Source of the DNA: Candidatus Kerfeldbacteria bacterium
GTDB lineage: Bacteria > Patescibacteriota > Patescibacteriia > SBBC01 > CAIJZX01
Length of the DNA stretch: 64,000 bases
Direction of reading: 5' to 3'
NCBI GenBank assembly: GCA_016193315.1
Contig: JACPSJ010000001.1
Location: forward strand, 535,478-599,477
In this document: positions 1 to 64,000 of the stretch, in pieces
Layout of the letters: each line of letters starts with the position of its first letter
How positions within the stretch are numbered: the first letter of the stretch is position 1
Made by a program: the position numbers and the translations under genes
The notes under the pieces: model-generated
Databases searched by the model: none
The model's input: the letters and a program-made list of their open reading frames with translations, nothing else
Told to the model about the DNA's origin: nothing

Positions 1-1340
1 ACATTCGTGCGTTGTACCCTGGCGATGGCCGTCATCATATCCCGCCGGAGTGCATCCACCCCCCAGGCAGTCTGGTAGTCAGAAAGCCACTGGCGGACCC
101 AGCGCAAAGCTTCGGCCGTGCGGCGGTGGCTGCTATCCTGCGGAACAAGTGTGACCACAGAAAAACGTTTTAGATCTTCGTCCCAGCCAGCTGAGAAATA
201 GACGTTCATCAGTTCATCGACGTCGGTCAGCCTTCGAAACCGATCTTTGGCTAAACCTAGGGCACGTAGTTCCCACCCGCGAGGCCGAGCAGACCCCGGC
301 CGGCGCCAGAATGGTTGGACGGCTTGCCATAATTCATCGTCTGACAGATGACGCAGATACCATCCGTTGAACCAATCCAATTTTCGCTGATCAAAAATAG
401 CGGCGGCTGGGTTAACGTCTTCGAGGTGAAATTGTTTGACCATCTCTTCAGTCGACAGAACTTCTTCATCCCCTTTTGGATGCCATCCCATGAGCACCAG
501 AAAATTGCGCATCGCCTCTGGTCGATACCCTTGATCGCGCCAAGCCAAGGCTGGCATCGCGCCGTGCCGTTTCGAAAGCTTCTTGCGATCTGAACCCAGG
601 ATCAGTGGCACATGCGCGAACTTGGGCGGCGTCCAGCGAAGCGCTTGATACAACCAGAGGTGTTTCGGCACCGATGGCAGCCATTCTTCGGCCCGAATGA
701 CATGGCTGATGGCCATCAAATGATCATCCACCACCACGGCCAGATGATACGTCGGGAAACCGTCGCTCTTCAGAATAACGCTGTCGTCGAGTTGATCGAA
801 CCTAAAGGCGACCCGTTGTCGGATAAGATCGTGGTGAACAATCGATCCGTGAGTCGGCAAGTTAATGCGGACCACGGCCGACTCTCCCCTGCTTCGTCGT
901 CGGGCGACCGCTTCTGATGTAAGTGTCGTACAATGTTTATCATAGCGAGGTGGCAACTTCGCGGCTTGCTGCTGTTGTCGCAGTGTTTCCAAGCGAGCTG
1001 GGGTGCAAAAACAGTAGTAGGCTTTCTGACGGTCGAGTAATTCGGCCGCGTAACGTTGGTAAAGATCAAGACGCTGACTTTGCACGTACGGCCCGTACGG
1101 TCCTCCCTGGCGAGGTCCTTCATCGGGGGTTAAACCGTACCAGTCCAAAGCTTCTTCAATGCGCTGTGGGCTCCCCAGCACTAGTCGCTTCCGGTCGGTA
1201 TCTTCGATACGTAAGACGAACGTCCCACTGTGCTGGCGAGCGAAGAGCCAGTTAAACAGCCCGACCCAAATAGTCCCGATGTGGACCTCGCCGGTTGGTG
1301 AGGGGGCCAGACGAACGCGAACCAGGCTAGCGGTATTCAT
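1..1340 (-). CDS. gltX: Glutamate--tRNA ligase (GluRS), C-terminal part cut by window edge
   Basis: Hand translation of the reverse strand from ATG at 1340 gives MNTASLVRVRLAPSPTGEVHIGTIWVGLFNW... with a class I HIGH-type motif (PSPTGEVHIG), a KLSKR (KMSKS-type) motif and NFLVLMGWHP..FDQRKLDWFNGWY, typical of GluRS. The frame is open to position 1, so it is absent from the ORF track because it runs off the edge. Confidence 0.8.
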   Translation of the reverse strand, partial: MNTASLVRVRLAPSPTGEVHIGTIWVGLFNWLFARQHSGTFVLRIEDTDRKRLVLGSPQRIEEALDWYGLTPDEGPRQGGPYGPYVQSQRLDLYQRYAAELLDRQKAYYCFCTPARLETLRQQQQAAKLPPRYDKHCTTLTSEAVARRRSRGESAVVRINLPTHGSIVHHDLIRQRVAFRFDQLDDSVILKSDGFPTYHLAVVVDDHLMAISHVIRAEEWLPSVPKHLWLYQALRWTPPKFAHVPLILGSDRKKLSKRHGAMPALAWRDQGYRPEAMRNFLVLMGWHPKGDEEVLSTEEMVKQFHLEDVNPAAAIFDQRKLDWFNGWYLRHLSDDELWQAVQPFWRRPGSARPRGWELRALGLAKDRFRRLTDVDELMNVYFSAGWDEDLKRFSVVTLVPQDSSHRRTAEALRWVRQWLSDYQTAWGVDALRRDMMTAIARVQRTN

Positions 1341-2100
1341 GGTGGCGTTTCCAAACCTCAATCACGAAGTGCCAAGTCGCGTTCCGTACTCGTTGTCGCC
1401 GCAACCGCCCATGGTAAAATTTATTGGCGGCCAGGAAAGTATACAACCATTCCAACCCAGACCGGCTGATAATGCGCGGCGGCCGCTTGACGAGGCCGGC
1501 CCAATAGTCCAATGTTCGCCCGACCCCAATGGCGAGACGAACGTCATGGAGGCTCCGGCGATGTCGGTCAATCCACAGCTCTTGCTTTGGCGCCCCCAGG
1601 GCCACGAGCACAATATCCGGGCGAACACGGTGGATCCTCTCCACCACTCGTTGGTCGTGGAGCTTCTGCCACGGCCCACGGTAGCCGGACTCGACCCCGA
1701 CGATCCGGAGGCCTGGCCAACGATGCCGTAACTGTTCGGCTGACCGTTCGGCTGCGCCGGGCAAGCCGCCAAAGAGAAAAACGCTTTTGTCCTCTTTGAC
1801 CGCCACACGCATCAGGTCCTCAGCAAAATCGATGCCGGTAATACGCTGTCGCAACCGCTGACCGGTCAAACGCGCCGCCAGGTGAAGCCCGACACCGTCA
1901 GGTATGGATAAATCGGCTCGGTTGAGGATAGCTTGAAACCTTGGGTGGGCCGTCGCTTCGAGCAGAAATTCTGGGCCCGGTGTAACCAGGTGGTGAAACC
2001 GAGGCTGCCGGAGAAATTCTCGTGCCCGGGACACGGCTTCTCGCCGGCTAAGGTTATCAATTCGGACGTCTAAAACCCGGAGTGATTTCTGCCAAGTCAT
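1327..2100 (-). CDS. WecB/TagA/CpsF family (GT26) glycosyltransferase
   Basis: 257-aa ORF; the signature of N-acetylmannosaminyltransferase-like TagA/WecB proteins (VRIDNLS..A......L......HLVTP, GLP and DxxG-like regions); overlaps the gltX start by 14 nt. Confidence 0.65.
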   Translation of the reverse strand: MTWQKSLRVLDVRIDNLSRREAVSRAREFLRQPRFHHLVTPGPEFLLEATAHPRFQAILNRADLSIPDGVGLHLAARLTGQRLRQRITGIDFAEDLMRVAVKEDKSVFLFGGLPGAAERSAEQLRHRWPGLRIVGVESGYRGPWQKLHDQRVVERIHRVRPDIVLVALGAPKQELWIDRHRRSLHDVRLAIGVGRTLDYWAGLVKRPPRIISRSGLEWLYTFLAANKFYHGRLRRQRVRNATWHFVIEVWKRHHEYR

Positions 2101-2139
2101 AGTTGAAGTCTACCGCCAAATGTGGTATACTACAAGACT

Positions 2140-3585
2140 ATGAGATTTTTTCTGGTGGCGGTGACGGCTACGTTGCTGATCATGTTGTGGTCCGCGTTGC
2201 CGGTTGAAGCGTCACCGACAAGTTTCAACAAAAACCTCATCGTCTACGACGATGAGTTCGAAGATTGGCAGACGCTATCCGCGGCCTGGATCCAGGCCTT
2301 CCTTAACAGCCAGCCCGGCATTCTCAAGTCGTACTCGGTCAGTGGGAAACCGGCTTCGCAAATCATTTACGAGGCGGCCCAAACATACCGCCTCAGCCCA
2401 AAAGTCATCCTGGCCAACATCCAGAAAGAGTCGAGCATGGTTACCCGGACCACCTTCCCCAGCGGTCGACAGTTCTATTTGGACTGGATCATGTTCTACG
2501 GCTGGTGCGATTCTTGCTCGACTGGTTCGCAGAAGGGATTCGTCAACCAAATTATCGCCGCCAGTAATGCTTTCCGTCGGTACCTCAACAATATCGCTGC
2601 CACTGGCCATACCGGATATGGGCCAGGCCCGTGGGGTCCAGGTATCCCCTCGGCCATCAGATGTATTGACAGTGACTACAACAGCGGACGCCAATTGTGT
2701 ACCCCCGGCACCACCACCACCATCACCCCCGTCAATCGCGCCACGGCCGCCCTCTATACCTACACACCCCATCCCGGCGGCAACTACGCTTTCTGGAAAA
2801 TTTGGCGCCAATTCCGCTTTGATCTTCTGCGTAAGTACCCGGATGGAACACTGATTCGGGCCGAACGGAGTCCAAACGTCTGGCTCATCCAGGCCGGTCA
2901 GAAGCGACGTTTCACCAATAGTGCGGCTTTTTTATCACGCTATACTTTCTCGCAGGTGATCGCCGTCCCACCGGATCACCTCTGGCTTTACCGCACCGGG
3001 ACCGAAATCTCGTACGCTAACTACTCGTTGCTTTCCTCCCCGGAAGGGGGCGTCTACCTACTCGTTGGTGATCGGAAACGTCCAATTGTTTCGCGCGCCG
3101 CCTTCCAAAATGCTGGCTTCCGTTGGGAGGAAGTGGTTCGGGTGTCGTGGCGCGAACTAAATAAATTTCCCGACGGCGATGACATCACCACCGACAATGT
3201 CTACCCCTCTGGTCGCCTGCTGCAAAATAATCGCAGTGGGGTTGTTTACTTCGTCCAAGATGGGGTTCGTCACCCCATTGCCTGTCGCGAAATGTTCCGC
3301 TCGCAATTCGGACTGCGCCGCCCGCAGCCGGTGGCGCCGGCCGAGCTGGAGCGTTATCAGTGGGGCTCGCCCGTCGGCTTCAAGGACGGCGACCTCGTTA
3401 CCGCTGGTCGCACCGCCTACGTGATCTCCAAGGGCAAAAAGCTGCCCATCGCTGATCCAGCGACCTACAACGCCTATGGCTTTAGCTGGGGCAATCTTCA
3501 GCTCGTCCCAGCACCCTGTGTTGACATTCATCCGACCGGGCGGACACTCGACGCGACCGATCCAGTCCGAATTGCCGGTCACTAG
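2140..3585 (+). CDS. Secreted protein with SLT/lysozyme-like motif and four tandem ~60-aa C-terminal repeats
   Basis: ATG at 2140 gives the signal peptide MRFFLVAVTATLLIMLWSALPVEASP. The track start at 2122 is GTG, and an extended -10 TGgTATACT lies at 2121-2131. The motif LSPKVILANIQKESS resembles the SLT catalytic Glu-Ser region. Four C-terminal repeats share the pattern xVYLLxxGxKRPIxxxAFxNAGFxW (WLIQAGQKRRF, YLLVGDRKRPI, VYFVQDGVRHPI, AYVISKGKKLPI). Confidence 0.55.
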   Translation: MRFFLVAVTATLLIMLWSALPVEASPTSFNKNLIVYDDEFEDWQTLSAAWIQAFLNSQPGILKSYSVSGKPASQIIYEAAQTYRLSPKVILANIQKESSMVTRTTFPSGRQFYLDWIMFYGWCDSCSTGSQKGFVNQIIAASNAFRRYLNNIAATGHTGYGPGPWGPGIPSAIRCIDSDYNSGRQLCTPGTTTTITPVNRATAALYTYTPHPGGNYAFWKIWRQFRFDLLRKYPDGTLIRAERSPNVWLIQAGQKRRFTNSAAFLSRYTFSQVIAVPPDHLWLYRTGTEISYANYSLLSSPEGGVYLLVGDRKRPIVSRAAFQNAGFRWEEVVRVSWRELNKFPDGDDITTDNVYPSGRLLQNNRSGVVYFVQDGVRHPIACREMFRSQFGLRRPQPVAPAELERYQWGSPVGFKDGDLVTAGRTAYVISKGKKLPIADPATYNAYGFSWGNLQLVPAPCVDIHPTGRTLDATDPVRIAGH

Positions 3586-3588
3586 CCC

Positions 3589-4365
3589 ATGCCGCTCGTC
3601 TTTGCGGCCGTTGTCCCCCACGCCCCACTCCTCGTGCCGGCCGTGGCAAAAGAACATCAACGCCTGACCGCGGCCACCCGTCAGCAGCTGGCTCGTCTGG
3701 CGGAAGAGCTCCACGCCAGCCAGCCGGACGGACTCATTCTATTTACCCCCCACGGGCCAGTTATCAATGACGTCCTAGTGGCGAACGTCGCCGACGAATA
3801 CCTCGGAGAGTTGGTTGAGTTTGGTGATCTGAAAACAAGGCTCCGCGTTCGCGGCGCGCCGTGGCTGGGGCATCGGTTCAAAGAACTAGCTGAAAGTCTT
3901 CACCTGCCGCTTCAGCTGCAAACGCTTCCTCGTCTCGATTATGGAACAACGGTGCCCTTGAAATTTCTCCTGGCCGGCCAGCCGGGACTACCCATTCTAC
4001 CACTCACTGTCGCCCATCAACCAGAATCACTCCTGGTCCGTTTCGGACGAGTCGTCTCATCTGTCGTGCAGAGTGATCGTCGTCGGTACGCGCTCGTGGC
4101 TTCGGGCGACTTGACGCGTCGGTCGGAAACTACCGCTAACTTTCAACGGCCGACGGCCGAGGAGCGGGCGATGGCCGAGGCCATCAGCCGCCTCAGTATT
4201 GATCCGTTGACGGATGTTACGATCCAACCTTCAACCTGCGGTTACCGCCCGATGTATCTCCTCCTAGCAAGTCTCCAGGGCCGGCCCGGTCGAGGAGTCA
4301 TTCGTTCGTTCGAAGCGCCACTCAAGGTCGGACTACTGACCGCTGGGTTTGAACTCAATCCATGA
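3589..4365 (+). CDS. LigB-type (class III extradiol dioxygenase / MEMO-like) family protein
   Basis: 258 aa; N-terminal AAVVPHAPLLVP and LFTPHGPV His-Pro motifs typical of the LigB/DODA catalytic fold; the ATGA stop overlaps the next gene. Confidence 0.4.
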   Translation: MPLVFAAVVPHAPLLVPAVAKEHQRLTAATRQQLARLAEELHASQPDGLILFTPHGPVINDVLVANVADEYLGELVEFGDLKTRLRVRGAPWLGHRFKELAESLHLPLQLQTLPRLDYGTTVPLKFLLAGQPGLPILPLTVAHQPESLLVRFGRVVSSVVQSDRRRYALVASGDLTRRSETTANFQRPTAEERAMAEAISRLSIDPLTDVTIQPSTCGYRPMYLLLASLQGRPGRGVIRSFEAPLKVGLLTAGFELNP

Positions 4366-6152
4366 TGACTGCCCACGTTGTCCCGATCCGGGGGTTGCCG
4401 CCAGAGCACCGGTGGTTTGAGTACTCCGTACCGACCGGCTTGACGGTGGCCCCCGGCTCACTGGTCGAGATCCCGCTCCGGCGGCAACTCATCCAGGGTA
4501 TCGTCTGGGCAGTCTCAAAGAACAAAGCTCGAGCCCTCCGACCAATCAGTCGATTGTTGGCTCCGGAAGTAGTCCTGACTCCGTGGCAACGACAGCTATG
4601 TGAAACCATCAGTGATTTGGCCGCGGTCTCCTTAGCCACGGTCGTCTCGATGTGTGCCTCGACCTTCCCCAGTCGCCGGCCCGTCACCCGAGCGACTTTC
4701 ACCTCACCGATTCCAGGCGCGCCGCAACCTCCACCCCTCCCAACCGAATCGCCGCCCACCACGAACACCTGGTGGTACGGTGACCGACGGCAGGCCATCG
4801 GCTGGCTGACCGGTTGGTTGGCCGCGGGTCCGAACCGCGTGGTGATCGTCCCAACCATTGAGGATGGATGGCGGCTTTGGCACGAGGCCCGTCGGCACGT
4901 CGCCGACCTGAGATTCATTTCCAGCCAGCTGACGCCTCGAGACCATCACTGGTTAGCTGATCAAGTTCGCCATGGTCGAGTGCAGCATCTGATTGGAACG
5001 CTTCGGGCGCTCTTCCTGCCCTACCAACGTCGCCCGGAGTTTATTATTGATCAAGAAGAACATCCGGCCCACAAGCTTCGTCAGCGACTCCCCCGACTCG
5101 ACGCGCGGCCGATCATCAGCCGGCTGACGACCACAGTAATTGCCACCTCCCCGGCGCCGACGCTCCACTGGTACTGGCGTTACCATCCGTCCCCGCCACC
5201 GCCGCGCGGCCGTCGGATGCTGGTCGCCCTCGACCGTCCGAACGCCATCCCCTGGGTCAGTCAGGAGTTGCAAAGTCTGATTGATGACCTAAAGACGGAG
5301 CAGCACCTGTTGCTCATCGTACCGCGCCGAGGTCTGGCTCGGGCTATTATCTGTCAAGACTGCGGTTGGGCCATGGCTTGTCCTTTTTGCCAGCAACGCC
5401 TGAGCCTGAACCGACAGTCGCCGCAGCTGTCGATCTGTCAGAACTGTGGACGCGAGAGCCAATGGCCAGCCATCTGCCCTCGATGCCGTGGGGTCCATTG
5501 GCAGTACGCCGGATTGGCTCTCGACCGCTTTGCCCTACAGCTGCGACGCCAGTGGCCGCAGCTCGAACTCAGTACGTCCTGGCCGCCGCTGTCCTCAGCT
5601 CGACTGTGGTTGGGTACATACCAGGTGTATAGATATTTGCTTGGCTCCCCTGCCCCGCAGGCCATCGTTCTGGTCAGCGGCGACGCCTTGCTCAACTGGC
5701 CTGATTATTCTGCCGCCGAGCGGGGGTGGCAATACTTGGCTCGCTTGGCTGCCGCCGCCCCGCGGGTCCCGCTCTGGGTTCAGACCTTCGCCCCACAAGA
5801 ACCGTTTTGGCAGCGTTGGCGGCAATCTGACCATCGGGCCTGGTATGAAGATGAAATCCATCAGCGCCGGAAGCTGCAGCTCCCGCCGTGGTCCGACCAG
5901 TGGATAGCTTTCTACCGTGGCCCTGATGCGAGGACTCAGCTGGGCCGTTTGCAACAAAGACTTCGTCGCCATTCGGCAGTTAGCTGCCATCCGCTGCCGT
6001 TGATCCCCGGCCGCAGTGGACACGACCCGACCGCTCGACTTCTGGTCAGCGGCCCACGAGACCCGGGACTGTCGGCCCTGCTGCCCCGGTCTCAATTCTT
6101 TCCCTACCCGTGGCAACTCGACACCATGGTCGACAGTTGGTTGCCAAGCTGA
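4362..6152 (+). CDS. priA: Primosomal protein N' (PriA)-like, helicase motifs not recognisable
   Basis: The N-terminal 3'-DNA-binding-domain pattern (VVPIRGLP....FEYSVP.GL..GSLVEIPLRRQLIQGIVW) and the two Cys4 zinc-ribbon clusters (CQDCGWAMACPFCQ...CQNCG...CPRCRG) are PriA hallmarks. No GxGKT Walker A or DExH is seen. The gene sits in the classic priA-def-fmt context. Confidence 0.6.
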   Translation: MMTAHVVPIRGLPPEHRWFEYSVPTGLTVAPGSLVEIPLRRQLIQGIVWAVSKNKARALRPISRLLAPEVVLTPWQRQLCETISDLAAVSLATVVSMCASTFPSRRPVTRATFTSPIPGAPQPPPLPTESPPTTNTWWYGDRRQAIGWLTGWLAAGPNRVVIVPTIEDGWRLWHEARRHVADLRFISSQLTPRDHHWLADQVRHGRVQHLIGTLRALFLPYQRRPEFIIDQEEHPAHKLRQRLPRLDARPIISRLTTTVIATSPAPTLHWYWRYHPSPPPPRGRRMLVALDRPNAIPWVSQELQSLIDDLKTEQHLLLIVPRRGLARAIICQDCGWAMACPFCQQRLSLNRQSPQLSICQNCGRESQWPAICPRCRGVHWQYAGLALDRFALQLRRQWPQLELSTSWPPLSSARLWLGTYQVYRYLLGSPAPQAIVLVSGDALLNWPDYSAAERGWQYLARLAAAAPRVPLWVQTFAPQEPFWQRWRQSDHRAWYEDEIHQRRKLQLPPWSDQWIAFYRGPDARTQLGRLQQRLRRHSAVSCHPLPLIPGRSGHDPTARLLVSGPRDPGLSALLPRSQFFPYPWQLDTMVDSWLPS

Positions 6153-6192
6153 ACTTCTCCGATCTGAACAGCGATGGTACACTACGTTGGTT

Positions 6193-6699
6193 ATGGTGGC
6201 TAACATCTTACCACTCTGGTTCCTTCGCCAGCCCGATCAAGCCCGTCTCCTCCGACTGGTGGCTGGACCGGTCGTGGTGTCGACAATTCACCAGCGCTCC
6301 TTTCAGCAATTGATCGATGACATGGCTCAGACCATGGTCCATGCTCGCGGCATCGGCTTGGCCGCTCCGCAAATCGGCCAATCCATGCGCCTGGCGGTCA
6401 TCGATGGTGGGGTGGCGCAGCAGACCGAACCACTGGTGCTCATCAACCCCGTCGTCAAGCAGTCCACGCCCAATCAGGAAGCGATGGAAGAGGGTTGTCT
6501 TTCGATCCCTGGCGTCTTCGGCCTCGTCCCGCGCCCGACCGGCTTGTCCATGACCGCCCTGGATCGACGGGGGGCAACAATTTCCCTGAACGCAGTTGGT
6601 CTGTTGGCTCGCGTCATTCAGCACGAGATCGATCATCTCAACGGTCGCCTGTTCATCGACCGGGTGACGCGAATCACAGCTGGAAAGATTCCGTCATGA
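6193..6699 (+). CDS. def: Peptide deformylase
   Basis: Motifs GIGLAAPQIG, EGCLSIPG and QHEIDHLNG. The start is taken at the internal ATG at 6193 (MVANILPLW), downstream of the priA stop; the track ORF begins earlier at 6016 inside priA. Confidence 0.85.
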   Translation: MVANILPLWFLRQPDQARLLRLVAGPVVVSTIHQRSFQQLIDDMAQTMVHARGIGLAAPQIGQSMRLAVIDGGVAQQTEPLVLINPVVKQSTPNQEAMEEGCLSIPGVFGLVPRPTGLSMTALDRRGATISLNAVGLLARVIQHEIDHLNGRLFIDRVTRITAGKIPS

Positions 6700-7634
6700 G
6701 CTACCAATTGCTGGCTTTTGGGTCAGGCGAGTTTGGGTTACCAGTCTTTCGCGCCTTGGCCACCGACCTACGCTTTTCCTTCCGCGGCGTGGTTACCCAG
6801 CCGCCCAAACCGCGTCAGCGTGGGCAGCAGATCCAGCCCACGCCAGTTGGTCGCTGGGCCCAAGAACAGGATCTGGAAACTATCTCCCCGGCCTCGCTGC
6901 GTGGTTCCGATGTCGCCCAACAGATATCGTCTTTTCAGGCCGATCTGTTTCTGGTCATTTCGTACGGCCTCATCCTGCCGCCGAAGATACTCCAGCTTCC
7001 ACTACACGGCTCAGTCAACGTCCATGCTTCCTTACTACCGAAGTATCGCGGCCCGGCTCCGATTCCGGCCACTATTTTGGCTGGCGATACAACCACTGGG
7101 GTGACCCTCATGGTTGTCGATAAGGGCATAGACACTGGACAAATTCTCGGACAGTATCGGCTATCGGTTGCGCCTGATGATACTAGTCTGACACTAGCCG
7201 ACAAGCTCTCGTCCGTCGCCGCCCAGATCGTACCTGACACCGTCCGCGATTGGCTGGCCGGTCGACGACGTTCGTCCCCGCAACCAACCACCGGCATCAG
7301 CTACGCCCCTAAAATAAATCGCGATGACGGCCACGCGACTTGGGACTCGGCTCGGGGATGGCAACGGAAAATTAGGGCCTTCCAGCCGTGGCCGGGGGTG
7401 TGGGCGATGTGGCGTGGGCAGCGCGTAAAGCTTCTCGCGGCTGACGTCATTGTTCGTCAGCCGGACGTCCAGCCCGGAACGGTTGCGCCGCTGGCCGACG
7501 GTCGGTCGTGGGCCATTGCCTGTGATGACGGATGGCTGCAACCCCGCCGCCTCCAGTTCAGCGGCCACCGCCCACAATCAGCCGATACAATTCCTGGCAG
7601 CTATCCCGGTTGGCTAGGCTCGAAACTTGAGTGA
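6696..7634 (+). CDS. fmt: Methionyl-tRNA formyltransferase
   Basis: Start MSYQLLAFGSGEFGLPVF at ATG 6696, overlapping the def stop; the formyltransferase core (HASLLPKYRGPAPI) and the C-terminal domain are present; 312 aa. Confidence 0.85.
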   Translation: MSYQLLAFGSGEFGLPVFRALATDLRFSFRGVVTQPPKPRQRGQQIQPTPVGRWAQEQDLETISPASLRGSDVAQQISSFQADLFLVISYGLILPPKILQLPLHGSVNVHASLLPKYRGPAPIPATILAGDTTTGVTLMVVDKGIDTGQILGQYRLSVAPDDTSLTLADKLSSVAAQIVPDTVRDWLAGRRRSSPQPTTGISYAPKINRDDGHATWDSARGWQRKIRAFQPWPGVWAMWRGQRVKLLAADVIVRQPDVQPGTVAPLADGRSWAIACDDGWLQPRRLQFSGHRPQSADTIPGSYPGWLGSKLE

Positions 7635-9187
7635 GGCGATCCGAGCGGACGACGGGTTTTCTCGGTGATGACAAAACCCAAGTATTTACCAAACAACATC
7701 CGGCTTTGAGCGTCGAGGGCTGGTACCGACCCAAAAATGATCATCGTCAACGGTAGGAATAGCCACTGACCAATCATCATCACCCACCGGAACCAGCGCA
7801 CGTGCTGCGGCCGAACCGGTAGGATAATAGTGCTCAGAATGGCGGACACAATCAAGCCGACCATAGCCATCGTCATCAGACTTCGCAGCATGGCCGGAGC
7901 ATTTTGGACGATGGCCGAGGTCTGGCCGCTCGCCTCGGCGCCGACGAACGGCAGCCAGCCGAGGAGAAAAATGAGAATCGGCGCCGTCGCCCACGAGTAG
8001 ATCCCCTCCCACTGAATCCAAGTATATTTCACCTTCTGGCGCCAGGGGATAGCCCGGCTCCTGACAAAATTCCAAACGGAGAAAGGAAAATTCTCCACCC
8101 CGCCGTAGGCCCAACGCTGAATCTGTCTGTATTGATTACGGATGCTCAGCCACCAACTGCCACCCTGAACCGTATCCATGGAAATCGGAAGATAGAGCGG
8201 CGTGACCGAGTACTGACCATCGTAATGTAGGAAACATTGAATGAAAATTCGCGAGTCTTCACTCACCAAGTCCGTCTGCCAAAATCCCACGTCAACCAGC
8301 GCCTGGAACGGCATACTGTGTGAAGAAAAGGTAAACAGCCGATCAGGTCTCACGGTTTCGCTGAGTAGCCAGAAAGTGGTGCTGTTCGCTACCACCCGCA
8401 TGAGGAAGAGCGCGTCCCAGATGTTATTGTGAAACACTGGAATCGGCTGATAGCTCGTCCGCCAGCGCTGGGGGTGCTTCAGAAATGTATGGGTCAGATA
8501 ACTGAAGTATTGCGGATGGGCTACGGAATCAGCGTCAAACGTTGAGACCAGAACCTGCGAGTACGGTATCCGGAGACGATCAATTTCGTCCTGCGCCCGC
8601 CGCCCGGCCCAGGCGATATTCGCCCCTTTCGCTGCCAACTCTCCGGGAATATCGGCCGGGTGTTCGACCACCATAAAACGGAAAAACTCGCGTTCATAGC
8701 GGGCTAGCAGCGCGGCGGCGTTCGGTCTGGTGCTGGTGGCGTGGCGGGCTTCGGTGGCCACGACGACCATCAGCCGGTCATGCGGATAATCAACCCGGGC
8801 CAAGGAATCAAAGGTGTTGGTCAGAACGGCCAACGGCTCAACAGACACCGGGACGATCACCAAGTGATAGACCTGACGCCATCCGGGCAGTGGCCGGAGT
8901 CGATCAAACCAGTGGACCTGACTAGCCTGGCGAAACCGGCGGAAAGCCAAAAGGACGTAGACCATGACATAGAGGACACGGACCAACCAATAGACGTCGA
9001 ACACCAGGATGAAAATGATGGCCCACAGCGGAGCGACGAGGGAGACCAGAATGGCAGCTAAGAACGTTAGCCACACTGCCAGGCCAGGCATCATCTCCAA
9101 CATCCGATATTTCGTCCGCGGACTAAGATTCCGCCACCAGATGTTCGCTCTCCAGCGTGGCCGGACCATGGAATTCAAACCTACCAC
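7601..9187 (-). CDS. Membrane GT2 processive beta-glycosyltransferase (cellulose-synthase-like)
   Basis: 528 aa with N- and C-terminal TM helices, D,D,D and Q(R)xRW (RQIQRWAYG) motifs of the CesA/BcsA-like GT2 family. Confidence 0.65.
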   Translation of the reverse strand: MVGLNSMVRPRWRANIWWRNLSPRTKYRMLEMMPGLAVWLTFLAAILVSLVAPLWAIIFILVFDVYWLVRVLYVMVYVLLAFRRFRQASQVHWFDRLRPLPGWRQVYHLVIVPVSVEPLAVLTNTFDSLARVDYPHDRLMVVVATEARHATSTRPNAAALLARYEREFFRFMVVEHPADIPGELAAKGANIAWAGRRAQDEIDRLRIPYSQVLVSTFDADSVAHPQYFSYLTHTFLKHPQRWRTSYQPIPVFHNNIWDALFLMRVVANSTTFWLLSETVRPDRLFTFSSHSMPFQALVDVGFWQTDLVSEDSRIFIQCFLHYDGQYSVTPLYLPISMDTVQGGSWWLSIRNQYRQIQRWAYGGVENFPFSVWNFVRSRAIPWRQKVKYTWIQWEGIYSWATAPILIFLLGWLPFVGAEASGQTSAIVQNAPAMLRSLMTMAMVGLIVSAILSTIILPVRPQHVRWFRWVMMIGQWLFLPLTMIIFGSVPALDAQSRMLFGKYLGFVITEKTRRPLGSPHSSFEPSQPG

Positions 9188-9206
9188 GGGCGCCGGGCCC
9201 AGTCAA

Positions 9207-10706
9207 TCACCGAATGTGCACCAGGGGGTGAGTTCCGAGGGCAATTCGGGCCAGCGTAATTCGTTCTCGACTATAGCTATAGAGCGTATAGAGTTTGTCG
9301 CCGCGGCGAACACGCTGCCCAAGTTTACGGTGTAAGTAAATGCCGGCCAGCTTACGCTCGGGGGCGCCCAGAGTTCGTGCCACCTCGTCCATCGAACGAT
9401 TGTTGACTCCAGTGATCACCCCCGATCTCGTCGCCCATACTCGCCAGGTCTGAGCCCCGAGAGCCACATCATTCGCGTCAATATCGGGGCTACCTCCTTG
9501 GGCTCGAATAATGGACTGCATTGATCGCCAGGCCTGCCCCGAACGCAGGATCTGATCGCATCGTTGCCGGGCCTGACGATAGGAAGCTAAGCCCGTCAAA
9601 GCGACTAGTTCGGCCGACAAGTCAATCGCCTTGAGTTCCAAGTCTTTCGGTCGAATAGTTTTCTGTTGTAACACCCGTAACACATCCCGCGCCTCGAGGG
9701 CCGGTCCAATCCCATGACCAACCGGCTGTCGAGCGATGTCAAACCGGACCTTGACTCGCATTCGAAAGGCGCGGCCGACGGCTAAGAATTTTCGCTTGAT
9801 CATCTCCGCCATCCGCCGATCGGGGATCTTAGTCTCCGGTCCATACGGCAGGTCGATAACTAAGTACCGAATGCCCATCGCTACCTTCTTGGCCATAATG
9901 CTGACAATCATCTTGTCGTAGGGCTCGAGAGACATGGGGCGGGAGACGCGGATGATGATGTCATCAACCGGAGCGATGCTCAATCCCCCACCCCAGATCA
10001 GGCAGCCGTTGGTGGCGGTGACAATTCGCCGTACCGCCTGGCCGGAAAAACTGACTGGCGCCAAAACCTCCATCGTATCAGCCGTCCCGGCCGGGGAGGT
10101 GATCGCGCGGGATGAAGTCTTGGGGATAGTTAATCCCCAGGCGGCGATGATCGGCACGGTCACCAGGGTGGTCCGGTTACCCGCCAAACCACCAACTGAG
10201 TGTTTGTCGACCACCCACCGACCGGGCCAGGAAAACGTTTCGCCTGACTCGGCCATGGCTTCGACCATCCAAATGAGTTCGCGGAGCGAATACGGCCGAA
10301 CGTAGCCGGAAGCCACAAAGTATGTCGTTTCGACGGAACCGATATTGTGGCTAGCAATATCGTTCATAATCGAGCGGATTTCCGTCCGTGAAATCGGTTG
10401 GCCCAACAGTTTCTTCTTGATCGCGGCCACTGACGTCGGGCGCGAGACCAGTTCAATAGTCAGGGGCTGACCGTTGCGGGCGCGGAGCAGGTGCCAGACT
10501 TCATCAAATAACCCGATCTCGCCGTGACGAATCGACTGGTGGGTGATGTCCGCGACCACATTGAGGGACACCCGGCCGAATCTAATCCGTAGGCGATCAC
10601 CAGGATTGATGCCAAAAGCGGACGCGTCATGGCCACGTAGCACAACGATGCGGGTATCATTGCCTGTCCGAATATCCATCCGCCGGATTTTGAGGACAAA
10701 AGCCAT
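9207..10706 (-). CDS. AMP phosphorylase (archaeal-type thymidine phosphorylase family)
   Basis: 499 aa, the ~500-aa size typical of AMPpases; N-terminal extension MAFVLKIRRMDIRTG...; pyrimidine-nucleoside phosphorylase core (HSVGG, SPAGTADTMEVL, glycine-rich phosphate loop). Confidence 0.65.
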   Translation of the reverse strand: MAFVLKIRRMDIRTGNDTRIVVLRGHDASAFGINPGDRLRIRFGRVSLNVVADITHQSIRHGEIGLFDEVWHLLRARNGQPLTIELVSRPTSVAAIKKKLLGQPISRTEIRSIMNDIASHNIGSVETTYFVASGYVRPYSLRELIWMVEAMAESGETFSWPGRWVVDKHSVGGLAGNRTTLVTVPIIAAWGLTIPKTSSRAITSPAGTADTMEVLAPVSFSGQAVRRIVTATNGCLIWGGGLSIAPVDDIIIRVSRPMSLEPYDKMIVSIMAKKVAMGIRYLVIDLPYGPETKIPDRRMAEMIKRKFLAVGRAFRMRVKVRFDIARQPVGHGIGPALEARDVLRVLQQKTIRPKDLELKAIDLSAELVALTGLASYRQARQRCDQILRSGQAWRSMQSIIRAQGGSPDIDANDVALGAQTWRVWATRSGVITGVNNRSMDEVARTLGAPERKLAGIYLHRKLGQRVRRGDKLYTLYSYSRERITLARIALGTHPLVHIR

Positions 10707-10711
10707 GCCCC

Positions 10712-11692
10712 TTAGAGCCGACTGACGGAGGCCGGATGACGAAGATGAAGACGGCGGAGTAATCCGGCTTTGGCACCGATGTGTTGGATGACTGACTCGG
10801 CATTGGCGTTGGCGAATTGGAGCGCGCGCGGGATATGACCACCAGAGCGAATGAACATGGCCGTAAAACCACAGCCAAAGGCATCCCCCGCGCCAGTGGC
10901 GTCGACCACTTTGATCGGGTGAGTACCGCCGCGCCAGCCGTGGTGCGCATCGCCGGCCAGCGAACCCTCGGTACCAGAGGTGATGACGACCACACCGCCG
11001 GCGTCTAATCGCAGTCTTTCGAAAGCCACTCGTTCTTGGAGTGGGTGAAGGCCAAACAGGGCCGTGGCTTCTTCATGGTTCAGGTGCAGGATATCAGTGC
11101 GCTGAAAGAATGGTCGCAGGCGGCGGTAGCCAAAACGCAGCTCGCTCGAGCCCGGATTCCACACCACGCGGATGCCTCGCCGGCGAGCGGCCGACCATAT
11201 CGCGCGGTGGAGCCCAAAATGCCCCCCTAGCGATGTGACATACAACCACTGGGCGTTCCAGCCGGCCCAGCGAATGTCGGCCGGCCGGAGATGCTCTGAG
11301 GCGCCGCGGTAAATCAGGACCGTCCGCTCACCACGTGGCGTTAGCAAAATAGCCGAGTAGGCGGTCATGCGGCGACGATCAAGAACCACTCTGGCTACAT
11401 CTACTCCGGCTTGCCGCAAGTCACGAAGCACCGCCTGACCGCGACTGTCACCAGCACCAATCCGCCCGATGAAACGGGTACGAAAACCTAGTCGGGAAAA
11501 ACCGACGGCCGTGTTTGTCGCCCCGCCACCGGTATCAAACACTATCTTGTCAACTTCGATTTTTGACCCTAAAGCGAAGCACTCGGCCTCGCCAGTACTA
11601 AAGTGGTCGTCGCGGACGATGCGCATGGCTCCGCTCCGGAGGAAGACGTCGCGCGTGGCCGAACCGATGGTGACGACATCGAAGCTGTTCAT
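10712..11692 (-). CDS. PfkB-family carbohydrate/nucleoside kinase
   Basis: 326 aa; N-terminal GxG sugar-binding region and the C-terminal DATGAGDAF anion-hole motif of the ribokinase/PfkB family. Confidence 0.7.
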   Translation of the reverse strand: MNSFDVVTIGSATRDVFLRSGAMRIVRDDHFSTGEAECFALGSKIEVDKIVFDTGGGATNTAVGFSRLGFRTRFIGRIGAGDSRGQAVLRDLRQAGVDVARVVLDRRRMTAYSAILLTPRGERTVLIYRGASEHLRPADIRWAGWNAQWLYVTSLGGHFGLHRAIWSAARRRGIRVVWNPGSSELRFGYRRLRPFFQRTDILHLNHEEATALFGLHPLQERVAFERLRLDAGGVVVITSGTEGSLAGDAHHGWRGGTHPIKVVDATGAGDAFGCGFTAMFIRSGGHIPRALQFANANAESVIQHIGAKAGLLRRLHLRHPASVSRL

Positions 11693-12534
11693 TTCGCCTG
11701 TCGATGACTTCCAAACATAACTATTTTTTGTTTCACCACCCCCATCATCGCCTGTCGGCCCGGACCGAGATAGTCACGGGGATCATACGGGTGGTCCTGG
11801 CGAAGGGCGTGACGAACGGAACGGCTAAAAGCGACGCGGAGTTCGGTATCGATGTTAATTTTGCAAATTCCTAGTCTGATCGCCCGCCGGATGACCGCGG
11901 CAGGCATACCGGAAGCACCGTGGAGGACCAACGGCACGGTGACGCGTTGGCGAATGGCCCCGAGACGTCGAAAATCGAGGTGTTCAAAGCGGCTGGAGAG
12001 AACATGCAGATTGCCGATGGCCACGGCCAAGGCGACGACGCCAGTCTGACGAACAAAGTCCTGCGCTTGTTGTGGATTGGTCAAAACGAGATCTGGCGAG
12101 CGCTGGAATTCGTCTGGATATTTAACTTGCCCCAGTTCGCCTTCGACCCCTACGCCATACCGACGAGCCAGCCGCACGACCTGCTGGGTCCGGGCAATAT
12201 TTTGACCGTACCTGCCTCGACTGGCGTCAAACATCAAACCAGTGTAACCGACACGTAAACACCGCTCTGCTAAGCGGCGGTGACGTCCATGATCAAGATC
12301 GAGCACCACCGGCACCGGGTACTTCTTTGCCATCGTCTTAACGACGACGGCCAATTCCTCCAAACCAGCATAGGCAATAGCTTTTTCCGAAGTATTGACA
12401 ATCACCGGCGCCCGGAGCGCGGCCGCCGCCTGAATCACCGCCTGCACCTGCTCGAGGTCGGAGACATTAAAGGCCCCCACCGCATAACCACGTTTCTGGG
12501 CCCGCCGCAGGACCGACTGAAGTGTCACCAGCAT
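11689..12534 (-). CDS. fba: Class II fructose/tagatose-bisphosphate aldolase
   Basis: 281 aa; GAFNV, DLDHG, LHGASG and KINIDTE signatures of class II (metal-dependent) FBA. Confidence 0.8.
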   Translation of the reverse strand: MLVTLQSVLRRAQKRGYAVGAFNVSDLEQVQAVIQAAAALRAPVIVNTSEKAIAYAGLEELAVVVKTMAKKYPVPVVLDLDHGRHRRLAERCLRVGYTGLMFDASRGRYGQNIARTQQVVRLARRYGVGVEGELGQVKYPDEFQRSPDLVLTNPQQAQDFVRQTGVVALAVAIGNLHVLSSRFEHLDFRRLGAIRQRVTVPLVLHGASGMPAAVIRRAIRLGICKINIDTELRVAFSRSVRHALRQDHPYDPRDYLGPGRQAMMGVVKQKIVMFGSHRQAK

Positions 12535-12552
12535 GACTCTATTGTACCATAC

Positions 12553-13200
12553 TCATCGGCGTACGCCGCTGGCCGCTCGTTGGGCATCCCGGTAGGCCTG
12601 GTGTGGGTCCGCAGCAGCCAAGAGATGGGAGCCGATGATCAGACGTCGAGCCCCGGCGGCCACCACCCGGGGGATTGTGAGTGGGTTCAATCCCCCATCG
12701 CAGGCGACTGTGGTCTGCGGGTACCGACGCCGGAGCTGACGAAGTCGAGGCAAAACGTGGGGTTGGAAGGGGTTGTGTTGTCGGCCAGGTTCAATCGCCA
12801 TCACCACCACGCTCTCGATCTGCCGAATCCACGGTTGCAGTCGAACCAGCGACGTGGTCATTTTGAGGGCCAAACTGACGGCGATCCGCCGGGACCGAAA
12901 CAGAGCCACCAGTGGCGGGAGTCGAGTGCCTAGTTCGAGGTGGAGGATAACCCGCTTGGTGGGCCAACTAGCGATTACTCCTAGCCAAGCCTCCGGGTGA
13001 TAGGTCATGAAATGCCACTCCACCGATCGGGGCGGGGTAAGCCGTCGCAGCTGAGGTTCGGACAGCGATCGAGAGTGGACGAACCGTCCGTCCATCAAGT
13101 CGATGTGCACCAGGCGGTGTAGTTGCTCCGCCACCGCCAACTGTCGGCGAAAAGCGTTGGCTCGCGAGGCCAGGACGGCCGGAATAATCTCAGCGCCCAT
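12553..13200 (-). CDS. rpe: Ribulose-phosphate 3-epimerase
   Basis: HIDLMDGRFV, VMAIEPG and DGG motifs. The start is taken at the internal ATG at 13200 (MGAEIIPAVLA), giving ~216 aa; the track ORF extends upstream into rpiB. Confidence 0.75.
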   Translation of the reverse strand: MGAEIIPAVLASRANAFRRQLAVAEQLHRLVHIDLMDGRFVHSRSLSEPQLRRLTPPRSVEWHFMTYHPEAWLGVIASWPTKRVILHLELGTRLPPLVALFRSRRIAVSLALKMTTSLVRLQPWIRQIESVVVMAIEPGRQHNPFQPHVLPRLRQLRRRYPQTTVACDGGLNPLTIPRVVAAGARRLIIGSHLLAAADPHQAYRDAQRAASGVRR

Positions 13201-13636
13201 GCTCAATCCGTCGCACCTGTCGCAACCGCCGACGATATCGGCGAAGTGGCCGGAAGCGGGCTTGCAACCAGGCCCAGGCCATAGCCTGCAGCTGTCTACT
13301 CGTGTGGTAGTCGGCCGCCAACGACAGGACGTTGATATTATCGTCATGGCGCGCCCGAGCGGCCATGCGTGGGGTAAAAGCTTGAGCCGCCCGGACACCC
13401 ACGAACTTATTGGCCGTCATCGCCATGCCCACTCCAGACCGACACAGCAGGAGGCCACGACTAGTAGGGTGGCGTTGAATCAAACGGGCCAATCGAGCCG
13501 CCCAGAGGGGGTAATCATCATCTCGGTCAACATGGTTCGGACCGAGATCGCGGACGTCCACACCACGCCGTCGTAACCAGCCAACGAGTTTCTGTTTCTG
13601 GAACCAGCCGCCATGGTCCGAGGTTACAAAGACCAT
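13190..13636 (-). CDS. rpiB: Ribose-5-phosphate isomerase B (RpiB/LacAB family)
   Basis: 148 aa, the typical RpiB size; LLCRSGVGMAMTANK active-site region. Confidence 0.75.
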   Translation of the reverse strand: MVFVTSDHGGWFQKQKLVGWLRRRGVDVRDLGPNHVDRDDDYPLWAARLARLIQRHPTSRGLLLCRSGVGMAMTANKFVGVRAAQAFTPRMAARARHDDNINVLSLAADYHTSRQLQAMAWAWLQARFRPLRRYRRRLRQVRRIEHGR

Positions 13637-13667
13637 CGCTCTGTATTCCTGCCACGTATCGCCTGGG

Positions 13668-14129
13668 TCACGGTTGGACTACCACTGTTCCTTGGAAACG
13701 ACTATCGGTCGGCCGCAGGTGGTCGTGAAAACCCCAACTCCCGGCTTGACGAAAGGTGAATGAGTAGTCTCCGCCGGCCGCGACCAGTTGATCAAAACCG
13801 GGTAGATCCGTATGCGTTGGGTGTGGGTCGGAAGAGATCTGGTGCGTCGAGGAATCTTGATTGCGGAAGGTGACCCTGGCCCCAGCCTTGACGGTAACCG
13901 TAGTCGGACTGAGTCCGGCCGCGGTAATGGTGACGGTGGCAGTCAGGCTGGTCGAATTCGTCGACTGTTCGCCAGTCGTGAACGAACGCGCCGGTTCACT
14001 ATTCGTATTGGTGACATTGCCAGTATTCGTCGTCCCGGGGGCCACCGCTGGCTGACCTCTCATCACCAACCAGGTCACTACTCCGGCGATGATGATGGCG
14101 ATGACAATCCATAGTCCTTTCGTACTCAT
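13668..14129 (-). CDS. Membrane-anchored exported protein with Ser/Thr-rich linker and beta-sandwich (cupredoxin-like?) C-terminal domain
   Basis: N-terminal TM (LWIVIAIIIAGVVTWLV); Thr/Asn-rich linker; C-terminal VTVKAGARVTFRNQDSSTHQISSDP...GFHDHL resembles cupredoxin-like domains but has no Cys ligand. Confidence 0.4.
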   Translation of the reverse strand: MSTKGLWIVIAIIIAGVVTWLVMRGQPAVAPGTTNTGNVTNTNSEPARSFTTGEQSTNSTSLTATVTITAAGLSPTTVTVKAGARVTFRNQDSSTHQISSDPHPTHTDLPGFDQLVAAGGDYSFTFRQAGSWGFHDHLRPTDSRFQGTVVVQP

Positions 14130-14168
14130 AGGTGCTACTCCTTCAGCCTATTAGTTAATGTGTCTCGC

Positions 14169-14477
14169 TCACGAGCGCAGCATCGACAGCTGCTGTCGAG
14201 CGGCCGTGGACATCCGCTCCGGATGCCAGGGTGGATCGAAGGTAAGCATAATGTCGACGTGCTCAATGCCGCTCGCCCGCTGCACGGCCGCCATGAGTTG
14301 ATGGCGAAAATACGGTACCAACGGACAGCCCGGCGTCGTCAGTGTCATGATGACGATGATCTTCTGCGGCGTGATCTCCAGGCCATAGATCAGGCCGAGA
14401 CTGACCACGTCGATACCGAGTTCTGGATCGCGACATGTCTTGAGCGCCTGGTAGATTTTTTGTTCGAGGCCGGTCAT
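14169..14477 (-). CDS. DUF59/MIP18-family Fe-S cluster assembly protein (SufT/PaaD-like)
   Basis: 102 aa; the DPELGIDVVSLGLIYG...TTPGCP motif of the metal-sulfur cluster biosynthesis family. Confidence 0.7.
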   Translation of the reverse strand: MTGLEQKIYQALKTCRDPELGIDVVSLGLIYGLEITPQKIIVIMTLTTPGCPLVPYFRHQLMAAVQRASGIEHVDIMLTFDPPWHPERMSTAARQQLSMLRS

Positions 14478-14492
14478 GGTTTACGGTCTACT

Positions 14493-15416
14493 CTATTCGC
14501 GGCCGGCGCTCAGGTAACGCTCGGCTTCAATCGCCGCCATACACCCCCAGCCAGCCGCCGTGACTGCCTGGCGGTAACGGAAATCTGCCACATCACCGGC
14601 GATGAAAACCCCTGGCTGGGAGGAAAAAACTTGATTTGTGATAGTCAGATACCCACGGTCATCGAGCTGGAGCTGCCCACGGAATAGTGAAGTATTGGGC
14701 TGATGGCCGATGGCCAGGAACATGCCGTGGGCCGCCATATCAGTCGTGGCCCCGGTGAGTGTATCTTTCACCCGGACTCCGGTTACCAACTCCTGACCGA
14801 GTACATCAACCACCTCGGTATTGAAGCGCCAAGAAATCTTGGTGTTGGCTTCCGCGCGATGGGCCATAATCTTGCTGGCTCGGAGTTTGTCGGCCCGAAC
14901 CAGGACCGTCACCTGGTTAGCAAACTTGGTCAGGAACAAGGCCTCCTCCATGGCCGAGTCGCCCCCACCGATCACCACCACGTCCTGACCGCGGAAGAAG
15001 AACCCGTCACACGTGGCGCAGGCGGAAACACCTTTCCCACGGAGTCGCTGTTCGTTGGGGAAGTTGAGCCATTTAGCCGAGGCCCCGGTGGCAACCACCA
15101 GGCACTCGGCCTGATACTCCTCGTGGTCGGTCCAAACCCGCCAGGGATGGTGGTGAACGTCGACCCGCGTGGCCGACTGCGGGACAACCGAGGCACCAAA
15201 TCTTTCCGCTTGCTCCTTCATCGCGGTCATCAAGTCAGGACCGAGGATACCGCGCGGGAAACCAGGGTAATTCTCGACCTCGGTCGTCCACATCAACTGT
15301 CCGCCCGGTTCCGGGCCAGACAGAACAATCGGGGCCAAATCAGCCCGGGCGGCGTAGATGGCCGCAGTGTAACCGGCAGGGCCAGAGCCGAGGATAAGCA
15401 AGCGAGTCGTAACCAT
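14493..15416 (-). CDS. trxB: Thioredoxin-disulfide reductase
   Basis: 307 aa; FAD GxGxxG (GSGPAGYTAAIYAARA), the redox CATCDG motif and NADPH GGGDSA motifs. Confidence 0.85.
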   Translation of the reverse strand: MVTTRLLILGSGPAGYTAAIYAARADLAPIVLSGPEPGGQLMWTTEVENYPGFPRGILGPDLMTAMKEQAERFGASVVPQSATRVDVHHHPWRVWTDHEEYQAECLVVATGASAKWLNFPNEQRLRGKGVSACATCDGFFFRGQDVVVIGGGDSAMEEALFLTKFANQVTVLVRADKLRASKIMAHRAEANTKISWRFNTEVVDVLGQELVTGVRVKDTLTGATTDMAAHGMFLAIGHQPNTSLFRGQLQLDDRGYLTITNQVFSSQPGVFIAGDVADFRYRQAVTAAGWGCMAAIEAERYLSAGRE

Positions 15417-15609
15417 GATCCAGGCGCGTGGATGGGGGCAGACGCTCGAAACAATACCATACCTCGACTTGACTGACCACCGTCGACACCGCCGGCGACA
15501 ATTAGTCCGACAGCGGGGAAGAGAGTCTACATTGGCCCAATCTTAGCCACTTTCTTTGATTCACGTCTTTCTCATCTGCCCTGCCGTCATAGACCGCGGG
15601 CAATACTAG

Positions 15610-15638
15610 TAGCCCAAAAATGTTGGTTTTGCTATACT
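15610..15638 (+). promoter_or_regulatory. Candidate sigma70 promoter for hup (extended -10 TGcTATACT)
   Basis: TATACT at 15633-15638 preceded by TG at 15630-15631, about 50 nt upstream of the hup start, in the divergent trxB/hup intergenic region. Confidence 0.4.
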
Positions 15639-15688
15639 GTCGGGGCGTTTATTATTAAAGATCAGCAGTGCGTATGGCGGAGAAACCA

Positions 15689-15967
<279 letters not shown>

Positions 15968-15983
15968 GTATTTGCTGGCGGAT

Positions 15984-16012
15984 CACCCCCGAGTGCATCG
16001 GGGGTGTTTTGT
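15984..16012 (+). terminator. Rho-independent terminator of hup
   Basis: CACCCCCGA-gtgc-ATCGGGGGTG hairpin followed by TTTTGT. Confidence 0.7.
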
Positions 16013-16026
16013 ACTGTCCCGCCGCG

Positions 16027-17442
16027 TCAGGCGATGGTAGTTTCTGTACCCAGAGAGGGAACCGTAATCTGCCATTCAGGGTGATGATGCTGCCAAGTCG
16101 TTAGCAGTTCATTGGCCCGATCTAGCTCACCATGAACAAAGAACACTCGTCGGATGCCGGCGACATGCTCGGCGTAATCAAGTAGCCCCCGCGCGTCAGC
16201 ATGGGCACTGAGATCGTTGATGGCGAGGATCTGCGCCCGAACGGGAACCGCTTGGCCGAAAATCTCGATCGTCTGCGCTCCCTTGATAAGACGCCGACCG
16301 GGCGTATGTTCCGCCTGGAAACCAGTGAAGAGAATAATGGTAGTTGGATCGGGCAGGTGGTGCTTCAGGTGGTGCATGACCCGACCGCCGCTGGCCATCC
16401 CTGAGGCGCTGATAATCAGGCATGGACCGGGGCGCGCATTGAGCGCTTTCGATTCCGCCGCGGAATGGACATAGGTCAGGTTGCGAAAGGTCAGTGGATC
16501 CTCGCCGCGCCGACGGAAATCTTGTCCCGACTCCAGGTCGTAGTCGCGCTGGTGACGACGAAAGACGTCAGTAATGCGGCTGGCCAATGGGCTATCGACG
16601 AAAATAGGGAGGCGCGGGATGGCTCCGCGATCCGTTAACTGATGGAGTTCATAGACTAATTCCTGGGTCCGGCCAAGAGAAAAGGCCGGCACAATGATAT
16701 GCCCACTGGTTCTCACCGCCTGGGCCACGATGTCAACCAGAGCCCGCTCCGCTTCGACGAATGGACGATGAAGCCGGCCGCCATAGGTGCTCTCGATGAT
16801 CAGAGTTTCGGCCGGCTCCGCGACGTATTGTGGGTCACGGAGCAACGGGCGGTATGGCCGGCCAAGATCACCGGTGTAGACCATCCGCCGCCGCGAGCCC
16901 GCTTCACGGCCCTGAAGAACGACCACCGCCGAACCGAGAATATGCCCGGCGTCGTAGAGCTTAGCCTCAACCGTGGCCGTAATTGCCTGCCAGCGGGAGT
17001 TATCGTGGACGTATGGCAGGGTGGTGACGCGGTCCATCACCTCCGGAATATCATCCGGCGTATAGAGTGGCTCAACCAGATCTGCTTCTGCCAGGCGATG
17101 ATGACGAGCATAGATCGTATCCTGGACCTGCAGCTGCGCGGCATCGAGTAGTATCAGTTCGGTTAAGTCTCTCGTGGCGGCGGTCGCATAGATGGTGCCA
17201 CGGAAACCATTTTTGACGAGCACTGGCAGGAGCCCGACGTGGTCAAAATGTGCATGCGAAATCACCACCGCCTCAATCGACCGTGGGTCAAATGGCAGGT
17301 GAATATTCTTGGCCCGGCTTTCACGACGGCGGCCTTGGAAGGCGCCGCAGTCAAGGAGTACCTGGCTGCCGGCGAGCGTAATACGATGCTTCGATCCGGT
17401 GACTTCCCCGGCGGCGCCAAAGAAAGCTAGTCTCATTGCCAC
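16027..17442 (-). CDS. MBL-fold beta-CASP ribonuclease (RNase J / CPSF-like RNA-specificity domain)
   Basis: 471 aa; metallo-beta-lactamase HxHxDH (ISHAHFDHVG) and downstream beta-CASP motifs. Confidence 0.7.
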   Translation of the reverse strand: MAMRLAFFGAAGEVTGSKHRITLAGSQVLLDCGAFQGRRRESRAKNIHLPFDPRSIEAVVISHAHFDHVGLLPVLVKNGFRGTIYATAATRDLTELILLDAAQLQVQDTIYARHHRLAEADLVEPLYTPDDIPEVMDRVTTLPYVHDNSRWQAITATVEAKLYDAGHILGSAVVVLQGREAGSRRRMVYTGDLGRPYRPLLRDPQYVAEPAETLIIESTYGGRLHRPFVEAERALVDIVAQAVRTSGHIIVPAFSLGRTQELVYELHQLTDRGAIPRLPIFVDSPLASRITDVFRRHQRDYDLESGQDFRRRGEDPLTFRNLTYVHSAAESKALNARPGPCLIISASGMASGGRVMHHLKHHLPDPTTIILFTGFQAEHTPGRRLIKGAQTIEIFGQAVPVRAQILAINDLSAHADARGLLDYAEHVAGIRRVFFVHGELDRANELLTTWQHHHPEWQITVPSLGTETTIA

Positions 17443-19127
17443 TCGCGTCTCAGGCGCCGATACAGCGCTTGATCGCGCTGACGTAGGGCGCGGAGACGAC
17501 GGTCACGCCCGGCGGGTACCGAGAGCAGGTGGCCTAGCCACTGACCGGTCCCGAGGGTCGGAACGAATACATAATCAGCGCCCGCTCGGTAGAGTTGCTG
17601 CGCCTCATCAATCGTCTCGGCCCGCACCACCAGCCGCGGTCGTGCTCGGCTAGGCCGGGCGCGAACCACCGTATTCAGCCAGGTCAGATTGCTGTCGAGG
17701 TCAGGGCTAGTGGAAATTACCAGCGCCGCCGACCGCAGGCTAACGAAATCCTCCAGATCAGGATCAGCTAAGTCACCGTAGACGGCGGCGTAACCCTGTT
17801 GCCGCAGCCGCTTGACGATGGCCGGATCAAAATCGATAATCGCCACCTCCCGCCTTGACAGATGTGCCAGAATGTTTTGCCCGGTGCGATGAGCCCCAAT
17901 CAACACCACCGGGCGACTGAGTCGGCCGCCGTCGACGCGCTCTCGATGGGACCCCGCCGACTCGAACCACCCCAGTCGCTGTCGAACCCAACCATACAGC
18001 CGGTCGGCGTGCACCATGAAGTATGACGAGATGGCAATAGTCGACACACCAACGGCCGTGATGAGCGTCACTTCCGTGCTCGACAGATGGCCAAGCCTGA
18101 ATCCCACGGCGGCCAGTACAAAACTGAATTCGGAGACCTGGGCCAGGCTGAGGCCAGTTAAGAAACTCGTTCGCCGGTGAAAACCTAGGGTGCCCATCAC
18201 CACCATCACGATCACGGGGGTGCCGAAGAGCACAAATAGGGACATCAGCACTATCGGCCACAGCAACTCGCGCAGTGATGACACGGCCAATGACGACCCG
18301 AGCACCACAAAAAATAGCAGTAGAAAAAAATCGCGCAATGGTTTAACCCGCGAACTGATCTGCCAGTGTTCGGCCGAGTTGGCCAAGGCTAGGCCAGCTA
18401 AGAAACCGCCCATCTCCATCGACCAACCAAGTTTCCGGACCGTACTAGCGACCAGGAACACCCACGCCAAGCTGGCTACAAAGAGGAGCTCCGGCGAGCG
18501 GCCAATGCGATCGAGAATCCGGGGCATGATCGACCGGCCAAGCCACAACATCAGCCCAAACAGAATGAGCCCCACCAGCACTGGGTTGGCGATGCTCGCC
18601 AAGCTCAGCGGGTGTCCGGCCCGCCAACCAGCCAGCACCAACAGTATCACGATCGCGACCACATCCTGCAATAGCAAGATACTAATGGTTATCTTGCCGT
18701 AGAGCGACTGTAAATCCTGTTTTTCTGACAGCAACTTAACCACGATGACCGTGCTGGACAGGGTTAACGCCACCGCCAGGTAGGCGGCCGACAGCGGCCC
18801 GAAGCCCAGTAGCAGGGTCAGTAAAAACCCGAGGGCGAAGGTCAAGCCGATTTGCCCCAGGCCAATCACCGCCGCCACCGCGCCGACATGTCGTAAAGCG
18901 GACAGGTTGATCTCCAGACCAACCAGAAACAACAGGAACATGACCCCCAATTCAGCGAACGTGCGGTACAATTCATTGTCCGTAATCGGCGTAAAATAGA
19001 ACAGCCCGATCATCACACCCGTCGTCAGGTAGGCCAAAATGAGCGGCTGGCGGAGAATTCTCGCCAGCAACCCGATGCCAGCAGCCAGGGTGAATAGGAC
19101 GGCCAGTTCTTGAACCGTCATACTCAT
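17433..19127 (-). CDS. CPA2 monovalent cation:proton antiporter with C-terminal RCK/TrkA-N domain (KefB/C-like)
   Basis: 564 aa; about 12 TM N-terminal transporter domain and a C-terminal Rossmann domain (VVLIGAHRTGQNILAHL...IDFD). Confidence 0.75.
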   Translation of the reverse strand: MSMTVQELAVLFTLAAGIGLLARILRQPLILAYLTTGVMIGLFYFTPITDNELYRTFAELGVMFLLFLVGLEINLSALRHVGAVAAVIGLGQIGLTFALGFLLTLLLGFGPLSAAYLAVALTLSSTVIVVKLLSEKQDLQSLYGKITISILLLQDVVAIVILLVLAGWRAGHPLSLASIANPVLVGLILFGLMLWLGRSIMPRILDRIGRSPELLFVASLAWVFLVASTVRKLGWSMEMGGFLAGLALANSAEHWQISSRVKPLRDFFLLLFFVVLGSSLAVSSLRELLWPIVLMSLFVLFGTPVIVMVVMGTLGFHRRTSFLTGLSLAQVSEFSFVLAAVGFRLGHLSSTEVTLITAVGVSTIAISSYFMVHADRLYGWVRQRLGWFESAGSHRERVDGGRLSRPVVLIGAHRTGQNILAHLSRREVAIIDFDPAIVKRLRQQGYAAVYGDLADPDLEDFVSLRSAALVISTSPDLDSNLTWLNTVVRARPSRARPRLVVRAETIDEAQQLYRAGADYVFVPTLGTGQWLGHLLSVPAGRDRRLRALRQRDQALYRRLRREWQ

Positions 19128-20290
19128 GGGCGACTGTTGTCAACTTGAAATGTCAGGCGGTAGATCACCCCCGCCTTGTCGTCGGAAACATAGAGGGCCG
19201 GGCCATGAAATACTAAGTCCACCGGGCGTCCCAATGCTCCGTCCGGCGTCAACCAGCCAGTGGCAAAATCAGCAATTTGTTGCTGGTCGACGTCATACCG
19301 GACTAGCTTGTAGCCAGTGGGGGCGGTTCGGTTCCACGAACCGTGGTAGGCGATCAGCAAATCGCCAACCCAATCGGTGTGCCCAAACCCTGGTGGTACA
19401 AAAGCCAAACCGAGCGGCGCAGAATGGGCCGGGATGTCAACCCGTGACGGCCCGGCCGAGACACACCTGGCGGCCGCGGCGGCCGAGCCGTCAAACCGCC
19501 GATCGTGCACGTTCTGACCGTAACAGAAGGGCCAACCGTAAAACTTCCCAGCCTCGATGATATTGATTTCGTCGGGCGGCAGATCGTCGCCGAGGAAGTC
19601 GCGTCCCATGTCCGTGCCCCAGAGCTGGCCTTCGTGCCAGGTAAAAAAGACAGTGTTCCGCAGGCCGGAAGCAAAGAGCCTAAAGTCCGATCCATCGCGC
19701 TCCATGGTCCAAATTGCGGCTCGGTGGGGGTCGCTTTCTAAGCAGACGTTACAGGTAGACCCAATGGCGACGTACAGACGATGATCTGGGCCAAATCCGA
19801 TAGTCCGGCTAGTGTGGTTTCCGCCAACCGGCAAGTCGATGAGTTTTCGGGGTGGTACATTGCTGCCTATTTCGTATTTCCAAATCGCATTCTCCGCCGC
19901 CACATAGAGATCGTGCGGACGATCCCGATGAAAGGCTAAGCCGTGAGGTTTTGACAATCCTTGGATGACCGCCTGTCGGGCTGACTCGCGCCCATCCTGG
20001 AGCGTCAGTCTCGTGACCTGACCGAGCTTCGGCTGGCTTACCCACAACTGTCCGCCGGCGTCAAAGCGCAGGACCCGCGCGCCATCGAGGCCCTTGGCCA
20101 CGATATCAATCCGAAACCCAGCTGGCAGGGTGAGCGGCATGCCAGTGGTGTTAATGACTTTCGTAATGTCTTGCGGCGGCAGCTTGATCGATGGACCGAC
20201 TCCGCGAAAGTATCGCCAGTAGTAATAACCGCCGACGCCGGCCAAGATGAGAGTAACAACAACTGTAACGATGACTATCTTTTTTTTCAT
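19124..20290 (-). CDS. PQQ-dependent sugar dehydrogenase (soluble glucose/sorbosone dehydrogenase family), membrane-anchored
   Basis: 388 aa; N-terminal TM; beta-propeller SGL-family signatures (HGLAF..DG.LYV, WGTDMGRD, IEAGKFYGWP). Confidence 0.7.
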   Translation of the reverse strand: MKKKIVIVTVVVTLILAGVGGYYYWRYFRGVGPSIKLPPQDITKVINTTGMPLTLPAGFRIDIVAKGLDGARVLRFDAGGQLWVSQPKLGQVTRLTLQDGRESARQAVIQGLSKPHGLAFHRDRPHDLYVAAENAIWKYEIGSNVPPRKLIDLPVGGNHTSRTIGFGPDHRLYVAIGSTCNVCLESDPHRAAIWTMERDGSDFRLFASGLRNTVFFTWHEGQLWGTDMGRDFLGDDLPPDEINIIEAGKFYGWPFCYGQNVHDRRFDGSAAAAARCVSAGPSRVDIPAHSAPLGLAFVPPGFGHTDWVGDLLIAYHGSWNRTAPTGYKLVRYDVDQQQIADFATGWLTPDGALGRPVDLVFHGPALYVSDDKAGVIYRLTFQVDNSRP

Positions 20291-20421
20291 TTCTCTCAGT
20301 ATAGCACACTCCCCTGTTCTACCACCCCAGGAACAAGTAGTTTACAGCCGTTGAAAAAAATCGTGCCGCATGTTACAGTCAGCTCGATCTTCACTCTGCC
20401 CGGTGTTAGTAACGCAGTTGA

Positions 20422-20495
20422 GTGGGAAGTCGTCTAATGGTAGGACACCACCCTTTGGAGGTGGTTATGATGGTTCGAATCCATCCTTCCCAGCC
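20422..20495 (+). tRNA. tRNA-Gln (anticodon TTG), CCA encoded
   Basis: Hand-folded cloverleaf: acceptor TGGGAAG/CTTCCCA, anticodon loop CTTTGGA, T-arm GATGG-TTCGAAT-CCATC, 3' GCCA. Confidence 0.8.
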
Positions 20496-20574
20496 AATTG
20501 CGATACCGCTACGAACCCTACGGTCAGCCCGCTTCACGACCAGCAGTTAAAGTCGACTCGACCACCAAAGGAAT

Positions 20575-21147
20575 TCAAGGACCAGCTTTGGAAGGAAGCG
20601 GCGTGTTAGCCGATATTTTCCGACGGACAAGCAGCAGGAGAAAGAACCCCCCATTGAGTAATATTAAAGAAACAGGCACAAACCATGTCACGAACGAGAA
20701 AGTTTCTAAGGCGATCAGCCCGAATGCCCACTTGAGGGCCGCTAAGGCATACTGACTGGCAGTTTCTTCAAGGGGCTGGTAATAACCTTTCCGATACGTC
20801 GGTACGAACCCCAAAGCATCGGTAATAGTGATGAGGAGAACGGAGGCCGTTGGGTTATTTGATATCCTCCAAAGCGCCATCGCCACCAGCGCCGAGATCA
20901 ACGAAATCCAATCAATCCATACAAACTGACGATTTCCTTTAATCAACGCCAAGACAAAAATGAAAAAGCAAATTACGGTCGTGAGACCGGTTACCCATGA
21001 ACCCGCTCCGGCGCCGCCAACAAGCTGGATAACGAAGGCCATCCCAATGAGTAGCCCCCACACCAGCCACGAGAAAGCGTGAGGTTTGGTGGTACCTCGA
21101 ATTGTATTCCAAACATAAGGAGCATAGCTAACCAGGGTGATAAACAC
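20575..21147 (-). CDS. Polytopic membrane protein of unknown function (GTG start)
   Basis: 190 aa with about 6 hydrophobic helices; no recognisable family. Confidence 0.5.
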   Translation of the reverse strand: MFITLVSYAPYVWNTIRGTTKPHAFSWLVWGLLIGMAFVIQLVGGAGAGSWVTGLTTVICFFIFVLALIKGNRQFVWIDWISLISALVAMALWRISNNPTASVLLITITDALGFVPTYRKGYYQPLEETASQYALAALKWAFGLIALETFSFVTWFVPVSLILLNGGFFLLLLVRRKISANTPLPSKAGP

Positions 21148-21218
21148 ACCGATATAGCCTCATAGAATACGATAATCGTGCCTGAGCCCGCTATGCTGGA
21201 GATGCTAGCCTGGTCTCC

Positions 21219-22136
21219 TTACACCCGCAAATACCGCCCAATCGCAAACAGCGACGACAAGACCGATAGACCGCAGCCGACGACCACTTCCAGGCCGAGG
21301 ATCTGCCACAGGTGTTGCTGGACATAACCAAGGATGTTGACGTCGTAACCGGCGAAAAACTGACTGAAGAATGGGTTGGTGATAGTCAGAATGGGCACAA
21401 AAATAATCGTCGTGAAGAGGCTCGCCAGCAGCCCATAGAGGAGGCTGGTGACGACAAACGGACCGCGGACAAAGGCGTCTGATGCGCCGACCAGCTTCAT
21501 GATGCCGATTTCCTCGCGGTGGGCGTAAATCGTTACCCGGATGGCGTTAAAAACCATCAAGACCGCGATCAGGCCGAATAACAGCGTCAGCCACAACGAG
21601 GCGCCTTGGATGCGGCCGACAATCAGCGTCAACCGGTTAATAACCGTTTGATTCGTTTCAAATTCGCGACCAGTATCTTCAATGATCGTTTCGTACCGGT
21701 CGCTCTGGAGGAAGCGGGCGATGGCGTTGTAACCATCAAGTGTTTTGGCGGTGACGATCAGGCCAGCACCGAGCGGGTTTTCGCCGAGCGCTTCGATGGC
21801 AGCATTAATAAGGTTCGATTGTCCTTGCGACCGGCGGAGCAGTTCGAGTCGTTCGGCCCGACTGATCAGGTCTACCGATTCTACTTCCGGCCGGGCCAGT
21901 AGTTCCTGACGGACGGTCTCGACCCGGTCCTCCGAGGTGGTGGCCGTGAAGTAGACCGACAAATTCACTCGTTCCTTGACGGCCGTTAACGTCTGTTGCC
22001 CGACCACGTTCAGGCCGAGAACGACGCTCATCAGAAAGAGATTCAGGGTGACGATCAAGACAGTCACCAGCGATAACCAAATGTTCCGCCAGAAAGTCTG
22101 AACCCCGAAGACGATCATTCGACCGAGGGTGACCAT
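21219..22136 (-). CDS. ftsX: Cell-division ABC transporter permease FtsX
   Basis: 305 aa; N-terminal TM, large extracytoplasmic domain and 3 C-terminal TM; lies downstream of ftsE. Confidence 0.8.
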   Translation of the reverse strand: MVTLGRMIVFGVQTFWRNIWLSLVTVLIVTLNLFLMSVVLGLNVVGQQTLTAVKERVNLSVYFTATTSEDRVETVRQELLARPEVESVDLISRAERLELLRRSQGQSNLINAAIEALGENPLGAGLIVTAKTLDGYNAIARFLQSDRYETIIEDTGREFETNQTVINRLTLIVGRIQGASLWLTLLFGLIAVLMVFNAIRVTIYAHREEIGIMKLVGASDAFVRGPFVVTSLLYGLLASLFTTIIFVPILTITNPFFSQFFAGYDVNILGYVQQHLWQILGLEVVVGCGLSVLSSLFAIGRYLRV

Positions 22137-22216
22137 GCGGCTAGAGGACTAGTGAATTGACGCCCCGGAGCTGATGAGTCATGTGGCAGAGGTAACGGCG
22201 ACGAACAGACAACTGA

Positions 22217-22897
22217 TTAAAGGAGGTATTTGCCCGATCGCTGATCAGCAATGACGTGGCCGTGATCGAGGGTAATAACTCGCTTTCGCAGCATATTGAC
22301 GATTTCGCGGTTGTGGGTGACCAGGACCACGGTGGTGCCGAACTCGTTGATTTTTTTCAGCAGCGAGATGATTTCCTGGGCATTAATCGTGTCGAGGTTG
22401 CCGGTTGGTTCATCAGCCACCAATAATTTCGGTCGGTGAGCTAAGGCGCGGGCGATGACGACCCGCTGCTGCTCGCCGCCAGACACCTGATCCGGATAAC
22501 GATCTATCTTCTGCTCCAAACCAACGATCTTGAGCAGTTGCGGAACGACGGTCCGGATACTCCGCGTCGATTGACCAGCCACCTCGAGCGCAAAAGCGAC
22601 GTTCTCGAATAGGGATTTCTTCGGCAACAACTTGAAATCTTGAAAGACCACGCCGATTTGGCGCCGGAGGGTCGGCACTTCGTGGTGTTTGATATGCGTA
22701 ATGTCCCAGCCGCCGATGATGATCCGGCCTTTATCGACGCGCTCTTCGGCGATGATCAGTTTGGCCAGCGTCGTTTTGCCCGATCCGGACTGCCCGACGA
22801 CGGAAACAAACTCACCCGGTTCAATATGGATCGAGACGTCCTCCAGGCCGACGTTCTTCTTTTGATAGATTTTTGTAACGTGTTGAAAGGTGACCAC
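22217..22897 (-). CDS. ftsE: Cell-division ATP-binding protein FtsE
   Basis: Walker A GQSGSGKTT, ABC signature VSGGEQQRV and Walker B LLVADEPTGNLD. The start is taken at GTG at 22897 (VVTFQHVTKIY). An in-frame ATG at 22960 is the alternative. The track ORF extends to 23119, overlapping the upstream gene. Confidence 0.75.
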   Translation of the reverse strand: MVTFQHVTKIYQKKNVGLEDVSIHIEPGEFVSVVGQSGSGKTTLAKLIIAEERVDKGRIIIGGWDITHIKHHEVPTLRRQIGVVFQDFKLLPKKSLFENVAFALEVAGQSTRSIRTVVPQLLKIVGLEQKIDRYPDQVSGGEQQRVVIARALAHRPKLLVADEPTGNLDTINAQEIISLLKKINEFGTTVVLVTHNREIVNMLRKRVITLDHGHVIADQRSGKYLL

Positions 22898-22907
22898 GGT
22901 GGACTCG

Positions 22908-24518
22908 TCACGATTCCCAACGGTGGTTGCGAAAGGCCCAGTTGATAACGGCCGCCGCATCGACAAAGCGCTGACGGGAAGAAGCTGAACCCATGATCGC
23001 GACCACCACCTGGCTGCCAGTTGTTCGGTCGGCCGTCCGGATGACATAGGTGTACTTGGCCTCGTCGAGGTAACCGGTCTTGCCGCCGGTAAAAATGAGC
23101 TGACGGTCGACCAGCCCACGGCCGAGCAACCAGTCGGTAGTCGGAATGGTGTGACTAAGGCCGGTGTTCAAAGTTCGGAAGTGATACACTCGGCGGGTGG
23201 TGACATAGCGAATGGGCTCATATTCGTGAAAAACCTGGGCCGCCAAGCGGGCTACTTCCTCGGCGGTTGAGACATTCCCCGGATCAAGGCCAGTGACATC
23301 CACGAACCGGGTTAAGCTTAGACCCCAGGCTTGAGCCTTGTTATTCATCCGCTCGATGAACTGCTCGCGGCTGAGACCAGTGCTGCGCGCCAAAGCGGTG
23401 GCCGCGTTGTTGGCCGAACCAACGAGCATGGCGTAGAACAGATCGCGCAGCTGCATCGTTTCACCGGCGGAAACGCGCAGGTAGCCAAAGGGCGTATCGT
23501 CGGTCGCCTGATACGTAAACGTGGTCCGGAGAGATGGCTTGAGGTCAAGAAACACCGCCGCGGTCATCAGCTTGGTAATACTGGCGATTGGGACTTGATC
23601 GGCGGTCCGATGCCCAGCCAGGAGTTGGCCAGAGATCTGGTCAAAAACTGCGAACGGTCGCGCGGCGATGCTTGGAAATGGCAAGCCGTTATTACCCACG
23701 ACCTTCAGTGGCGGCATGACATCTGCTTTCGACCGGACCGAACTCGTCACCGCGCCGAGGACCTGGGCCGCTCGTGGCGGCCCCACATTCACTCGCGTCA
23801 CCCCCACGTTACTGGTGCCGAGTGCGGCGTAGGCGGACCATGAGAGATCGATAATCCGACCGACCGGTTGACCCCAGCGGGACACGACAGTCACGTCAGC
23901 GGTCCGTCCAGTTTCCAGGCTGCGGACCCGAACCACCGTCCCCAGCGGCCAATCGTTTGAGGCCGCGTGGAATCGCGGGTAACGGCTTGAACAAGCCAGT
24001 CGGCAGTACCAACTGGCCAGACCCTCCTGTTGCTGTCGATCTTCAAGGATGACGTAGAGACCACGAAGTACACGTGTCGTCGCTTGACCAAAGCGGTGGT
24101 CGCGATCGAGGCTGGTGGGGAGCGCGAACCACTGCTGCTGGTCAAGATCGTACACCCAGACTTGACGGATCCAGTAGCTGCTCCCAAACGGTATAGCCAC
24201 GGCCAGTGGTCGCGGCTGGTCGGCTGTGAAGTGCTCGACGCCGTGAATCGACAAAGAATAAACGGCTCCGAGCTGGGCTCGATGATCGGGCAACGACGGC
24301 AGTGGCCCTCTAAAGCGCGCCCAGGTGACATCGGCTGGCCGCGGCAACGTATTGGGGAAGATCCCGGCCCGCGCCCCGTTAGGCAAGGCCAACGTCTTAC
24401 CCCAGCGGATGAGCGACGGATCGAAATGTAGGGTTGTTGACTCGGCGGCCTCGACAACGCCACCAAAGCCGAGCAGCCAAACGCTTGTCAGGGTCAGGCC
24501 GATAAGGTATAGTGGCAA
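22908..24518 (-). CDS. Bitopic cell-wall protein: RlpA-like DPBB domain plus D-alanyl-D-alanine carboxypeptidase (peptidase S11) domain
   Basis: DPBB region ASWYCRL..FHAASNDWPLGTVVRVRSLETGRTADVTVVSRWGQPVGRIIDLSWSAYAALG; PBP motifs SITK (SxxK), SAN (SxN) and KTGY (KTG). Start proposed at TTG at 24518, with AGGAAA 5 nt upstream, giving the TM segment LPLYLIGLTLTSVWLLGFGGVV. The track ORF runs to 25088 only because it reads through tRNA-Gly and the repeats on the opposite strand. Confidence 0.65.
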   Translation of the reverse strand: MPLYLIGLTLTSVWLLGFGGVVEAAESTTLHFDPSLIRWGKTLALPNGARAGIFPNTLPRPADVTWARFRGPLPSLPDHRAQLGAVYSLSIHGVEHFTADQPRPLAVAIPFGSSYWIRQVWVYDLDQQQWFALPTSLDRDHRFGQATTRVLRGLYVILEDRQQQEGLASWYCRLACSSRYPRFHAASNDWPLGTVVRVRSLETGRTADVTVVSRWGQPVGRIIDLSWSAYAALGTSNVGVTRVNVGPPRAAQVLGAVTSSVRSKADVMPPLKVVGNNGLPFPSIAARPFAVFDQISGQLLAGHRTADQVPIASITKLMTAAVFLDLKPSLRTTFTYQATDDTPFGYLRVSAGETMQLRDLFYAMLVGSANNAATALARSTGLSREQFIERMNNKAQAWGLSLTRFVDVTGLDPGNVSTAEEVARLAAQVFHEYEPIRYVTTRRVYHFRTLNTGLSHTIPTTDWLLGRGLVDRQLIFTGGKTGYLDEAKYTYVIRTADRTTGSQVVVAIMGSASSRQRFVDAAAVINWAFRNHRWES

Positions 24519-24536
24519 GCGTTTCCTGATCAGCGG

Positions 24537-24610
24537 GCGGGTATGGTTTAGTGGTAAAACGTGACCTTCCCAAGGTCGAGTCGGGGGTTCGATTCCCCCT
24601 ACCCGCTCCA
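24537..24610 (+). tRNA. tRNA-Gly (anticodon CCC), CCA encoded
   Basis: Acceptor GCGGGTA/TACCCGC, anticodon loop TTCCCAA, T-arm GGGGG-TTCGATT-CCCCC, 3' TCCA. Confidence 0.8.
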
Positions 24611-24644
24611 AATCATTCCCTTCGCCCAGATGAAAAATTGTGGC

Positions 24645-25090
24645 CAACGTTTGTATACTCTGCTTTAAGAATCGAAGGGCAGGAGCGATCCCGCCGAATG
24701 GCGGGAGAGCGTCCGCCGAGCCGCCAGTGGCGGGTCGGCGCTGCCCAGGGACGATTCCCCCTACCCGCTCTGACAAAAACGCGCGAGTCTGATCGTCTGA
24801 AGCCGACGGTGTTTGTATTCGCTGCATAAGGAATCGAACGGGCCGAGCACTTCTGCCAGCGGCCGGAGAGCGCCGACCCAGGCCCGAGTCCCGCCTCGAG
24901 CGGGACGAGTGGTCGATTCCCCCTACCAGCTCCAAAGAGTTTTCACCGGCACGATGAAATGTCAAAACCATTTTTTGAATACCCGACGTTAGGAATCGAA
25001 CCGGGTGAACCCAAAGTGCCTGCCCAAGTGGTAGAGAATGCCGGCTGGTATTCGTCAGTAGTGGCTTGAACTTTGTTTTCGCGCTCATGG
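24645..25090 (+). repeat. Three tandem ~160-nt units, each starting TAAG(G)AATCGAAnGGG and (units 1-2) ending CGATTCCCCCTACCnGCTC (tRNA-Gly 3'-end-like)
   Basis: Direct comparison of 24645-24780, 24822-24934 and 24971-25090. Unit 2 ends TACCAGCTCCA. Unit 3 carries GGAATCGAACCGGG..GAACCCAAAGTGCCTGCC, which resembles the tmRNA 5' region. No protein-coding potential. Confidence 0.5.
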
Positions 25091-25111
25091 GCGTGTTTCA
25101 AGATACCACGC

Positions 25112-25939
25112 TCAGCGGTCCTTGACAAGGAGCGGCCCCACGAACTGGTCGATGCGTCGCCCGAGTTCGGCTCGGAGTCCGGGGTCGCGAACCGGACGGT
25201 GAGTACTGGCCGACAAGACCACCAGCTGGTGTGGCGAGTTAGTCATCCGCTCAGACAGCACGGTCGCGCTCTGGGTAGCTACGTACGGGTCACCTTTGGT
25301 GCTCACGATCAAGGTTGGCACACGAAGCCGTGGTAGGGCCGGCCAGACAAAGGTGGCGATGAACCACTCTGTTTCCAGCAGTCCACCAATTGGCCAGCGG
25401 TCGAGCGACCCAATCTCCCGCATCCGGCGCCGATCCTCTGTGGTCAGGTTTGGTTTGTGATAGTACGGGGTAAACAGCCGGAGCCACCGTAAGCCAAGCC
25501 GTCGGAACCAAACCGCGCCGCGATAGCGGACTGGCGTATTCACCGTCACCACAGCCAACAGCTGTGCTGGAGCGTGGATGGCGTAGTCAATCGCGAGTGA
25601 GCCGCCAAACGAGAAACCCAGCAGCACAATCTGACGGCAACGCTGTTTCAGTAGTCGGGCCGCGGCAAAGACCGAGGCCCGCCAATCGGCGCTGTCGGTA
25701 CCGGCCAAGGTAGTGGGACCGCGTCCATGCCCAGCCACGGTCAAGCCGAGTATACTGTACCCTCGAGCTCGAAGATCGTGGGCCAGTTCACGGTAATCGC
25801 CGATGCTACCGCCGTAGCCGTGGATAATGAGAATCCCGACCGGTCCGGCCGGGAGCCAGAACGGTCGCGCCCCAGCAGACAGCCCGGTTGACTGACGGGC
25901 GATCCATGCGCTAATCTTGTCGCTGGCAGCCGTGTTCAT
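25112..25939 (-). CDS. Alpha/beta hydrolase fold protein
   Basis: 275 aa; HGYGGS oxyanion region and the GFSFGG (GxSxG) nucleophile elbow. Confidence 0.7.
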   Translation of the reverse strand: MNTAASDKISAWIARQSTGLSAGARPFWLPAGPVGILIIHGYGGSIGDYRELAHDLRARGYSILGLTVAGHGRGPTTLAGTDSADWRASVFAAARLLKQRCRQIVLLGFSFGGSLAIDYAIHAPAQLLAVVTVNTPVRYRGAVWFRRLGLRWLRLFTPYYHKPNLTTEDRRRMREIGSLDRWPIGGLLETEWFIATFVWPALPRLRVPTLIVSTKGDPYVATQSATVLSERMTNSPHQLVVLSASTHRPVRDPGLRAELGRRIDQFVGPLLVKDR

Positions 25940-26086
25940 CGCCGTTGAAGCTTCCAGCCAACCTCAGTTGTCAGCTCCACAAGGTCCTCACCATGCTAGT
26001 CCACCGCCGTCAGCCAAACGCATTGCACGTTCGTCGACTGGCCACCCACCTTTAACCAAAACAAATACATTGGTAGACCCGCCCGC

Positions 26087-26273
26087 CCTGGCCTGAGCCC
26101 GCGTAGCTCAGTTGGTAGACCTGCCCGCCAAAGACCGAGCCCATGTAGCTCAACTGGTAGAGCAATCCCTTCGTAAGGGAAAGGTTGTCGGTTCGATTCC
26201 GACCATGGGCTTTTGGCGAGGGCAGGCGGGGCAATGCTTTCGTAAAGCAGAGGTCGTCGGTTCGATCCCGACC
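26087..26273 (+). other. Split tRNA-Thr(CGT)-like gene: 5' half (26087-26110) and 3' half (26221-26273) flank an inserted intact tRNA-Thr
   Basis: 5' half GCCCGCG-TAGCTCAGTTGGTAGAC. 3' half ATGCT-TTCGTAA-AGCAG / GTCGG-TTCGATC-CCGAC / CGCGGGC-T-CCA, whose acceptor strand is exactly complementary to the 5' half. The intervening 110 nt contain inverted repeats (CCTGCCCGCCAAA / TTTGGCGAGGGCAGG) around a complete tRNA-Thr. Confidence 0.45.
26129..26201 (+). tRNA. tRNA-Thr (anticodon CGT), no encoded CCA
   Basis: Acceptor GCCCATG/CATGGGC, D-arm GCTC-AACTGGTA-GAGC, anticodon loop TTCGTAA with CGT at 26162-26164, T-arm GTCGG-TTCGATT-CCGAC. Confidence 0.75.
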
Positions 26274-26327
26274 GCGGGCTCCAGACGAGAGCAGGCAGGA
26301 AGCAAGCCCAGCGGGTCATCAGTCGTT

Positions 26328-27299
26328 TCAAGAGTTCGTCACTCGTCCCGCCCCCCGGTCCCATTGTAAACCCCGCACCCAGACGAACACTCGACGCTCC
26401 TGGAGATAACGTGTAATTGCGGCATCGACTGACGGGGCGGCAATAAAAATCTGCGCCACCCGGACTTCTCGTTCGCCTTCGACTTGACGTTCTCCCAAAA
26501 CGCTGATGATATGCCAGCCAAATTTCGTATGGATCAGATCGCTGGTCTGGCCGACCGGCAAACTCCAGGCCGCATCGTCGATGGCTTCATCCTGCTCGCC
26601 ACGTTTGATAAAGCCGAGGTCACCCCCATTCGGCGCATAGGCGTCCTCGCTATAGGTTTTGGCCAGCTCGGAGAATGACTGCTGACCGGCTTGGACCAGG
26701 GCGAACACGCGTTCCGCTTGGCGGCGTGCGGTCTGATTGAGGCGGTCGTCGAATGACAGTTGCTGACGCAGCTTGTCGCGGGCCACGGCCAGCCGAACGA
26801 CGTGGGCTTTGTACTGGGCCAGCGTCCATCCGTATAGCTTGGCGATAGTCCGGGTGGTGAGTGCCCGATCGCCGGCTTGCAGGATTTGGGCGGTGAAAGC
26901 TTGGTCAACGTCAGAGGTCGAAACTGTTACCCCCCAGCGCTCGAGCAGGGCCAAGGTAGCGGCCTGACGGACGAGCTTATCCAGTGCCGCCTGATCGACG
27001 CGAGCCGCGCCGACACCCGCGGCGCCGTCGGTCGAGCTGGTCGGCACAGCTTGTCGGTAGTGCTCAATCGCCTGACGTTCTTCGAGGAAGGTGTGGATCG
27101 GGATAACCCGCCAGCCGACGGTGGCCGCTGGGAGGGGGGTGTACCGTGTCACGCCAATGGCCAGCTGATCATGCCAGTCAAGACCGTAGACACCCGTGGC
27201 CACCCCGGCCACCCCCAGCAGAATCACCACCACCAGACTGACCAGCACTCGACGCCAACGGTGGATCATGGCGGCTCTCATTTGATCGAGGAAGGTCAT
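26328..27299 (-). CDS. Membrane-anchored PpiC-type (parvulin) peptidyl-prolyl isomerase, PrsA/SurA-like
   Basis: 323 aa; N-terminal TM; C-terminal parvulin motifs (NGGDLGFIKRGE..., FGWHII). Confidence 0.65.
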   Translation of the reverse strand: MTFLDQMRAAMIHRWRRVLVSLVVVILLGVAGVATGVYGLDWHDQLAIGVTRYTPLPAATVGWRVIPIHTFLEERQAIEHYRQAVPTSSTDGAAGVGAARVDQAALDKLVRQAATLALLERWGVTVSTSDVDQAFTAQILQAGDRALTTRTIAKLYGWTLAQYKAHVVRLAVARDKLRQQLSFDDRLNQTARRQAERVFALVQAGQQSFSELAKTYSEDAYAPNGGDLGFIKRGEQDEAIDDAAWSLPVGQTSDLIHTKFGWHIISVLGERQVEGEREVRVAQIFIAAPSVDAAITRYLQERRVFVWVRGLQWDRGAGRVTNS

Positions 27300-27308
27300 G
27301 GATGTATT

Positions 27309-27752
27309 TTACGTTGAAGATGAAGAATTGGGAACGCTTGGCGACCGACCGAAGAAATACTGCCACCACAGCCTGGCGGTCGACACCGGCGAGCGGCTGC
27401 CCCTGGGGGTCGTCGGCAAGCCATTGGTCTTCTCAGCATCCACGTTAACCGTCCCCGGCGGAACGACAATCACCCGCTCACCAGACTTTCGTAAACCGAG
27501 CTTCAGCCGAGCCTCCCGCTCTTGGTACGTTTGGCTCCGAAGATAGGTGATCAGTTCCGCCAGCTGTTCTTGCCGACGCTCTTCGTCGGTCACTTGCTGG
27601 CGCAAGCGTTGGACTTGCTGTCGGACCTGATCAGAACGCGCCGATTCGCGAATGATCGCCACCGTGAAGAGCACCACCAGGCTGCCGCTGACCACGACCA
27701 TCCACCAACTGAGCGTCGGTCGGTCCGGAGGTTGCCACCGCGAGCGACGCAT
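27309..27752 (-). CDS. FtsB/DivIC-like septum formation initiator (TM plus coiled coil)
   Basis: 147 aa; single TM (WWMVVVSGSLVVLFTVAII) followed by a coiled coil (QVRQQVQRLRQQVTDEERRQEQLAELI). Confidence 0.5.
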   Translation of the reverse strand: MRRSRWQPPDRPTLSWWMVVVSGSLVVLFTVAIIRESARSDQVRQQVQRLRQQVTDEERRQEQLAELITYLRSQTYQEREARLKLGLRKSGERVIVVPPGTVNVDAEKTNGLPTTPRGSRSPVSTARLWWQYFFGRSPSVPNSSSST

Positions 27753-28384
27753 TAGGGGCGACTCCTCTGACGGCCAGTCATGGGTCTAGTCGGTGCGGCG
27801 CGGCCGCTGCTGTCTGGGCTGGTTTGTTGCCACTCGATGATCGTCTTAACGAGTTCAGCGGCCGATGGCTGACCGCTTGATCGTTCGGCCGCCGCGCGGC
27901 GCTGGAGATCAGTGATCAACTGCTGGATAGTAACTGGATCCTTCACCCCGGACAGCTCGAGGTTGGTGGTCGTGCCGGCAGTCTGGACCACAATCGAGCC
28001 GAATCGGAAGAGCGTCTGCCACAAGCCGCGGCTAGCGTACCGAACGTCCTGAATTTTGTCATACGCGGCTTCAGCCACGGTCCGTTGAAAAAAACCTTGC
28101 TGGTCGATATCGATGATCCGTTGATTGGTGATGAGCAACACATTCCGCGACCACACATAGAGTGCGCGCAGACCGGACCAGACAGCGATGGCGAGGACGA
28201 CCCCAAAACCGAGCGCCCCCCAACCCCGCCATTGGAACCACCAGGCGAGCAGAAAGAAATCGGCCACCATCAACAAGCCACTGCCGACCAATGGCGGGAC
28301 GAGTGTCAGGGCGTAGGGACGGACGAGTTGGACTAGCTCTTCCCCCTCTTTCAGTTGTTTGCTAAGATAATTATGCCAGGGCAT
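27752..28384 (-). CDS. Membrane-flanked bacterial PH domain protein (bPH_2, YdbS/YdbT-like)
   Basis: 210 aa; two TM helices followed by a PH-like region (VLLITNQRIIDI...). Confidence 0.5.
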   Translation of the reverse strand: MPWHNYLSKQLKEGEELVQLVRPYALTLVPPLVGSGLLMVADFFLLAWWFQWRGWGALGFGVVLAIAVWSGLRALYVWSRNVLLITNQRIIDIDQQGFFQRTVAEAAYDKIQDVRYASRGLWQTLFRFGSIVVQTAGTTTNLELSGVKDPVTIQQLITDLQRRAAAERSSGQPSAAELVKTIIEWQQTSPDSSGRAAPTRPMTGRQRSRP

Positions 28385-28388
28385 ACCT

Positions 28389-28493
28389 ATGAAGCGACGT
28401 CATCTGGAGCGACTGTGGATCGTGCTGTCGATTATCATGATCGCCGGGATGATTATGTTTACCATTGGTCCAGCTCTCGGCTTCCTGATCTAG
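28389..28493 (+). CDS. Candidate 34-aa small membrane peptide
   Basis: ATG at 28389 gives MKRRHLERLWIVLSIIMIAGMIMFTIGPALGFLI, a basic N-terminus plus one TM helix, in the 105-nt gap between two minus-strand genes. The RBS is weak. It is not in the ORF track because it falls below the length cut-off. Confidence 0.25.
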   Translation: MKRRHLERLWIVLSIIMIAGMIMFTIGPALGFLI

Positions 28494-30298
28494 TGTTTGA
28501 GCACCGCCAAGTACGCTGACGGCGGCAGGTCAACTTTCCCGAACGCCCGCAACCGCTGCTTACCGCGTTTTTGTTTGGCCAACAGTTTCCGTTTTCGTGT
28601 CACGTCACCGCCATACAGTTTGGCGGTCACGTCCTTGCGGCGAGCCGGGACGGTGGCCGCGGCCACAATGGTGCCGCCCACCACGGCTTGGATTTTAACC
28701 TCGAACAGCTGCCGCGGCAAGAGGCTTTTGAGCGTCTCCACTGCCTTCCGCCCGGTGGGGTACTGTTGATCCTGATAGACCATGGTTGACAAAGCCTCAA
28801 ACCGCTGCCCGGCGATGAGGATATCGAGTCGTACGAGTTCGGCCGCCCGGTAACCGGACAAGGCATAACTCACCGTCGCGTATCCGGCGCTGACGCTCTT
28901 GATGTGGTCGTAAAAATCCACCAGGATCGATGCCAGCGGGACGGAGAAATGGAGGACCGCCCGGTCGGGAGTCAAGTAACCCAGGCTGAGAAACTGTCCA
29001 CGATAGGGCCGGACGGTTTCGAGCACTGGGCCAATGAACTGACTAGGAGTGAGGACATCGAGCTTGACCACTGGTTCCTCAATCTGCTCGATGGTGGCCG
29101 CATCAGGCAGCTCGAGTGGGCCGCGGATAATGAGGGGGTGCTGGGCCCCGCGGGTCCAGACGTGGTAGGCGACCGAGGGTGTGGTGATCGTGATGGGTAC
29201 CTGATACTCGCGGGCCAGGCGTTCACGGACTATGTCTAGATGGAGCAGGCCCAAGAACCCGCCACGGAATCCAGCCCCGAGCGCGGGTGAGTGTTCCGGT
29301 TCAAAGGTAATGGCCGCATCATTGAGTCTCAATTTCTCCAGCCCTTGGCGCAGACGGGGTAGGTCGTGGCCATCGGCCGGGAAGAGCCCAGCGAAGACCA
29401 TGGGTGTCACTGGCTGGTAGCCAGTCAAGGGATCGAGCCGGATCCCAGCCGGGGCGATGGTGTCGCCGACCCGCGCCTCGACGACCGTTTTTAAGCCGGT
29501 CACGACGTAACCAATTTCCCCAGCCGTTAACGTTGATGTTGGTACCAGTTGCGGATGAAACTGGCCGACCGCCTGGACGGTGGAAGTGGCTTGGCGACCG
29601 AGGAATTGAATGTTCATCGACGGTGCGATCCGCCCATCAACAACCCGCACGTAGGCCACTACCCCCTGGTACGGATCGAAGGTCGAATCAAAAATCCGAG
29701 CCCGCAGCGGTTGCTCTGGTCGGCCGGCTGGCGGCGGAACATCAGTGATGATGCGCTCCAGGATCGCCTCGATGCCGTGGCCCTGCTTGGCCGAAGCGGC
29801 AATAATCGATCGTTGATCGATTTGTAATAACTGGGCCAACTCTGTTTTGACCCGGGGCAGATCGGCGTTTGGCAGGTCGATCTTATTGACCACCGGGATA
29901 ATGGCCAGTCCGGCCCGACGAGCGGCCTCAAGATTGGCCAGCGTTTGCGCCTGGAGACCCTGACTTGCATCGACGACCAAAACCGCTCCCTCAACCGAAG
30001 CCAAGGAGCGCGACACTTCATAAGCGAAATCGACGTGGCCGGGAGTATCAATCAGATTCAGCTGGTATCCGCGCCAGTCCATCCGGACCGGGGCCAACTT
30101 GACCGTAATCCCCCGCTCCCGCTCAATATCCATTTGGTCGAGGTACTGATCGCGCATGGCCCGACGGGGCACAGTGTCAGTACGCTCGAGAAATCGGTCG
30201 GCCAAAGTCGATTTGCCGTGATCGATGTGAGCGATGATACAAAAATTTCTGATTTTCCCCAGGCTGGTCATGACGAACGGGTCAAACCGTTCCGCCAC
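28490..30298 (-). CDS. lepA: Elongation factor 4 (LepA)
   Basis: 602 aa; G1 AHIDHGKST, G3 DTPGH, and the LepA-specific C-terminal domain. Confidence 0.9.
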   Translation of the reverse strand: MAERFDPFVMTSLGKIRNFCIIAHIDHGKSTLADRFLERTDTVPRRAMRDQYLDQMDIERERGITVKLAPVRMDWRGYQLNLIDTPGHVDFAYEVSRSLASVEGAVLVVDASQGLQAQTLANLEAARRAGLAIIPVVNKIDLPNADLPRVKTELAQLLQIDQRSIIAASAKQGHGIEAILERIITDVPPPAGRPEQPLRARIFDSTFDPYQGVVAYVRVVDGRIAPSMNIQFLGRQATSTVQAVGQFHPQLVPTSTLTAGEIGYVVTGLKTVVEARVGDTIAPAGIRLDPLTGYQPVTPMVFAGLFPADGHDLPRLRQGLEKLRLNDAAITFEPEHSPALGAGFRGGFLGLLHLDIVRERLAREYQVPITITTPSVAYHVWTRGAQHPLIIRGPLELPDAATIEQIEEPVVKLDVLTPSQFIGPVLETVRPYRGQFLSLGYLTPDRAVLHFSVPLASILVDFYDHIKSVSAGYATVSYALSGYRAAELVRLDILIAGQRFEALSTMVYQDQQYPTGRKAVETLKSLLPRQLFEVKIQAVVGGTIVAAATVPARRKDVTAKLYGGDVTRKRKLLAKQKRGKQRLRAFGKVDLPPSAYLAVLKH

Positions 30299-31872
30299 AC
30301 CCGGTCACGGAGTTGCTGCCAGACGGAGGTCAGGAGCGAAGCCTCAGACAGTCGGAAGAGGCTGGCAAAAATAGCATAGGAAATTAACCCGACGGCCCCG
30401 GCCACCACCGCCTGCGCTAGCACGCCGACCGCACGCGTCAGGTCGAGCCCGAAACTGACCAAGAAATACTTAGTCGCTTGAACCGTCAGAGCCATCAGGA
30501 TGGTGACGCCGAGGATCTTGATGACCGACTGGATAATCCGATCGTCATCGAGATGACCAATCCGCCGGTGGAGTGTCAGCGCCAACAGTCCGGCGTTCAG
30601 CACGCTCGAGACCGAGTATGCCAGGGCCAGTCCCTGAACACCCATGATCGGGCTGAGGACGACCGATCCGAGAATGGCAATACTAACCGCGGCGATAGTG
30701 TACCGCATCGGCGTTTTGGTATCCTGCATGGCATAGAACGAGCGGGCCAGCACGGGTATCAAAGATTGAGCAAAGAAGGAGAGGGCAAAAAAGCCGAGTG
30801 TCTGGGCGGTGGCGATCGTTTCCGGCCAGCTGACCTGGCCCGCTCCGATGATGACCCGAACGAACTGGGCCCGCAACTGCAAAAATAACACAGTCACGGG
30901 GATAATGACAAACAGGATGTTTCGGACAATGGTTGAGAACTGCTGCACGAATTCTTCGCGGCGCCCCTGACTGAGCAGTTCGACGAAGCGTGGGAATGCC
31001 ACGGTGGCCATCGACAAACCCATGATCGTGACTGGGAAGTCTTGGATGTCGTTGGCCCAACGGAAAATCGATAGGTTCGCCGGCCCGAGGCGAGTGGCGA
31101 TGGGAATAGTCGCCAACTGATTGAGCTGGGTGACGGATTGACCGACTGTTCGCGGCACCAGGAGCTGTCCGATCTGTCGGACGCCGGGGTGTCGCCAACC
31201 AGCCCCTCGACCCGGACGCCAGCCAACCCGCCAGGCCGCCGCGGCGTGGATGGTGGTGTGGAGGAATGCCCCCCCGACCGCCCCCCAGGCCACCCCAGCC
31301 GGACCGAGCACCGGCACGAACCACAGGAGGCCGGCGATGATCCCGAGGTTATTGAAGATCGGCGCCAGCGACACGGCGACGAAATGGCGGAACGAGTGTA
31401 GAACGCCAGCAAAAACATTGCTAATCGAAAAGAGGAGCATGTTCATTGACATGATCCGGGTCAGGACGATCGCCGTGTGTTGGGCCGCCAAGCCGAACTT
31501 GTGACCGACCAGGAGTTTGACGAGCGGCTCAGCGGCCACGAGCAGAATTAAGCCTAAAGAAAAAAAGACGATCATTAGGATGTTGAGGATCGAGCGGGAG
31601 ATGCGCCAGGCCTCAGCCTGGTCGCGCTGCCGGTAGGCGATGAACACCGGCATGAACGACGTCAGCAGCGAGCCGAGGATCAGCGTTCCGTAGATGAAAT
31701 CGGGGATAGCAAAGGCCGCGTAGATCGGGTCCGCCCCCTCGGCGCCGAAGGTCGAGGCGATCAGGCGCTGCCGGATCAGACCAAAGAGTTTACTTAAGAT
31801 CCCGGTGACTCCCACCAGGACCGCGCCGCCCAGAATTGTGGTCTGGATTGTCTCCAGCAATTTCCGCCACAT
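30268..31872 (-). CDS. murJ: Lipid II flippase MurJ (MviN family)
   Basis: 534 aa, about 14 TM; MOP-superfamily MurJ pattern. Confidence 0.8.
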   Translation of the reverse strand: MWRKLLETIQTTILGGAVLVGVTGILSKLFGLIRQRLIASTFGAEGADPIYAAFAIPDFIYGTLILGSLLTSFMPVFIAYRQRDQAEAWRISRSILNILMIVFFSLGLILLVAAEPLVKLLVGHKFGLAAQHTAIVLTRIMSMNMLLFSISNVFAGVLHSFRHFVAVSLAPIFNNLGIIAGLLWFVPVLGPAGVAWGAVGGAFLHTTIHAAAAWRVGWRPGRGAGWRHPGVRQIGQLLVPRTVGQSVTQLNQLATIPIATRLGPANLSIFRWANDIQDFPVTIMGLSMATVAFPRFVELLSQGRREEFVQQFSTIVRNILFVIIPVTVLFLQLRAQFVRVIIGAGQVSWPETIATAQTLGFFALSFFAQSLIPVLARSFYAMQDTKTPMRYTIAAVSIAILGSVVLSPIMGVQGLALAYSVSSVLNAGLLALTLHRRIGHLDDDRIIQSVIKILGVTILMALTVQATKYFLVSFGLDLTRAVGVLAQAVVAGAVGLISYAIFASLFRLSEASLLTSVWQQLRDRVWRNGLTRSS

Positions 31873-32325
31873 ACAACAACCGCACGCAGTTTACCACTTT
31901 TTGGTCCGCCTGACAAGCCGCAAATACAAAAACGACCCACGGTTTGGGTTACCCCGCCAGCCGATAGGCACTTCTGGCTGAACCAGGAGCGGTCAACGCT
32001 CTGCGGTATCCAACGGAGGAGAACACCTTGCGGTGTGACATTGGGTCCTACAGCGCGCGGACATCACTGATTCAGCCGGAACTGCAACTGAACTCTTCCT
32101 ACAGTAGTCGCATGAGTTCCGTCGCTCGTCAAGACCCTCCAACCTCCCTGGCCGCCACCACCTGGCCCTGGCGACGCCGTGGAGGGACGGCGCACCGGGA
32201 CCGGGCGTGATGACGACCAGGAAAGTTCCGTTGCTTGATCGGGCAGCACAACGGTTCGGTCTCGCTGAAAGGAGCGACTAGCTACTCCACCAAAATACAC
32301 TTCATCAGAACTGTGCTTTGGTGGG

Positions 32326-32351
32326 GGCTCCGACTCAATAGAGTCGGAGCC
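32326..32351 (-). terminator. Perfect 11-bp hairpin GGCTCCGACTC-aata-GAGTCGGAGCC downstream of the collagen-like gene
   Basis: Seen directly; lies 26 nt after the stop at 32377; no U-tract, so it may be a stabiliser or bidirectional terminator. Confidence 0.45.
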
Positions 32352-32376
32352 TGAAATGCGAGGGGAGGAACGAGAC

Positions 32377-32988
32377 CTAGACGGTGGTGACCGGCGGGGC
32401 GGCAGCGCCAGGGGCACCCGGCGTGGTCTCGGCCGCCGGAGCCGGAACACGATCCCGGATGATGACCACGCGCCCTGGCACCTGGCCTTCTTCCCGGACC
32501 ACGGCGCGGGCCGTGTCCCGCACCGCGGCGGTGAATGTGGCGCTCGCGAATAGATCGGTGCCGGCCGTGGCCGGGCCGACTCCGGCTATCGCGACCGACG
32601 CATGGTGATGGGCCATCGCGACGTGGAACGCATTCCGGGCTTCGGTCCGCGCGGCGCCGAGCTGCCAGAAGATGATCGGCATCCCGACCACCACCAGCAG
32701 GGTCACGATCGCCACCCAGACCAGAGACATATTGCCCCGGTCGTAGGCGATGACCAACTGACTCGACTGCTCCGGCGAGAACGTCCCGACCGGCCCCTGG
32801 ACGCCCTGTTGACCCTGCGGTCCTCTCGGCCCCCGCTCGCCGCGCGGACCCTGCGGCCCGACCACCACGGCGGTCGCGGGCTGGCCCTGATCCTCGACCA
32901 GGGCCGCCGACGCACTCGACTCCGGCCCCTGGGCCAGAACCGGAACGGCCAAGGCCATGAGCAGGAAAACGACGGTGATGAGCTTCAA
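32377..32988 (-). CDS. Secreted collagen-like (Gly-X-Y) repeat protein with C-terminal TM anchor
   Basis: TTG start with AAGGAGGG 4 nt upstream; signal peptide MKLITVVFLLMALAVPVLA; 13 consecutive G-X-Y triplets (GPQGPRGERGPRGPQGQQGVQGPVGT); TM LVWVAIVTLLVVVGMPIIFWQL; Ala/Pro-rich tail. Confidence 0.6.
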   Translation of the reverse strand: MKLITVVFLLMALAVPVLAQGPESSASAALVEDQGQPATAVVVGPQGPRGERGPRGPQGQQGVQGPVGTFSPEQSSQLVIAYDRGNMSLVWVAIVTLLVVVGMPIIFWQLGAARTEARNAFHVAMAHHHASVAIAGVGPATAGTDLFASATFTAAVRDTARAVVREEGQVPGRVVIIRDRVPAPAAETTPGAPGAAAPPVTTV

Positions 32989-33502
32989 GTCTCCCTCCTT
33001 GATTGCGCCGCTCCACCATGAAGCGGCGATCCGACCCCGTATGAAATCACGGGGCTAAATTGCTGCTTCATGGTAAAGCCTCTTCTGAACACCACCGAAC
33101 AGGAGGTGAGCGTATGGCGTTGCCTTCCGCGAAGCCACGTTTTACGTGGTGAAGCGGGGTCGTCGCCATTGATGCGCCAAGACCATGGGGCCGAAGAGTA
33201 GCAACCCTCAAGCCTATGGATCCGGCACGGCCGGACAGCGTCCATGCTGGCTGTCCGCTAGTCCGGTGCTCTCCCCTCCTTGTCGGTGGTGTCTCGCTGT
33301 TGTAAAAGTACGTTCTGACTTGAACGATCGATCGTTGATCAATCATTCAAGTCAGAGGGGGAGTGCGGTACAGAACCACGCTCCCCTCTCTATGCTTCAC
33401 AATCCCTAGCGGGATTGGACCGCAACCTTAGTTGCGGGATTTTGTCCAAAGGGCGTTTCAGGAAGACATATCACCCCTTACTCACGCCTGGCTTCGCCAG
33501 GG

Positions 33503-34003
33503 TTAGGCTACGCGCTGGTGACCGTGGCCTCTCCTCCGGCCGGATCCCGGCTTGTCGATCCGCTCGCCAGGACGGTCGAAGGCGGAGCGCAGACGGTAGT
33601 CGGCCACACTGCGGCCGACTTGCTTCGGATTCTTGCGGTGGTCGTGGACCGCCGCTTTGCCATTGCCGTTCAAGGCAGCAATGGTAGCAGTGTAGGCCTC
33701 GGCCGCTTCCGTCCGGAGCTGCTCCTGCCTCTGTTGGCGAGCCAGCATACCCTCAGCCTCGAAAAGCTGGCGGAAGGCGCGGTCCCGAGCCTCTCTCCAC
33801 CAGCCGATCTGGAGAGCCATTCCCTTCAGATGCTGTCCGAGCTGCTGCAGCTGGTTCTGTTCGGCTGGCGTCTCGCCCGGGCAGGATTCGATGTCCTGCT
33901 GGGCGCGATCGGCTGCCTCGGCCAGGAGCCGAAGATTGCGCTCCGCCTCCTCCATCCTGGCCTTGAGGGAAACGATCCGCTCCGACAGCGACACAGAACT
34001 CAT
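33503..34003 (-). CDS. Coiled-coil protein of unknown function
   Basis: 166 aa; ATG preceded by AGGAGG 7 nt upstream; heptad-rich sequence (LKARMEEAERNLRLLAEAADRAQQDIE...). Confidence 0.55.
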   Translation of the reverse strand: MSSVSLSERIVSLKARMEEAERNLRLLAEAADRAQQDIESCPGETPAEQNQLQQLGQHLKGMALQIGWWREARDRAFRQLFEAEGMLARQQRQEQLRTEAAEAYTATIAALNGNGKAAVHDHRKNPKQVGRSVADYRLRSAFDRPGERIDKPGSGRRRGHGHQRVA

Positions 34004-34149
34004 GAGATTCCTCCTGCCCGACTTGGGCGGAATGGGGTAATGGTTTGTACGGTACGACCGGATCTTCCGGCCGGTGGTCTCAACGCATCGTTAAGCTCAC
34101 CGGGGGAGGGCGGTGCGGGTCCGAGTTGAACTCGGGCACCGCCCAGGAA

Positions 34150-34338
34150 CTACTTCTCCACCCTTGGCTCGTCCGCCTTCTCCTTCGGCTGTCGGCACTT
34201 GCAGTCCGCGCCCCGGCACCGACAGAACTCGGAGATCCGGTAGCCAGCGGCCTGGGCCGTGGTGAGCGCCTGCGCGTCGACGACCCCGCCGCGTTCGGCC
34301 GACTTGGCCAAGGCAATCAACGCTTCGCGAGGACCCAT
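34150..34338 (-). CDS. 62-aa protein with C-terminal Cys cluster (CRCRGADCKCRQPKEK)
   Basis: ATG preceded by GGAGGG 5 nt upstream; CxC-x5-CxC motif suggests a small metal-binding knuckle. Confidence 0.5.
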   Translation of the reverse strand: MGPREALIALAKSAERGGVVDAQALTTAQAAGYRISEFCRCRGADCKCRQPKEKADEPRVEK

Positions 34339-34393
34339 AGTTCCCTCCAGTTCCGGTCTGCCCGACCGGCGGGGTGGCCGTAGCCACGGTGGC

Positions 34394-34756
34394 TCAGTCG
34401 GCTTCTCGTTCGGCCGCCAGCTCCCTCTCCGGACGGGGGTGGATGTCTCGCGTTCTGGTCCGACCCCGCGAAGGGATGAACACCAGGATGAGCATCATGA
34501 TCCCGCTGACGAAGAGCACGCCGGAGATGATCAGGAAGCTTGGCGCTCCGAAGTCGCGGACGGCGTTTACCACGACAACGGCGGTGTTGTGCAGCCACTC
34601 GAGGAGAGCGGCTGTGGCCTGCTGCAGGCCGTTGGCCAGGAGCGCCGTCTGCTGCCGGAAGTAGTCCGGCCGACAGAGGAAGCTGATCCCGGCCGAGACG
34701 AAGCCCCCAGCGACGAAGACCACAGCGGTGACCAACAGTTTCAACCGTTTCGGCAT
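34394..34756 (-). CDS. Small two-TM membrane protein
   Basis: 120 aa; ATG preceded by AAAGGAGC; TM1 LLVTAVVFVAGGFVSAGISFL and TM2 FLIISGVLFVSGIMMLILVFI; Arg-rich tail. Confidence 0.55.
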   Translation of the reverse strand: MPKRLKLLVTAVVFVAGGFVSAGISFLCRPDYFRQQTALLANGLQQATAALLEWLHNTAVVVVNAVRDFGAPSFLIISGVLFVSGIMMLILVFIPSRGRTRTRDIHPRPERELAAEREAD

Positions 34757-34773
34757 GTTTAGCTCCTTTGCAG

Positions 34774-34953
34774 TTAGTCGGTCGCAGTCGACCCAGACGC
34801 CTCGTCTGTATCTTCGAGAGTCTGGTTGCGACTCCAGATGACGTCACGGATCTCCTGGCCGATCGTACGGCAGGCCGTGACGAGGGTATCCAGATCGAAC
34901 TGCTGACCGGCAATGAAGCGGTTGACGAAGTCCTCGGCTTCGGCCTTGGTCAT
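34774..34953 (-). CDS. 59-aa acidic protein (MTKAEAEDFVNRFIAGQQFDL...); a longer upstream-extended form is possible
   Basis: ATG at 34953 is preceded by AGGAGAAG 5 nt upstream. The frame stays open up to the TTG at 35133 (track ORF), with an alternative ATG at 35082. Confidence 0.45.
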   Translation of the reverse strand: MTKAEAEDFVNRFIAGQQFDLDTLVTACRTIGQEIRDVIWSRNQTLEDTDEASGSTATD

Positions 34954-35151
34954 CGTCACTTCTCCTGGGACAGCAGACGAACTGTCTTGATCCGGCCTGG
35001 CCACAGTTTCTGGTTCGATCATGCCAAACCTAGAAAGCTGGGTTGTGATCGTCCGGCGTAGACGACTGAATAGTACCTGCATTGCTGTCACTCCGTTCTG
35101 ACGGCAGGGGTGGTGGTAGGTGGATGGTGACAAAGATCGAAGGTGCTTCTC

Positions 35152-35358
35152 TCACTTGGGCGCCCCATGCTTGATGGAAGCGCCCGAGTGAGGGGAGGAG
35201 TTGTGGAGGGGAAACTCCTCCCGCGTGGCTGGAACGAGGTCGTAGAGGCTGATCCCTGGCTGGTAGCGCAGGTGATACAAGCTGTTTTCGACCTCATACT
35301 CCAGTTCGACCGGTTGGCCGGTCAGATCGTTGATGTACCGCCGCGAGATGATGCTCAT
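35152..35358 (-). CDS. 68-aa protein of unknown function
   Basis: ATG at 35358 is preceded by GGAGG 7 nt upstream (MSIISRRYINDLTGQPVELEYEVENSLYHL...); the C-terminal low-complexity tail overlaps hairpin H1. Confidence 0.45.
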   Translation of the reverse strand: MSIISRRYINDLTGQPVELEYEVENSLYHLRYQPGISLYDLVPATREEFPLHNSSPHSGASIKHGAPK

Positions 35359-35505
35359 GGCTGTACCTCCTTGATAGGTGCGGCCGACTCCTCGCTCGAA
35401 CATTCCATACTTCCGTACCGAATGCTCGAGTGAGAGTAGGAAGATGTTGCCATCCTCCTCTCACCGTGTGTGACACCGGGTGAGCGGTGGTGCAATGCCT
35501 AGCGG

Positions 35506-35892
35506 CTAGCCGGCCTGTTCGGGAGACCGAACGTCCATGGCGCAGAGACTCAGACAAAAGAGCCAAAAGGCCGTGCCGATGAGGTAGAACTGCCACGGCA
35601 TGAGGTCCATGCGAACCTGCTCGCCGCCGACGGCGATGATGGCCGACGCCACATAGGCCAGGATCGTGCCGAGGAGTTTGATCGGTCGGCTCGACTGCAT
35701 CAGCGGGTAAGTCAGACCGCCGAAGACCAGACCGACGAGGCCGAAGAAGGCGGCCGCCGCCATGTTGAGGTCCTTGGCCGAGGCTAGATGCGCCGGGGCG
35801 AACGCCCCTTGAAGCGCGGTGTACCACAGGTAGAAGCAGCCGGAAACGGTGGCCACAATGACGGCCAGGCCAGTCCAACGAATCGGACGCAT
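35506..35892 (-). CDS. Four-TM membrane protein of unknown function
   Basis: 128 aa with four hydrophobic helices; GGAG-type RBS 12 nt upstream. Confidence 0.55.
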   Translation of the reverse strand: MRPIRWTGLAVIVATVSGCFYLWYTALQGAFAPAHLASAKDLNMAAAAFFGLVGLVFGGLTYPLMQSSRPIKLLGTILAYVASAIIAVGGEQVRMDLMPWQFYLIGTAFWLFCLSLCAMDVRSPEQAG

Positions 35893-36844
35893 TCGATCTC
35901 TTTCTCCGCCTAGAGCGGATGGAATGTACGATCCAGTTCCTTGTTCTTTACCTCACTTGAGCACTCAGATTCCCTCCAAGATTAGAAAGGGGGATGTTTG
36001 TGGGGGCTGAGTGCTCGAGCGAGGGTAAGATCTGGATCTCGATGCTCCCTTGAGCGCCCCGTGTGGAGGGACACGAGACGCTCGAGGGAGGGGGCGTCGC
36101 AGCACGAATACTGGACGCCCCAGGTGCGAGGAAGTGCCCGTTCACTTCCTCCGCTATTCAGCTCGGTCGAAAGGGCGTTACATAAATCCGGTCACGGCGT
36201 TCACCTCCTTGTTCAGGGATGGTGCCTCGAGGGAACGAATCAGGAGGCGAGCTGGAGGCGGCTTATGTCGACCGAAGTCAACGAACCGCCCAAATGTCCT
36301 TTGGCGTGGCTTTGGGAGTTTGCACCCCCTTGGCTACGATGTTAGGACGGCTGGATCCTGAGCCGCTTCAAGCGTGATCAGAACGCCAGTGCTCTCCCCT
36401 CCTTATTCCTCCCCTCTCTCGAAGGGACAGGTTTCTGCGACCAATGACACACGGCCACTGGCCGCAGAGCCTGTCCCGTCGAAATGGATACTCGGCTGGG
36501 GGAATCAACCCCTTTCTGTCGTCCCGATGCGCTTTGCCATCGGGCCTTCCTCCCTGCCCCTTGAGTTAAGGGGAAGGACATCAACAAAAAGGGTGGGGCG
36601 CGTTGAGGACCGATGAGCACCTGAATCTAGTTCAGGGTTAGTCGCCAACGCACCCCACCCTTCGGTGGCAATGGTTAGTAAATGTCGCTCCTCAACGACG
36701 CTGATGCTTGGTTGTAAGGCGCTGCCGGATCTCCTCTTCCTTCAGCCCAATTCAAGCGTAACAGGCCACTATAGAGCAGCCCTTGAATTTTGTCAAGGGG
36801 TACCTGGCCTAAAACGCCGTTTATCCGCTAACCTTAGCCTTTTT
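35893..36844. other. ~0.95-kb protein-free, highly structured segment (candidate large ncRNA / regulatory region)
   Basis: No ORF with an RBS on either strand. Perfect 11-bp hairpin at 36126-36154. Nested hairpins at 36420-36575 (GGACAGG...CCTGTCC, CCCGATG..CATCGGG, CCCCTTgagttAAGGGG). 15-bp inverted repeat GGGTGGGGCGCGTTG...CAACGCACCCCACCC at 36591-36660. 29-nt polypyrimidine tract at 36391-36419. Confidence 0.4.
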
Positions 36845-39001
36845 CTATTTCAGGACAACCTGGAATTGGCGGGAACGCTCGGATGTTGTCACCCAAACAG
36901 CCTGGCGCCCATCTCGCTGGCTTGAAGCGAGGGGCGCGAATTCTCGAACCTTGCGCGACCCCGGATCGAACGATAAAGTCCATCGGCGTTCGACCGTTCC
37001 TGGTTGTTTTTGCCAGATCATATTCCATAACCCGTGATCAGTGATCTGATCGAAGGGCACGGTATAGGTAAAGGTGATCGTTTGTTGCTGGCCGGGCGGC
37101 AGCAAGCTCCAGGCGCCGAAAACGCGCTTGCCGTTTTCGGCACTGAAACGGAAATGGTTGGTCGAATCGACCAGGACTTGACCTTCAGCCCGCTGAAGTT
37201 TCGACGATGGGGTGGTGCCAGGAGACGCGGTTTGGAAAAAACCCGCTGGCGGCGTCGAGGCGCCAGTGATCGACCCCAGCTGGGCTGAGGCCGGAACATA
37301 GATTCGCAGGAAGTCGTGGTTTGGTTGGAACCCGAGCGGATCGTCGGCTTGGCCGCCATGGACACGGGTCACCTTAACCGTGTGGCGAAGCAGACCGCTA
37401 TCGAGGGTGACGGCAATATCAACGTTTTCGGTCACTACACGATCTGTCTTCCCGCCGCCCAGATTACTATCAACCACGGACAGATAATCACCGTCGGTCT
37501 GGATAACGGCACCATTCCACCCTAGTTCGGCCACCGTCTGTCCGAAGTCAGGATCCTCGCTGGCCAGCATGATATTGGCCTGAGCGGCGTGAGACAAGAT
37601 CGTCACCACGGCCTCCAGTGCCTCGGCCGTGGGCAGTGAGCCAACGGACTGCAGCAGGACGGGAATAAGATCGAGAATGAACTGCTTCGGGTTATTGAGC
37701 GCTCGATCGAATTTTAATTCGACTTGCTGTTCCGTCGCGCGGACGAAGTTGTCGGCGGTCACGGCCACGTCATACCCCGGTGGGCGGAGCGGTCCGGTCA
37801 GGCGTAGTAAATCCTCGACCACGGCCGGGCTGAGCGCGATTACACCGTCCGGTCGAAAACCGCGGGCCTGCTCGTAGAAATCAAGCATGAACGAGGCTGA
37901 TGTCGGCCAGTCAAGAAACCAGTTGGCGTCATGGAATGCCCAGTACGGCGCCACCGCCAGCAGCGGTTCTGGTGGCCGCGTGGTATGCGGCGTCGTCGCC
38001 GTCAAGTCAAACGGGCCGGTCGCTGGCGCATCGACAATCCTCATCCGGCCACGGTCAAACTTGACGAGCACAAAAGTACCGGCAAACCCTCCGCTGGGCC
38101 GCAACTCATCATCATTCTGAAACACGACCAAATACTCTTGGGCTTGGTGCTGGGCAAACAAGCCGGTCAATAATCGACCAACCTGCTCGACCGCTCGGCC
38201 GTCAGGGAAGAATGACTGCTCGACCAGCTGCCACCAGCGCACCATTCTGGCGTAGTCGGCTGGCAGGACATCTGGATCGACCGATCGAAGAGCCCGTTCG
38301 GCCACGGCCAGATCGTTCACCACCGCAGTTAATGTGGCCGGCGCGCTGAAAATGGGCGTCAAAAACCCTAAGGATCCCTCCCATCCCTGAATCACGTCAC
38401 GCGGGGCGTTGGAGTGCGGGCGGGGGGCCGATGCCAGGGCTGTAGTCGCTCGTTGCCCGGCCTGGGCTAACGACTGGCCAGCCTGCGCTAGGGAACGAGC
38501 CGTCCGATATCGATTCCCGAGGCCGGGTAGGAACTCGACCATTGACGGTGGCAACCCCAACGGTCCTTGGAGGTCCGGCTCGATTCGCCCAAACAAGCGT
38601 TCGGCCTCGGCAAAATGCTGCCGCGCCGTAGCGACTTGATACTCGCGCCACGCCATCAGGCCAGCCTGAAGTTCTGACGCCGCCTGCTGTCCCCGGGTGG
38701 CCACCTGTCCGGCGGCCTGAGCGAACCGCGCGACGCCGACAATCGCTACGGCCGGGATGATAACCACCAACCCAACCACCAGAAAAAAGAAACTCTGCCG
38801 ACGGATTGACCCCCAGTCGCGGGCGGCGGCTGGCATATGCCAGGCGGCCGCCGGCCGCCGACGGAAGTGGCGACCTAAGTCCGGACGCGGAAGACGGCGC
38901 CGGTTTTCGGCCGCTTCCACCTGACGTTCCGCCACGATCTGGCGTAGATCGAGAACGTTGTGATCAGGAACGGGCGGGTGAACGTTTGGCGAGCTGCTCA
39001 T
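36845..39001 (-). CDS. Large membrane-anchored extracytoplasmic protein, possibly DUF4012 family (polysaccharide-locus associated)
   Basis: 718 aa; N-terminal TM (FFFLVVGLVVIIPAVAIVGV); coiled-coil-like Ala/Gln-rich region, then a long extracellular domain; sits at the head of the GT4-Wzz-GT4-PGT operon. Confidence 0.5.
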   Translation of the reverse strand: MSSSPNVHPPVPDHNVLDLRQIVAERQVEAAENRRRLPRPDLGRHFRRRPAAAWHMPAAARDWGSIRRQSFFFLVVGLVVIIPAVAIVGVARFAQAAGQVATRGQQAASELQAGLMAWREYQVATARQHFAEAERLFGRIEPDLQGPLGLPPSMVEFLPGLGNRYRTARSLAQAGQSLAQAGQRATTALASAPRPHSNAPRDVIQGWEGSLGFLTPIFSAPATLTAVVNDLAVAERALRSVDPDVLPADYARMVRWWQLVEQSFFPDGRAVEQVGRLLTGLFAQHQAQEYLVVFQNDDELRPSGGFAGTFVLVKFDRGRMRIVDAPATGPFDLTATTPHTTRPPEPLLAVAPYWAFHDANWFLDWPTSASFMLDFYEQARGFRPDGVIALSPAVVEDLLRLTGPLRPPGYDVAVTADNFVRATEQQVELKFDRALNNPKQFILDLIPVLLQSVGSLPTAEALEAVVTILSHAAQANIMLASEDPDFGQTVAELGWNGAVIQTDGDYLSVVDSNLGGGKTDRVVTENVDIAVTLDSGLLRHTVKVTRVHGGQADDPLGFQPNHDFLRIYVPASAQLGSITGASTPPAGFFQTASPGTTPSSKLQRAEGQVLVDSTNHFRFSAENGKRVFGAWSLLPPGQQQTITFTYTVPFDQITDHGLWNMIWQKQPGTVERRWTLSFDPGSRKVREFAPLASSQRDGRQAVWVTTSERSRQFQVVLK

Positions 39002-40094
39002 AGACAGTCAGCGTCTGACGAGCCAGGGTGGACCAGGAGAAATACCGTAACCGTTCATGGCCGGACTTGATCAAACGCTGCTGCTCTAGCTTATCACGAA
39101 AGGCCCGGCGGATCGAGTCGGCAATGTCCGCCACCTGCAGCGGATCGAAATACGCCGCCGCCGGGCCAAAGACCTCTGGCAGACAGGAGGCGTTGGCCGC
39201 ATAGACTGGGATGCCGGCGGCCATAGCCTCCAACCCAGGTAAACCGAAACCCTCGGACAACGAGGGGAAGATATAGGCCTGGGCGTACCGGTAGAGCGCG
39301 CTCAGTTCGGCATCGGAAGCGAATCCGAACCAGCAGACACGGTTGATCCCCTGCTGCTCAGCCCAGTCTCGTAGGCGGCGGGAGAAGTAATCCTCCTTCC
39401 CTACGAGCACGAGTTGGCCCTCGATCTCGCTGCTGACCTGTTGCCAGGCCGCCAATAGTCGTTCGAGATTCTTGTGCGGGTAAGAGTTCCCGACATGGAG
39501 AAGGAACGGGCGTTTTACCCCGCGGCGCGCCAAATCGGTGACCAGCACTGGCGACGGCAGTTGGTCAACTCCTTCGTAGGTCACTACTATCCGGTCCGCC
39601 GGCAAAGCAAAACGACGTCTCAGCTCCTGCCGACTGTGTTCGGAAACAGTAATAATTTTCCGCGCTTTCCGGACGGCTTGGCGCAAGACGAGCCGGTAGG
39701 CCGCGAACTTGGCGCGAAAAACAATCGGTTCAAGCGTGGTCGCACGTTCGGTGCGAAACTGATCGAGGATCAGATCGTGGATGGTGACGACAAAGGGTCG
39801 GCGATACAGAATCGGGACATTGAAGTGGGGGACGTGAAGAAGATCAAGACCGGCCCGGTAGTAGAGGGACGGTAAGAACAGTTGTTCCTTGAACGTATAC
39901 CATCGATAGTCAGCCAGAACTTTCCGCCAGTTCGGTTGTTGTGGCCGCCAGCGGTCCCAAGCCTCGGCCCGGAGAAAAACGATGTACTCGTTCCGGTGGT
40001 CAATGGCCTCGAGGTGGTGAATCAGTCGCTCTACATAGCGTCCGATCCCCGTCTCGAGCGGCCCAAAGAACCGAGCATCGATCCCAATGCGCAT
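38964..40094 (-). CDS. GT4 (group 1) glycosyltransferase
   Basis: The real start is most likely the ATG at 40094 (MRIGIDARFF, the typical GT4 N-terminus), which shares one nt with the Wzz TGA stop (TGATG); the C-terminal EX7E-type motif region is present. Confidence 0.7.
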   Translation of the reverse strand: MRIGIDARFFGPLETGIGRYVERLIHHLEAIDHRNEYIVFLRAEAWDRWRPQQPNWRKVLADYRWYTFKEQLFLPSLYYRAGLDLLHVPHFNVPILYRRPFVVTIHDLILDQFRTERATTLEPIVFRAKFAAYRLVLRQAVRKARKIITVSEHSRQELRRRFALPADRIVVTYEGVDQLPSPVLVTDLARRGVKRPFLLHVGNSYPHKNLERLLAAWQQVSSEIEGQLVLVGKEDYFSRRLRDWAEQQGINRVCWFGFASDAELSALYRYAQAYIFPSLSEGFGLPGLEAMAAGIPVYAANASCLPEVFGPAAAYFDPLQVADIADSIRRAFRDKLEQQRLIKSGHERLRYFSWSTLARQTLTVYEQLAKRSPARS

Positions 40095-40711
40095 CAGGAC
40101 GCTGGGAAACGAAGGTAGTGTTGTCCGGTGACCAGCAGTAAACCGAGAACCAAGCTGGTGATCAAGGCCAGCGCGGCCACCAACCACAGGTTTACCCGGT
40201 CGGGAGCGATGACCGGGTCACTATCTACAATCTCAAACAGCGGCTGCCCCTTCGGATCCTGGTTTAACTGATGCGTGCGCTCTTGTAACAGCGGCGGCAT
40301 GGCCGCGGCTACCTGTTCCGCTCGGCGCCTGGTCCGCTCGGAGAAGCGGACGACGATATTCTGGGCCGAATAACGCTTGACGCGGAAACGGGAAGGCAAC
40401 GTGGCTAACGATTGAATTTCGGGATTCACCTTCGCCCGGGCATATATTTCGTTCAACATGGACGGCGTCAAGAACCAACTGACCACGGTCTGCGAAAAGA
40501 GGTCAGCCGCCTGCAAGGCGTAGTAGCCATCATACTGGTAATCCGGCGTTGGTTCCGGCCTGACCCGGTTGACGGCGAACGACTGTGAGACGGCAAAGCG
40601 TGTCGGTCGACCTGCGGCGACCGCGAAGGCCGTCACCGTGGCCACGCCCACGATGGTTATGATCAGCCAGCGCTGACGCCAATAGAGCTGAAGATATTCA
40701 CGCAGTTCCAT
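40094..40711 (-). CDS. Wzz/Cps-type polysaccharide chain-length determinant (PCP) protein
   Basis: 205 aa; N-terminal TM following the Wzz-like motif (LREYLQLYWRQRWLIITIVGVATV); extracytoplasmic region; C-terminal TM. Confidence 0.6.
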   Translation of the reverse strand: MELREYLQLYWRQRWLIITIVGVATVTAFAVAAGRPTRFAVSQSFAVNRVRPEPTPDYQYDGYYALQAADLFSQTVVSWFLTPSMLNEIYARAKVNPEIQSLATLPSRFRVKRYSAQNIVVRFSERTRRRAEQVAAAMPPLLQERTHQLNQDPKGQPLFEIVDSDPVIAPDRVNLWLVAALALITSLVLGLLLVTGQHYLRFPAS

Positions 40712-40720
40712 GACTGTCGC

Positions 40721-41827
40721 TTATGGTAGCTGAGCTTGGTGAGTTTGCCAAGTCTGATCAACGAACCGTCGCAGCTCCTGGCGAAAACGGTCGACGCCGA
40801 AACCGAGCGCCCACCGGCGAATCTGATGCGGGTCAAACCGTTGACGCTGAAACCGGATGACCGTATCGGCCAAGGCTTCCCACTCTTGTTCCTGAAAGAA
40901 GACGCCGGTTTGGCCGGCTTTGACCGACTCAAGAGCCCCCCCGGCGGCGTAAGCGATAACCGGGCGTCCAGTGGCCATGGCCTCGACGGCGGTAATCCCG
41001 AAGTCTTCTTCCTGGGGATACAGAAAAGCGGCGGCCCGGCCATAGAGCTCATTGAGATCCTGGTCAGGAACCCGGCCCAGAAAATCGATGTTCTTCTTGG
41101 CCATGGTCTGCAACTGGGTCATGGCCGGACCGACGCCGAAGATTTTCAGCGGTAACCCCAGCTTGTTGAACGCCTGGATGGCCAAGTCAAAGCGCTTGTA
41201 CGGCACCAGCCGGCCGCCAGTTAAATAGTAGTCCCCTCCCCCCTGGTGGAGAGTGAAGCGTTGAAGATCAACCGGCGGATAGATGACCGCGCTATCACGA
41301 CGGTAGTATTTCTTAATCCGCTGCTGGACCGCACGGCTATTAGCCACGAAGTGGTCGACACGGTCGGCGGCCAAACGATCCCACATCCGCAGCCGGGTCA
41401 GCGACAACGGAATGAGGGCGCGAATCCAGCGGGGGTACGGCAATTCGTCGACGTATTGGTGGGTATCGCTCCACAAATAGCGGGTGGGGCTGTGGAGGTA
41501 ACAGAGATGGAGCGCGCGCGGATCGGTAATGACCCCTTTGGCGAAGGCCGAGGCGCTGGAAATCACCAGATCAAAACCGCGCAGGTCATAGCGCTCCACC
41601 GCGTTCGGCATCAAAGTCACAAACCACTGGTAGTAGCGCACGCCGCCAGGCAGACGTTGAATGAAGGAGGTCCGAATGTCGCGATCACGGAAGGCGGGAT
41701 TCGCCCGCCGCGGGTTGTAGACCAATGTAAACAGTGGCGCCTGCGGGAACATATCCATCAGGACTTGGGCCACGCGCTCGGCGCCCCCATCTTGGGCCAA
41801 ATGCTCATGCACGAGGGCGACGTTCAT
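40721..41827 (-). CDS. GT4 (group 1) glycosyltransferase
   Basis: 368 aa; GT-B fold with the C-terminal nucleotide-sugar-binding E..E motif region. Confidence 0.7.
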   Translation of the reverse strand: MNVALVHEHLAQDGGAERVAQVLMDMFPQAPLFTLVYNPRRANPAFRDRDIRTSFIQRLPGGVRYYQWFVTLMPNAVERYDLRGFDLVISSASAFAKGVITDPRALHLCYLHSPTRYLWSDTHQYVDELPYPRWIRALIPLSLTRLRMWDRLAADRVDHFVANSRAVQQRIKKYYRRDSAVIYPPVDLQRFTLHQGGGDYYLTGGRLVPYKRFDLAIQAFNKLGLPLKIFGVGPAMTQLQTMAKKNIDFLGRVPDQDLNELYGRAAAFLYPQEEDFGITAVEAMATGRPVIAYAAGGALESVKAGQTGVFFQEQEWEALADTVIRFQRQRFDPHQIRRWALGFGVDRFRQELRRFVDQTWQTHQAQLP

Positions 41828-43212
41828 CAGGCGGCAGACTTAGTGCTGAGGACGGCCGCCGGAGTCCGCAGCAGGATCTGGGCATCGAGACCGAACGACC
41901 AGTGTTCTATATAATAGGTATCGAGGTGGGCTTCGTCATCGAAACTCAGATTCGAACGCCCAGATATCTGAGCCATCCCGGTAATCCCCGGTTTGATGGT
42001 CAAGAGCTTCTTGTGGTGTTTTTCGTAACGGGCCACTTCGGCCGGCTCATGGGGACGCGGACCAACCAAGCTCATCTGGCCGCGGACAACGTTGATCAGT
42101 TGTGGTAGCTCGTCGATGCTGGTCCGACGAAGGAATTTCCCTAGGCGGGTAATCCGCGGGTCATCTTTAATCTTAAACAAGGGGCCGTCGGCCCGCTCAT
42201 TACGATCCATCAACTGAGGTTTCAGCGCTTCGGCGTCACGAATCATCGAGCGAAACTTCCACAGCCGAAAACGCTTCTGACCTTCCCCCACCCGTTCCAG
42301 ACGGACAAACACCGGACCGGCTGAGTCGAGTTTGATCAGCCCGGCCACGATGGCGCCGGGTACGGCGCAGACGATCAGGCCCAGGGTGGATCCGACGAGA
42401 TCGAAGGTCCGTTTCAAAATCCGACCCCACCCATCGAGTGGCGTTCGCTTCAATTCCATGATCGGCACGCCGGCGACGTAATCCATGTCCACCCGGGCCA
42501 CCTGGGTATCCAGCACGTCGGCCGCGTAGCGGAAACTGACATTAGATTCCAGACAGTGGTCAAGCAACTCCAGCGCTTGGGCCCGACTCAGACCGGCTTC
42601 CGCCTGGATGACTTCATCGACCGTCTGCTGTTGGATGAGCGTTCCCAGTTCGGCCAGCGCGGATGGATCAACCTGGGGGTAGTGCCGGAGAACCCGCACG
42701 CCTAGTTCTGGTCGGCTGTGAAAGGTCGACAGGAGGTGGTTCGTGGTGGCGTCGTTACCGACAATCACTGCTTGCCGAACGCCGACGCCGCGAGTGAGCA
42801 TTAGCCGTTGCACCCCCCGCACCAGCAGGTGGCTGGCCCACAGAAAAAGAATCGACAACACCCAGCCGGCCAGAATAATGAAGCGCGAGGTAAAAAACTC
42901 CCGTCGGAAAAAAATGAAGACGATAATCATCAGCACCCCGGTCGAGGCACCCAAGAAAATGCGGCCCAGCTCACCCGTGACACGACGTTGACGAGTGGCG
43001 TAGACGCCGGCAGCAGCCAAGACCACAATCCAGCCGAGCGCGACGACGAGCACGGTCCGAATATAGCCAGCGAATGGTAGCGGGGTCGCGACCGGCAGGA
43101 GTTGCGCAACCTGGTCGAACCGCAAGGCATACGCCGCCCAGCCGGCCAAGACCAGGACCAGATAATCGAGCGGCACCAACAAAGCCGCCAAGAAGAGATC
43201 AGTGCGTTTCAT
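41827..43212 (-). CDS. Polyprenyl-phosphate hexose-1-phosphate transferase (WbaP/CpsE-type priming sugar transferase)
   Basis: 461 aa; 4-5 N-terminal TM plus the conserved bacterial sugar transferase domain (FRLWKFRSM...[21 protein letters not shown]). Confidence 0.8.
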
Positions 43213-43261
43213 GACCGTCTACGTACCTCTCGACCAGACCACCGGTAAGCCGAATTCTGTT

Positions 43262-43331
43262 CCCGCACCTTTCTGAGCTCAACACCTGATGGTGATGGTT
43301 GACGTGTGGCCGTTGCTCAGAAAGGTGCGGG
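43262..43331. repeat. Perfect 17-bp inverted repeat CCCGCACCTTTCTGAGC ... GCTCAGAAAGGTGCGGG with 36-nt structured loop
   Basis: Seen directly, between the PGT gene start and the 3' end of rnpB; may act as the rnpB terminator or a protein-binding site. Confidence 0.5.
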
Positions 43332-43369
43332 AGATGATCATCTCTCTTGGAGTGCCATTGCTGACACCC

Positions 43370-43900
43370 TCTAGCGATCTACCCGTCCCGCTGTCAGGCG
43401 GAACCTATACGATCTTGCACCAGAGAGGGTTTGCCCGCCGTCCGGCTCACGCCGGACCGCCGTGCGCTCTGACCGTCACCGCCTTTCGGCGGGATCCCGC
43501 GGTATGCGGGACACGATTTCACCCTTACTCTTTCCACGCCGGCGAAGCCGCGCTGCGATCCCCCGGTTCATTTATGAACCAGAAGACTGGCCAGTGTCGA
43601 CTCGCGAGAAGTGCCTGAATGAATCAAGCGATGGCATGGAAGGAGCGGTATGTTTCTGTTGCACTCTTCGTCCCGCTATATAGCGGGATCCCTGGGCTTG
43701 GCCCCGACGCCCCGCTCACCGGGGGTCGGGATTACTCCCGGTCGCTGTTAGCGACTCTCTGCTTATCCCGACGCGCTTGCGCGGTCGGCATGGTGTTCGG
43801 ACTTTCCTCCCCGATCGCGCTGACGCGCACCGGAGCGATCATCTAGTGGTCTGGAAAGAGGCTCAAACAGCGTACTATAATCGAGGCCCGCTGTCAACCT
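43370..43900 (-). ncRNA. rnpB: RNase P RNA (bacterial type A), ends approximate
   Basis: Minus-strand sequence contains the P4 motif GGGGAGGAAAGTCCG, then GAGTGCAACAGAAACATACCGC, AAGGGTGAAATCGTG and GGTCAGAGCGCACGG, in the order of E. coli M1 RNA; the 5'/3' ends carry a complementary GCGATC. The overlapping plus-strand ORFs are spurious. Confidence 0.7.
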
Positions 43901-44064
43901 ACACCATTTCTTGGGTCGTGAAGATTGCCCCTTCTTTTCAATCTCCACGTCACATCAAATACAGCGGCGTTCGTCGGCTAATAATCAAACCAACACCAAC
44001 GCTGGCTGGCTTGACCTCCGCGCCTTACCAAGTCTACTTTGACGCCGAGACGGGCGACCAAACA

Positions 44065-44556
44065 CTACGGTCGGCGATCAAGATGTGCGGTTCGTCGAAA
44101 GGTGGTGATGTCTATTACGTGCTCGCGCTTATGGCCATAGTTAGCGTAGACGATAAAGTCGTCGAGCGAATACTCCGGGCCGTACCAAGGAATGGTCCCG
44201 ACTTGTCGCAGTCGCTCCGATCCTAATTCCTCAACTAGCCCCGCGACGCGCTGGTGAGCCTGTCCATATTCCGTCAGAATCTCGGCCGCCGAAAGGGCCT
44301 GGCGGTTAGCCACTTGTTGATTGTCAAAACCAACTCGATCACTAATCATGGCCTCGAGTGTTGGTCGCGGCTCGCGTCCCAAAACAAACTTCAAAGCATC
44401 CTCGAGGAACAGTTCGTACGAGGCCAAGTGAGCGGCCATATCTTTGAGTGACCAGCGGCCGGTCACTCCCGCCCGCTGCCAATCTTCCATGGTCAGGCCG
44501 TCAAGCGCCTGATAGACATCGCGGTGGCCATGGGCCAAAATATCCTTGGCGTTCAT
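44065..44556 (-). CDS. ClbS/DfsB (DUF1706) or DinB-like four-helix-bundle protein
   Basis: 163 aa; W..KD..AHL.SYE and HKREH motifs. Confidence 0.4.
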   Translation of the reverse strand: MNAKDILAHGHRDVYQALDGLTMEDWQRAGVTGRWSLKDMAAHLASYELFLEDALKFVLGREPRPTLEAMISDRVGFDNQQVANRQALSAAEILTEYGQAHQRVAGLVEELGSERLRQVGTIPWYGPEYSLDDFIVYANYGHKREHVIDITTFRRTAHLDRRP

Positions 44557-44575
44557 GGCCGCCGGGAATCCGGGG

Positions 44576-44716
44576 TTAGAGTGTTCGACTCGGGCGTCGG
44601 CCGCGCCGGACGTGTTCGGTCACCGTCGTGCTGGCGTGCTTCTCGACATAGCGCCGGCTGACGAAACGTCCATCCTTGGCGCTACGGAAAACCTTTTTTG
44701 TTCGGCCTCTAGCCAT
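44576..44716 (-). CDS. Possible 46-aa basic protein (MARGRTKKVFRSAKDGRFVSRRYVEKH...)
   Basis: Internal ATG of the track ORF 44576..44854, downstream of the GGDEF stop; no recognised family. Confidence 0.2.
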   Translation of the reverse strand: MARGRTKKVFRSAKDGRFVSRRYVEKHASTTVTEHVRRGRRPSRTL

Positions 44717-44777
44717 AAGAAGTAATGGTTGGGCAGGCGAATCAACCTGGTCAATAACTCTACCTCTTTTTGGGCTA

Positions 44778-45515
44778 CTAGTAAACCGCTGGCGTGGGTG
44801 AGGTGAGGCAAATACGGTCCCGGCCGGCTGCCTTGGCCCGGTTGAGCTCGGCATCGGCCGCGGCCAAGAGCTGCTGCCAGGTCATGATCGAGCCAGGCGA
44901 GACTGACGTCAACCCACCACTGACTGTGACTAATCGGCCGCTGGGTCGTACTTTCGGCAGTTGCCGAATCCGTTGGCGGATTCTTTCGGCCGCCACGCTG
45001 GCCGCCGCCACATCTGTCCGCGCGAAGATGACCACAAACTCCTCCCCACCCCAACGAACAACCGCCTCATCAGCAACTACTTCCCACAGATCATCGCTGA
45101 GACGAATCGCCTGCCTGATCGTAGCCGCGACTTGACGCAATACCTCGTCGGCCCCGAGGTGACCGAGTTCGTCATTAATCTTTTTGAAATGGTCGATGTC
45201 GAAGACGGCCAGCGAGATGGGGTGGCCGTGAGTCCTGGCCTCGGCGAGTTCGAACTCGAGGGCATACCGCAGCAGGTCGGAACGCTGAACGCCGGTCTTG
45301 GGGTCACGGGCCAGGTCTTTCAGGAGTTGATAGGCTTCGGCCACTGACACCGCGCCGGATGCCACCTTGCGCTGGAGCATTTCATCTCGGTGATCTGCCA
45401 GGTAGTGCTTAATGACCTGCTCGGCCCGACGACTCAGCCACCGTTGACGATCTTGGTCGACGGCGCGGCTCTGCCGCTGGCCCCGCTCGTCGTCAGATGC
45501 CCGAGGCGGCATCAA
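44778..45515 (-). CDS. GGDEF-domain diguanylate cyclase without sensor domain
   Basis: 245 aa; GGEEF active site (RWGGEEFVVIF) and DxxxD.. motifs; only a short ~70-aa helical N-terminus. Confidence 0.7.
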   Translation of the reverse strand: MMPPRASDDERGQRQSRAVDQDRQRWLSRRAEQVIKHYLADHRDEMLQRKVASGAVSVAEAYQLLKDLARDPKTGVQRSDLLRYALEFELAEARTHGHPISLAVFDIDHFKKINDELGHLGADEVLRQVAATIRQAIRLSDDLWEVVADEAVVRWGGEEFVVIFARTDVAAASVAAERIRQRIRQLPKVRPSGRLVTVSGGLTSVSPGSIMTWQQLLAAADAELNRAKAAGRDRICLTSPTPAVY

Positions 45516-45906
45516 GCGCGCGATTGACTAAAGCATCGGCCCCGCGATTGGCCTCGCGCGGCACCGCGGAATACGTCACCCGGCCGATCTGGTTTGCCAG
45601 CGAGTGGATCCTGACTACCCACGGCCCCAGATCGCGATGTTTCACCTTGTATTTTCCACGTAGTTGGTGAACAACTAATTCGCTGTCACAATAAACATCG
45701 ACCTGGTCGGCCCCGACGCCCCGGGCATACTCGAGGCCAGCCGCGACCGCTTGGTACTCGGCTTGGTTGTTGGTCGTCACTCCGATGGTCCGGCTGATGG
45801 TGGCAATGATTTGGCCCCCAGCCTTAATCACTACCCCAATGGCCGCCGGCCCCGGGTTGCCCCGGGCCCCACCGTCGGTGTGAAGGATAAGGTGATGAGC
45901 CGTCAT
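45493..45906 (-). CDS. rnhA: Ribonuclease HI
   Basis: 137 aa; HTDGGARGNPGPAAIG and DSELVVHQLRG motifs of the RNase H fold. Confidence 0.8.
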   Translation of the reverse strand: MTAHHLILHTDGGARGNPGPAAIGVVIKAGGQIIATISRTIGVTTNNQAEYQAVAAGLEYARGVGADQVDVYCDSELVVHQLRGKYKVKHRDLGPWVVRIHSLANQIGRVTYSAVPREANRGADALVNRALDAASGI

Positions 45907-47621
45907 TGGCCAGGTCGAAAATCAATAATTGTCAGCTGCGGCACACGCCGTCCCTGCCAGTCATCCCAGCGCGGTTCGACGACTAGGTCAACTGATTGGT
46001 TCGGATGAATCTCTCCCTTCCGCGGGCCAAGGCGAAAGCCGATAAACTGTCCGAGCTGGCCCGCTTGGCGACCGGTCAGGCGAAGGTGGTGGTCGTCGTT
46101 CCCGACTGTCCGGACCTCAACCGGCCGAATGCCGGATAGCTGAATCTTCGGACGTTCATGCCCCACCCCAAAGGGGGCCAGACGCTCAATACCGTCAAAG
46201 ACATCTGGGGTTAGATCAACCAGGGTGGCTTCCGTGTCGATGAAAAGCGGACGCTGCGGTTTGGGACGGGCTTCATCATCGCTTCGTAATGACTCGCGAA
46301 ACCAGTGGCTGAAGACCGACCGCTGATCCTTCGAAACAAGGGTAAAGCCGCACGCCCCGGCGTGCCCCCCGAAGCGCTGAAAATGGTGTTCGCCACTCCG
46401 GAGGTGAGCCGTCAAGTCAAAGCCCGGGACCGACCGGCCGGAACCGACCACCTGCTCACCACTGTCGGTCATCACCACCACCGGCCGCCAGACCCGTTCC
46501 ACCAGCCGTCCGGCAATGAGCCCGAGAATCCCCGGCGACCAGTGCGGGGCGTAGGCCACATAGCCGAGCTGGGATCCCTGCCGGGTAACCTGATCCATAG
46601 CTTCGAGCACGGCCAGTTCGGTCAAGCGTTGCCGCTCGAGGTTGATACGTTGTAACTCTTCGGCCAGGGACCGCGCTTCATCTGTCTGCCTAGCCAACAG
46701 CAGCCGGAGAGCCGTCCCGGCGTGTTGCAGGCGCCCGGCGGCATTGAGCCGCGGCGCGACTTGGTAGCCAATCGTGGTTTCGCGTACCTGTTGTAGATCG
46801 CTACCCATGACCGTAAACAGTGCCCGTAGCCCCGGTCGGCGAGTCTGACGGAAGGCCTGCAAGCCGTAGTGCACGAGAATGCGGTTCTCTCCCACCAGCG
46901 GCATCAGGTCGGCGACGGTTGCAATCGCCACTAGATCGAGTAATGACTTCCCCCAACCCGGCGGCACCGAATGGCGCGGCGGTCGTTCGTCAGCCGCCGC
47001 CTGCAACAGACCGCGGGCCAAGGTGAAGGCCACCCCGCCCGAGGCATGGTCTCGGAACGGGTAGGTTTGATCTGGGCGGTGGGGATTGATCAGCGCCAGC
47101 GGGGCCGGCTGATGCGGGGGTACCAGGTGATGATCGAGGACCATGACGTCCAGGCCGCGTTGGCGCGCCTGTTCAATTTCTTCAACATTCGTGGTCCCAC
47201 AATCAACGGCCACCAGGACCGTCGTGCCGGCCGCCGCCAGTGTGTCGATGGCTGCGGTATTGAGGCCATACCCCTCCGCCCGGCGCTCCGGTAGGTACCA
47301 GTTGACTCGGCCGCCCAGGGCCGTCAGCGTCTCCACCAGGATAGCGGTGGCGCAGATGCCGTCGGCGTCATAGTCGCCGTAAATCGTTACCTGCTCGTGG
47401 TCGGTCAACGCCTGCATCAACCGGCCGACGGCCACGTCAAGATCGCGGTACAGGAACGGATCGTCTAACTGTTCATAGTTGGGGTGGAGGAACTCCCGAA
47501 TCGACTGCTGATGGCGAAAGCCACGGGTCCAAAGAATCCGCCCGACTAACGGGGGCAAAGCCGTGGACAGACGTTCGACCGCCGGTGGCTGAGCTCGCAG
47601 CTGCCAATCCCAGCGACTCAT
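45903..47621 (-). CDS. recJ: Single-stranded-DNA-specific exonuclease RecJ
   Basis: 572 aa; DHH motifs (DYDADGI, LDHH) and the DHHA1 region. Confidence 0.8.
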   Translation of the reverse strand: MSRWDWQLRAQPPAVERLSTALPPLVGRILWTRGFRHQQSIREFLHPNYEQLDDPFLYRDLDVAVGRLMQALTDHEQVTIYGDYDADGICATAILVETLTALGGRVNWYLPERRAEGYGLNTAAIDTLAAAGTTVLVAVDCGTTNVEEIEQARQRGLDVMVLDHHLVPPHQPAPLALINPHRPDQTYPFRDHASGGVAFTLARGLLQAAADERPPRHSVPPGWGKSLLDLVAIATVADLMPLVGENRILVHYGLQAFRQTRRPGLRALFTVMGSDLQQVRETTIGYQVAPRLNAAGRLQHAGTALRLLLARQTDEARSLAEELQRINLERQRLTELAVLEAMDQVTRQGSQLGYVAYAPHWSPGILGLIAGRLVERVWRPVVVMTDSGEQVVGSGRSVPGFDLTAHLRSGEHHFQRFGGHAGACGFTLVSKDQRSVFSHWFRESLRSDDEARPKPQRPLFIDTEATLVDLTPDVFDGIERLAPFGVGHERPKIQLSGIRPVEVRTVGNDDHHLRLTGRQAGQLGQFIGFRLGPRKGEIHPNQSVDLVVEPRWDDWQGRRVPQLTIIDFRPGQ

Positions 47622-48481
47622 GACAGTCCCTCGTAGAGCCGGCTCAAATCAACCGTCAACGGCTGGTCAACCAGCGGACCCGGCCTGAGGACGGGCAGCC
47701 GGTCCTGGAGCGTCGGCCGCTCCGCGCGGTAGAACAGTCCAATTGGCAGGTCGTCGTTGGCCGACACTGCGCGCTGCCAGGCTGATGGACGATCGCTCGG
47801 GTCGTGACCAAGCTCATCGAGCTTCCGAATGCGCTCGTAGAACCAAGCGAAAGTATTGAGGCGATTGAACGTCACGCAGGGCTGAAAAACGTCGATGAAA
47901 GCGAACCCCCGATGGGCCAGTGCCCCCTGGATGAGGCCCTCGAGGTGCGGCAAATCACCGGCGAATCCACGAGCCACGTAACTGCAGTCCGCGCTAATCG
48001 CCAGGGCGATCGGGTTGAGCGGCTCGTCAGTCACTCCGGTCGGCGTGGAGACGGTTTTGAAACCCTCGGCCGACGTTGGCGAGGCTTGCCCCTTCGTCAA
48101 GGCATAGAGCTGGTTGTTCTCAACAATATAGGTCAGATCAGGATTCGACCGAATAGCGTGCAGGAAGTGCCCGAGACCTTCCCCGTAGGCCGCGCCATCG
48201 CCGCTAATGACAATCGTCTTCAGCCGATGGTTGGCCAAGGCGATGCCGGTGGCCAGGGGCACGGCCCGGCCGTGAAGCCCGTGAAAACAGTAGGCCTTCA
48301 CCCAATTGGCGCCATTGCCGGAACAACCGATATCAAAAACCACGGCCGCCTGGTGGGGGGCGATATTCGTGACGGCCAGGACATGGTTGAGAGCACTCCA
48401 CAGGGCAAAGTTGCCGCAACCCGGGCACCAGGTGGGAACGTTCGAGGTTTCAGCGCGGTGGGTCGACGGGTCGATGGTCAT
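47618..48481 (-). CDS. korB: 2-oxoacid:ferredoxin oxidoreductase beta subunit (TPP-binding)
   Basis: 287 aa; CPGCGNF...GCSGN and GDG..Y..GLGH TPP motifs. Confidence 0.8.
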   Translation of the reverse strand: MTIDPSTHRAETSNVPTWCPGCGNFALWSALNHVLAVTNIAPHQAAVVFDIGCSGNGANWVKAYCFHGLHGRAVPLATGIALANHRLKTIVISGDGAAYGEGLGHFLHAIRSNPDLTYIVENNQLYALTKGQASPTSAEGFKTVSTPTGVTDEPLNPIALAISADCSYVARGFAGDLPHLEGLIQGALAHRGFAFIDVFQPCVTFNRLNTFAWFYERIRKLDELGHDPSDRPSAWQRAVSANDDLPIGLFYRAERPTLQDRLPVLRPGPLVDQPLTVDLSRLYEGLS

Positions 48482-50238
48482 CGGATCAGGGCCTGGAGCT
48501 GGCCGGCCAGTTTTTCGGGTTCAAACGGTCGACCGTCGTATTGCCGGAGATGATGGTCGAACTGACGACCGGTGTGTTGCCGAATCCAGCCGGCCATTTG
48601 ACCGGATTGATTGCCTTCCACCATGACCGTGGTCCGAGCCCGGCTGAGGAGCGTGTCAACGGCCGTCGCCGGGAACGGATTGACCAACCACAAATGGAGG
48701 TGGTTCGTTTGCAGATGATAGCGTTGGGTCAGGATGGCTCGCGCTTCGCTGACTACCCCTTTCGTTGACCCCCAACTGACAATCGTCAGATCGGCCTTGG
48801 CTGGACCGACCAATGTCGGATGAGGCAGCCCCCGGAGCACCATGGCTTCTTTCCTGGCGCGGCGGTTCATTTGCGCCAGGCGGTTGGCCACGCCTTCCTC
48901 GGAAAAACCGTACCGGTCGTGTTCGTCGGAATTGGCCACGAACAGGCCGCCGGGGGTGCCGGGCAGCGTTCGCGGCGCCACGCCATCGGCGGCCGGATCG
49001 TAGCGTCGGAAGCGATCACCGGGCGGCAGTTCTTCAGACCGGCGCACCAGCCCGCGGTCGACTGGTAAAACTGTTCGAAAACGCGGCACGCCGACGTGGC
49101 TCTCGGCTAAGTATTTGTCGGTCATGATGATGATCGGCGTCTGATACCGTTCGGCCAGATCAAATGCCAACTGGGTTAGTTCAAAACACTCCTCCACATC
49201 ACCAGGCGCGAGAACAATTTTCAGAAAATCGCCTTGCGAGGCATGGAGCACCTGACGCAGATCGGCCTGCTCGGTCCAGGTCGGCAAGCCGGTTGACGGC
49301 CCGCCGCGCTGGGCTTCGATGATAACGACCCCCACCTCGGTCATGCCGGCCAGACCAACGGCCTCGGTCATGAGGGAGAATCCGCCACCAGCCGTGCCAC
49401 ACATCGCCCGGACGCCGGCGTAGGCCGCACCAATCGTTTCGTTGATCACGCCGATTTCGTCTTCGGCATGGCGGACAACCATTCCGTACGTCGGTCCATG
49501 CTCGGCCAGGAAGTGAAGAATGGTTGAGGAGGGCGTCATCGGATAAGCGGCGTAGAACTTACAGCCCGCTTGGAGAGCACCGAGGGCAATGGCCTCGTTT
49601 CCGGCCAAGTACAGCGGTGGCTCCGGTGACGGCAGCGGGTCGAGATCCCACGGGAAATGGCGAGCCGCCTCTGAATCAATGGCCTGGTAACCGGCTCGAA
49701 GCAACGCCAGGTTAAGATCGACCACGGCCTGGCCTTTAGCCATAAACAGATCTTTGACCACCGCGGCCGGAAAAGAAAAATTAACACTCAACAAGGCAAA
49801 GGTGGCGCCCAAGGCGACCGTATTCCGCATATACAACTCCCCGCCGTGGTCAACCGAGATTTGCCCGAGTGACACTGGGTGCCAACGAATATCATCACGG
49901 CCAAGCGCGGCGGGACGGAAGTCACGAAAGGAATATTCGCCCGGATCAAAGACCACGGCGCCGCCGGGACTCACTTCTGCCAAGTGTTGATCAACGGTTT
50001 CGCGATTGAGCGCCACCAGGATATTGACGGCTGCCCGCCACGCCCGGACTGGTTGTGGCGCCACGTAGACTTGATAGGTATTGTGTCCGCCTCGAATGAG
50101 CGACGGATACTCAGAGTAATCAAAAATTTGCAATCCGGCCCGCAAGCAGGTTTTGGCAAAGATGGTGCCGCTGGCCATAATGCCAAAACCGGCTTCACCG
50201 CCGATTTTCCAGCTGAACGTATTTTTCTGGCGCTCCAT
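48478..50238 (-). CDS. korA: 2-oxoacid:ferredoxin oxidoreductase alpha subunit
   Basis: 586 aa; PFOR domains III plus I pattern; translationally coupled to korB. Confidence 0.8.
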   Translation of the reverse strand: MERQKNTFSWKIGGEAGFGIMASGTIFAKTCLRAGLQIFDYSEYPSLIRGGHNTYQVYVAPQPVRAWRAAVNILVALNRETVDQHLAEVSPGGAVVFDPGEYSFRDFRPAALGRDDIRWHPVSLGQISVDHGGELYMRNTVALGATFALLSVNFSFPAAVVKDLFMAKGQAVVDLNLALLRAGYQAIDSEAARHFPWDLDPLPSPEPPLYLAGNEAIALGALQAGCKFYAAYPMTPSSTILHFLAEHGPTYGMVVRHAEDEIGVINETIGAAYAGVRAMCGTAGGGFSLMTEAVGLAGMTEVGVVIIEAQRGGPSTGLPTWTEQADLRQVLHASQGDFLKIVLAPGDVEECFELTQLAFDLAERYQTPIIIMTDKYLAESHVGVPRFRTVLPVDRGLVRRSEELPPGDRFRRYDPAADGVAPRTLPGTPGGLFVANSDEHDRYGFSEEGVANRLAQMNRRARKEAMVLRGLPHPTLVGPAKADLTIVSWGSTKGVVSEARAILTQRYHLQTNHLHLWLVNPFPATAVDTLLSRARTTVMVEGNQSGQMAGWIRQHTGRQFDHHLRQYDGRPFEPEKLAGQLQALIR

Positions 50239-50246
50239 GACGGGCT

Positions 50247-51401
50247 TCAGTCTATCACTCGCTCCACGGTTTCGGCAATCGCCGCTTCTTCATCGGCCCT
50301 GATAGTCACCACCGGCCAACCACGGGCAATCGGCACCGCCTTAATGACCTGCCGTTGAATCCACGTATTCTGGCCGACCGGGCCGGTAAACACCATGATC
50401 TTCGGCGCTGGCAGAAGCCCCAGGTAACTCGCCAGGTAGCGCTCAATATCATAGAGGTACATCGCCAGCGCCAGGCGAGCGTGCTGGCGCTGCGACCGCG
50501 ACCATCGACGGCGGGGCCAGGCCGGTATTGGATGCCCGGCGGCCGCCAGTACATCACGCACGTCGCGCAAACCCGTCAAGCCAAATAAACCAGATCGTTC
50601 CTCCAGCAAGCGGGTGACTTGCCGCGGCGACATATGGGCGCGGGTCTGAAGATAGAGCGGGATGCTCGGGTCGAGGTCGCCGGAACGAGTGCTCATCGTC
50701 AATCCTTCGAGCGGGGTGAACCCCATGCTGGTGTCGATCGGCCGGCCAGCCCGCCAGGCAGTCAAACTGTCGCCGGATCCGAGATGGAGCGTCACGGCGT
50801 TTGTCCGGCTGGGCGCCCGATGCAAACGCTGGCCAGCGCGGGTAAACGCATCGCCGTGAGAAATGCCATGGAAACCGTACTTCCGTATGTGAAAACGCTT
50901 AGCCAGGTTGAGGGGTAGGGCGTAGAGCCGGACTGCGGGCGCCAGGTGGTGGTAGAGGCCGGTATCGAATACCGCCCACTGCCGGATGCCTGGCCAGTGT
51001 TTGGTCACCGCGGCCACCCCCGCCAGGTTAGCTGGCAAGTGGAGCGGCGCCAAGGGGACAAGCCGTTGTAAACGTCGAACAATACTGGCTGATAATTTCG
51101 TGGGCAGGTACAACAACTCGCCGCCATGAACTACTCGGTGGGCGGCGATAGTCGGTCGCAGACGTCGCTGTTCGAGCAGCCGAACAATGCGATCGATGGC
51201 GGTGGGCACGGACCGAGCGACAACGGTGCTGACGACAGTCTGCCCGCGCTCGGTCAGGTGCAGTCTGGGGCGGCTATCGACGCCTTCGATCTCACCGCGG
51301 ATGATATTCTGACTGTCCTGTCGGACCAGAAACTTGACTGACGACGACCCGGCATTAAGAACCAACAGCGTTCGCTGACGATCAACGGACGACCGTGCCA
51401 T
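50247..51401 (-). CDS. ackA: Acetate (propionate) kinase
   Basis: 384 aa; N-terminal LVLNAGSSSVKF and the HLGSGDS-like motifs of the ASKHA acetate kinase family. Confidence 0.75.
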   Translation of the reverse strand: MARSSVDRQRTLLVLNAGSSSVKFLVRQDSQNIIRGEIEGVDSRPRLHLTERGQTVVSTVVARSVPTAIDRIVRLLEQRRLRPTIAAHRVVHGGELLYLPTKLSASIVRRLQRLVPLAPLHLPANLAGVAAVTKHWPGIRQWAVFDTGLYHHLAPAVRLYALPLNLAKRFHIRKYGFHGISHGDAFTRAGQRLHRAPSRTNAVTLHLGSGDSLTAWRAGRPIDTSMGFTPLEGLTMSTRSGDLDPSIPLYLQTRAHMSPRQVTRLLEERSGLFGLTGLRDVRDVLAAAGHPIPAWPRRRWSRSQRQHARLALAMYLYDIERYLASYLGLLPAPKIMVFTGPVGQNTWIQRQVIKAVPIARGWPVVTIRADEEAAIAETVERVID

Positions 51402-51945
51402 ACGTGCCTTGAGTTATTCCAAACGCATTGGCTTCATCGGTATCAACATGCATCCGCCAGACCGATTCCTCAGCCACTCTGACGATGACGTGATCGAAAA
51501 CACCGCCGCGTGGGTCGTCAACGCGGACCGTTACCTCCTGACCGTCACGCCATCCTGCCTCAGCGGCCTGCTTGGTAGGCATATGAAGATGCCGTTGTTG
51601 GTGAATCGCCGCCGCCACGCTGATCGATCCGGCCGGGCCAATGATGGTGATCTTAGCCGCCGCGTCGAGTTGCCCGGACGATGACAGTGGTGGCGTCAAG
51701 CCAAGCTGGCGGGCGTCCGATGACGCCAGTTCGACCTGGGTATATGGTCGGAACGGTCCGACTACGCCAACCCGCTCGAGCCGACCAGCCGGCCCCACGA
51801 GCGTCACCCGCTGGCGGGCCAGGAATTGGGGCGTCTGAGAGAGTTGGTGATCGACGGTCGGCGTGTCCGACCCGAACAGTCGCGCCCAATCAGACTGGCT
51901 GAGGTGAGCGTGTCGGGCCGAGACTTCGATCGGGACAGTTGTCAT
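51382..51945 (-). CDS. pduL: PduL-type phosphate acyltransferase (phosphotransacetylase)
   Basis: 187 aa; duplicated PduL motifs (IPIEVSARHAHLSQSD and the second half-domain HQQRHLHMPTKQAAEAG). Confidence 0.7.
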   Translation of the reverse strand: MTTVPIEVSARHAHLSQSDWARLFGSDTPTVDHQLSQTPQFLARQRVTLVGPAGRLERVGVVGPFRPYTQVELASSDARQLGLTPPLSSSGQLDAAAKITIIGPAGSISVAAAIHQQRHLHMPTKQAAEAGWRDGQEVTVRVDDPRGGVFDHVIVRVAEESVWRMHVDTDEANAFGITQGTYGTVVR

Positions 51946-53534
51946 GCGAAAGCAAAGAGGTTATGTCCGGACATCTCGGGCGGGGTTGGCAGGCCGACTA
52001 AACTGAGTAGCGTTGGCCCGACGTCGGCCAAGACGCCGACTGGGGTCAAACTGGACAAATCGCGCATCGGCGACCGGAATCGTTGCCGGACGGCGGCGGG
52101 GAGATCATTGGCCACGACGATGAACGGTACTGGGTTGGCTGAATGTTCTTTACTCACCGCGCCCGTTTGACTATCGATCTTCGCCTCGGCGTTACCGTGG
52201 TCGGCAGTGATGATAACCAGCCCGTTAATCGATAAGGCGGCCTGGACGATCTCGCCCGCACACCAGTCGAGCGTCTCAATGGCCCGGATAGTGGCGGGGA
52301 TATTGCCAGTATGCCCGATCATGTCCGAATTGGCAAAGTTAGCAACGATCAAGGCGTACTTACCGGTATTCAGTTCCTGGACCAGTCGCTCGGTGATGCT
52401 GCGGGCGCTCATATCCGGTTTTTGATCGTAGGCAGCCACCGATGGTGAGGGAATGAGCACGCGGTCTTCATTCGGGAACGGTTGCTCAAGCCCGCCGTTG
52501 AAGAAGAAGGTGACGTGGGCGTATTTCTCCGTCTCGGCGATGTGCAGTTGATGGAGTCCGGCGTCGCTATAAACCTTGGCCAGGGGGGTGGTCACCGATT
52601 CCGGCGGGAAGGCGATGGTGACCGGCAAATCCCGTTCATATTCGGTCATGGTCACGAAGGTCACGTCCTTGAGGTACTCCGGCCGCGAGAATTTTTCAAA
52701 ACCCGGGAGGACAAACGCTTTCGTCAGCTGACGGGCGCGATCCGAGCGAAAATTGAAAAAAATCACCGCGTCGTGGTCGCTGACGGTGGCCACTGGTTTG
52801 CCGCCCGCGGTGATGACGGTCGGTACCATCTGCTCGTCGTACACGCCGCGACGGTAGGAATCCAGCACCGCTTGGAGCGGATCGGACGCCTGTGGCCCGC
52901 GGCCAGCGGTCATCGCCTGATATGCCGCCGCCGTCCGATCCCAGCGGTTGTCGCGATCCATGGCATAATACCGCCCCATGACCGTGGCGATCCGCCCCAG
53001 GCCAAGAGTCGCAATTTTATTCTGTACTTTGGCAATAAACTCTTGACCACTATTGTACGGGCTGTCGCGGCCATCAAGAATGACGTGGAGAAAAACGTTG
53101 GACAGTTTCTGGCGCTGGCAGAGTTCGAGCAGCGCGTAAGCATGTTCGTCAAAGCTGTGCACCCCCGCGGTGCTGAACATGCCGAGCAGGTGGAGGCGGC
53201 TACGGTGCGCTTTGACGGTCGTCATGGTGTCAAGAAAGGCCGGCTGGGTGAAAAAACTGCCGTCGACGATCGAGCGGGTAATGCGCGGCAAATCTTGGTA
53301 GATGGCCTTGCCCGCACCAATCGTCAGGTGGCCGACCTCCGAGTTCCCCATTTCCCCCCACGGTAGCCCCACCGCCTCACCAGACGCCTGGAGTGTCATC
53401 GTCGGGTAGGATTCTATCAGGCGGTCGAGGTTTGGCGTCTTGGCTAAGGCAATGGCGTTCCCGCGGGATGGCGGCGCGACCCCGAAGCCGTCGAGAATGA
53501 CCAAAACAGCTGGCTGGCGCTGAGGAGTAATCAT
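51942..53534 (-). CDS. gpmI: 2,3-bisphosphoglycerate-independent phosphoglycerate mutase, copy 1
   Basis: 530 aa; iPGM signatures (VILDGFG, SEVGHLTIGAGK, DGRDSP, ITADHGNAE). Confidence 0.85.
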   Translation of the reverse strand: MITPQRQPAVLVILDGFGVAPPSRGNAIALAKTPNLDRLIESYPTMTLQASGEAVGLPWGEMGNSEVGHLTIGAGKAIYQDLPRITRSIVDGSFFTQPAFLDTMTTVKAHRSRLHLLGMFSTAGVHSFDEHAYALLELCQRQKLSNVFLHVILDGRDSPYNSGQEFIAKVQNKIATLGLGRIATVMGRYYAMDRDNRWDRTAAAYQAMTAGRGPQASDPLQAVLDSYRRGVYDEQMVPTVITAGGKPVATVSDHDAVIFFNFRSDRARQLTKAFVLPGFEKFSRPEYLKDVTFVTMTEYERDLPVTIAFPPESVTTPLAKVYSDAGLHQLHIAETEKYAHVTFFFNGGLEQPFPNEDRVLIPSPSVAAYDQKPDMSARSITERLVQELNTGKYALIVANFANSDMIGHTGNIPATIRAIETLDWCAGEIVQAALSINGLVIITADHGNAEAKIDSQTGAVSKEHSANPVPFIVVANDLPAAVRQRFRSPMRDLSSLTPVGVLADVGPTLLSLVGLPTPPEMSGHNLFAFA

Positions 53535-55075
53535 GGGCGGAGCAGGCTTTGCCCAGTCATGGCGGTTGGGATAGGACGGCTCATGATCTGGAGAAGAGTT
53601 GGTCCGATGTCGCCGAGGGCTCCGTCAGGTCGGAGGCGAAGGGAACGTAGTTGCTCAGACACTAGATAAAGCGGCACCGGGTTGGTTGAGTGTTCTGTAT
53701 CGATTTCCTTCGTCTTCGGGTTCAGCATTTCCTCGAGGTTCCCATGGTCACCAGTGACAACGAGCAGGCCGTTGGCTGCCAAAACTGTCGTGGCCACCCG
53801 CCCCAGACAGCGATCAGCGGTTTCCATGGCGGTGACCCCGGCTTGGAGATTCCCGGTGTGCGCGACCATGTCGGTGTTAGCAAAGTTGGCCACCACTACG
53901 TCGCGCTGGCGACGGGCCACCGCTTGACAGATGACCTCAGTCACTCCGGGTGTGCTCATCGCCGGCCGCCGGTCGAAGTACCGCTCGGAAGCGGAGCGAA
54001 TCATCAGTCGCTCCTCACCGGCCACCGGATCAGCGTAGCCACCATTAAAGAAATACGTGACGTGAGCGTACTTCTCCCCTTCGGCCACGTAGAGCTGGCG
54101 CCGGTCACCCCAGACCATCGGCAGCGTATCGGTCAGTGGGACGGCCGGATAGGCGGTTAGGATGTCGCCCAAGTCAGGACCGAAATCGGTCATGGCCACA
54201 AAAAACACCGCCGGCCGTTTGGCCCGCTGAAAAGGGCCGGTCGGAGCGTTTTTATCTTCAAAATCTGGTTGGACGAACGTTTTCGCCAACTGGCGGGCCC
54301 GATCGGAACGGAGGTTGAAAAAGATGACCGCGTCGCCATCGGACATGCCCTGGTAGTTACCAATGATCGTCGGAGCTACGAACTCGTCACTCTCACCGCG
54401 ATTGTATGATTGGGTGATTGCTTCCAGGGGGTCGCTGACGTGATGGTCTGCCTGGCCATCGGTCAATGCCTGATAAGCCAATTTCGTCCGGTCCCAATTC
54501 TTGTTTCGGTCCATCGCATAGAACCGCCCCATGATGGTCGCCACCCGCGCGTCACCGAAGTGGGGCAAGAATTTCATCAGCATCTCCCGGGCATAGTAAC
54601 GTGGCGAGTCTCGGCCGTCGGTGAACAGGTGCAGAGCCACCCGGCGCAACCGGTGATTGTGAACCAGCAGCAGGAGGGCCAATAAGTGGTCTGGATCGGC
54701 GTGAGCACTCTGGTTAGTCCCCAGCATGCCCATCAGATGCAAGGTCGAGCGGTGCTGTCGGACGTGCTGAATGGCCGCTAGGAACGCGGGGTTACGGAAA
54801 AACGTTCCATCGTTAAGGCTGGCTGAGATGCGAACGTTATCCTGCATCACTCGCCGGCCAGCGCCGATGTTCATATGGCCAGCTTCGGAGTTACCATCTT
54901 GGGCCAGGCTGAGGCCGACGGCCAGGCCGCTAGCCATCAAGGTGGTCTGTGGATACCGGCCCTGCCAGCTACCAATGGTGGGTGTGTTGGCCAGCCGAAC
55001 GGCGTTGCCAGCGCCAACCGGTGCCACGCCCCAGCCATCGAGGATGACTAAGACGAGTGGTCCCGAGAAGTTCAT
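53531..55075 (-). CDS. gpmI: 2,3-bisphosphoglycerate-independent phosphoglycerate mutase, copy 2 (divergent tandem paralogue)
   Basis: 514 aa; same motif set (VILDGWG, SEAGHMNIGAGR, DGRDSP, VTGDHGNLE) with roughly 45% identity to copy 1 by eye. Confidence 0.8.
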   Translation of the reverse strand: MNFSGPLVLVILDGWGVAPVGAGNAVRLANTPTIGSWQGRYPQTTLMASGLAVGLSLAQDGNSEAGHMNIGAGRRVMQDNVRISASLNDGTFFRNPAFLAAIQHVRQHRSTLHLMGMLGTNQSAHADPDHLLALLLLVHNHRLRRVALHLFTDGRDSPRYYAREMLMKFLPHFGDARVATIMGRFYAMDRNKNWDRTKLAYQALTDGQADHHVSDPLEAITQSYNRGESDEFVAPTIIGNYQGMSDGDAVIFFNLRSDRARQLAKTFVQPDFEDKNAPTGPFQRAKRPAVFFVAMTDFGPDLGDILTAYPAVPLTDTLPMVWGDRRQLYVAEGEKYAHVTYFFNGGYADPVAGEERLMIRSASERYFDRRPAMSTPGVTEVICQAVARRQRDVVVANFANTDMVAHTGNLQAGVTAMETADRCLGRVATTVLAANGLLVVTGDHGNLEEMLNPKTKEIDTEHSTNPVPLYLVSEQLRSLRLRPDGALGDIGPTLLQIMSRPIPTAMTGQSLLRP

Positions 55076-56331
55076 TGGCCCAGTTCATCAGCAATGGCCA
55101 GCAGGCGGTTGTATTTAGCCACCCGTTCACCGCGAGCCGGAGCTCCCGCTTTGAGGTATTCCGCCCCCAGCGCGACGGCCAGGTCAACAATGAAAGGGTC
55201 GTTGGTCTCGCCGGACCGGTTACCCACCACCAGAGCGTAGCGAGCCGCCCGCGCCTTGACCGCCGTGTCGACCGCTTCCGTTAGGGTGCCAGCCTGGTTC
55301 GGCTTGATGACCACGGCGTTGGCCACATGGCTGTCGAGGCCGCGCTCGAGACGATCGGGGTTAGTGGTAAAGAGGTCGTCACCGACCAGCGTCAGCCGCG
55401 AACCGAGCTTGGCGGTTATCAGCTGCCAACCAACCCAGTCGTCTTCAGCTAAGGGGTCCTCGATTAACGTCAGGGGGTACTGCCTGAGCCACTCCTCGAG
55501 CAAACCAGCCACCCCCTCAGATGACAAGCCGGCCGGGTTTGGCGCCAGGTCGTAGCGTTCAGTCGAAGCGTTGTACCATTCGCTGGCCGCTATATCAAGT
55601 CCAAATTCTATATCGTCTGGGGTCTGGTAGCCAGCGGCGGTGATGGCTTTGATCACAAAATCAAAGGCCACGGTCGGTTCGGTCAAGGCCGGCGCGAAAC
55701 CACCTTCGTCGCCAACGGTCGTGCGGAGATGTTTGGCGGTCAGCAGCTCGGCCAACGCACGGTACACCAACGCCCCGCGTTCAATCTGTCCAGCGGCGGT
55801 CTGGCCGGTGGGCATGATTAAGAACTCCTGAATCTTTAACTCCGTATCAGCATGCCGCCCGCCATTCAAGACGTTCATCATTGGTCGAGGCAGGGCGTTG
55901 GCTGTCACCGCCGGCAGCTCATAGACCTGTTGAATCCAGCGGTAGAGCGGCTGCCGCTGGAGTGCGGCGGCAGCCCGGCTGACCGCCAGGGAAACACTCA
56001 ACAGCGCGTTCGCCCCGAGCTTTGATTTATTGACCGTCCCATCGAGCTCCACGAGTAAGCTGTCCAGACCCCGCTGCTGTCGGACGTCGAATCCTTTGGT
56101 CGCTTTGGCGATTGGCCCGGTCACATGGTCGATGGCCTTGTGCACGCCCAAGCCACCATAGTGCTTCGGTGACTGATCGCGTAACTCAAACGCTTCGTGA
56201 CTACCGGTCGAGGCGCCGGAGGGTACGGCGGCCGTGCCGCTGACACCAGTATCAAGCGTGACTGTCGTCTCAAGCGTCGGCCGGCCGCGCGAATCAAGGA
56301 TTTGTCGACTGGTGATATGCTCAATGGTCAT
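55072..56331 (-). CDS. eno: Enolase
   Basis: 419 aa; LNVLNGGRHAD, IKPNQAGTLTE and NRSGETND motifs. Confidence 0.9.
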   Translation of the reverse strand: MTIEHITSRQILDSRGRPTLETTVTLDTGVSGTAAVPSGASTGSHEAFELRDQSPKHYGGLGVHKAIDHVTGPIAKATKGFDVRQQRGLDSLLVELDGTVNKSKLGANALLSVSLAVSRAAAALQRQPLYRWIQQVYELPAVTANALPRPMMNVLNGGRHADTELKIQEFLIMPTGQTAAGQIERGALVYRALAELLTAKHLRTTVGDEGGFAPALTEPTVAFDFVIKAITAAGYQTPDDIEFGLDIAASEWYNASTERYDLAPNPAGLSSEGVAGLLEEWLRQYPLTLIEDPLAEDDWVGWQLITAKLGSRLTLVGDDLFTTNPDRLERGLDSHVANAVVIKPNQAGTLTEAVDTAVKARAARYALVVGNRSGETNDPFIVDLAVALGAEYLKAGAPARGERVAKYNRLLAIADELGQ

Positions 56332-56343
56332 GAAATAAATCGA

Positions 56344-57522
56344 TTACCGAACTAACGCCCGCAGCCCCGCCAACATTTTACCCTCAAGAAATTCCACCAT
56401 CGCCCCGCCGCCGGTGGAGACGAAGGTGAAATGGCGAGCGAGTCCCTGGTCACGGATGGCATCAACAGTCTCTCCACCTCCGGCGACGCTCCGACACCCG
56501 GCGCGGGCGATGGCTCTGGCGATGGATCTCGTGCCCGTATCAAAGGGCGGGTTTTCATAGACGCCCATCGGGCCGTTCCAAACCAGAGTCGAGGCTTTGG
56601 CAATAATGCGTGAGAACAGCGAGACCGAATCCGGACCAATGTCCGCGATGACCTCATCGGGTGCAATCTTCCCGACCGGACGAACCCACGACCGAGCCCG
56701 CGGCCGAGGCTGCCCGCGCACTACCACCACGTCAATCGGAATGTGGAGGTGTTTATTCTTGACACTTAAACCGCGAGCCTTGGCCAGCATGGCCGGCTCG
56801 CTGAGACTGGCGCCAATGGCTAGTCCTTCAGCCCGTAAGATGGTGTTCGCCAACGCCCCACCAAGCAGAACATGATCAGCTTGCTGGATCAGCCGCTTGA
56901 CCAGCCCGAGCTTAGTGGAAATCTTGGCTCCCCCCAGGATAGCCACGTAGGGACGACGTGGCCGCCGCATGACTTTCTGCAGTTGATCAACCTCCTCCAT
57001 CAGATGCAATCCGGCGTAGGCCGGCCGGAGGAGCGGCAGGCGGACGAGTGAGGCGCTGGCTCGATGGGAAACCGCAAACGCTTCATTGACGAACAGATCG
57101 CCGAGCGCCGCTAAGCGTCGGGCAAAGGCCGGATTATTGTCAGCTTCGCCGGAGTAAAATCGTAGATTTTCCAGGAGGGTCACTGAGCCGGGTCGGAGTC
57201 GTTCGATCGCCAGCCGAAGAGCTGACGAACCAACACGGTCATCGAGGAATTCAACCGGCTGACGAAGTAACCGTGCCAGTGGCCTGGCCACCATCCGGAG
57301 CGAATATTCGCGATGCCAGCTCTTGGGTCGACCACGATGACTGAGCAGGATGACGGACGCCTGGTGGCGTCGCAGCCAGTCAATGGTTGGCCGACTAGCC
57401 GCCAGTCGAGTATCATCCCGAAGTCGTCCGCGACCATCGGCCGCGATGTTGTAGTCAACCCTTACGAGAACACGCTGATTCTTGACCGCCGCCGTCCGGA
57501 GATCCCGTAACCGCATAGTCAA
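56344..57522 (-). CDS. pgk: Phosphoglycerate kinase
   Basis: 392 aa; RVDYN N-terminus and GGGA..T/FLEGK C-terminal motifs. Confidence 0.85.
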   Translation of the reverse strand: MTMRLRDLRTAAVKNQRVLVRVDYNIAADGRGRLRDDTRLAASRPTIDWLRRHQASVILLSHRGRPKSWHREYSLRMVARPLARLLRQPVEFLDDRVGSSALRLAIERLRPGSVTLLENLRFYSGEADNNPAFARRLAALGDLFVNEAFAVSHRASASLVRLPLLRPAYAGLHLMEEVDQLQKVMRRPRRPYVAILGGAKISTKLGLVKRLIQQADHVLLGGALANTILRAEGLAIGASLSEPAMLAKARGLSVKNKHLHIPIDVVVVRGQPRPRARSWVRPVGKIAPDEVIADIGPDSVSLFSRIIAKASTLVWNGPMGVYENPPFDTGTRSIARAIARAGCRSVAGGGETVDAIRDQGLARHFTFVSTGGGAMVEFLEGKMLAGLRALVR

Positions 57523-57554
57523 TAGTTTAGCAAAAAACTGCGACGTTGGCCACG

Positions 57555-58838
57555 TCAGTCATTCTTCAAGTAGACGCGCCCGCCGCGCCAGAAAACTGCT
57601 AGCGCTTGAGTCCACGGTAAGACGCTCAGGAAATACTGGAGGTCAACGATCTTCCTGGCCAACCAACCAAACCACCCGGTCAACGGCAGCCCCCACATGG
57701 TGCTGATCGCCCACCGGCCGCCAACCGGAAACACAAAACCGACACGCTCCGGACGATACGGTTCAAGCGGTTCCCGCCGCCAAGTGTGAACCAAGTTGCG
57801 TGCGGCCAAGCGACCTTGCGCCACCGCCAGCGGTGCGACCTGCGGGATCGGTCGATTGGTGGCCGGATCGAGGTAATACACGGCATCTCCAATGGCGAAG
57901 GTTTGTTCATGCCCCGGCAGGAGCAATTCGCTCGTCACACAGACCTGCCGCTTGCCCGCACAGTCAACGCCGAGCTGGCTCATTAGCGGGTGGGCCTTAA
58001 TCCCGCCGCTCCACACGAATACATTGTACGGCAGCTCGGAACCATCTTTCAGCCGCAGGTGGCGATCATCGACGCCGGTAATGATCTGACCGGTCCGAAT
58101 CGTCACGCCGAGAGAGGTGAGGCGCTTGGCCGCGGCGGTCTGCACCCAACCTGGGAAGCCAGGCAGAACGGTCGGCGCCGCCTCCAGAATAATCACCTGG
58201 ACCAGTTCTGGTTTGAGTCTGCGCTGGCGACTCCGTGTCAGGACGTAGTTCCTCAATTCTCCGGCGGTCTCCACCCCGGACACCCCCGCGCCGCCAATGA
58301 CGATAGCCACCGGTCGTTGCTCGCGTTCGCAGTCGACGAGCAGGGTCTGCAGTTGCTGATGAATGCGCAGGGCATCTGGCAACTCCTTCAGCGCCACACT
58401 ATGTTCGGCCAGGCCGGGTATCCCAAAGTCGTTGCTCACGCTACCGAGTGCCAGAATCAAGGCGTCATAGTCAACCGCCGGCTGGCCGGCCAACGTGAGA
58501 CTATGGTTGGCCAGATCAACCCCGGTTACGGCGGCCGGCAGAAAATTGATGCGCCGGTGGGCCAAGATGTTTTCGAAGGCCTTGAAGCGGATCGTCAGGC
58601 CGCGCTCGATCGCGGCCAGATCAGCGTCGCTGAACGTGGCGGCAGCGGTGGCCACCTCGTACAGCAGTGCGTGGTAACAATGGTAGGCGTTTTTGTCGAT
58701 CAGCGTGATGTTGTATTCATCGGTCCGGCGGATCCGGTCAAGTTCCAAGGCCGTGGCCAAGCCGGCAAAGCCCGCGCCCACGATGACGACATGCCGACGA
58801 GTATGGCGCCGCACTGGCATAAAATAAGTATACCACAC
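57555..58838 (-). CDS. FAD/NAD(P)-dependent oxidoreductase, type II NADH dehydrogenase (NDH-2)-like
   Basis: 427 aa; two Rossmann GxGxxG motifs (HVVIVGAGFAGL, VAIVIGGAGVSGVE). Confidence 0.65.
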   Translation of the reverse strand: MWYTYFMPVRRHTRRHVVIVGAGFAGLATALELDRIRRTDEYNITLIDKNAYHCYHALLYEVATAAATFSDADLAAIERGLTIRFKAFENILAHRRINFLPAAVTGVDLANHSLTLAGQPAVDYDALILALGSVSNDFGIPGLAEHSVALKELPDALRIHQQLQTLLVDCEREQRPVAIVIGGAGVSGVETAGELRNYVLTRSRQRRLKPELVQVIILEAAPTVLPGFPGWVQTAAAKRLTSLGVTIRTGQIITGVDDRHLRLKDGSELPYNVFVWSGGIKAHPLMSQLGVDCAGKRQVCVTSELLLPGHEQTFAIGDAVYYLDPATNRPIPQVAPLAVAQGRLAARNLVHTWRREPLEPYRPERVGFVFPVGGRWAISTMWGLPLTGWFGWLARKIVDLQYFLSVLPWTQALAVFWRGGRVYLKND

Positions 58839-58892
58839 TCCCCGGCCGGAGACGTGACATTTTCGATCGCCTCTGCTAGGGTGTGATCAGTT

Positions 58893-59501
58893 ATGTATTC
58901 TCCACGATTCCGCTACTATTCCGCGTTGCTCCTAGCCATACTTTTGGCCTCCGCCAGCTCGGCCTTGGCGGCCGTACCAGTGAAGATCAATCCCCCGCAA
59001 GAACCGGTCCAAGTATCTGCCGCAGATCTAGAGCTGGAACTTAGTTCTCCGTCATTGTCCGTTGATATTGGCTCAACGATGACGGTAACCATGTCAGTCA
59101 AGAACCTCGGCGAACATGATGCGCTCAACGTTCGGCTGGACGACAACCTGCCGGCTGGCTGGTCGTACGTCGATCCCAAGGTCCCGGCGGCTCTTAACCT
59201 TGGGGCGATCAAGACTGGCCGCTCGAAAAAAATCGCCGTGCCCATCACGATCGGAGAAAAAAGTCCTGCCGGCGCCATCGCCTACGAAGTTGTGGCCCGC
59301 GCCGACAACGCCGATCCAGTCGAGAATTTTGTGACCATCACCGTTCGGCCGGGGCAGGTGCTCGGCGCGACGGATGAACAGTTGGCCGAGACGGGAACGA
59401 GCGCAGCCAGCCTTTACTGGCTCCTATTTGGACTGGGACTCATCGTCGCTGGAACCAAGGTTCTGCATCGGTCCTCGAAGTACACGAGCCTGCGCAGATA
59501 G
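58893..59501 (+). CDS. DUF11-like surface protein with LAETG sortase motif, TM and basic tail
   Basis: Signal peptide (LLLAILLASASSALA); DUF11-like beta-sandwich (VTMSVKNLGEHDALNVRLDDNLPAGWSYV); C-terminal LAETG plus hydrophobic segment plus HRSSKYTSLRR. Confidence 0.6.
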   Translation: MYSPRFRYYSALLLAILLASASSALAAVPVKINPPQEPVQVSAADLELELSSPSLSVDIGSTMTVTMSVKNLGEHDALNVRLDDNLPAGWSYVDPKVPAALNLGAIKTGRSKKIAVPITIGEKSPAGAIAYEVVARADNADPVENFVTITVRPGQVLGATDEQLAETGTSAASLYWLLFGLGLIVAGTKVLHRSSKYTSLRR

Positions 59502-59543
59502 CAAAACAATGGGCGCCGGTAGAGTGACAAATACTATTTTTCT

Positions 59544-59984
59544 TTACCCCATCCGCACCAGCTTCCCGTCGCCAGGCTGATGGAGAATCCGCTCGACGTG
59601 ACTTTTCAGTTCGTGCGGATCGATGTTCGCTTTGACCAGGTATTCATCCGCACCGAGATTCTTGGCCGTTCGGACGTGCTCATCGGAATCGAGATTGGAC
59701 AGGACAATGACACGAATGTCACGTAAGCCGGGTGTGTTTTTGATCAGGCGAAGAACTTGATAGCCGACCGGTTCATGGAGGCTCTCGCCAATAATGTTTT
59801 CGCCGGGCCGGCGAGGAATCAACAAATCGAGCAGCACTACGTGCGGGCGAATGACAATCACTTTCTCCTCGCCACTCTCGGCGGTGGGTGCGGTCAGGAC
59901 TTCGTACCCACCCTGACTCAAAACAGCGGCGTAGAGAGACACTAGCAGTGGCTCGTCTTCGATCAGCAGAACGCGGGTGGCCAT
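59544..59984 (-). CDS. Stand-alone response regulator receiver (CheY-like)
   Basis: 146 aa; DD..D...K pattern (LLIEDEP, LLDLLIP, VLSNL..K); no output domain. Confidence 0.7.
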   Translation of the reverse strand: MATRVLLIEDEPLLVSLYAAVLSQGGYEVLTAPTAESGEEKVIVIRPHVVLLDLLIPRRPGENIIGESLHEPVGYQVLRLIKNTPGLRDIRVIVLSNLDSDEHVRTAKNLGADEYLVKANIDPHELKSHVERILHQPGDGKLVRMG

Positions 59985-60189
59985 ATATTGAAAAGTATAA
60001 TACCAACCATTAGAATTGCCTAGCGTGGGGGTACGAACTTGAATTGGTAACTCTGCCGGTCCCCTTCAACACGGCTAGTGGCCAACTGGAGACGGCGGGT
60101 CGATGTGGGCAACTGCCTAATAGGAATGCCGTCAATCTGACGTTTTGCAAAAAAACCCGCTCGCCAGAGCGAACGGAGAAGAGCAGGAA

Positions 60190-60390
60190 TCAGAAGGCAT
60201 CGGTCTCGAGGGTCGGAACTTCAACCCTTTCGCCATGCGCCATCATGACCAGTTGGGCCTCCTTCTTGTTGCCCTGCCGGACCAAGTCGCAGACGACTCG
60301 ATACTGCTCCGTTGGGAGCGAGAAGAAAATGTCCTCGTGGTCTTCATTCCCTGTCCAGCAACGTAACCTGACGATTTGACCGTTATCCAT
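60190..60390 (-). CDS. 66-aa hypothetical protein
   Basis: ORF MDNGQIVRLRCWTGNEDHEDIFF... with a G-rich RBS; unknown family. Confidence 0.3.
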   Translation of the reverse strand: MDNGQIVRLRCWTGNEDHEDIFFSLPTEQYRVVCDLVRQGNKKEAQLVMMAHGERVEVPTLETDAF

Positions 60391-60450
60391 ATCCCCCTCG
60401 AGAAGAAAGAACGGGCAGGTCGTTTCGACACGAGCCTGCCCGTCATGCTC

Positions 60451-60523
60451 GGGGTACGACGGGGCTCGAACCCGTAACCTCCGGAACCACAGTCCAGCGC
60501 TCTGCCAGTTGAGCTACGTACCC
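60451..60523 (-). tRNA. tRNA-His (anticodon GTG), no encoded CCA
   Basis: Minus-strand cloverleaf: acceptor GGGTACG/CGTACCC, D-arm GCTC-AACTGGCA-GAGC, anticodon loop CTGTGGT, T-arm ACGGG-TTCGAGC-CCCGT. Confidence 0.75.
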
Positions 60524-60539
60524 TTCCGAAGGAAAGACC

Positions 60540-61958
60540 TCATGTATCCGACGTCTGGAGTATTGACGCTACCGTCCGCACCAGATCGGCGCGGGGCACG
60601 GTGGTCTGCCGACGTCGAGCCATGTCCTTGATCGTGACGCTCCCGTCATGACGCTCGTTGGAGCCGGAGATTACCACCACCGGGATCTCCTGGCGGGTGG
60701 CATAGGCCAGCTGGGCCTTGAAGCCGGTTTCCATCCCCAGCCAGACCATGGTTCGGACGCCGGCCCGGCGCAGCTCGCCGGTCATCGACAGGTAGTCCGC
60801 CATCGCACTCCGGTCCATCACCGTCACCAGCGCCTGAGTCAGCGTCGGTTTGGTGGTGATGCGGCCGAGTTGCTTGAGGGCGGCGAACAACCGATCGATA
60901 CCAACTGACACCCCGGTCGCCGGGAACGATCCAGCCATAAACCGACTGACTAGATCATCGTACCGGCCGCCGCCAAAGACTGACCCGATTTCCGGAAGGT
61001 CCTCGAGAAACGCTTCGAAAACCGGACCGGTGTAATAAGCCAAGCCGCGCGCGATCGAGAGATCGAACCGCCAGAGCTCTTCCGGGACGCCCATCGACCG
61101 AAGGGCAATCACGATTTCCCGGAGCTCCCCGAGACCTTCCTCGGCGATACGAACGCCTTGGAACAGGTCGCTGGCCTGACCTAGGAGCTGGTCCGTTGAT
61201 CCGTCCAAATCGAGGAAAGCGCCAACCTTTTCAACGGCGGTGGCTGATAGACCCGGCCCGAAAGCAGCTTCGACCTGATCTGCGCCCTCCTCGCTGTCAG
61301 GCGTGCCTGATTGGGCCCGCGGAGGTTTGGCCAGTTCGCGGAGGACCGCGGCCCGACCAACCTTCGGCTGCTTGTCGATGATCCGCAGGACGTCCGCCTG
61401 GAGCGACGAATCGTACCCAGCGTATTCCGGCAGGCCGTTCAGCAACTTGCGGTTGTTGAAGCGGACCGAGAAGCGGATTCCGACGAGCTCCCGTAAGGTC
61501 TCCACCATCACGGCGATAATCTCGGCGTCAGCAATCGCCTGATCCGAACCGACGATGTCGACGTCAAACTGCATAAACTCGCGAAAACGTCCGGCTTGCG
61601 GCTTCTCTCCACGGAGCACATCGCCGCGTTGGTAGCGCTTGAACGGTCTGGGCAAATCAGGGTGGGCGGCCACAAATCGGGCCAGGGGCACCGTCAGGTC
61701 GAAACGGAGGGCCATGGCCTGCTCCGGATCGTCAACGATCCTCGAACCAGCAATGCGCGTGTCGAAGAGGTGCATCCGGAAATTCGGATCGTTCCCGGTC
61801 AGAACCGCCCGACGTTCGACGAGGGGCGTTTCGAGCGGATCGTACCCGAACCGCTCGAACACGGACTGGATAGTCGCGATCATGGCCTGCCGTTGGATCA
61901 TGTCCTCCGGACCATAATCGCGGAATCCGCCGGCGAGGGTGGGTTTGACTCTGGGCAT
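60540..61958 (-). CDS. hisS: Histidine--tRNA ligase
   Basis: Class II motifs (FRREFMQFDVDIVG, GGGRYD) and the HisRS anticodon-binding domain; the start is taken at ATG 61958 (MPRVKPTL) with AAAGGAGCG 8 nt upstream. The track ORF extends to 62171. Confidence 0.85.
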   Translation of the reverse strand: MPRVKPTLAGGFRDYGPEDMIQRQAMIATIQSVFERFGYDPLETPLVERRAVLTGNDPNFRMHLFDTRIAGSRIVDDPEQAMALRFDLTVPLARFVAAHPDLPRPFKRYQRGDVLRGEKPQAGRFREFMQFDVDIVGSDQAIADAEIIAVMVETLRELVGIRFSVRFNNRKLLNGLPEYAGYDSSLQADVLRIIDKQPKVGRAAVLRELAKPPRAQSGTPDSEEGADQVEAAFGPGLSATAVEKVGAFLDLDGSTDQLLGQASDLFQGVRIAEEGLGELREIVIALRSMGVPEELWRFDLSIARGLAYYTGPVFEAFLEDLPEIGSVFGGGRYDDLVSRFMAGSFPATGVSVGIDRLFAALKQLGRITTKPTLTQALVTVMDRSAMADYLSMTGELRRAGVRTMVWLGMETGFKAQLAYATRQEIPVVVISGSNERHDGSVTIKDMARRRQTTVPRADLVRTVASILQTSDT

Positions 61959-62130
61959 GAGAAACGCTCCTTTCGTGTGTATCGAGGTCGAGGCCCTGTG
62001 CGGGCCGCTAGTATACCATGGTTGCCCCTTCACGTCTGTGTTGGAAAGGGCGATGCCGCGACATTGCCACAGGGGATAAGTTTTGTCAAGCGCCACGGGA
62101 AGCGCGCTAGAAAAAATTGGCACTCTGAGT

Positions 62131-62151
62131 CCCCCACGCCGAGCGTGGGGG
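62131..62151 (-). terminator. Hairpin CCCCCACGC-cgag-GCGTGGGGG downstream of the dapE-like gene
   Basis: Perfect 9-bp GC-rich stem, 60 nt after the stop at 62213, followed within 14 nt by a T-tract (AATTTTTTCT) on the minus strand. Confidence 0.5.
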
Positions 62152-62212
62152 CTTGCCGTCCCGGCTGTCAAGCCAAAAAAAGCGACTGCCTGACGCAGCC
62201 GCGCAAAAGGGT

Positions 62213-63385
62213 CTAAACCTGGAAGAATCGCTCGAGGATCCGATGGTACAGCTGCACCAACCGACCCAGATCTTCGATCAACGCCCGTTCATTAACCTGG
62301 TGCGAAGTGGCGTGGACTGGACCGAGTTCGACCACTGGACAGATCTCGACCAAGACCCGCGCGTCCGAAGCCCCGCCCTGGGTGATTAAATCTGGAATCA
62401 GGCCAAGGACTTCGGACGTCACTTTCTGGAGCATGCCAGTGAACTGATTCGGCTCGGTGACGTACGGCCGATTGAATCCTGCCCGTCGGATGGTGAACGG
62501 TTGCCCGGTCGCGCCGAGAAGCTCCTCTACCCACCGCTGCAGACTCTCTTCGCTGTGGGCATCGGAGTAACGGACATTGACGACCGCCTCGACCCGCTCC
62601 GGTACACTATTGTACTGCCGGTTTCCGACATCGACCGTCACCACATTGACGTTGGTCGGTTCGAACAGGTCGCCCTCATCATCGAAACTAGCGGCCGCGA
62701 TTTCCTGCAGTACCGGCAGGAGCTGGTGGACGGGGTTCACCGTCTCAGCCGGATAGGCCGTATGACCTGGCTGGTCACTCAAACTTATGAAGAAGTCAAC
62801 GCAACCGCGGCTCCCGATCTTGATCGTCGCTCCCAGGACACCGCGACTGGCAGGCTCTGGGATGATACACCCGTCCGGTCGTGTTCCCCGCTTCTTCAGC
62901 CAGTCGACCACCAGCGGCATGCCGGCGTCGCCATCCCCCTCTTCGTCACCGGTCAGCAGAAAGCTGGTTGTCCCCGGGGTCACTGGTCGGGCGGCTACAA
63001 AGAGCGCCGTCGCGCTGATCGCCGCCGCTAGCCCGCCTTTCATGTCTTCCGCTCCCCGGCCATTGAGGTAACCTTCACGGACGGTCGGCTCGAACGGCGG
63101 AATAACCCAGCGCTGTTGGGCGCTGTGATCGCCCACCGACACCACGTCCGTGTGACCAGCGAAGGCGAAGTGTGGCGAGCCAGCTCCTCGGCACGCCACG
63201 AGGTTCGGCACGGCCCGACCTTTGGCATTGGTGAAAGGCAGGAACGTGCAGGTGAACCCCAACTGGCCGAGGAGTCCCGCTAGGTATCCTTGGATTTCGT
63301 GACTGTCGAGATCTTCACTTCGAAACCGGATCAGCTCCATCGCCAGTGCAACCACATCGATCGGGAACTTGACTCCCATATGCAT
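62213..63385 (-). CDS. M20-family metallopeptidase (DapE/ArgE-like succinyl-diaminopimelate desuccinylase)
   Basis: 390 aa; metal-ligand motifs HTDVV, GRGAEDMKGG, TGDEEG and the dimerisation-domain pattern. Confidence 0.7.
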   Translation of the reverse strand: MHMGVKFPIDVVALAMELIRFRSEDLDSHEIQGYLAGLLGQLGFTCTFLPFTNAKGRAVPNLVACRGAGSPHFAFAGHTDVVSVGDHSAQQRWVIPPFEPTVREGYLNGRGAEDMKGGLAAAISATALFVAARPVTPGTTSFLLTGDEEGDGDAGMPLVVDWLKKRGTRPDGCIIPEPASRGVLGATIKIGSRGCVDFFISLSDQPGHTAYPAETVNPVHQLLPVLQEIAAASFDDEGDLFEPTNVNVVTVDVGNRQYNSVPERVEAVVNVRYSDAHSEESLQRWVEELLGATGQPFTIRRAGFNRPYVTEPNQFTGMLQKVTSEVLGLIPDLITQGGASDARVLVEICPVVELGPVHATSHQVNERALIEDLGRLVQLYHRILERFFQV

Positions 63386-63448
63386 CGAATCCTCCCAAGA
63401 AAAAGGGCTCGATGTTTCACACCGGCCCTGAGGACGACATTGCCCGTT

Positions 63449-64000
63449 TCAGCCTTGGCGCAACCGCTCCGGCCGCAGCCGGGCGTCCATCGACATGGTC
63501 AGGAACACGCGCGCACTGCTGGCGGTCTTGAATCCATCTTTGTAGAGAACGAGGCCGTCGACCACCTGAGCCCCAAGACGCTCATACAGGCGGCGGGAAT
63601 TACTCCCGTCCTGGGCGGTGCGCATGATGACGTGGGTGAAGTGGCGTGTCCGGCCGTTCCGAGCTTCTTCGATCCGCCGGATAACCAATTCCCGACCCAG
63701 CCCCTGCCGTCGGAATTCCGTCTCGACCCCTAGTTCGGCCATGTAAAGGTATCGATGTAGCGGGGTCTCGAGTAAACTCTGGCGGGCCGCCAGAAAGACG
63801 GCATCTTCACACTCATCAGCGGGTTCGCTACCGCCGAACCCGATCACCGGCCCAGTCCGAGGGTCATCGGCGGTTAGGAACAGCACCAGGATACCCCGAT
63901 CGGCAAACCTTCGAAATGAGGGCTTGACGTAGGATTCCTCTTGACCGGCGTAGTCTTCGAAGTACGGCGGGCCAGCGAAGACGCGCTTATAACACGACAC
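63449..64000 (-). CDS. GNAT-family N-acetyltransferase, N-terminus probably cut by window edge
   Basis: Acetyl-CoA binding motif RRQGLGRELV; the first codon at the window end is GTG, so the true start may lie beyond 64000. Confidence 0.6.
   Translation of the reverse strand: MSCYKRVFAGPPYFEDYAGQEESYVKPSFRRFADRGILVLFLTADDPRTGPVIGFGGSEPADECEDAVFLAARQSLLETPLHRYLYMAELGVETEFRRQGLGRELVIRRIEEARNGRTRHFTHVIMRTAQDGSNSRRLYERLGAQVVDGLVLYKDGFKTASSARVFLTMSMDARLRPERLRQG

Follow-up and report, generated by a model that had tools for sequence, protein, structure and literature searches.

A probable orphan membrane protein with a short Gly-X-Y stretch in a hypervariable island upstream of murJ in Candidatus Kerfeldbacteria

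HYY50_03040, located in a 64,000-nt window (the whole stretch of Candidatus Kerfeldbacteria DNA analyzed), is probably a real gene, and its product carries a Gly-X-Y stretch that is genuine, non-random, and collagen-typical in composition. On balance, we lean towards the reading that HYY50_03040 is a real orphan type I membrane protein in which the Gly-X-Y stretch is a spacer, and that it constitutes a variable envelope or surface component of a hypervariable island. There is no evidence in the sequence comparisons for HYY50_03040 as a conserved collagen adhesin. Coordinates of all features are collected in Table 1.

Table 1. Features of the DUF4012-murJ interval in the window, and proteins of the corresponding island in related loci (coordinates of the latter refer to each locus).
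Feature	Coordinates	Strand	Basis or remark
murJ, lipid II flippase, conserved downstream flank	30268..31872	(-)	Pfam MurJ, E = 1.4e-69; synteny
GC-rich 11-bp hairpin, terminator-like, no U tract	32326..32351	(-)	starts ~26 nt past stop codon
Orphan gene HYY50_03040, 203 aa, predicted bitopic membrane protein	32377..32988	(-)	ORF listing, GC3
95-aa Ala/Pro/Val-rich tail, predicted cytoplasmic, without recognizable domain	32380..32664	(-)	phmmer, AF2, GC3
Predicted TM helix aa 88-108, SLVWVAIVTLLVVVGMPIIFW	32665..32727	(-)	hydropathy peak 2.79; AF2 helix
Nine uninterrupted Gly-X-Y triplets, aa 44-70, GPQGPRGERGPRGPQGQQGVQGPVGTF	32779..32859	(-)	translation, run scan
Predicted signal peptide aa 1-19, MKLITVVFLLMALAVPVLA|QG	32932..32988	(-)	hydropathy; cleavage site from -3/-1 rule
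Shine-Dalgarno AAGGAGGG	32993..33000	(-)	read in sequence; AGAC between it and TTG
Long imperfect 5'-leader hairpin, directly upstream of Shine-Dalgarno	33010..33079	(-)	inverted repeat; folding z = -4.5
20-bp hairpin and U tract, read as intrinsic terminator	33314..33356	(-)	terminator scan; folding z = -7.8
Remaining variable island, small orphan genes	33503..35892	(-)	GC3-based picks; gene calls on identical Logan contigs
Island orphan, 166 aa, coiled coil	33503..34003	(-)	
Island orphan, 62 aa	34150..34338	(-)	
Island orphan, 120 aa, TM	34394..34756	(-)	
Island orphan	34774..35133	(-)	
Island orphan	35152..35403	(-)	
Island orphan, 128 aa, TM	35506..35892	(-)	
DUF4012 gene, conserved upstream flank	36845..39001	(-)	Pfam DUF4012, E = 8e-28; synteny
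Relative's island Gly-X-Y protein	L015:9112-9678		5 triplets
Relative's island Gly-X-Y protein P0135	L097:3495-4046		8 triplets
Relative's island Gly-X-Y protein	L034:1435-2241		7+6 triplets
Relative's island Gly-X-Y protein P0131	L039:2828-3649		9 triplets
Relative's island Gly-X-Y protein P0133	L022:5961-6467		3+6 triplets
Relative's island protein of the same set, P0134	L098:2962-3831		no triplets

The open reading frame proposed by the initial annotation was recovered exactly, as 203 codons spanning 32377..32988 of the minus strand. The identical protein is entered at NCBI as HYY50_03040, annotated as hypothetical, from an 857-kb contig belonging to a Candidatus Kerfeldbacteria MAG, in agreement with the CPR source assumed by the initial annotation. 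The proposed TTG start behind a ribosome-binding site was also found, with TTG at 32988..32986 preceded by AAGGAGGG (33000..32993) and the 4-nt spacer AGAC. Codon-position composition of HYY50_03040 (GC1/2/3 = 0.75/0.54/0.84) was sustained along the gene, with GC3 of 0.79-0.93 in all five sub-segments, whereas the overlapping 245-aa ORF had a GC3 of only 0.55. On this comparison the HYY50_03040 frame is the coding one, and the composition of the antisense ORF is that expected from reversing a TM-coding strand. The tail likewise lies in the coding frame according to its GC3 of 0.79-0.80. Furthermore, HYY50_03040 was called alike by independent pipelines (NCBI annotation and gene calls on Logan contigs), and the contigs that carry the gene, one of 857 kb from the MAG and four from Logan, match the window DNA at 100% identity.

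It is very unlikely, in our estimate, that HYY50_03040 is instead a non-functional ORF, whether very young, recently acquired, decaying, or over-called in GC-rich DNA, with the Gly-X-Y run a by-product of local duplication in sequence rich in Gly, Pro, and Arg codons. Its complete orphan status, a composition unlike that of core genes, and a 36-nt duplication inside the repeat are compatible with such an origin, as are the intergenic stretches on its two sides, 504 and 514 nt of non-coding DNA, unusually long in an otherwise compact genome; the strong Shine-Dalgarno at correct spacing, the well-formed and rightly placed signal-peptide and TM segments, and a GC3 that is uniformly high across 203 codons uninterrupted by stop codons argue for a functional gene. 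The identity of the five contigs bears on both sides, since it leaves no variation that could reveal selection, while the presence of the same sequence in four separate samples suggests a locus that persists stably across the population. The flanking hairpins are also arranged as for a transcription unit: the hairpin with U tract at 33314..33356 is read as an intrinsic terminator that ends the gene lying upstream at 33503..34003, which would make HYY50_03040 its own transcription unit, and a 91-nt segment containing the 11-bp hairpin beyond the stop codon folds at -35.7 kcal/mol (z = -5.3). An Rfam scan of positions 25000-37500 for RNA in the long intergenic gaps returned only tRNA.

The architecture of the protein was predicted from simple hydropathy and the -3/-1 rule as an ectodomain, a TM helix, and a cytoplasmic tail. 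The claimed signal peptide agrees with a hydrophobic N-terminus (hydropathy windows 1-6 above 1.6) that ends in a V-L-A|Q cleavage-type motif, suggesting processing of aa 1-19. A second hydrophobic segment was located at aa ~88-108, with Kyte-Doolittle 19-aa windows above 2.0; described previously as a C-terminal membrane anchor, it in fact sits mid-protein with 95 residues beyond it. The positive-inside signal is weak, at one Arg before the helix versus two after. AF2, run on a single chain and a single sequence, gave helices at aa 2-19 and 72-135 and coil at aa 20-71 with a mean pLDDT of 57; the second, a single long helix, spans the TM segment, although overall confidence is low. Confidence was highest at aa 91-110 (pLDDT 80-85) and low in the tail, and in this single-chain model the Gly-X-Y stretch was rendered as coil (pLDDT ~55-59).

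The uninterrupted Gly-X-Y run, which lies 17 residues ahead of the TM helix, comprises nine triplets (aa 44-70) and not the thirteen first reported. Inclusion of the upstream in-register GQP-ATA-VVV brings the count to ten Gly in 12 triplet slots. The reported richness in Pro, Gln, and Arg was confirmed (P5, Q5, and R3 among the 27 residues of the run), and the distribution follows collagen-typical preferences, with Pro in 5/9 X positions and Gln and Arg in 4/9 and 3/9 Y positions, respectively; GPR occurs twice and GER once. Across six frames of the window this was the sole run of at least five triplets. The longest run in 200 base shuffles was usually 4 and never more than 6 triplets, so that the observed run, longer than in 200/200 shuffles, is beyond chance. 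TRF found nothing, indicating that the run is not a DNA microsatellite; a single diverged internal 36-nt duplication was detected (32791-32823 versus 32827-32859, 76% identity). The check for collagen repeats gave a match to Pfam Collagen, PF01391, over aa 35-69 (22.0 bits, E = 1.4e-4) that lies below the gathering threshold of 27.2 bits. The designation as a collagen-like protein holds for the placement of a Gly-X-Y stretch between a predicted signal peptide and a TM helix, but is weakened by the shortness of that stretch (27 residues) and its sub-threshold score. No trimerization domain (V domain, coiled coil, or C1q-like CTD) was recognized by Pfam, NCBIfam, or PDB sequence searches.

Homologues of HYY50_03040 were sought at several scales. 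A word-indexed search of the whole protein against 5.8 billion clustered proteins returned only itself and matches confined to the Gly-X-Y stretch, and exhaustive phmmer of aa 71-203 against 1.84 billion representatives returned itself and three repetitive giant proteins. The initial annotation had suggested looking for similar genes in relatives; tblastn over the murJ loci of relatives, 94 loci totalling 1.05 Mb, found none. Conservation of the repeat in homologues, also raised there, did not emerge, as no homologue was found and protein searches gave self or Gly-X-Y-only matches. Local Gly-X-Y matches to real collagen-like proteins spanned 4-29% of the query and were 43-75% identical. Searches of Pfam, NCBIfam, PHROGs, and PDB sequences gave nothing outside the Gly-X-Y stretch and adjacent residues, with the exception of DUF2946 (Pfam, E = 2.3) and phrog_38766, a virion-structural family with a marginal match spanning aa 39-152 (E = 0.0062). 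As far as these comparisons reach, HYY50_03040 is an orphan and lineage-specific.

A phage origin was considered and rejected. All PHROG matches with E < 0.005, including 13 tail-fibre or tail matches and those to families of unknown function, fall within aa 25-84, and matches to IMG/VR viral contigs do not extend beyond residues 11-96, with 41-73% identity in the best segments; these viral matches are Gly-X-Y-only for HYY50_03040 and absent for the neighbor gene. The best profile matches to the Gly-X-Y stretch are phage tail fibres (for example PHROG 366, 5073, and 1806, E down to 1e-6), whose Gly-X-Y segments resemble that of HYY50_03040 in being short runs inside otherwise unrelated proteins. 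Unlike the tail fibres, HYY50_03040 lies in an island without phage genes and has a signal peptide and TM helix that misfit a tail-fibre role. The island neighbors had no significant PHROG or viral match, the 120-aa protein being marginal to a tape-measure family (E = 0.0058), and the remaining island genes had no Pfam or PHROG family match.

HYY50_03040 lies within an island of approximately 4.5 kb of small orphan genes, between murJ and a glycan cluster of glycosyltransferase and Bac_transf genes of which the DUF4012 gene is the last. In order to compare this island among relatives, 94 loci (1.05 Mb) were gathered through MurJ homologues in genome, metagenome, and Logan contigs. The flanks Bac_transf-GT4-GT4-DUF4012 and murJ-lepA-bPH_2-DivIC-PPIase were syntenic in relatives at 74-78% MurJ identity, and the island genes between these syntenic flanks were unrelated. 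All Gly-X-Y runs of at least six triplets in plausible genes of the 1.05 Mb belong to the island proteins listed in Table 1. Like HYY50_03040, these proteins lie in the island upstream of murJ, are encoded on the same strand, and have a signal peptide together with a single TM helix and a short Gly-X-Y run. Their layout, however, is signal peptide, ectodomain, TM, (GXY)n, and tail, such that the Gly-X-Y run lies C-terminal of the TM helix (motif W..L..GIAL...N/R-GRDGRDG), whereas that of HYY50_03040 lies before it. The relatives' runs start 2-6 residues past the helix, are predicted to be cytoplasmic, range from 0 to 13 triplets, and are rich in Arg, Asp, and Lys.

These common features raise the question of descent. 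That HYY50_03040 belongs to the relatives' island family (L015, L097, L034, L039, L022, and L098) in a strongly diverged or rearranged form, its Gly-X-Y run having moved across the TM helix, appears quite unlikely. Gene order speaks for kinship: upstream of murJ and on the same strand, L097 has the order 58 aa - 171 aa - P0135 - 201 aa - murJ and the window 62 aa - 166 aa - HYY50_03040 - murJ, and the 171-aa protein of L097 is homologous to the 166-aa protein in the window (E = 3e-8). The proteins are also of similar size (183-203 aa) and throughout combine an A-x-A|Q-type signal peptide with a single TM helix and a short Gly-X-Y run, and a faint common C-terminal motif, (V/I)xI(K)RDR, is followed by a Pro/Ala-rich end. 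Direct comparison gave a different picture, as the order of Gly-X-Y and TM helix is reversed, BLASTP and hhalign matched HYY50_03040 to the relatives' proteins through the Gly-X-Y stretch alone (10 GXY columns in hhalign), a search with the profile of the relatives' family (alignment A3) did not return HYY50_03040, and the exhaustive phmmer search of aa 71-203 retrieved no family member. Six shuffle-calibrated Smith-Waterman tests of the non-Gly-X-Y parts gave p = 0.009-0.99, not significant after correction.

The occurrence of 0-13 triplets beside the TM helix in the relatives' unrelated island proteins suggests that short Gly-X-Y runs are labile, membrane-near spacers. Furthermore, the predicted cytoplasmic position of the relatives' runs and their variable number, including zero, argue against a conserved collagen-adhesin role. 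The recurrence of Gly-X-Y beside a TM helix in non-homologous island proteins with variable triplet count points to a role for HYY50_03040 as a variable envelope or surface component rather than a conserved adhesin.

HYY50_03040 joins the small bacterial collagen-like membrane proteins, a class already known. Burkholderia collagen-like (Bucl) proteins are ~40-380 aa in length with 3-30 Gly-X-Y triplets, many are predicted to have signal sequences and/or TM segments, and most are without other recognizable domains (PMC4565658). HYY50_03040 resembles above all small members such as Bucl1, Bucl4, and Bucl6 (PMC4565658). There is no sequence relationship between the two, however: Bucl repeats are mostly without Pro and dominated by one or two triplet types (GAN, GAS, GTS), whereas that of HYY50_03040 is Pro/Gln/Arg-rich and non-repetitive, and the Bucl genes, whose repeat numbers vary by strain, are conserved from one species to another, whereas HYY50_03040 is an orphan without known variants. 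Collagen-like regions as short as 27 residues have been reported in Bacillus Bcl proteins, which places the HYY50_03040 run at the low end of regions termed collagen-like (PMC8968730). Our literature searches yielded no account of collagen-like proteins from Patescibacteria or CPR.

By analogy with Scl1/Scl2, Lcl, and BclA, HYY50_03040 might be a true trimeric collagen triple-helix surface protein with a stalk adhering to the host cell of the presumed episymbiont, which we regard as unlikely. It shares with these proteins a predicted signal peptide, an extracytoplasmic Gly-X-Y region between that peptide and the membrane, Pro in X, charged or polar residues in Y (Arg and Gln here, as in authentic prokaryotic collagens), and surface attachment. 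The long AF2 helix at aa 72-135 could nucleate trimers, albeit at low confidence, the island is envelope-related, and the 27-residue Bcl regions offer a precedent for so short a run. Scl proteins, however, have 50-79 or more triplets as opposed to nine, and in Scl1/Scl2, Lcl, and BclA a globular domain at the N- or C-terminus brings about trimerization and attachment is through LPXTG or to the exosporium, whereas HYY50_03040 lacks both a globular domain and an LPXTG motif and would be anchored by its TM helix. The NCBIfam models of the Scl1/Scl2 and Lcl adhesins (NF038329, NF038330, and NF046116) scored 18.2-21.5 bits, in the Gly-X-Y stretch only, against cut-offs of 325-500, and the Pfam score is likewise sub-threshold. 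Against a trimeric adhesin, too, are the lack of a hydroxyproline system and of a recognizable trimerization or ligand-binding domain, with only ~24 residues past the stalk, the lack of conservation in any relative searched, and the analogous island proteins with Gly-X-Y on the predicted cytoplasmic side or without Gly-X-Y. In the case of Bucl, the authors warn that a collagen-like region of small length might fail to assemble into a triple helix (PMC4565658).

According to the reading that we favor, of an orphan type I membrane protein with a Gly-X-Y spacer, the Sec pathway would export the N-terminus and signal peptidase would cut after Ala19. On these sequence features, the mature protein would display a 68-residue ectodomain with the nine triplets, the single helix at aa 88-108 would serve as anchor, and the 95-residue Ala/Pro-rich tail would stay cytoplasmic. 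The Gly-X-Y stretch may have been born at least partly from the 36-nt (four-triplet) duplication and is most likely a short extended spacer of polyproline-II type, keeping an N-terminal peptide of ~24 residues off the membrane. A stable free triple helix of collagen peptides takes approximately 10 triplets of the most stabilizing sequence. If the TM and adjacent helix trimerize, the stretch could zip into a trimeric collagen stalk of ~8 nm. A comparable arrangement exists in collagen XIII/XVII, MARCO, SR-A, and ectodysplasin, single-pass proteins in which a membrane-near extracellular collagenous segment is nucleated by an adjacent alpha-helix. These eukaryotic membrane collagens are unrelated to HYY50_03040 in sequence and phylogeny, and they differ in being type II, with the N-terminus inside, no cleaved signal peptide, far longer collagenous domains, and prolyl hydroxylation.

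Kerfeldbacteria appear to exchange or remodel the DUF4012-murJ island of small envelope genes rapidly. A broader proposal, which we put forward as a long shot, is that Kerfeldbacteria have a class of lineage-specific, rapidly diversifying single-pass proteins with a short collagen-type segment beside the TM helix, outside the membrane here and apparently inside elsewhere, encoded in a hypervariable and compositionally distinct island that separates murJ from the surface-glycan cluster. True trimerization of these segments would make them minimal collagen stalks nucleated at the membrane, perhaps with the first cytoplasmic examples among them, and the island would then serve an episymbiotic CPR lineage as a variable cassette for its surface or for host contact. 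HYY50_03040 alone is of modest weight, as a CPR addition to small membrane proteins with very short collagen-like stretches. Its context is more useful, namely a hypervariable island of elevated GC3, composed of small orphan proteins that are secreted or membrane-bound, at a fixed site (DUF4012 and murJ) across Kerfeldbacteria in which Gly-X-Y beside a TM helix recurs. If the island encodes surface variation or host contact, it would provide a defined locus for the study of envelope diversification in uncultured episymbionts.

The GC3 of the island is above that of core genes. High expression as an explanation for high GC3 was rejected, as GC3 was not elevated in a relative's ribosomal-protein genes or in the enolase gene of the window. 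The raised GC3 of HYY50_03040 could stem from a foreign source, the gene having been acquired recently and having no established function. Among the relatives, one island carries a pilin-like gene.

The collagen-like gene occupies 32377..32988 on the minus strand, where the initial annotation had placed it, and encodes 203 aa. Its TTG start (32988..32986) is preceded, again as annotated, by a Shine-Dalgarno sequence, AAGGAGGG at 33000..32993, with a 4-nt spacer. GC content by codon position 1/2/3 was 0.75/0.54/0.84, and GC at the third position (GC3) held at 0.79-0.93 across five consecutive sub-segments, placing the Ala/Pro-rich tail in frame as well. Since GC3 in a longer overlapping ORF (245 aa) was 0.55, and the composition there was of an Arg/Gly/Pro "off-frame" kind, these patterns together establish the 203-aa frame as the coding frame. 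The product reads MKLITVVFLLMALAVPVLA/QGPESSASAALVEDQGQPATAVVV-GPQGPRGERGPRGPQGQQGVQGPVGTF-SPEQSSQLVIAYDRGNM-SLVWVAIVTLLVVVGMPIIFW-QLGAART...PPVTTV. In a Candidatus Kerfeldbacteria MAG (857-kb contig) an identical protein is deposited as hypothetical protein HYY50_03040, and four Logan contigs, each from a different sequencing run, carry the gene with DNA 100% identical to the window.

Thirteen uninterrupted Gly-X-Y (GXY) triplets had been proposed; nine were counted (aa 44-70, nt 32779..32859), or ten glycines in 12 slots when the in-register GQP-ATA-VVV upstream is included. The run is beyond chance, as it was the sole run of at least five triplets in six frames of the 64-kb window, exceeded the longest run in all 200 base shuffles of the window (mostly 4, maximum 6), showed no DNA microsatellite, and contains a single diverged duplication of 36 nt, or four triplets (32791-32823 vs 32827-32859, 76% identity). 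The membrane anchor, previously described as C-terminal, proved to be central, since 95 residues lie beyond the second hydrophobic segment (aa ~88-108). Single-sequence AF2 prediction (mean pLDDT 57) placed helices at 2-19 and 72-135, the latter a single long one with the highest confidence over its TM segment, joined by coil at 20-71, and left the tail poorly defined. We infer signal-peptide cleavage after Ala19 and an N-out/C-in topology, for which the positive-inside signal is weak; any structural role is presumptive.

Database searches identified the gene as an orphan. The Pfam Collagen model scored 22.0 bits (E = 1.4e-4) and did not reach its gathering score of 27.2, while the NCBIfam Scl2, Lcl, and Scl1 models scored 18-21 bits against cut-offs of 325-500. 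Matches to PHROG tail-fibre and related families were confined to aa 25-84, apart from a marginal match to a virion-structural family (phrog_38766, E = 0.006, aa 39-152), and PDB matches were collagen peptides with E > 0.07. A search of 5.8 billion proteins returned the protein itself and six collagen-like proteins, apparently of tail-fibre or BclA type, with matches to 4-29% of the query. When aa 71-203 were compared by exhaustive phmmer with 1.84 billion representatives, the hits were the protein itself and three repetitive giants, and IMG/VR matches covered the GXY stretch only. None of these searches yielded a relative beyond the GXY stretch. With the Pfam and NCBIfam thresholds failed and no LPXTG motif, trimerisation domain, or phage context found, the protein is outside every defined family; a literature search turned up no account of such collagen-like proteins from Patescibacteria or CPR.

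Triple-helix formation is possible, being favoured by Pro in X of 5/9 triplets, two GPR triplets and one GER triplet, the adjacent predicted long helix, and membrane tethering. Counting against it, 27 residues without hydroxyproline lie at the very lower limit for a triple helix in collagen peptides. A study of Burkholderia Bucl proteins (PMC4565658) also counts against it, with its caution that collagen-like regions of short length may fail to build a triple helix; nevertheless, collagen-like regions down to 27 residues have been reported in Bacillus Bcl proteins (PMC8968730). A true collagen adhesin appears unlikely. In how it works, the gene most resembles the small collagen-like membrane proteins of the Burkholderia Bucl type.

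All genes around the collagen-like gene lie on the minus strand, and the gene closes an island of small genes between DUF4012 and murJ (table). Comparison with 94 related murJ loci, together 1.05 Mb, revealed both island flanks to be collinear in relatives with 74-78% MurJ identity and the content between them to be variable: relatives' islands hold other small proteins (TM peptides, coiled-coil, Cys-rich, acidic, and in one a pilin-like protein), almost none of these resembled the window's proteins, and the collagen-like gene had no counterpart across the 94 loci. The pilin-like gene (L011:7910-8314; type IV, N-terminal methylation motif, PF07963, E = 1.6e-6) supports an envelope/surface theme for the island. 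GC3 was 0.77-0.85 in island genes vs 0.60-0.75 in core genes of the window, with the window's highest value in the collagen-like gene, and in several relatives many island genes had GC3 well above locus G+C. Expression-linked codon bias was ruled out as the source, because GC3 was not elevated in a relative's ribosomal-protein genes or the window enolase. The non-coding gaps measure 504, 514, and 952 nt; the last (35893..36844), downstream of DUF4012, has no credible ORF or Rfam match and holds two inverted repeats (35945-36030 and 36589-36662).

Coordinates of features in the window and in related murJ loci (L numbers)
Feature	Position	Strand	Details
Upstream flank	36845..39001 (DUF4012)	-	Bac_transf, GT4, 205-aa protein, GT4, DUF4012 (transcription order)
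Island, ~4.5 kb	32377..36844	-	seven small genes without family assignment, three long non-coding gaps
Island genes		-	128, 83/68, 119/59, 120, 62, 166 aa, then collagen-like gene (transcription order)
Downstream flank	30268..31872 (murJ)	-	murJ, lepA, bPH_2, DivIC, PPIase (transcription order)
Near-perfect 20-bp hairpin with U tract	33356..33314	-	z = -7.8; after upstream 166-aa gene, before collagen-like gene
Long imperfect leader hairpin	33079..33010	-	z = -4.5; directly 5' of the gene's Shine-Dalgarno
11-bp GC hairpin	32351..32326	-	z = -5.3; starts ~26 nt past the gene's stop
TM-GXY protein P0132	L015:9112-9678		188 aa; 5 triplets
TM-GXY protein P0135	L097:3495-4046		183 aa; 8 triplets
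TM-GXY protein (no protein id)	L034:1435-2241		268 aa; 7+6 triplets
TM-GXY protein P0131	L039:2828-3649		273 aa; 9 triplets
TM-GXY protein P0133	L022:5961-6467		168 aa; 3+6 triplets
TM-GXY protein P0134	L098:2962-3831		289 aa; 0 triplets
Tailed coiled-coil protein	window 33503..34003	-	
Tailed coiled-coil protein	L097:2567-3082		
Tailed coiled-coil protein	L015:6422-6850		
Tailed coiled-coil protein	L006:8153-8641		
Tailed coiled-coil protein	L010:5537-6427		

By a modest measure, we favour the reading that the gene is real and encodes a lineage-specific membrane protein of type I within a fast-turnover envelope island; the short collagen-type stretch in its 68-aa ectodomain would provide an extended spacer or stalk. 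With the absence of counterparts on one side and the coding pattern and ribosome-binding site on the other, it is very unlikely that the ORF is non-functional or very young.

A scan for GXY runs in the relatives brought to light a small family of island proteins with a signal peptide, ~100-aa ectodomain, TM helix, (GXY)n, and tail (table). Members share weak homology, and a whole-database profile search returned five members only; the family is limited to Kerfeldbacteria, with 0-13 triplets. All runs of at least six triplets in plausible genes of the 1.05 Mb belong to these island proteins. Their runs (GRDGRDG... or GPKGDKG...) are Arg/Asp/Lys-rich, variable in number, and predicted to be cytoplasmic, since they start 2-6 residues past the TM helix, an odd site for a collagen-like segment. 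The L097 order (58 aa, 171 aa, P0135, 201 aa, murJ) parallels that of the window (62 aa, 166 aa, collagen-like gene, murJ), the 171-aa and 166-aa proteins being homologues (E = 3e-8). Such an arrangement would suit a rearranged family member; however, the collagen-like protein, unlike the family, carries its run before the TM helix, and its similarity to the family was not significant (hhalign aligned 10 GXY columns only; shuffle tests in six comparisons, p = 0.009-0.99), leaving this origin decidedly unlikely. The hypervariable DUF4012-murJ island with its recurrent TM-adjacent GXY segments is a more interesting lead than the collagen-like gene itself. At L022, a signal-peptide ORF (5735-6196) and the TM-GXY ORF overlap in different frames, probably through a frameshift (sequencing error or pseudogene).

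Judged by the three hairpins around it and a promoter-like site upstream of murJ, the collagen-like gene looks like a separate transcription unit, and the leader hairpin could act as a regulatory leader. Coiled-coil island proteins carry a basic tail followed by C-terminal HQRVA, HQRAA, HQQAA, QRAA, or RKAA, and -RSA, -RRA, or -AA endings are found on many of the remaining small island ORFs in relatives; these endings are a possible C-terminal tag or degron-like motif. Elsewhere in the window, a weak tRNA-like Rfam match at 26222..26280 (+), scoring 23.9 bits against a gathering score of 29 and uncalled by ARAGORN, follows tRNA-Thr(CGT) (26138..26212) after 10 nt and could represent a degenerate or incomplete copy of a tRNA. 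Four loci (L010, L016, L017, and L018) with MurJ 57-66% identical to the window's come from MAGs titled 'uncultured Gammaproteobacteria'; adjoining entries in the hit list carry Kerfeldbacteria or Patescibacteria titles, and the four titles are apparently taxonomic mislabels in public records.

Follow-up and report, generated by a model that had tools for sequence, protein, structure and literature searches.

A mosaic of predicted RNA modules, including a four-way-junction family, heads a conserved candidate transcription unit in a Candidatus Kerfeldbacteria bacterium

Positions 35893-36844 of the window, by which we mean the whole 64-kb stretch of DNA that was analyzed, form a 952-nt segment that separates two genes on the minus strand:

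36845..39001, minus strand: DUF4012 gene, 718 aa, whose stop codon borders the segment
35506..35892, minus strand: orphan membrane-protein gene, 128 aa, whose start codon borders the segment
35890..35907, minus strand: SD GGAG (35907-35904) and AUG (35892-35890) of the 128-aa gene, by sequence reading

Together with a series of small genes, the segment makes up an array between the DUF4012 gene and a MurJ-type flippase gene in a cell-envelope polysaccharide cluster. DUF4012 has been reported to be enriched in CPR and to be present in CPS/EPS clusters (PMC6744442). In the fetched loci, the Pfam-annotated genes flanking the variable zone are all polysaccharide-cluster or housekeeping genes and none is an integrase, and the 128-aa membrane protein retrieved nothing but itself among 5.8 billion proteins. 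The initial annotation described the segment as free of genes and unusually long for an intergenic space, and both descriptions hold. The ORFs inside it reach 115 aa, the seven internal or flanking ORFs scanned gave no Pfam match inside the segment, public gene callers leave the gap empty on three identical metagenome contigs too, and its 952 nt far exceed the ~32 nt that a rough map of the window gives as the median distance between ORFs. Further non-coding stretches, of 0.4-0.5 kb, occur in the zone 31873-35892.

The segment is predicted to be densely structured, with an MFE z-score of -11.4 on the minus strand versus -7.7 on the plus strand, and none of 20 shuffles was equally stable. It had been judged by eye to fit neither RNase P, SRP, nor tmRNA, and an Rfam scan had been proposed. 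That scan, which compared covariance-model scores with the gathering threshold of each family, returned no match at the threshold or with a meaningful E-value in 35893-36844 among the 4227 families of Rfam 15 (including GOLLD, ROOL, OLE, raiA, 6S, SRP, tmRNA, RNase P, epsC/EAR, and the riboswitch classes), nor in the homologous regions of L007, L018, and L020; ARAGORN found no tmRNA either, in agreement with the judgment by eye. The best sub-threshold match, Telomerase-vert (21.5 bits against a cutoff of 70), is due to CUAACCCU in the loop of the terminator described below and was dismissed as chance. Literature searches on Kerfeldbacteria, on DUF4012, and on structured RNAs or riboswitches of CPR/Patescibacteria retrieved no title or abstract that describes such a motif.

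DUF4012 peptide patterns revealed no close relatives in the genome collection; relatives were traced from DUF4012 through a large protein database and the corresponding contigs. Modules of the segment are conserved in about 16 related genomes, where the flanking DUF4012 protein is only 41-46% identical, and these RNA modules are more conserved than the neighboring proteins. The segment is conserved in the manner of an RNA, and the predicted structures are kept in relatives with abundant compensatory changes. Of the outcomes named initially as refuting the proposal, neither a significant Rfam match nor a lack of structural conservation in relatives was observed. Since the order of the modules and their copy numbers vary among relatives, the aligned sequences identify the segment as a mosaic of separable modules and not as one giant RNA. 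The initial proposal of a large ncRNA or complex leader therefore survives in its second half only. Contigs of the organism occur in groundwater samples (SRR12113385, SRR12113425, and SRR12113390). Three of the loci (L001-L003) are 100% identical and thus uninformative on microdiversity, and the contig of L078 stops at the DUF4012 gene, which makes it equally uninformative here.

Read in the direction of the flanking genes, the first modules after the DUF4012 stop codon resemble the start of a transcription unit:

36806..36839, minus strand: operator-like palindromes (GGCTAAGGTTAGCG, then TTAGGCC), directly 5' of the -35 box
36768..36796, minus strand: candidate sigma-70-type promoter, TTGACA-17 nt-TATAGT, 11 of 12 consensus positions
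36663..36761, minus strand: leader of ~100 nt with two hairpins, L1 and L2, found once per locus in 13 genomes (nhmmer)
36757-36706, minus strand: hairpin L1, with GAGGAG at 36736-36731
36719-36711, minus strand: single-stranded CCUUACAAC in the leader
36699-36696 with 36687-36684, minus strand: stem of hairpin L2, with loop UUGAGGAG at 36695-36688
36586..36660, minus strand: candidate intrinsic terminator/attenuator, a 20-bp stem (36660-36641 with 36610-36591) with a structured apical insert
36484..36583, minus strand: insert of three short hairpins, predicted in the MFE structure
36419..36483, minus strand: hairpin B (GGGACAGGCUCUGCGGCC...GGUCGCAGAAACCUGUCCC), in at least 13 genomes

The promoter is the sole match in 35400-37200, its 17-nt spacing lies in the 16-18-nt range of sigma-70-type promoters, and all of 9 loci compared share its TTGAC and TAT..T. 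Palindromes of the GGCTAA.ATTAGCC type are kept at the same position in 9 aligned loci, and both they and the promoter motif are present in the distant L079 and L080 as well; they may constitute a protein-binding site. From the predicted promoter, transcription would start near 36761 on the minus strand. There is no second strong promoter match in 31800-35900. Across the 5-kb zone, including the stretch from the terminator to the modules behind it, the only other promoter-like site is a weak one before MurJ. In the leader, UGAGGAG and CUACAA are nearly invariant, and in most genomes the folds predicted for single sequences expose GAGGAG in a hairpin loop, with covariation in L1 and L2 judged by eye only.

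The inverted repeat noted initially at 36591-36660 is real (an inverted-repeat search recovers 22-nt arms that are 86% complementary) and corresponds to the stem of the predicted terminator. RNAalifold finds 20 pairs in 11 genomes, 11 of which show compensatory changes, and the stem is directly followed on its 3' side by a U-tract, UUUUU at 36590-36586, of which UUUU is invariant in the 11 genomes; a G+C-rich stem-loop with a U-tract directly behind it on the transcribed strand is what sequence-based prediction looks for in a Rho-independent terminator. Both promoter and terminator are predictions that consist of consensus matches combined with conservation. The 3' arm of the terminator contains UCCUCAA, which is complementary to UUGAGGA in the leader loops. 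Since the GAGGAG loops complement this arm and not the 5' arm, the geometry is not that of a classical antiterminator.

The cluster of nested helices seen initially at 36420-36575 was likewise recovered, as hairpin B (36483-36419) plus hairpins specific to the window. The latter belong to the insert at 36484..36583, which in the alignment of loci occurs in the window genome only and partly in L006; in relatives, hairpin B begins only a few nucleotides past the U-tract. RNAalifold assigns 27 pairs to hairpin B, 16 with compensatory changes, and its conserved G.U pairs would be A.C mismatches if read on the opposite strand.

The next module is a ~200-nt RNA with a predicted four-way junction (4WJ), of which the window contains two copies:

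36215..36416, minus strand: 4WJ RNA copy a, ~200 nt, 158.9 bits with covariance model R1 versus 29.5 bits on the opposite strand
33074..33293, minus strand: 4WJ RNA copy b, 128.7 bits with R1, outside the segment
33356-33305, minus strand: long hairpin with a U-run (terminator-like), 5' of copy b

The 4WJ is closed by helix P1 (~21 bp, including GGGAGG:CCUCCC) and has three arms, namely P2 with loop AAGCAUGG, P3 with a tetraloop flanked by GGU and ACU that form an invariant G.U pair, and P4, a UUCG hairpin with a CAAAG bulge. The conserved junction and loop nucleotides comprise AGCAC, the P2 loop, GGU/ACU with its G.U pair, CAAAG, and CCUCC. A 29-nt polypyrimidine tract had been reported at 36391-36419; it exists at that length, but its position is 36392-36420 and it contains one A. 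Read as the minus strand, it supplies the purine-rich 5' side of P1. The opposite side of this helix, the 3' strand GCUUGCCUCCCGAU, is retained even where the 5' partner has been lost.

Altogether, 22 copies are known, with one or two per genome and tandem copies in L005; one copy in a relative lies at 10447-10645 of L007. In an unfitted MAFFT alignment of 13 copies, 89.6% of the cells are paired, compared to 39-43% with slid partners, and 37 of the 57 pairs show compensatory changes, with a score of 0.50 versus ~0.1 that was not reached in any of 500 shuffles. With all 22 copies, pairing rises to 94.8% and compensatory pairs to 40/57, again with 0/500 shuffles as high. With R1, full-length copies reach 104-195 bits when read on the gene strand and 21-43 bits in reverse, and the nine copies outside the training set of the model score 104-180 bits. 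The conserved G.U pairs, and model scores that are 3- to 8-fold higher for one strand than for the other, point at the level of sequence comparison to selection on the 4WJ and hairpin B as RNA. Every true member lies in the same type of cluster, and within the window copies occur only at this locus; DNA-pattern matches elsewhere (Streptomyces, Burkholderiales, and others; 50/56 metagenome matches; a single viral match) were rejected by the covariance model as chance. Beside more distant DUF4012 genes, L080 has the same design with a 4WJ variant that lacks P2, and L079 has it only loosely, sharing the P1 motif. The 4WJ is, as defined by its predicted fold and covariation, a new RNA family of narrow distribution. 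In its size, multi-helix junction, strong covariation, conserved junction and loop nucleotides, and intergenic or 5'-UTR location it resembles orphan RNA motifs such as the raiA motif and other ~200-nt Rfam candidates, but it is limited to one locus of one CPR lineage, is multi-copy within that locus, and precedes non-homologous orphan ORFs.

No promoter or terminator belonging to the 4WJ itself was found. Its copies are instead tied to the starts of small ORFs, as 18 of 19 are followed within 135 nt by an SD and an ORF of at least 36 aa, compared to 36% of random positions in the same zones (P ~1e-7), at a 4WJ-to-SD spacing of ~15 to 135 nt. Behind copy b, for example, an SD precedes the gene for a 203-aa collagen-repeat protein. 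The idea that the 4WJ serves a single protein family was ruled out, because these ORFs are unrelated orphans, with only three members in the largest cross-genome ORF family (15 zones) and no informative match in PHROGs or NCBIfam. Due to this heterogeneity there is no coherent regulon that would point to an effector. A simple anti-SD switch, in which the 3' strand of P1 would pair with the downstream SD, was also rejected: P1 forms in all 18 MFE predictions, and whatever pairing they show for the downstream SD is local and does not involve the CCUCC of the 4WJ.

The remainder of the segment, up to the 128-aa gene and just beyond it, holds a very short ORF and a series of hairpins:

36178..36210, minus strand: SD AAGGAGGUG (36210-36202) and a 5-codon ORF, GUG ACC GGA UUU AUG UAA (36195-36178)
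36092..36154, minus strand: two strong local hairpins (36154-36126, 9+2 bp, and ~36123-36092), from inverted-repeat search and MFE
36043..36094, minus strand: hairpin D of the D/E/G family, with base CUC.CUCGAGC...GCUCAAG.GAG
35945..36030, minus strand: hairpin E of the D/E/G family, with 24-nt arms and a loop containing conserved CUCACAAACAU and GGAGGGA
35389..35465, minus strand: hairpin G of the D/E/G family, between the 128-aa and 68-aa ORFs, outside the segment

The 5-codon ORF and its SD are present as first described, but their suggested role as a leader peptide is not supported, as the ORF is not conserved. As relatives carry a full small ORF of 36-214 aa with its SD in this position, the five codons are probably a truncated remnant. 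The hairpin at 36126-36154 had been called a perfect 11-bp helix; a hairpin is indeed there, but with 9 perfect pairs and 2 more past a 1-nt bulge, and neither it nor its neighbor in 36092..36154 shows detectable conservation in relatives.

The D/E/G hairpins, on the other hand, recur. Hairpin D matches intergenic hairpins at 11227-11277 and 12853-12904 of L005 and at 11481-11526 of L007, hairpin E is conserved in L009, L010, L011, L014, L018, L020, and L046 with covariation in the family alignment, and hairpin G has many copies across loci (nhmmer) and in several relatives lies directly 5' of a 4WJ copy. Their base stem consists of 16 pairs, 9 of them compensatory, with a conserved C.A mismatch, and most of them lack U-tracts. 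As repeated, related stem-loops between short ORFs in one same-strand array they are reminiscent of REP elements and T7 RNase III sites, but they occur at this locus and not genome-wide, and they keep their basal sequence, including the C.A mismatch, across genomes. An integron attC array was rejected, as the D/E/G bases (CUC.CUCGAGC...GCUCAAG.GAG) lack the R''(RYYYAAC)/R'(GTTRRRY) consensus and no integrase is among the Pfam-annotated flanking genes of the fetched loci.

Taken together, we consider it an even bet that a transcription unit conserved in this lineage begins with the segment, which would be its non-coding head and consist of a cis-acting attenuator and a 5'-UTR RNA domain. RNA polymerase would start at the sigma-70-type promoter just past the DUF4012 stop codon, where the upstream palindromes may bind a regulator. 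The first ~100 nt would form two hairpins exposing Shine-Dalgarno-like GAGGAG loops, and transcription would then reach the conserved 20-bp intrinsic terminator. Because none of the downstream modules has its own promoter, downstream expression would need read-through, and leader and terminator would thus act as an attenuator. Its effector might be a protein, or the 30S subunit, or else a small molecule that acts on the GAGGAG hairpins. The read-through RNA would carry hairpin B and the 4WJ, sealed by its ~21-bp helix, in the 5'-UTR before an SD and a small ORF, and there the 4WJ probably acts in cis on the mRNA as a stabilizing, processing, or factor-binding module, not as a simple SD-masking switch. 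The D/E/G hairpins would punctuate the array between the small ORFs, and the gap would have grown to 952 nt in this genome because the ORF behind the 4WJ has shrunk to five codons. What the sequences show is conservation, secondary structure, strand, the distribution of copies, and the promoter and terminator motifs; transcription, attenuation, and cis action are what we infer from them.

The order of promoter, structured leader, terminator, and genes without a promoter of their own is that of T-box, PyrR/TRAP-type, and metabolite-riboswitch attenuators, and as in leader attenuators the leader is complementary to one arm of the terminator. It differs from them in that it matches no known leader family, that UUGAGGA targets the 3' arm from within hairpin loops, and that the segment has no conserved leader peptide. 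Against the reading as attenuator and 5'-UTR domain speak this geometry and the heterogeneity of the ORFs behind the 4WJ. Moreover, every thermodynamic prediction has P1 formed and none pairs the SD with CCUCC, so that no concrete switching mechanism can be named. Very stable closing helices of 21 bp are also a feature of stable or processed RNAs more often than of switches, and the ~175-nt unit from promoter to terminator could equally be a free-standing sRNA.

This last point leads to the strongest competitor, which we regard as unlikely but worth keeping in view: the modules would be stand-alone, stable, trans-acting RNAs, comprising a ~175-nt sRNA (about 36761-36586) and an excised 4WJ of ~190 nt. 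By analogy, the GAGGAG loops might form a CsrB/RsmZ-like sponge or a decoy for anti-SD-like sequences, and the 4WJ might be freed by RNase III-type cleavage of P1 and become part of an RNP. Promoter and strong terminator do delimit a discrete unit that is conserved in at least 13 genomes, and, like CsrB/RsmY/RsmZ, this unit combines GGA motifs in hairpin loops (UUGAGGAG) with a Rho-independent terminator; GGA-containing loops of this kind resemble CsrA-binding sRNAs. A P1 of ~21 bp in every prediction is typical of stable RNA termini and RNase III substrates, and the presence of one or two 4WJ copies per genome and the persistence of GCUUGCCUCCCGAU without its 5' partner would fit as well. However, the leader has only two such loops and there is no Rfam match to CsrB/Rsm, the 4WJ has neither promoter nor terminator and is significantly tied to a site just upstream of an SD and ORF, and, with no promoter in between, the modules come directly after the terminator, an arrangement that speaks for read-through instead of a dedicated sRNA gene.

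We find it rather more doubtful that the 4WJ serves as an aptamer, in a new riboswitch that would sense a metabolite or ion and control translation of the ORF behind it. Such a model would account for the complex, well-conserved multi-helix fold in a 5'-UTR position, with many invariant junction and loop nucleotides (AGCAC, AAGCAUGG, GGU/ACU with G.U, CAAAG) as in aptamer-like folds, for the anti-SD-like CCUCCC in the 3' strand of P1, and for the tandem copies in L005, an arrangement seen for some riboswitches. It does not sit well with downstream genes that are unrelated orphan small proteins and share no transporter or enzyme theme, with a P1 far more stable than switchable riboswitch P1 helices, or with the dispensability of P2 in the L080 variant, and the thermodynamic predictions offer no alternative SD pairing that would serve as an expression platform, with the SD ~15 to 135 nt away.

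A role for the 4WJ, or for hairpin B and the 4WJ together, in processive antitermination, such that the 3-8-kb array would be read through to MurJ, appears improbable. The model is the EAR (epsC motif) of Bacillales exopolysaccharide operons, or phage put, and like EAR the 4WJ is a structured, untranslated RNA on the gene strand of a polysaccharide cluster, between functionally linked genes, where it could plausibly aid transcription through a long operon. The array, moreover, is full of terminator-like hairpins with only one strong promoter match, and the second copy of the 4WJ in the window lies mid-array. But a ~200-nt 4WJ with a 21-bp closing helix has no sequence or structural similarity to EAR or any other Rfam family, it comes after the main and strongest terminator (that of the leader), most D/E/G hairpins lack the U-tracts of terminators, and its tight link to SD and ORF starts is not predicted by such a model.

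Finally, it is scarcely credible that the segment has no RNA function and is decayed coding sequence or DNA repeats (REP/MITE-like or attC-like) that fold by accident: repeated D/E/G palindromes in a cassette-like layout between small ORFs, one visibly decayed ORF (36195-36178), and the non-conserved 36583-36484 and 36154-36092 could be so explained, but compensatory changes in 40/57 pairs of the 4WJ, 16/27 of hairpin B, and 11/20 of the terminator, the conserved G.U pairs and 3- to 8-fold strand difference in model scores, conservation above that of neighboring proteins, hairpin bases that on reading the alignment lack the attC R'/R'' consensus (GTTRRRY/RYYYAAC), and copies at this locus and nowhere else in the 64-kb window largely refute it for leader, terminator, hairpin B, and 4WJ; the non-conserved hairpins may be of this kind.

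CPR/Patescibacteria are tiny, uncultivated, and largely episymbiotic, and their cell-surface biology is thought to govern attachment to the host; to our knowledge, very few non-coding RNAs have been described in them. What the locus adds is a new and strongly supported RNA family, with a predicted 4WJ fold and 40 covarying pairs, as well as a conserved candidate attenuator. The covariance model, the coordinates given here, and the predicted promoter and terminator make these concrete, testable objects. Its reach is limited by the narrow distribution, with about 16 genomes found in one lineage. Speculatively, and with odds about as low as those of the trans-acting RNAs, the zone from DUF4012 to MurJ in Kerfeldbacteria-type CPR bacteria might be an RNA-centered locus, in which selection would act mainly on the RNA modules (leader and attenuator, hairpin B, 4WJ, and D/E/G hairpins) while the small ORFs turn over freely. 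The 4WJ might then define a separate class of functional RNA, be it a riboswitch for an unrecognized signal, a ribozyme, a processing module, or an RNP subunit, with the conserved SD:anti-SD-like helix GGGAGG:CCUCCC coupling the status of ribosomes or translation to the expression of variable surface or small membrane proteins in these episymbionts. It is unusual for proteins to be less conserved than the RNA modules in front of them, and this suggests RNA-level control of fast-evolving small proteins that are often membrane-associated.

The 952 nt at window 35893-36844 hold no credible gene: ORFs of up to 115 aa occur inside the segment, none with a Pfam match. The initial annotation had described this stretch as protein-free and densely structured, and folding z-scores of -11.4 on the minus (gene) strand and -7.7 on the plus strand bear out the second point. 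The inverted repeats it named are present in the segment, although the hairpin reported as a perfect 11-bp stem is interrupted by a bulge (9+2 bp). The polypyrimidine tract is also present, at 36392-36420, and contains one A. An Rfam scan of the segment gave no match at gathering thresholds, tmRNA likewise being absent, and a permissive scan gave chance-level matches only. The best of these, to vertebrate telomerase RNA (Telomerase-vert; window 36337-36667, minus strand; 21.5 bits against a cutoff of 70, E = 0.005), is a sub-threshold chance match that arises because CUAACCCU sits in the apical loop of the terminator hairpin.

The segment is flanked by two genes:
36845..39001, minus strand: DUF4012 protein, 718 aa (Pfam E = 8e-28), ending just above the segment
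35506..35892, minus strand: predicted membrane protein, 128 aa, starting just below the segment

These genes belong to a cell-envelope polysaccharide cluster, which farther upstream also encodes two GT4 glycosyltransferases, an initiating sugar transferase (Bac_transf) and a 205-aa protein whose ortholog in the related locus L010 matches Pfam Wzz; a MurJ/Wzx-type flippase and LepA follow ~4 kb downstream. The sole database match of the 128-aa protein is itself. The window sequence recurs with 100% identity on three metagenome contigs, where gene calls also leave the 952 nt empty. Identity of the window DUF4012 protein to its nearest orthologs is just 41-46%, but synteny is nonetheless kept in the order Bac_transf, GT4, ~201-aa gene, GT4, DUF4012, variable zone, MurJ, LepA. 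The variable zone of the relatives spans 3-8 kb; its small ORFs lack Pfam matches, and many gaps in it have no gene called. Within these gaps, blastn finds blocks of 62-88% nucleotide identity despite the protein divergence. In the window, the ~4 kb from the 128-aa gene to MurJ (31873-35892, minus strand) consist of small orphan ORFs of 68, 59/102, 120, 62, 166 and 203 aa split by conserved hairpins. Small stand-alone response-regulator receiver proteins, possibly regulators of the array, are encoded inside two related variable zones (L006 12295-12675; L009 15525-15884). A bacterial class A RNase P RNA (140.5 bits) lies at window 43230-43854 (minus strand), directly upstream of the Bac_transf gene, an adjacency kept in a relative (L007 3251-3793); it is 625 nt long where the model has 367 positions, and carries inserts of ~36, 42, 98, 47 and 56 nt. 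Just upstream of the same cluster, a further related contig (L078 2183-3727) carries a bAvd-like gene and a reverse transcriptase (RVT_1) resembling a diversity-generating retroelement.

The most strongly conserved block, window 36416-36215 (minus strand), is a four-way-junction (4WJ) RNA, found in 1-2 copies per locus and on the gene strand every time. Its elements and the second copy in the window are:
P1: long closing helix, ~21 bp, including 5'-GGGAGG/CCUCCC-3' and GAGC/GCUY
P2: arm with a conserved AAGCAUGG loop
P3: arm with an inner hairpin, GGU-tetraloop-ACU
P4: arm with a UUCG hairpin and a CAAAG bulge
33293-33074, minus strand: copy b, a full copy (128.7 bits with R1, the covariance model built from 4WJ copies)

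In a MAFFT alignment of 13 copies, the RNAalifold structure has 57 pairs, 37 with compensatory changes. Unfitted, this alignment has 89.6% of cells paired, compared with 39-43% when partners are slid, and a covariation score of 0.50, compared with 0.08-0.13; the observed values were reached in 0/500 shuffles. R1 finds nine copies outside its training set at 104-180 bits and scores only 21-43 bits on the opposite strand. The resulting 22-copy alignment, which is fitted to R1 and whose pairing figures should be read accordingly, has 94.8% of cells paired and compensatory changes in 40 of the 57 pairs, and one G.U pair is invariant (22/22). Every true member is located in the interval from a DUF4012 ortholog to MurJ/LepA. 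Pattern matches in Streptomyces, Burkholderiales and other genomes, and a single one in viral contigs, were rejected by R1 as chance. The copies in relatives match no Rfam family. Three contigs labelled 'uncultured Gammaproteobacteria bacterium' (L014, L020) or 'candidate division FCPU426' (L018) carry a Kerfeldbacteria-type DUF4012 cluster with the 4WJ RNA; errors in binning or annotation probably explain these labels.

For the head of the segment, DNA downstream of the DUF4012 stop was aligned from nine genomes, revealing GGCTAA.ATTAGCC-type palindromes, a promoter motif, a ~100-nt leader and a long hairpin with a U-tract. The motif TTGAC-17 nt-TAT..T is invariant in the nine genomes and corresponds in the window to:
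36796-36768, minus strand: predicted promoter TTGACA-17-TATAGT (11/12 match)

The hairpin and U-tract at window 36660-36586 are identified as a predicted intrinsic terminator by their conserved structure (20 pairs, 11 compensatory, and an invariant UUUU in 11 genomes); conservation of both the putative promoter and the terminator is firmly established. The leader folds into two hairpins whose loops show (U)UGAGGAG, with conserved single-stranded CUACAAUU in between. UCCUCAA in the terminator 3' arm is complementary to leader UUGAGGA, and in the consensus structure the terminator's own 5' arm leaves one position opposite UCCUCAA unpaired. In relatives, hairpin B (27 pairs, 16 compensatory, with conserved G.U pairs) follows only a few nucleotides after the terminator and precedes the 4WJ RNA. 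No second promoter-like site occurs within 35400-37200, nor any in the rest of the zone save a weak one before MurJ. Read-through of the terminator thus seems to be required for everything past 36586, which is the main argument that leader and terminator may act as an attenuator.

Beyond the 4WJ RNA, the following features occur:
36210-36202, minus strand: AAGGAGGUG
36195-36178, minus strand: 5-codon ORF behind copy a
36154-36092, minus strand: two local hairpins, not conserved
36094-36043, minus strand: hairpin D, of a repeated family
36030-35945, minus strand: hairpin E, of the same family
35465-35389, minus strand: hairpin G, of the same family

The D/E/G family shares a 16-bp basal stem (CUC.CUCGAGC...GCUCAAG.GAG) with nine compensatory pairs and a conserved C.A mismatch. 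Each locus has several members, most of them placed between small ORFs; the order of modules varies among genomes, and a type B or type G hairpin lies directly upstream of the 4WJ RNA in most copies. Upstream of copy b is a 20-bp hairpin with a U-run (window 33305-33356, minus strand); downstream are an SD and a 203-aa protein whose N-terminus resembles a signal peptide and which has a short collagen-like repeat.

An SD and an ORF of at least 36 aa begin at most 135 nt downstream in 18/19 4WJ copies, compared with 36% for positions drawn at random from the corresponding zones (P about 1e-7); requiring a strong SD gives 16/19 and 23%. This linkage supports a 5'-UTR role. The ORFs themselves are heterogeneous, many resembling small membrane proteins: among 196 candidates from 15 zones, families across genomes have at most three members, and homology from one ORF to another is close to absent, whereas the RNA modules do have homologs across these zones. 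Searches of PHROGs and NCBIfam returned only the collagen-like repeat behind copy b. The RNA modules are thus far better conserved than the proteins. By comparison with relatives, the 5-codon ORF appears to be a remnant, not the leader peptide once proposed, and would account for the exceptional 952-nt gap.

At greater distance, the syntenic locus L080 (DUF4012 37% identical) is built on the plan seen in the window, with palindrome, promoter, GAGGAG leader and terminator; P2 is missing from its element, which R1 (filters off) scores at 42 bits, compared with 13 bits on the other strand. In L079, a locus of a low-GC organism whose DUF4012 protein is 31% identical and lies in a different gene context, ~975 non-coding nt after the DUF4012 homolog (11631-12606) contain a palindrome, a promoter and terminator unit of similar kind and a stable multibranch RNA closed by GGAGG...GCCUCC (z = -7.3). 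Homology of this RNA to the 4WJ is not established, since R1 recognises P1 only (19 bits). Also in the gap are another promoter-like site, additional stable hairpins and, before hrcA, a CIRCE element (TTAGCACTC-N9-GAGTGCTAA).

A set of conserved, strand-specific RNA structures is thus firmly shown, among them a new ~200-nt four-way-junction family restricted to one locus in one CPR lineage. The idea of a single large ncRNA is not supported; the alternative of a complex leader is. On the likeliest reading, the segment would be a cis-acting leader in which an attenuator precedes a 5'-UTR RNA domain, and it would govern an array of fast-evolving small genes. That the modules are instead stand-alone or processed RNAs acting in trans is a less probable reading, to be set against the SD and ORF linkage. 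A metabolite riboswitch is unlikely; a simple SD-masking switch finds no support, because folding each copy with its downstream region gives P1 every time, and in none of these folds is the element's CCUCC paired to the SD. EAR-like processive antitermination is more doubtful still, and non-functional repeats or decayed genes are essentially excluded for the conserved modules. No description of the 4WJ RNA or its putative attenuator was found in the literature searched, and both are absent from Rfam 15; the RNA is a new family among known structured leader and non-coding RNAs, unusual in its mosaic, multi-copy architecture, in which RNA conservation exceeds that of proteins.
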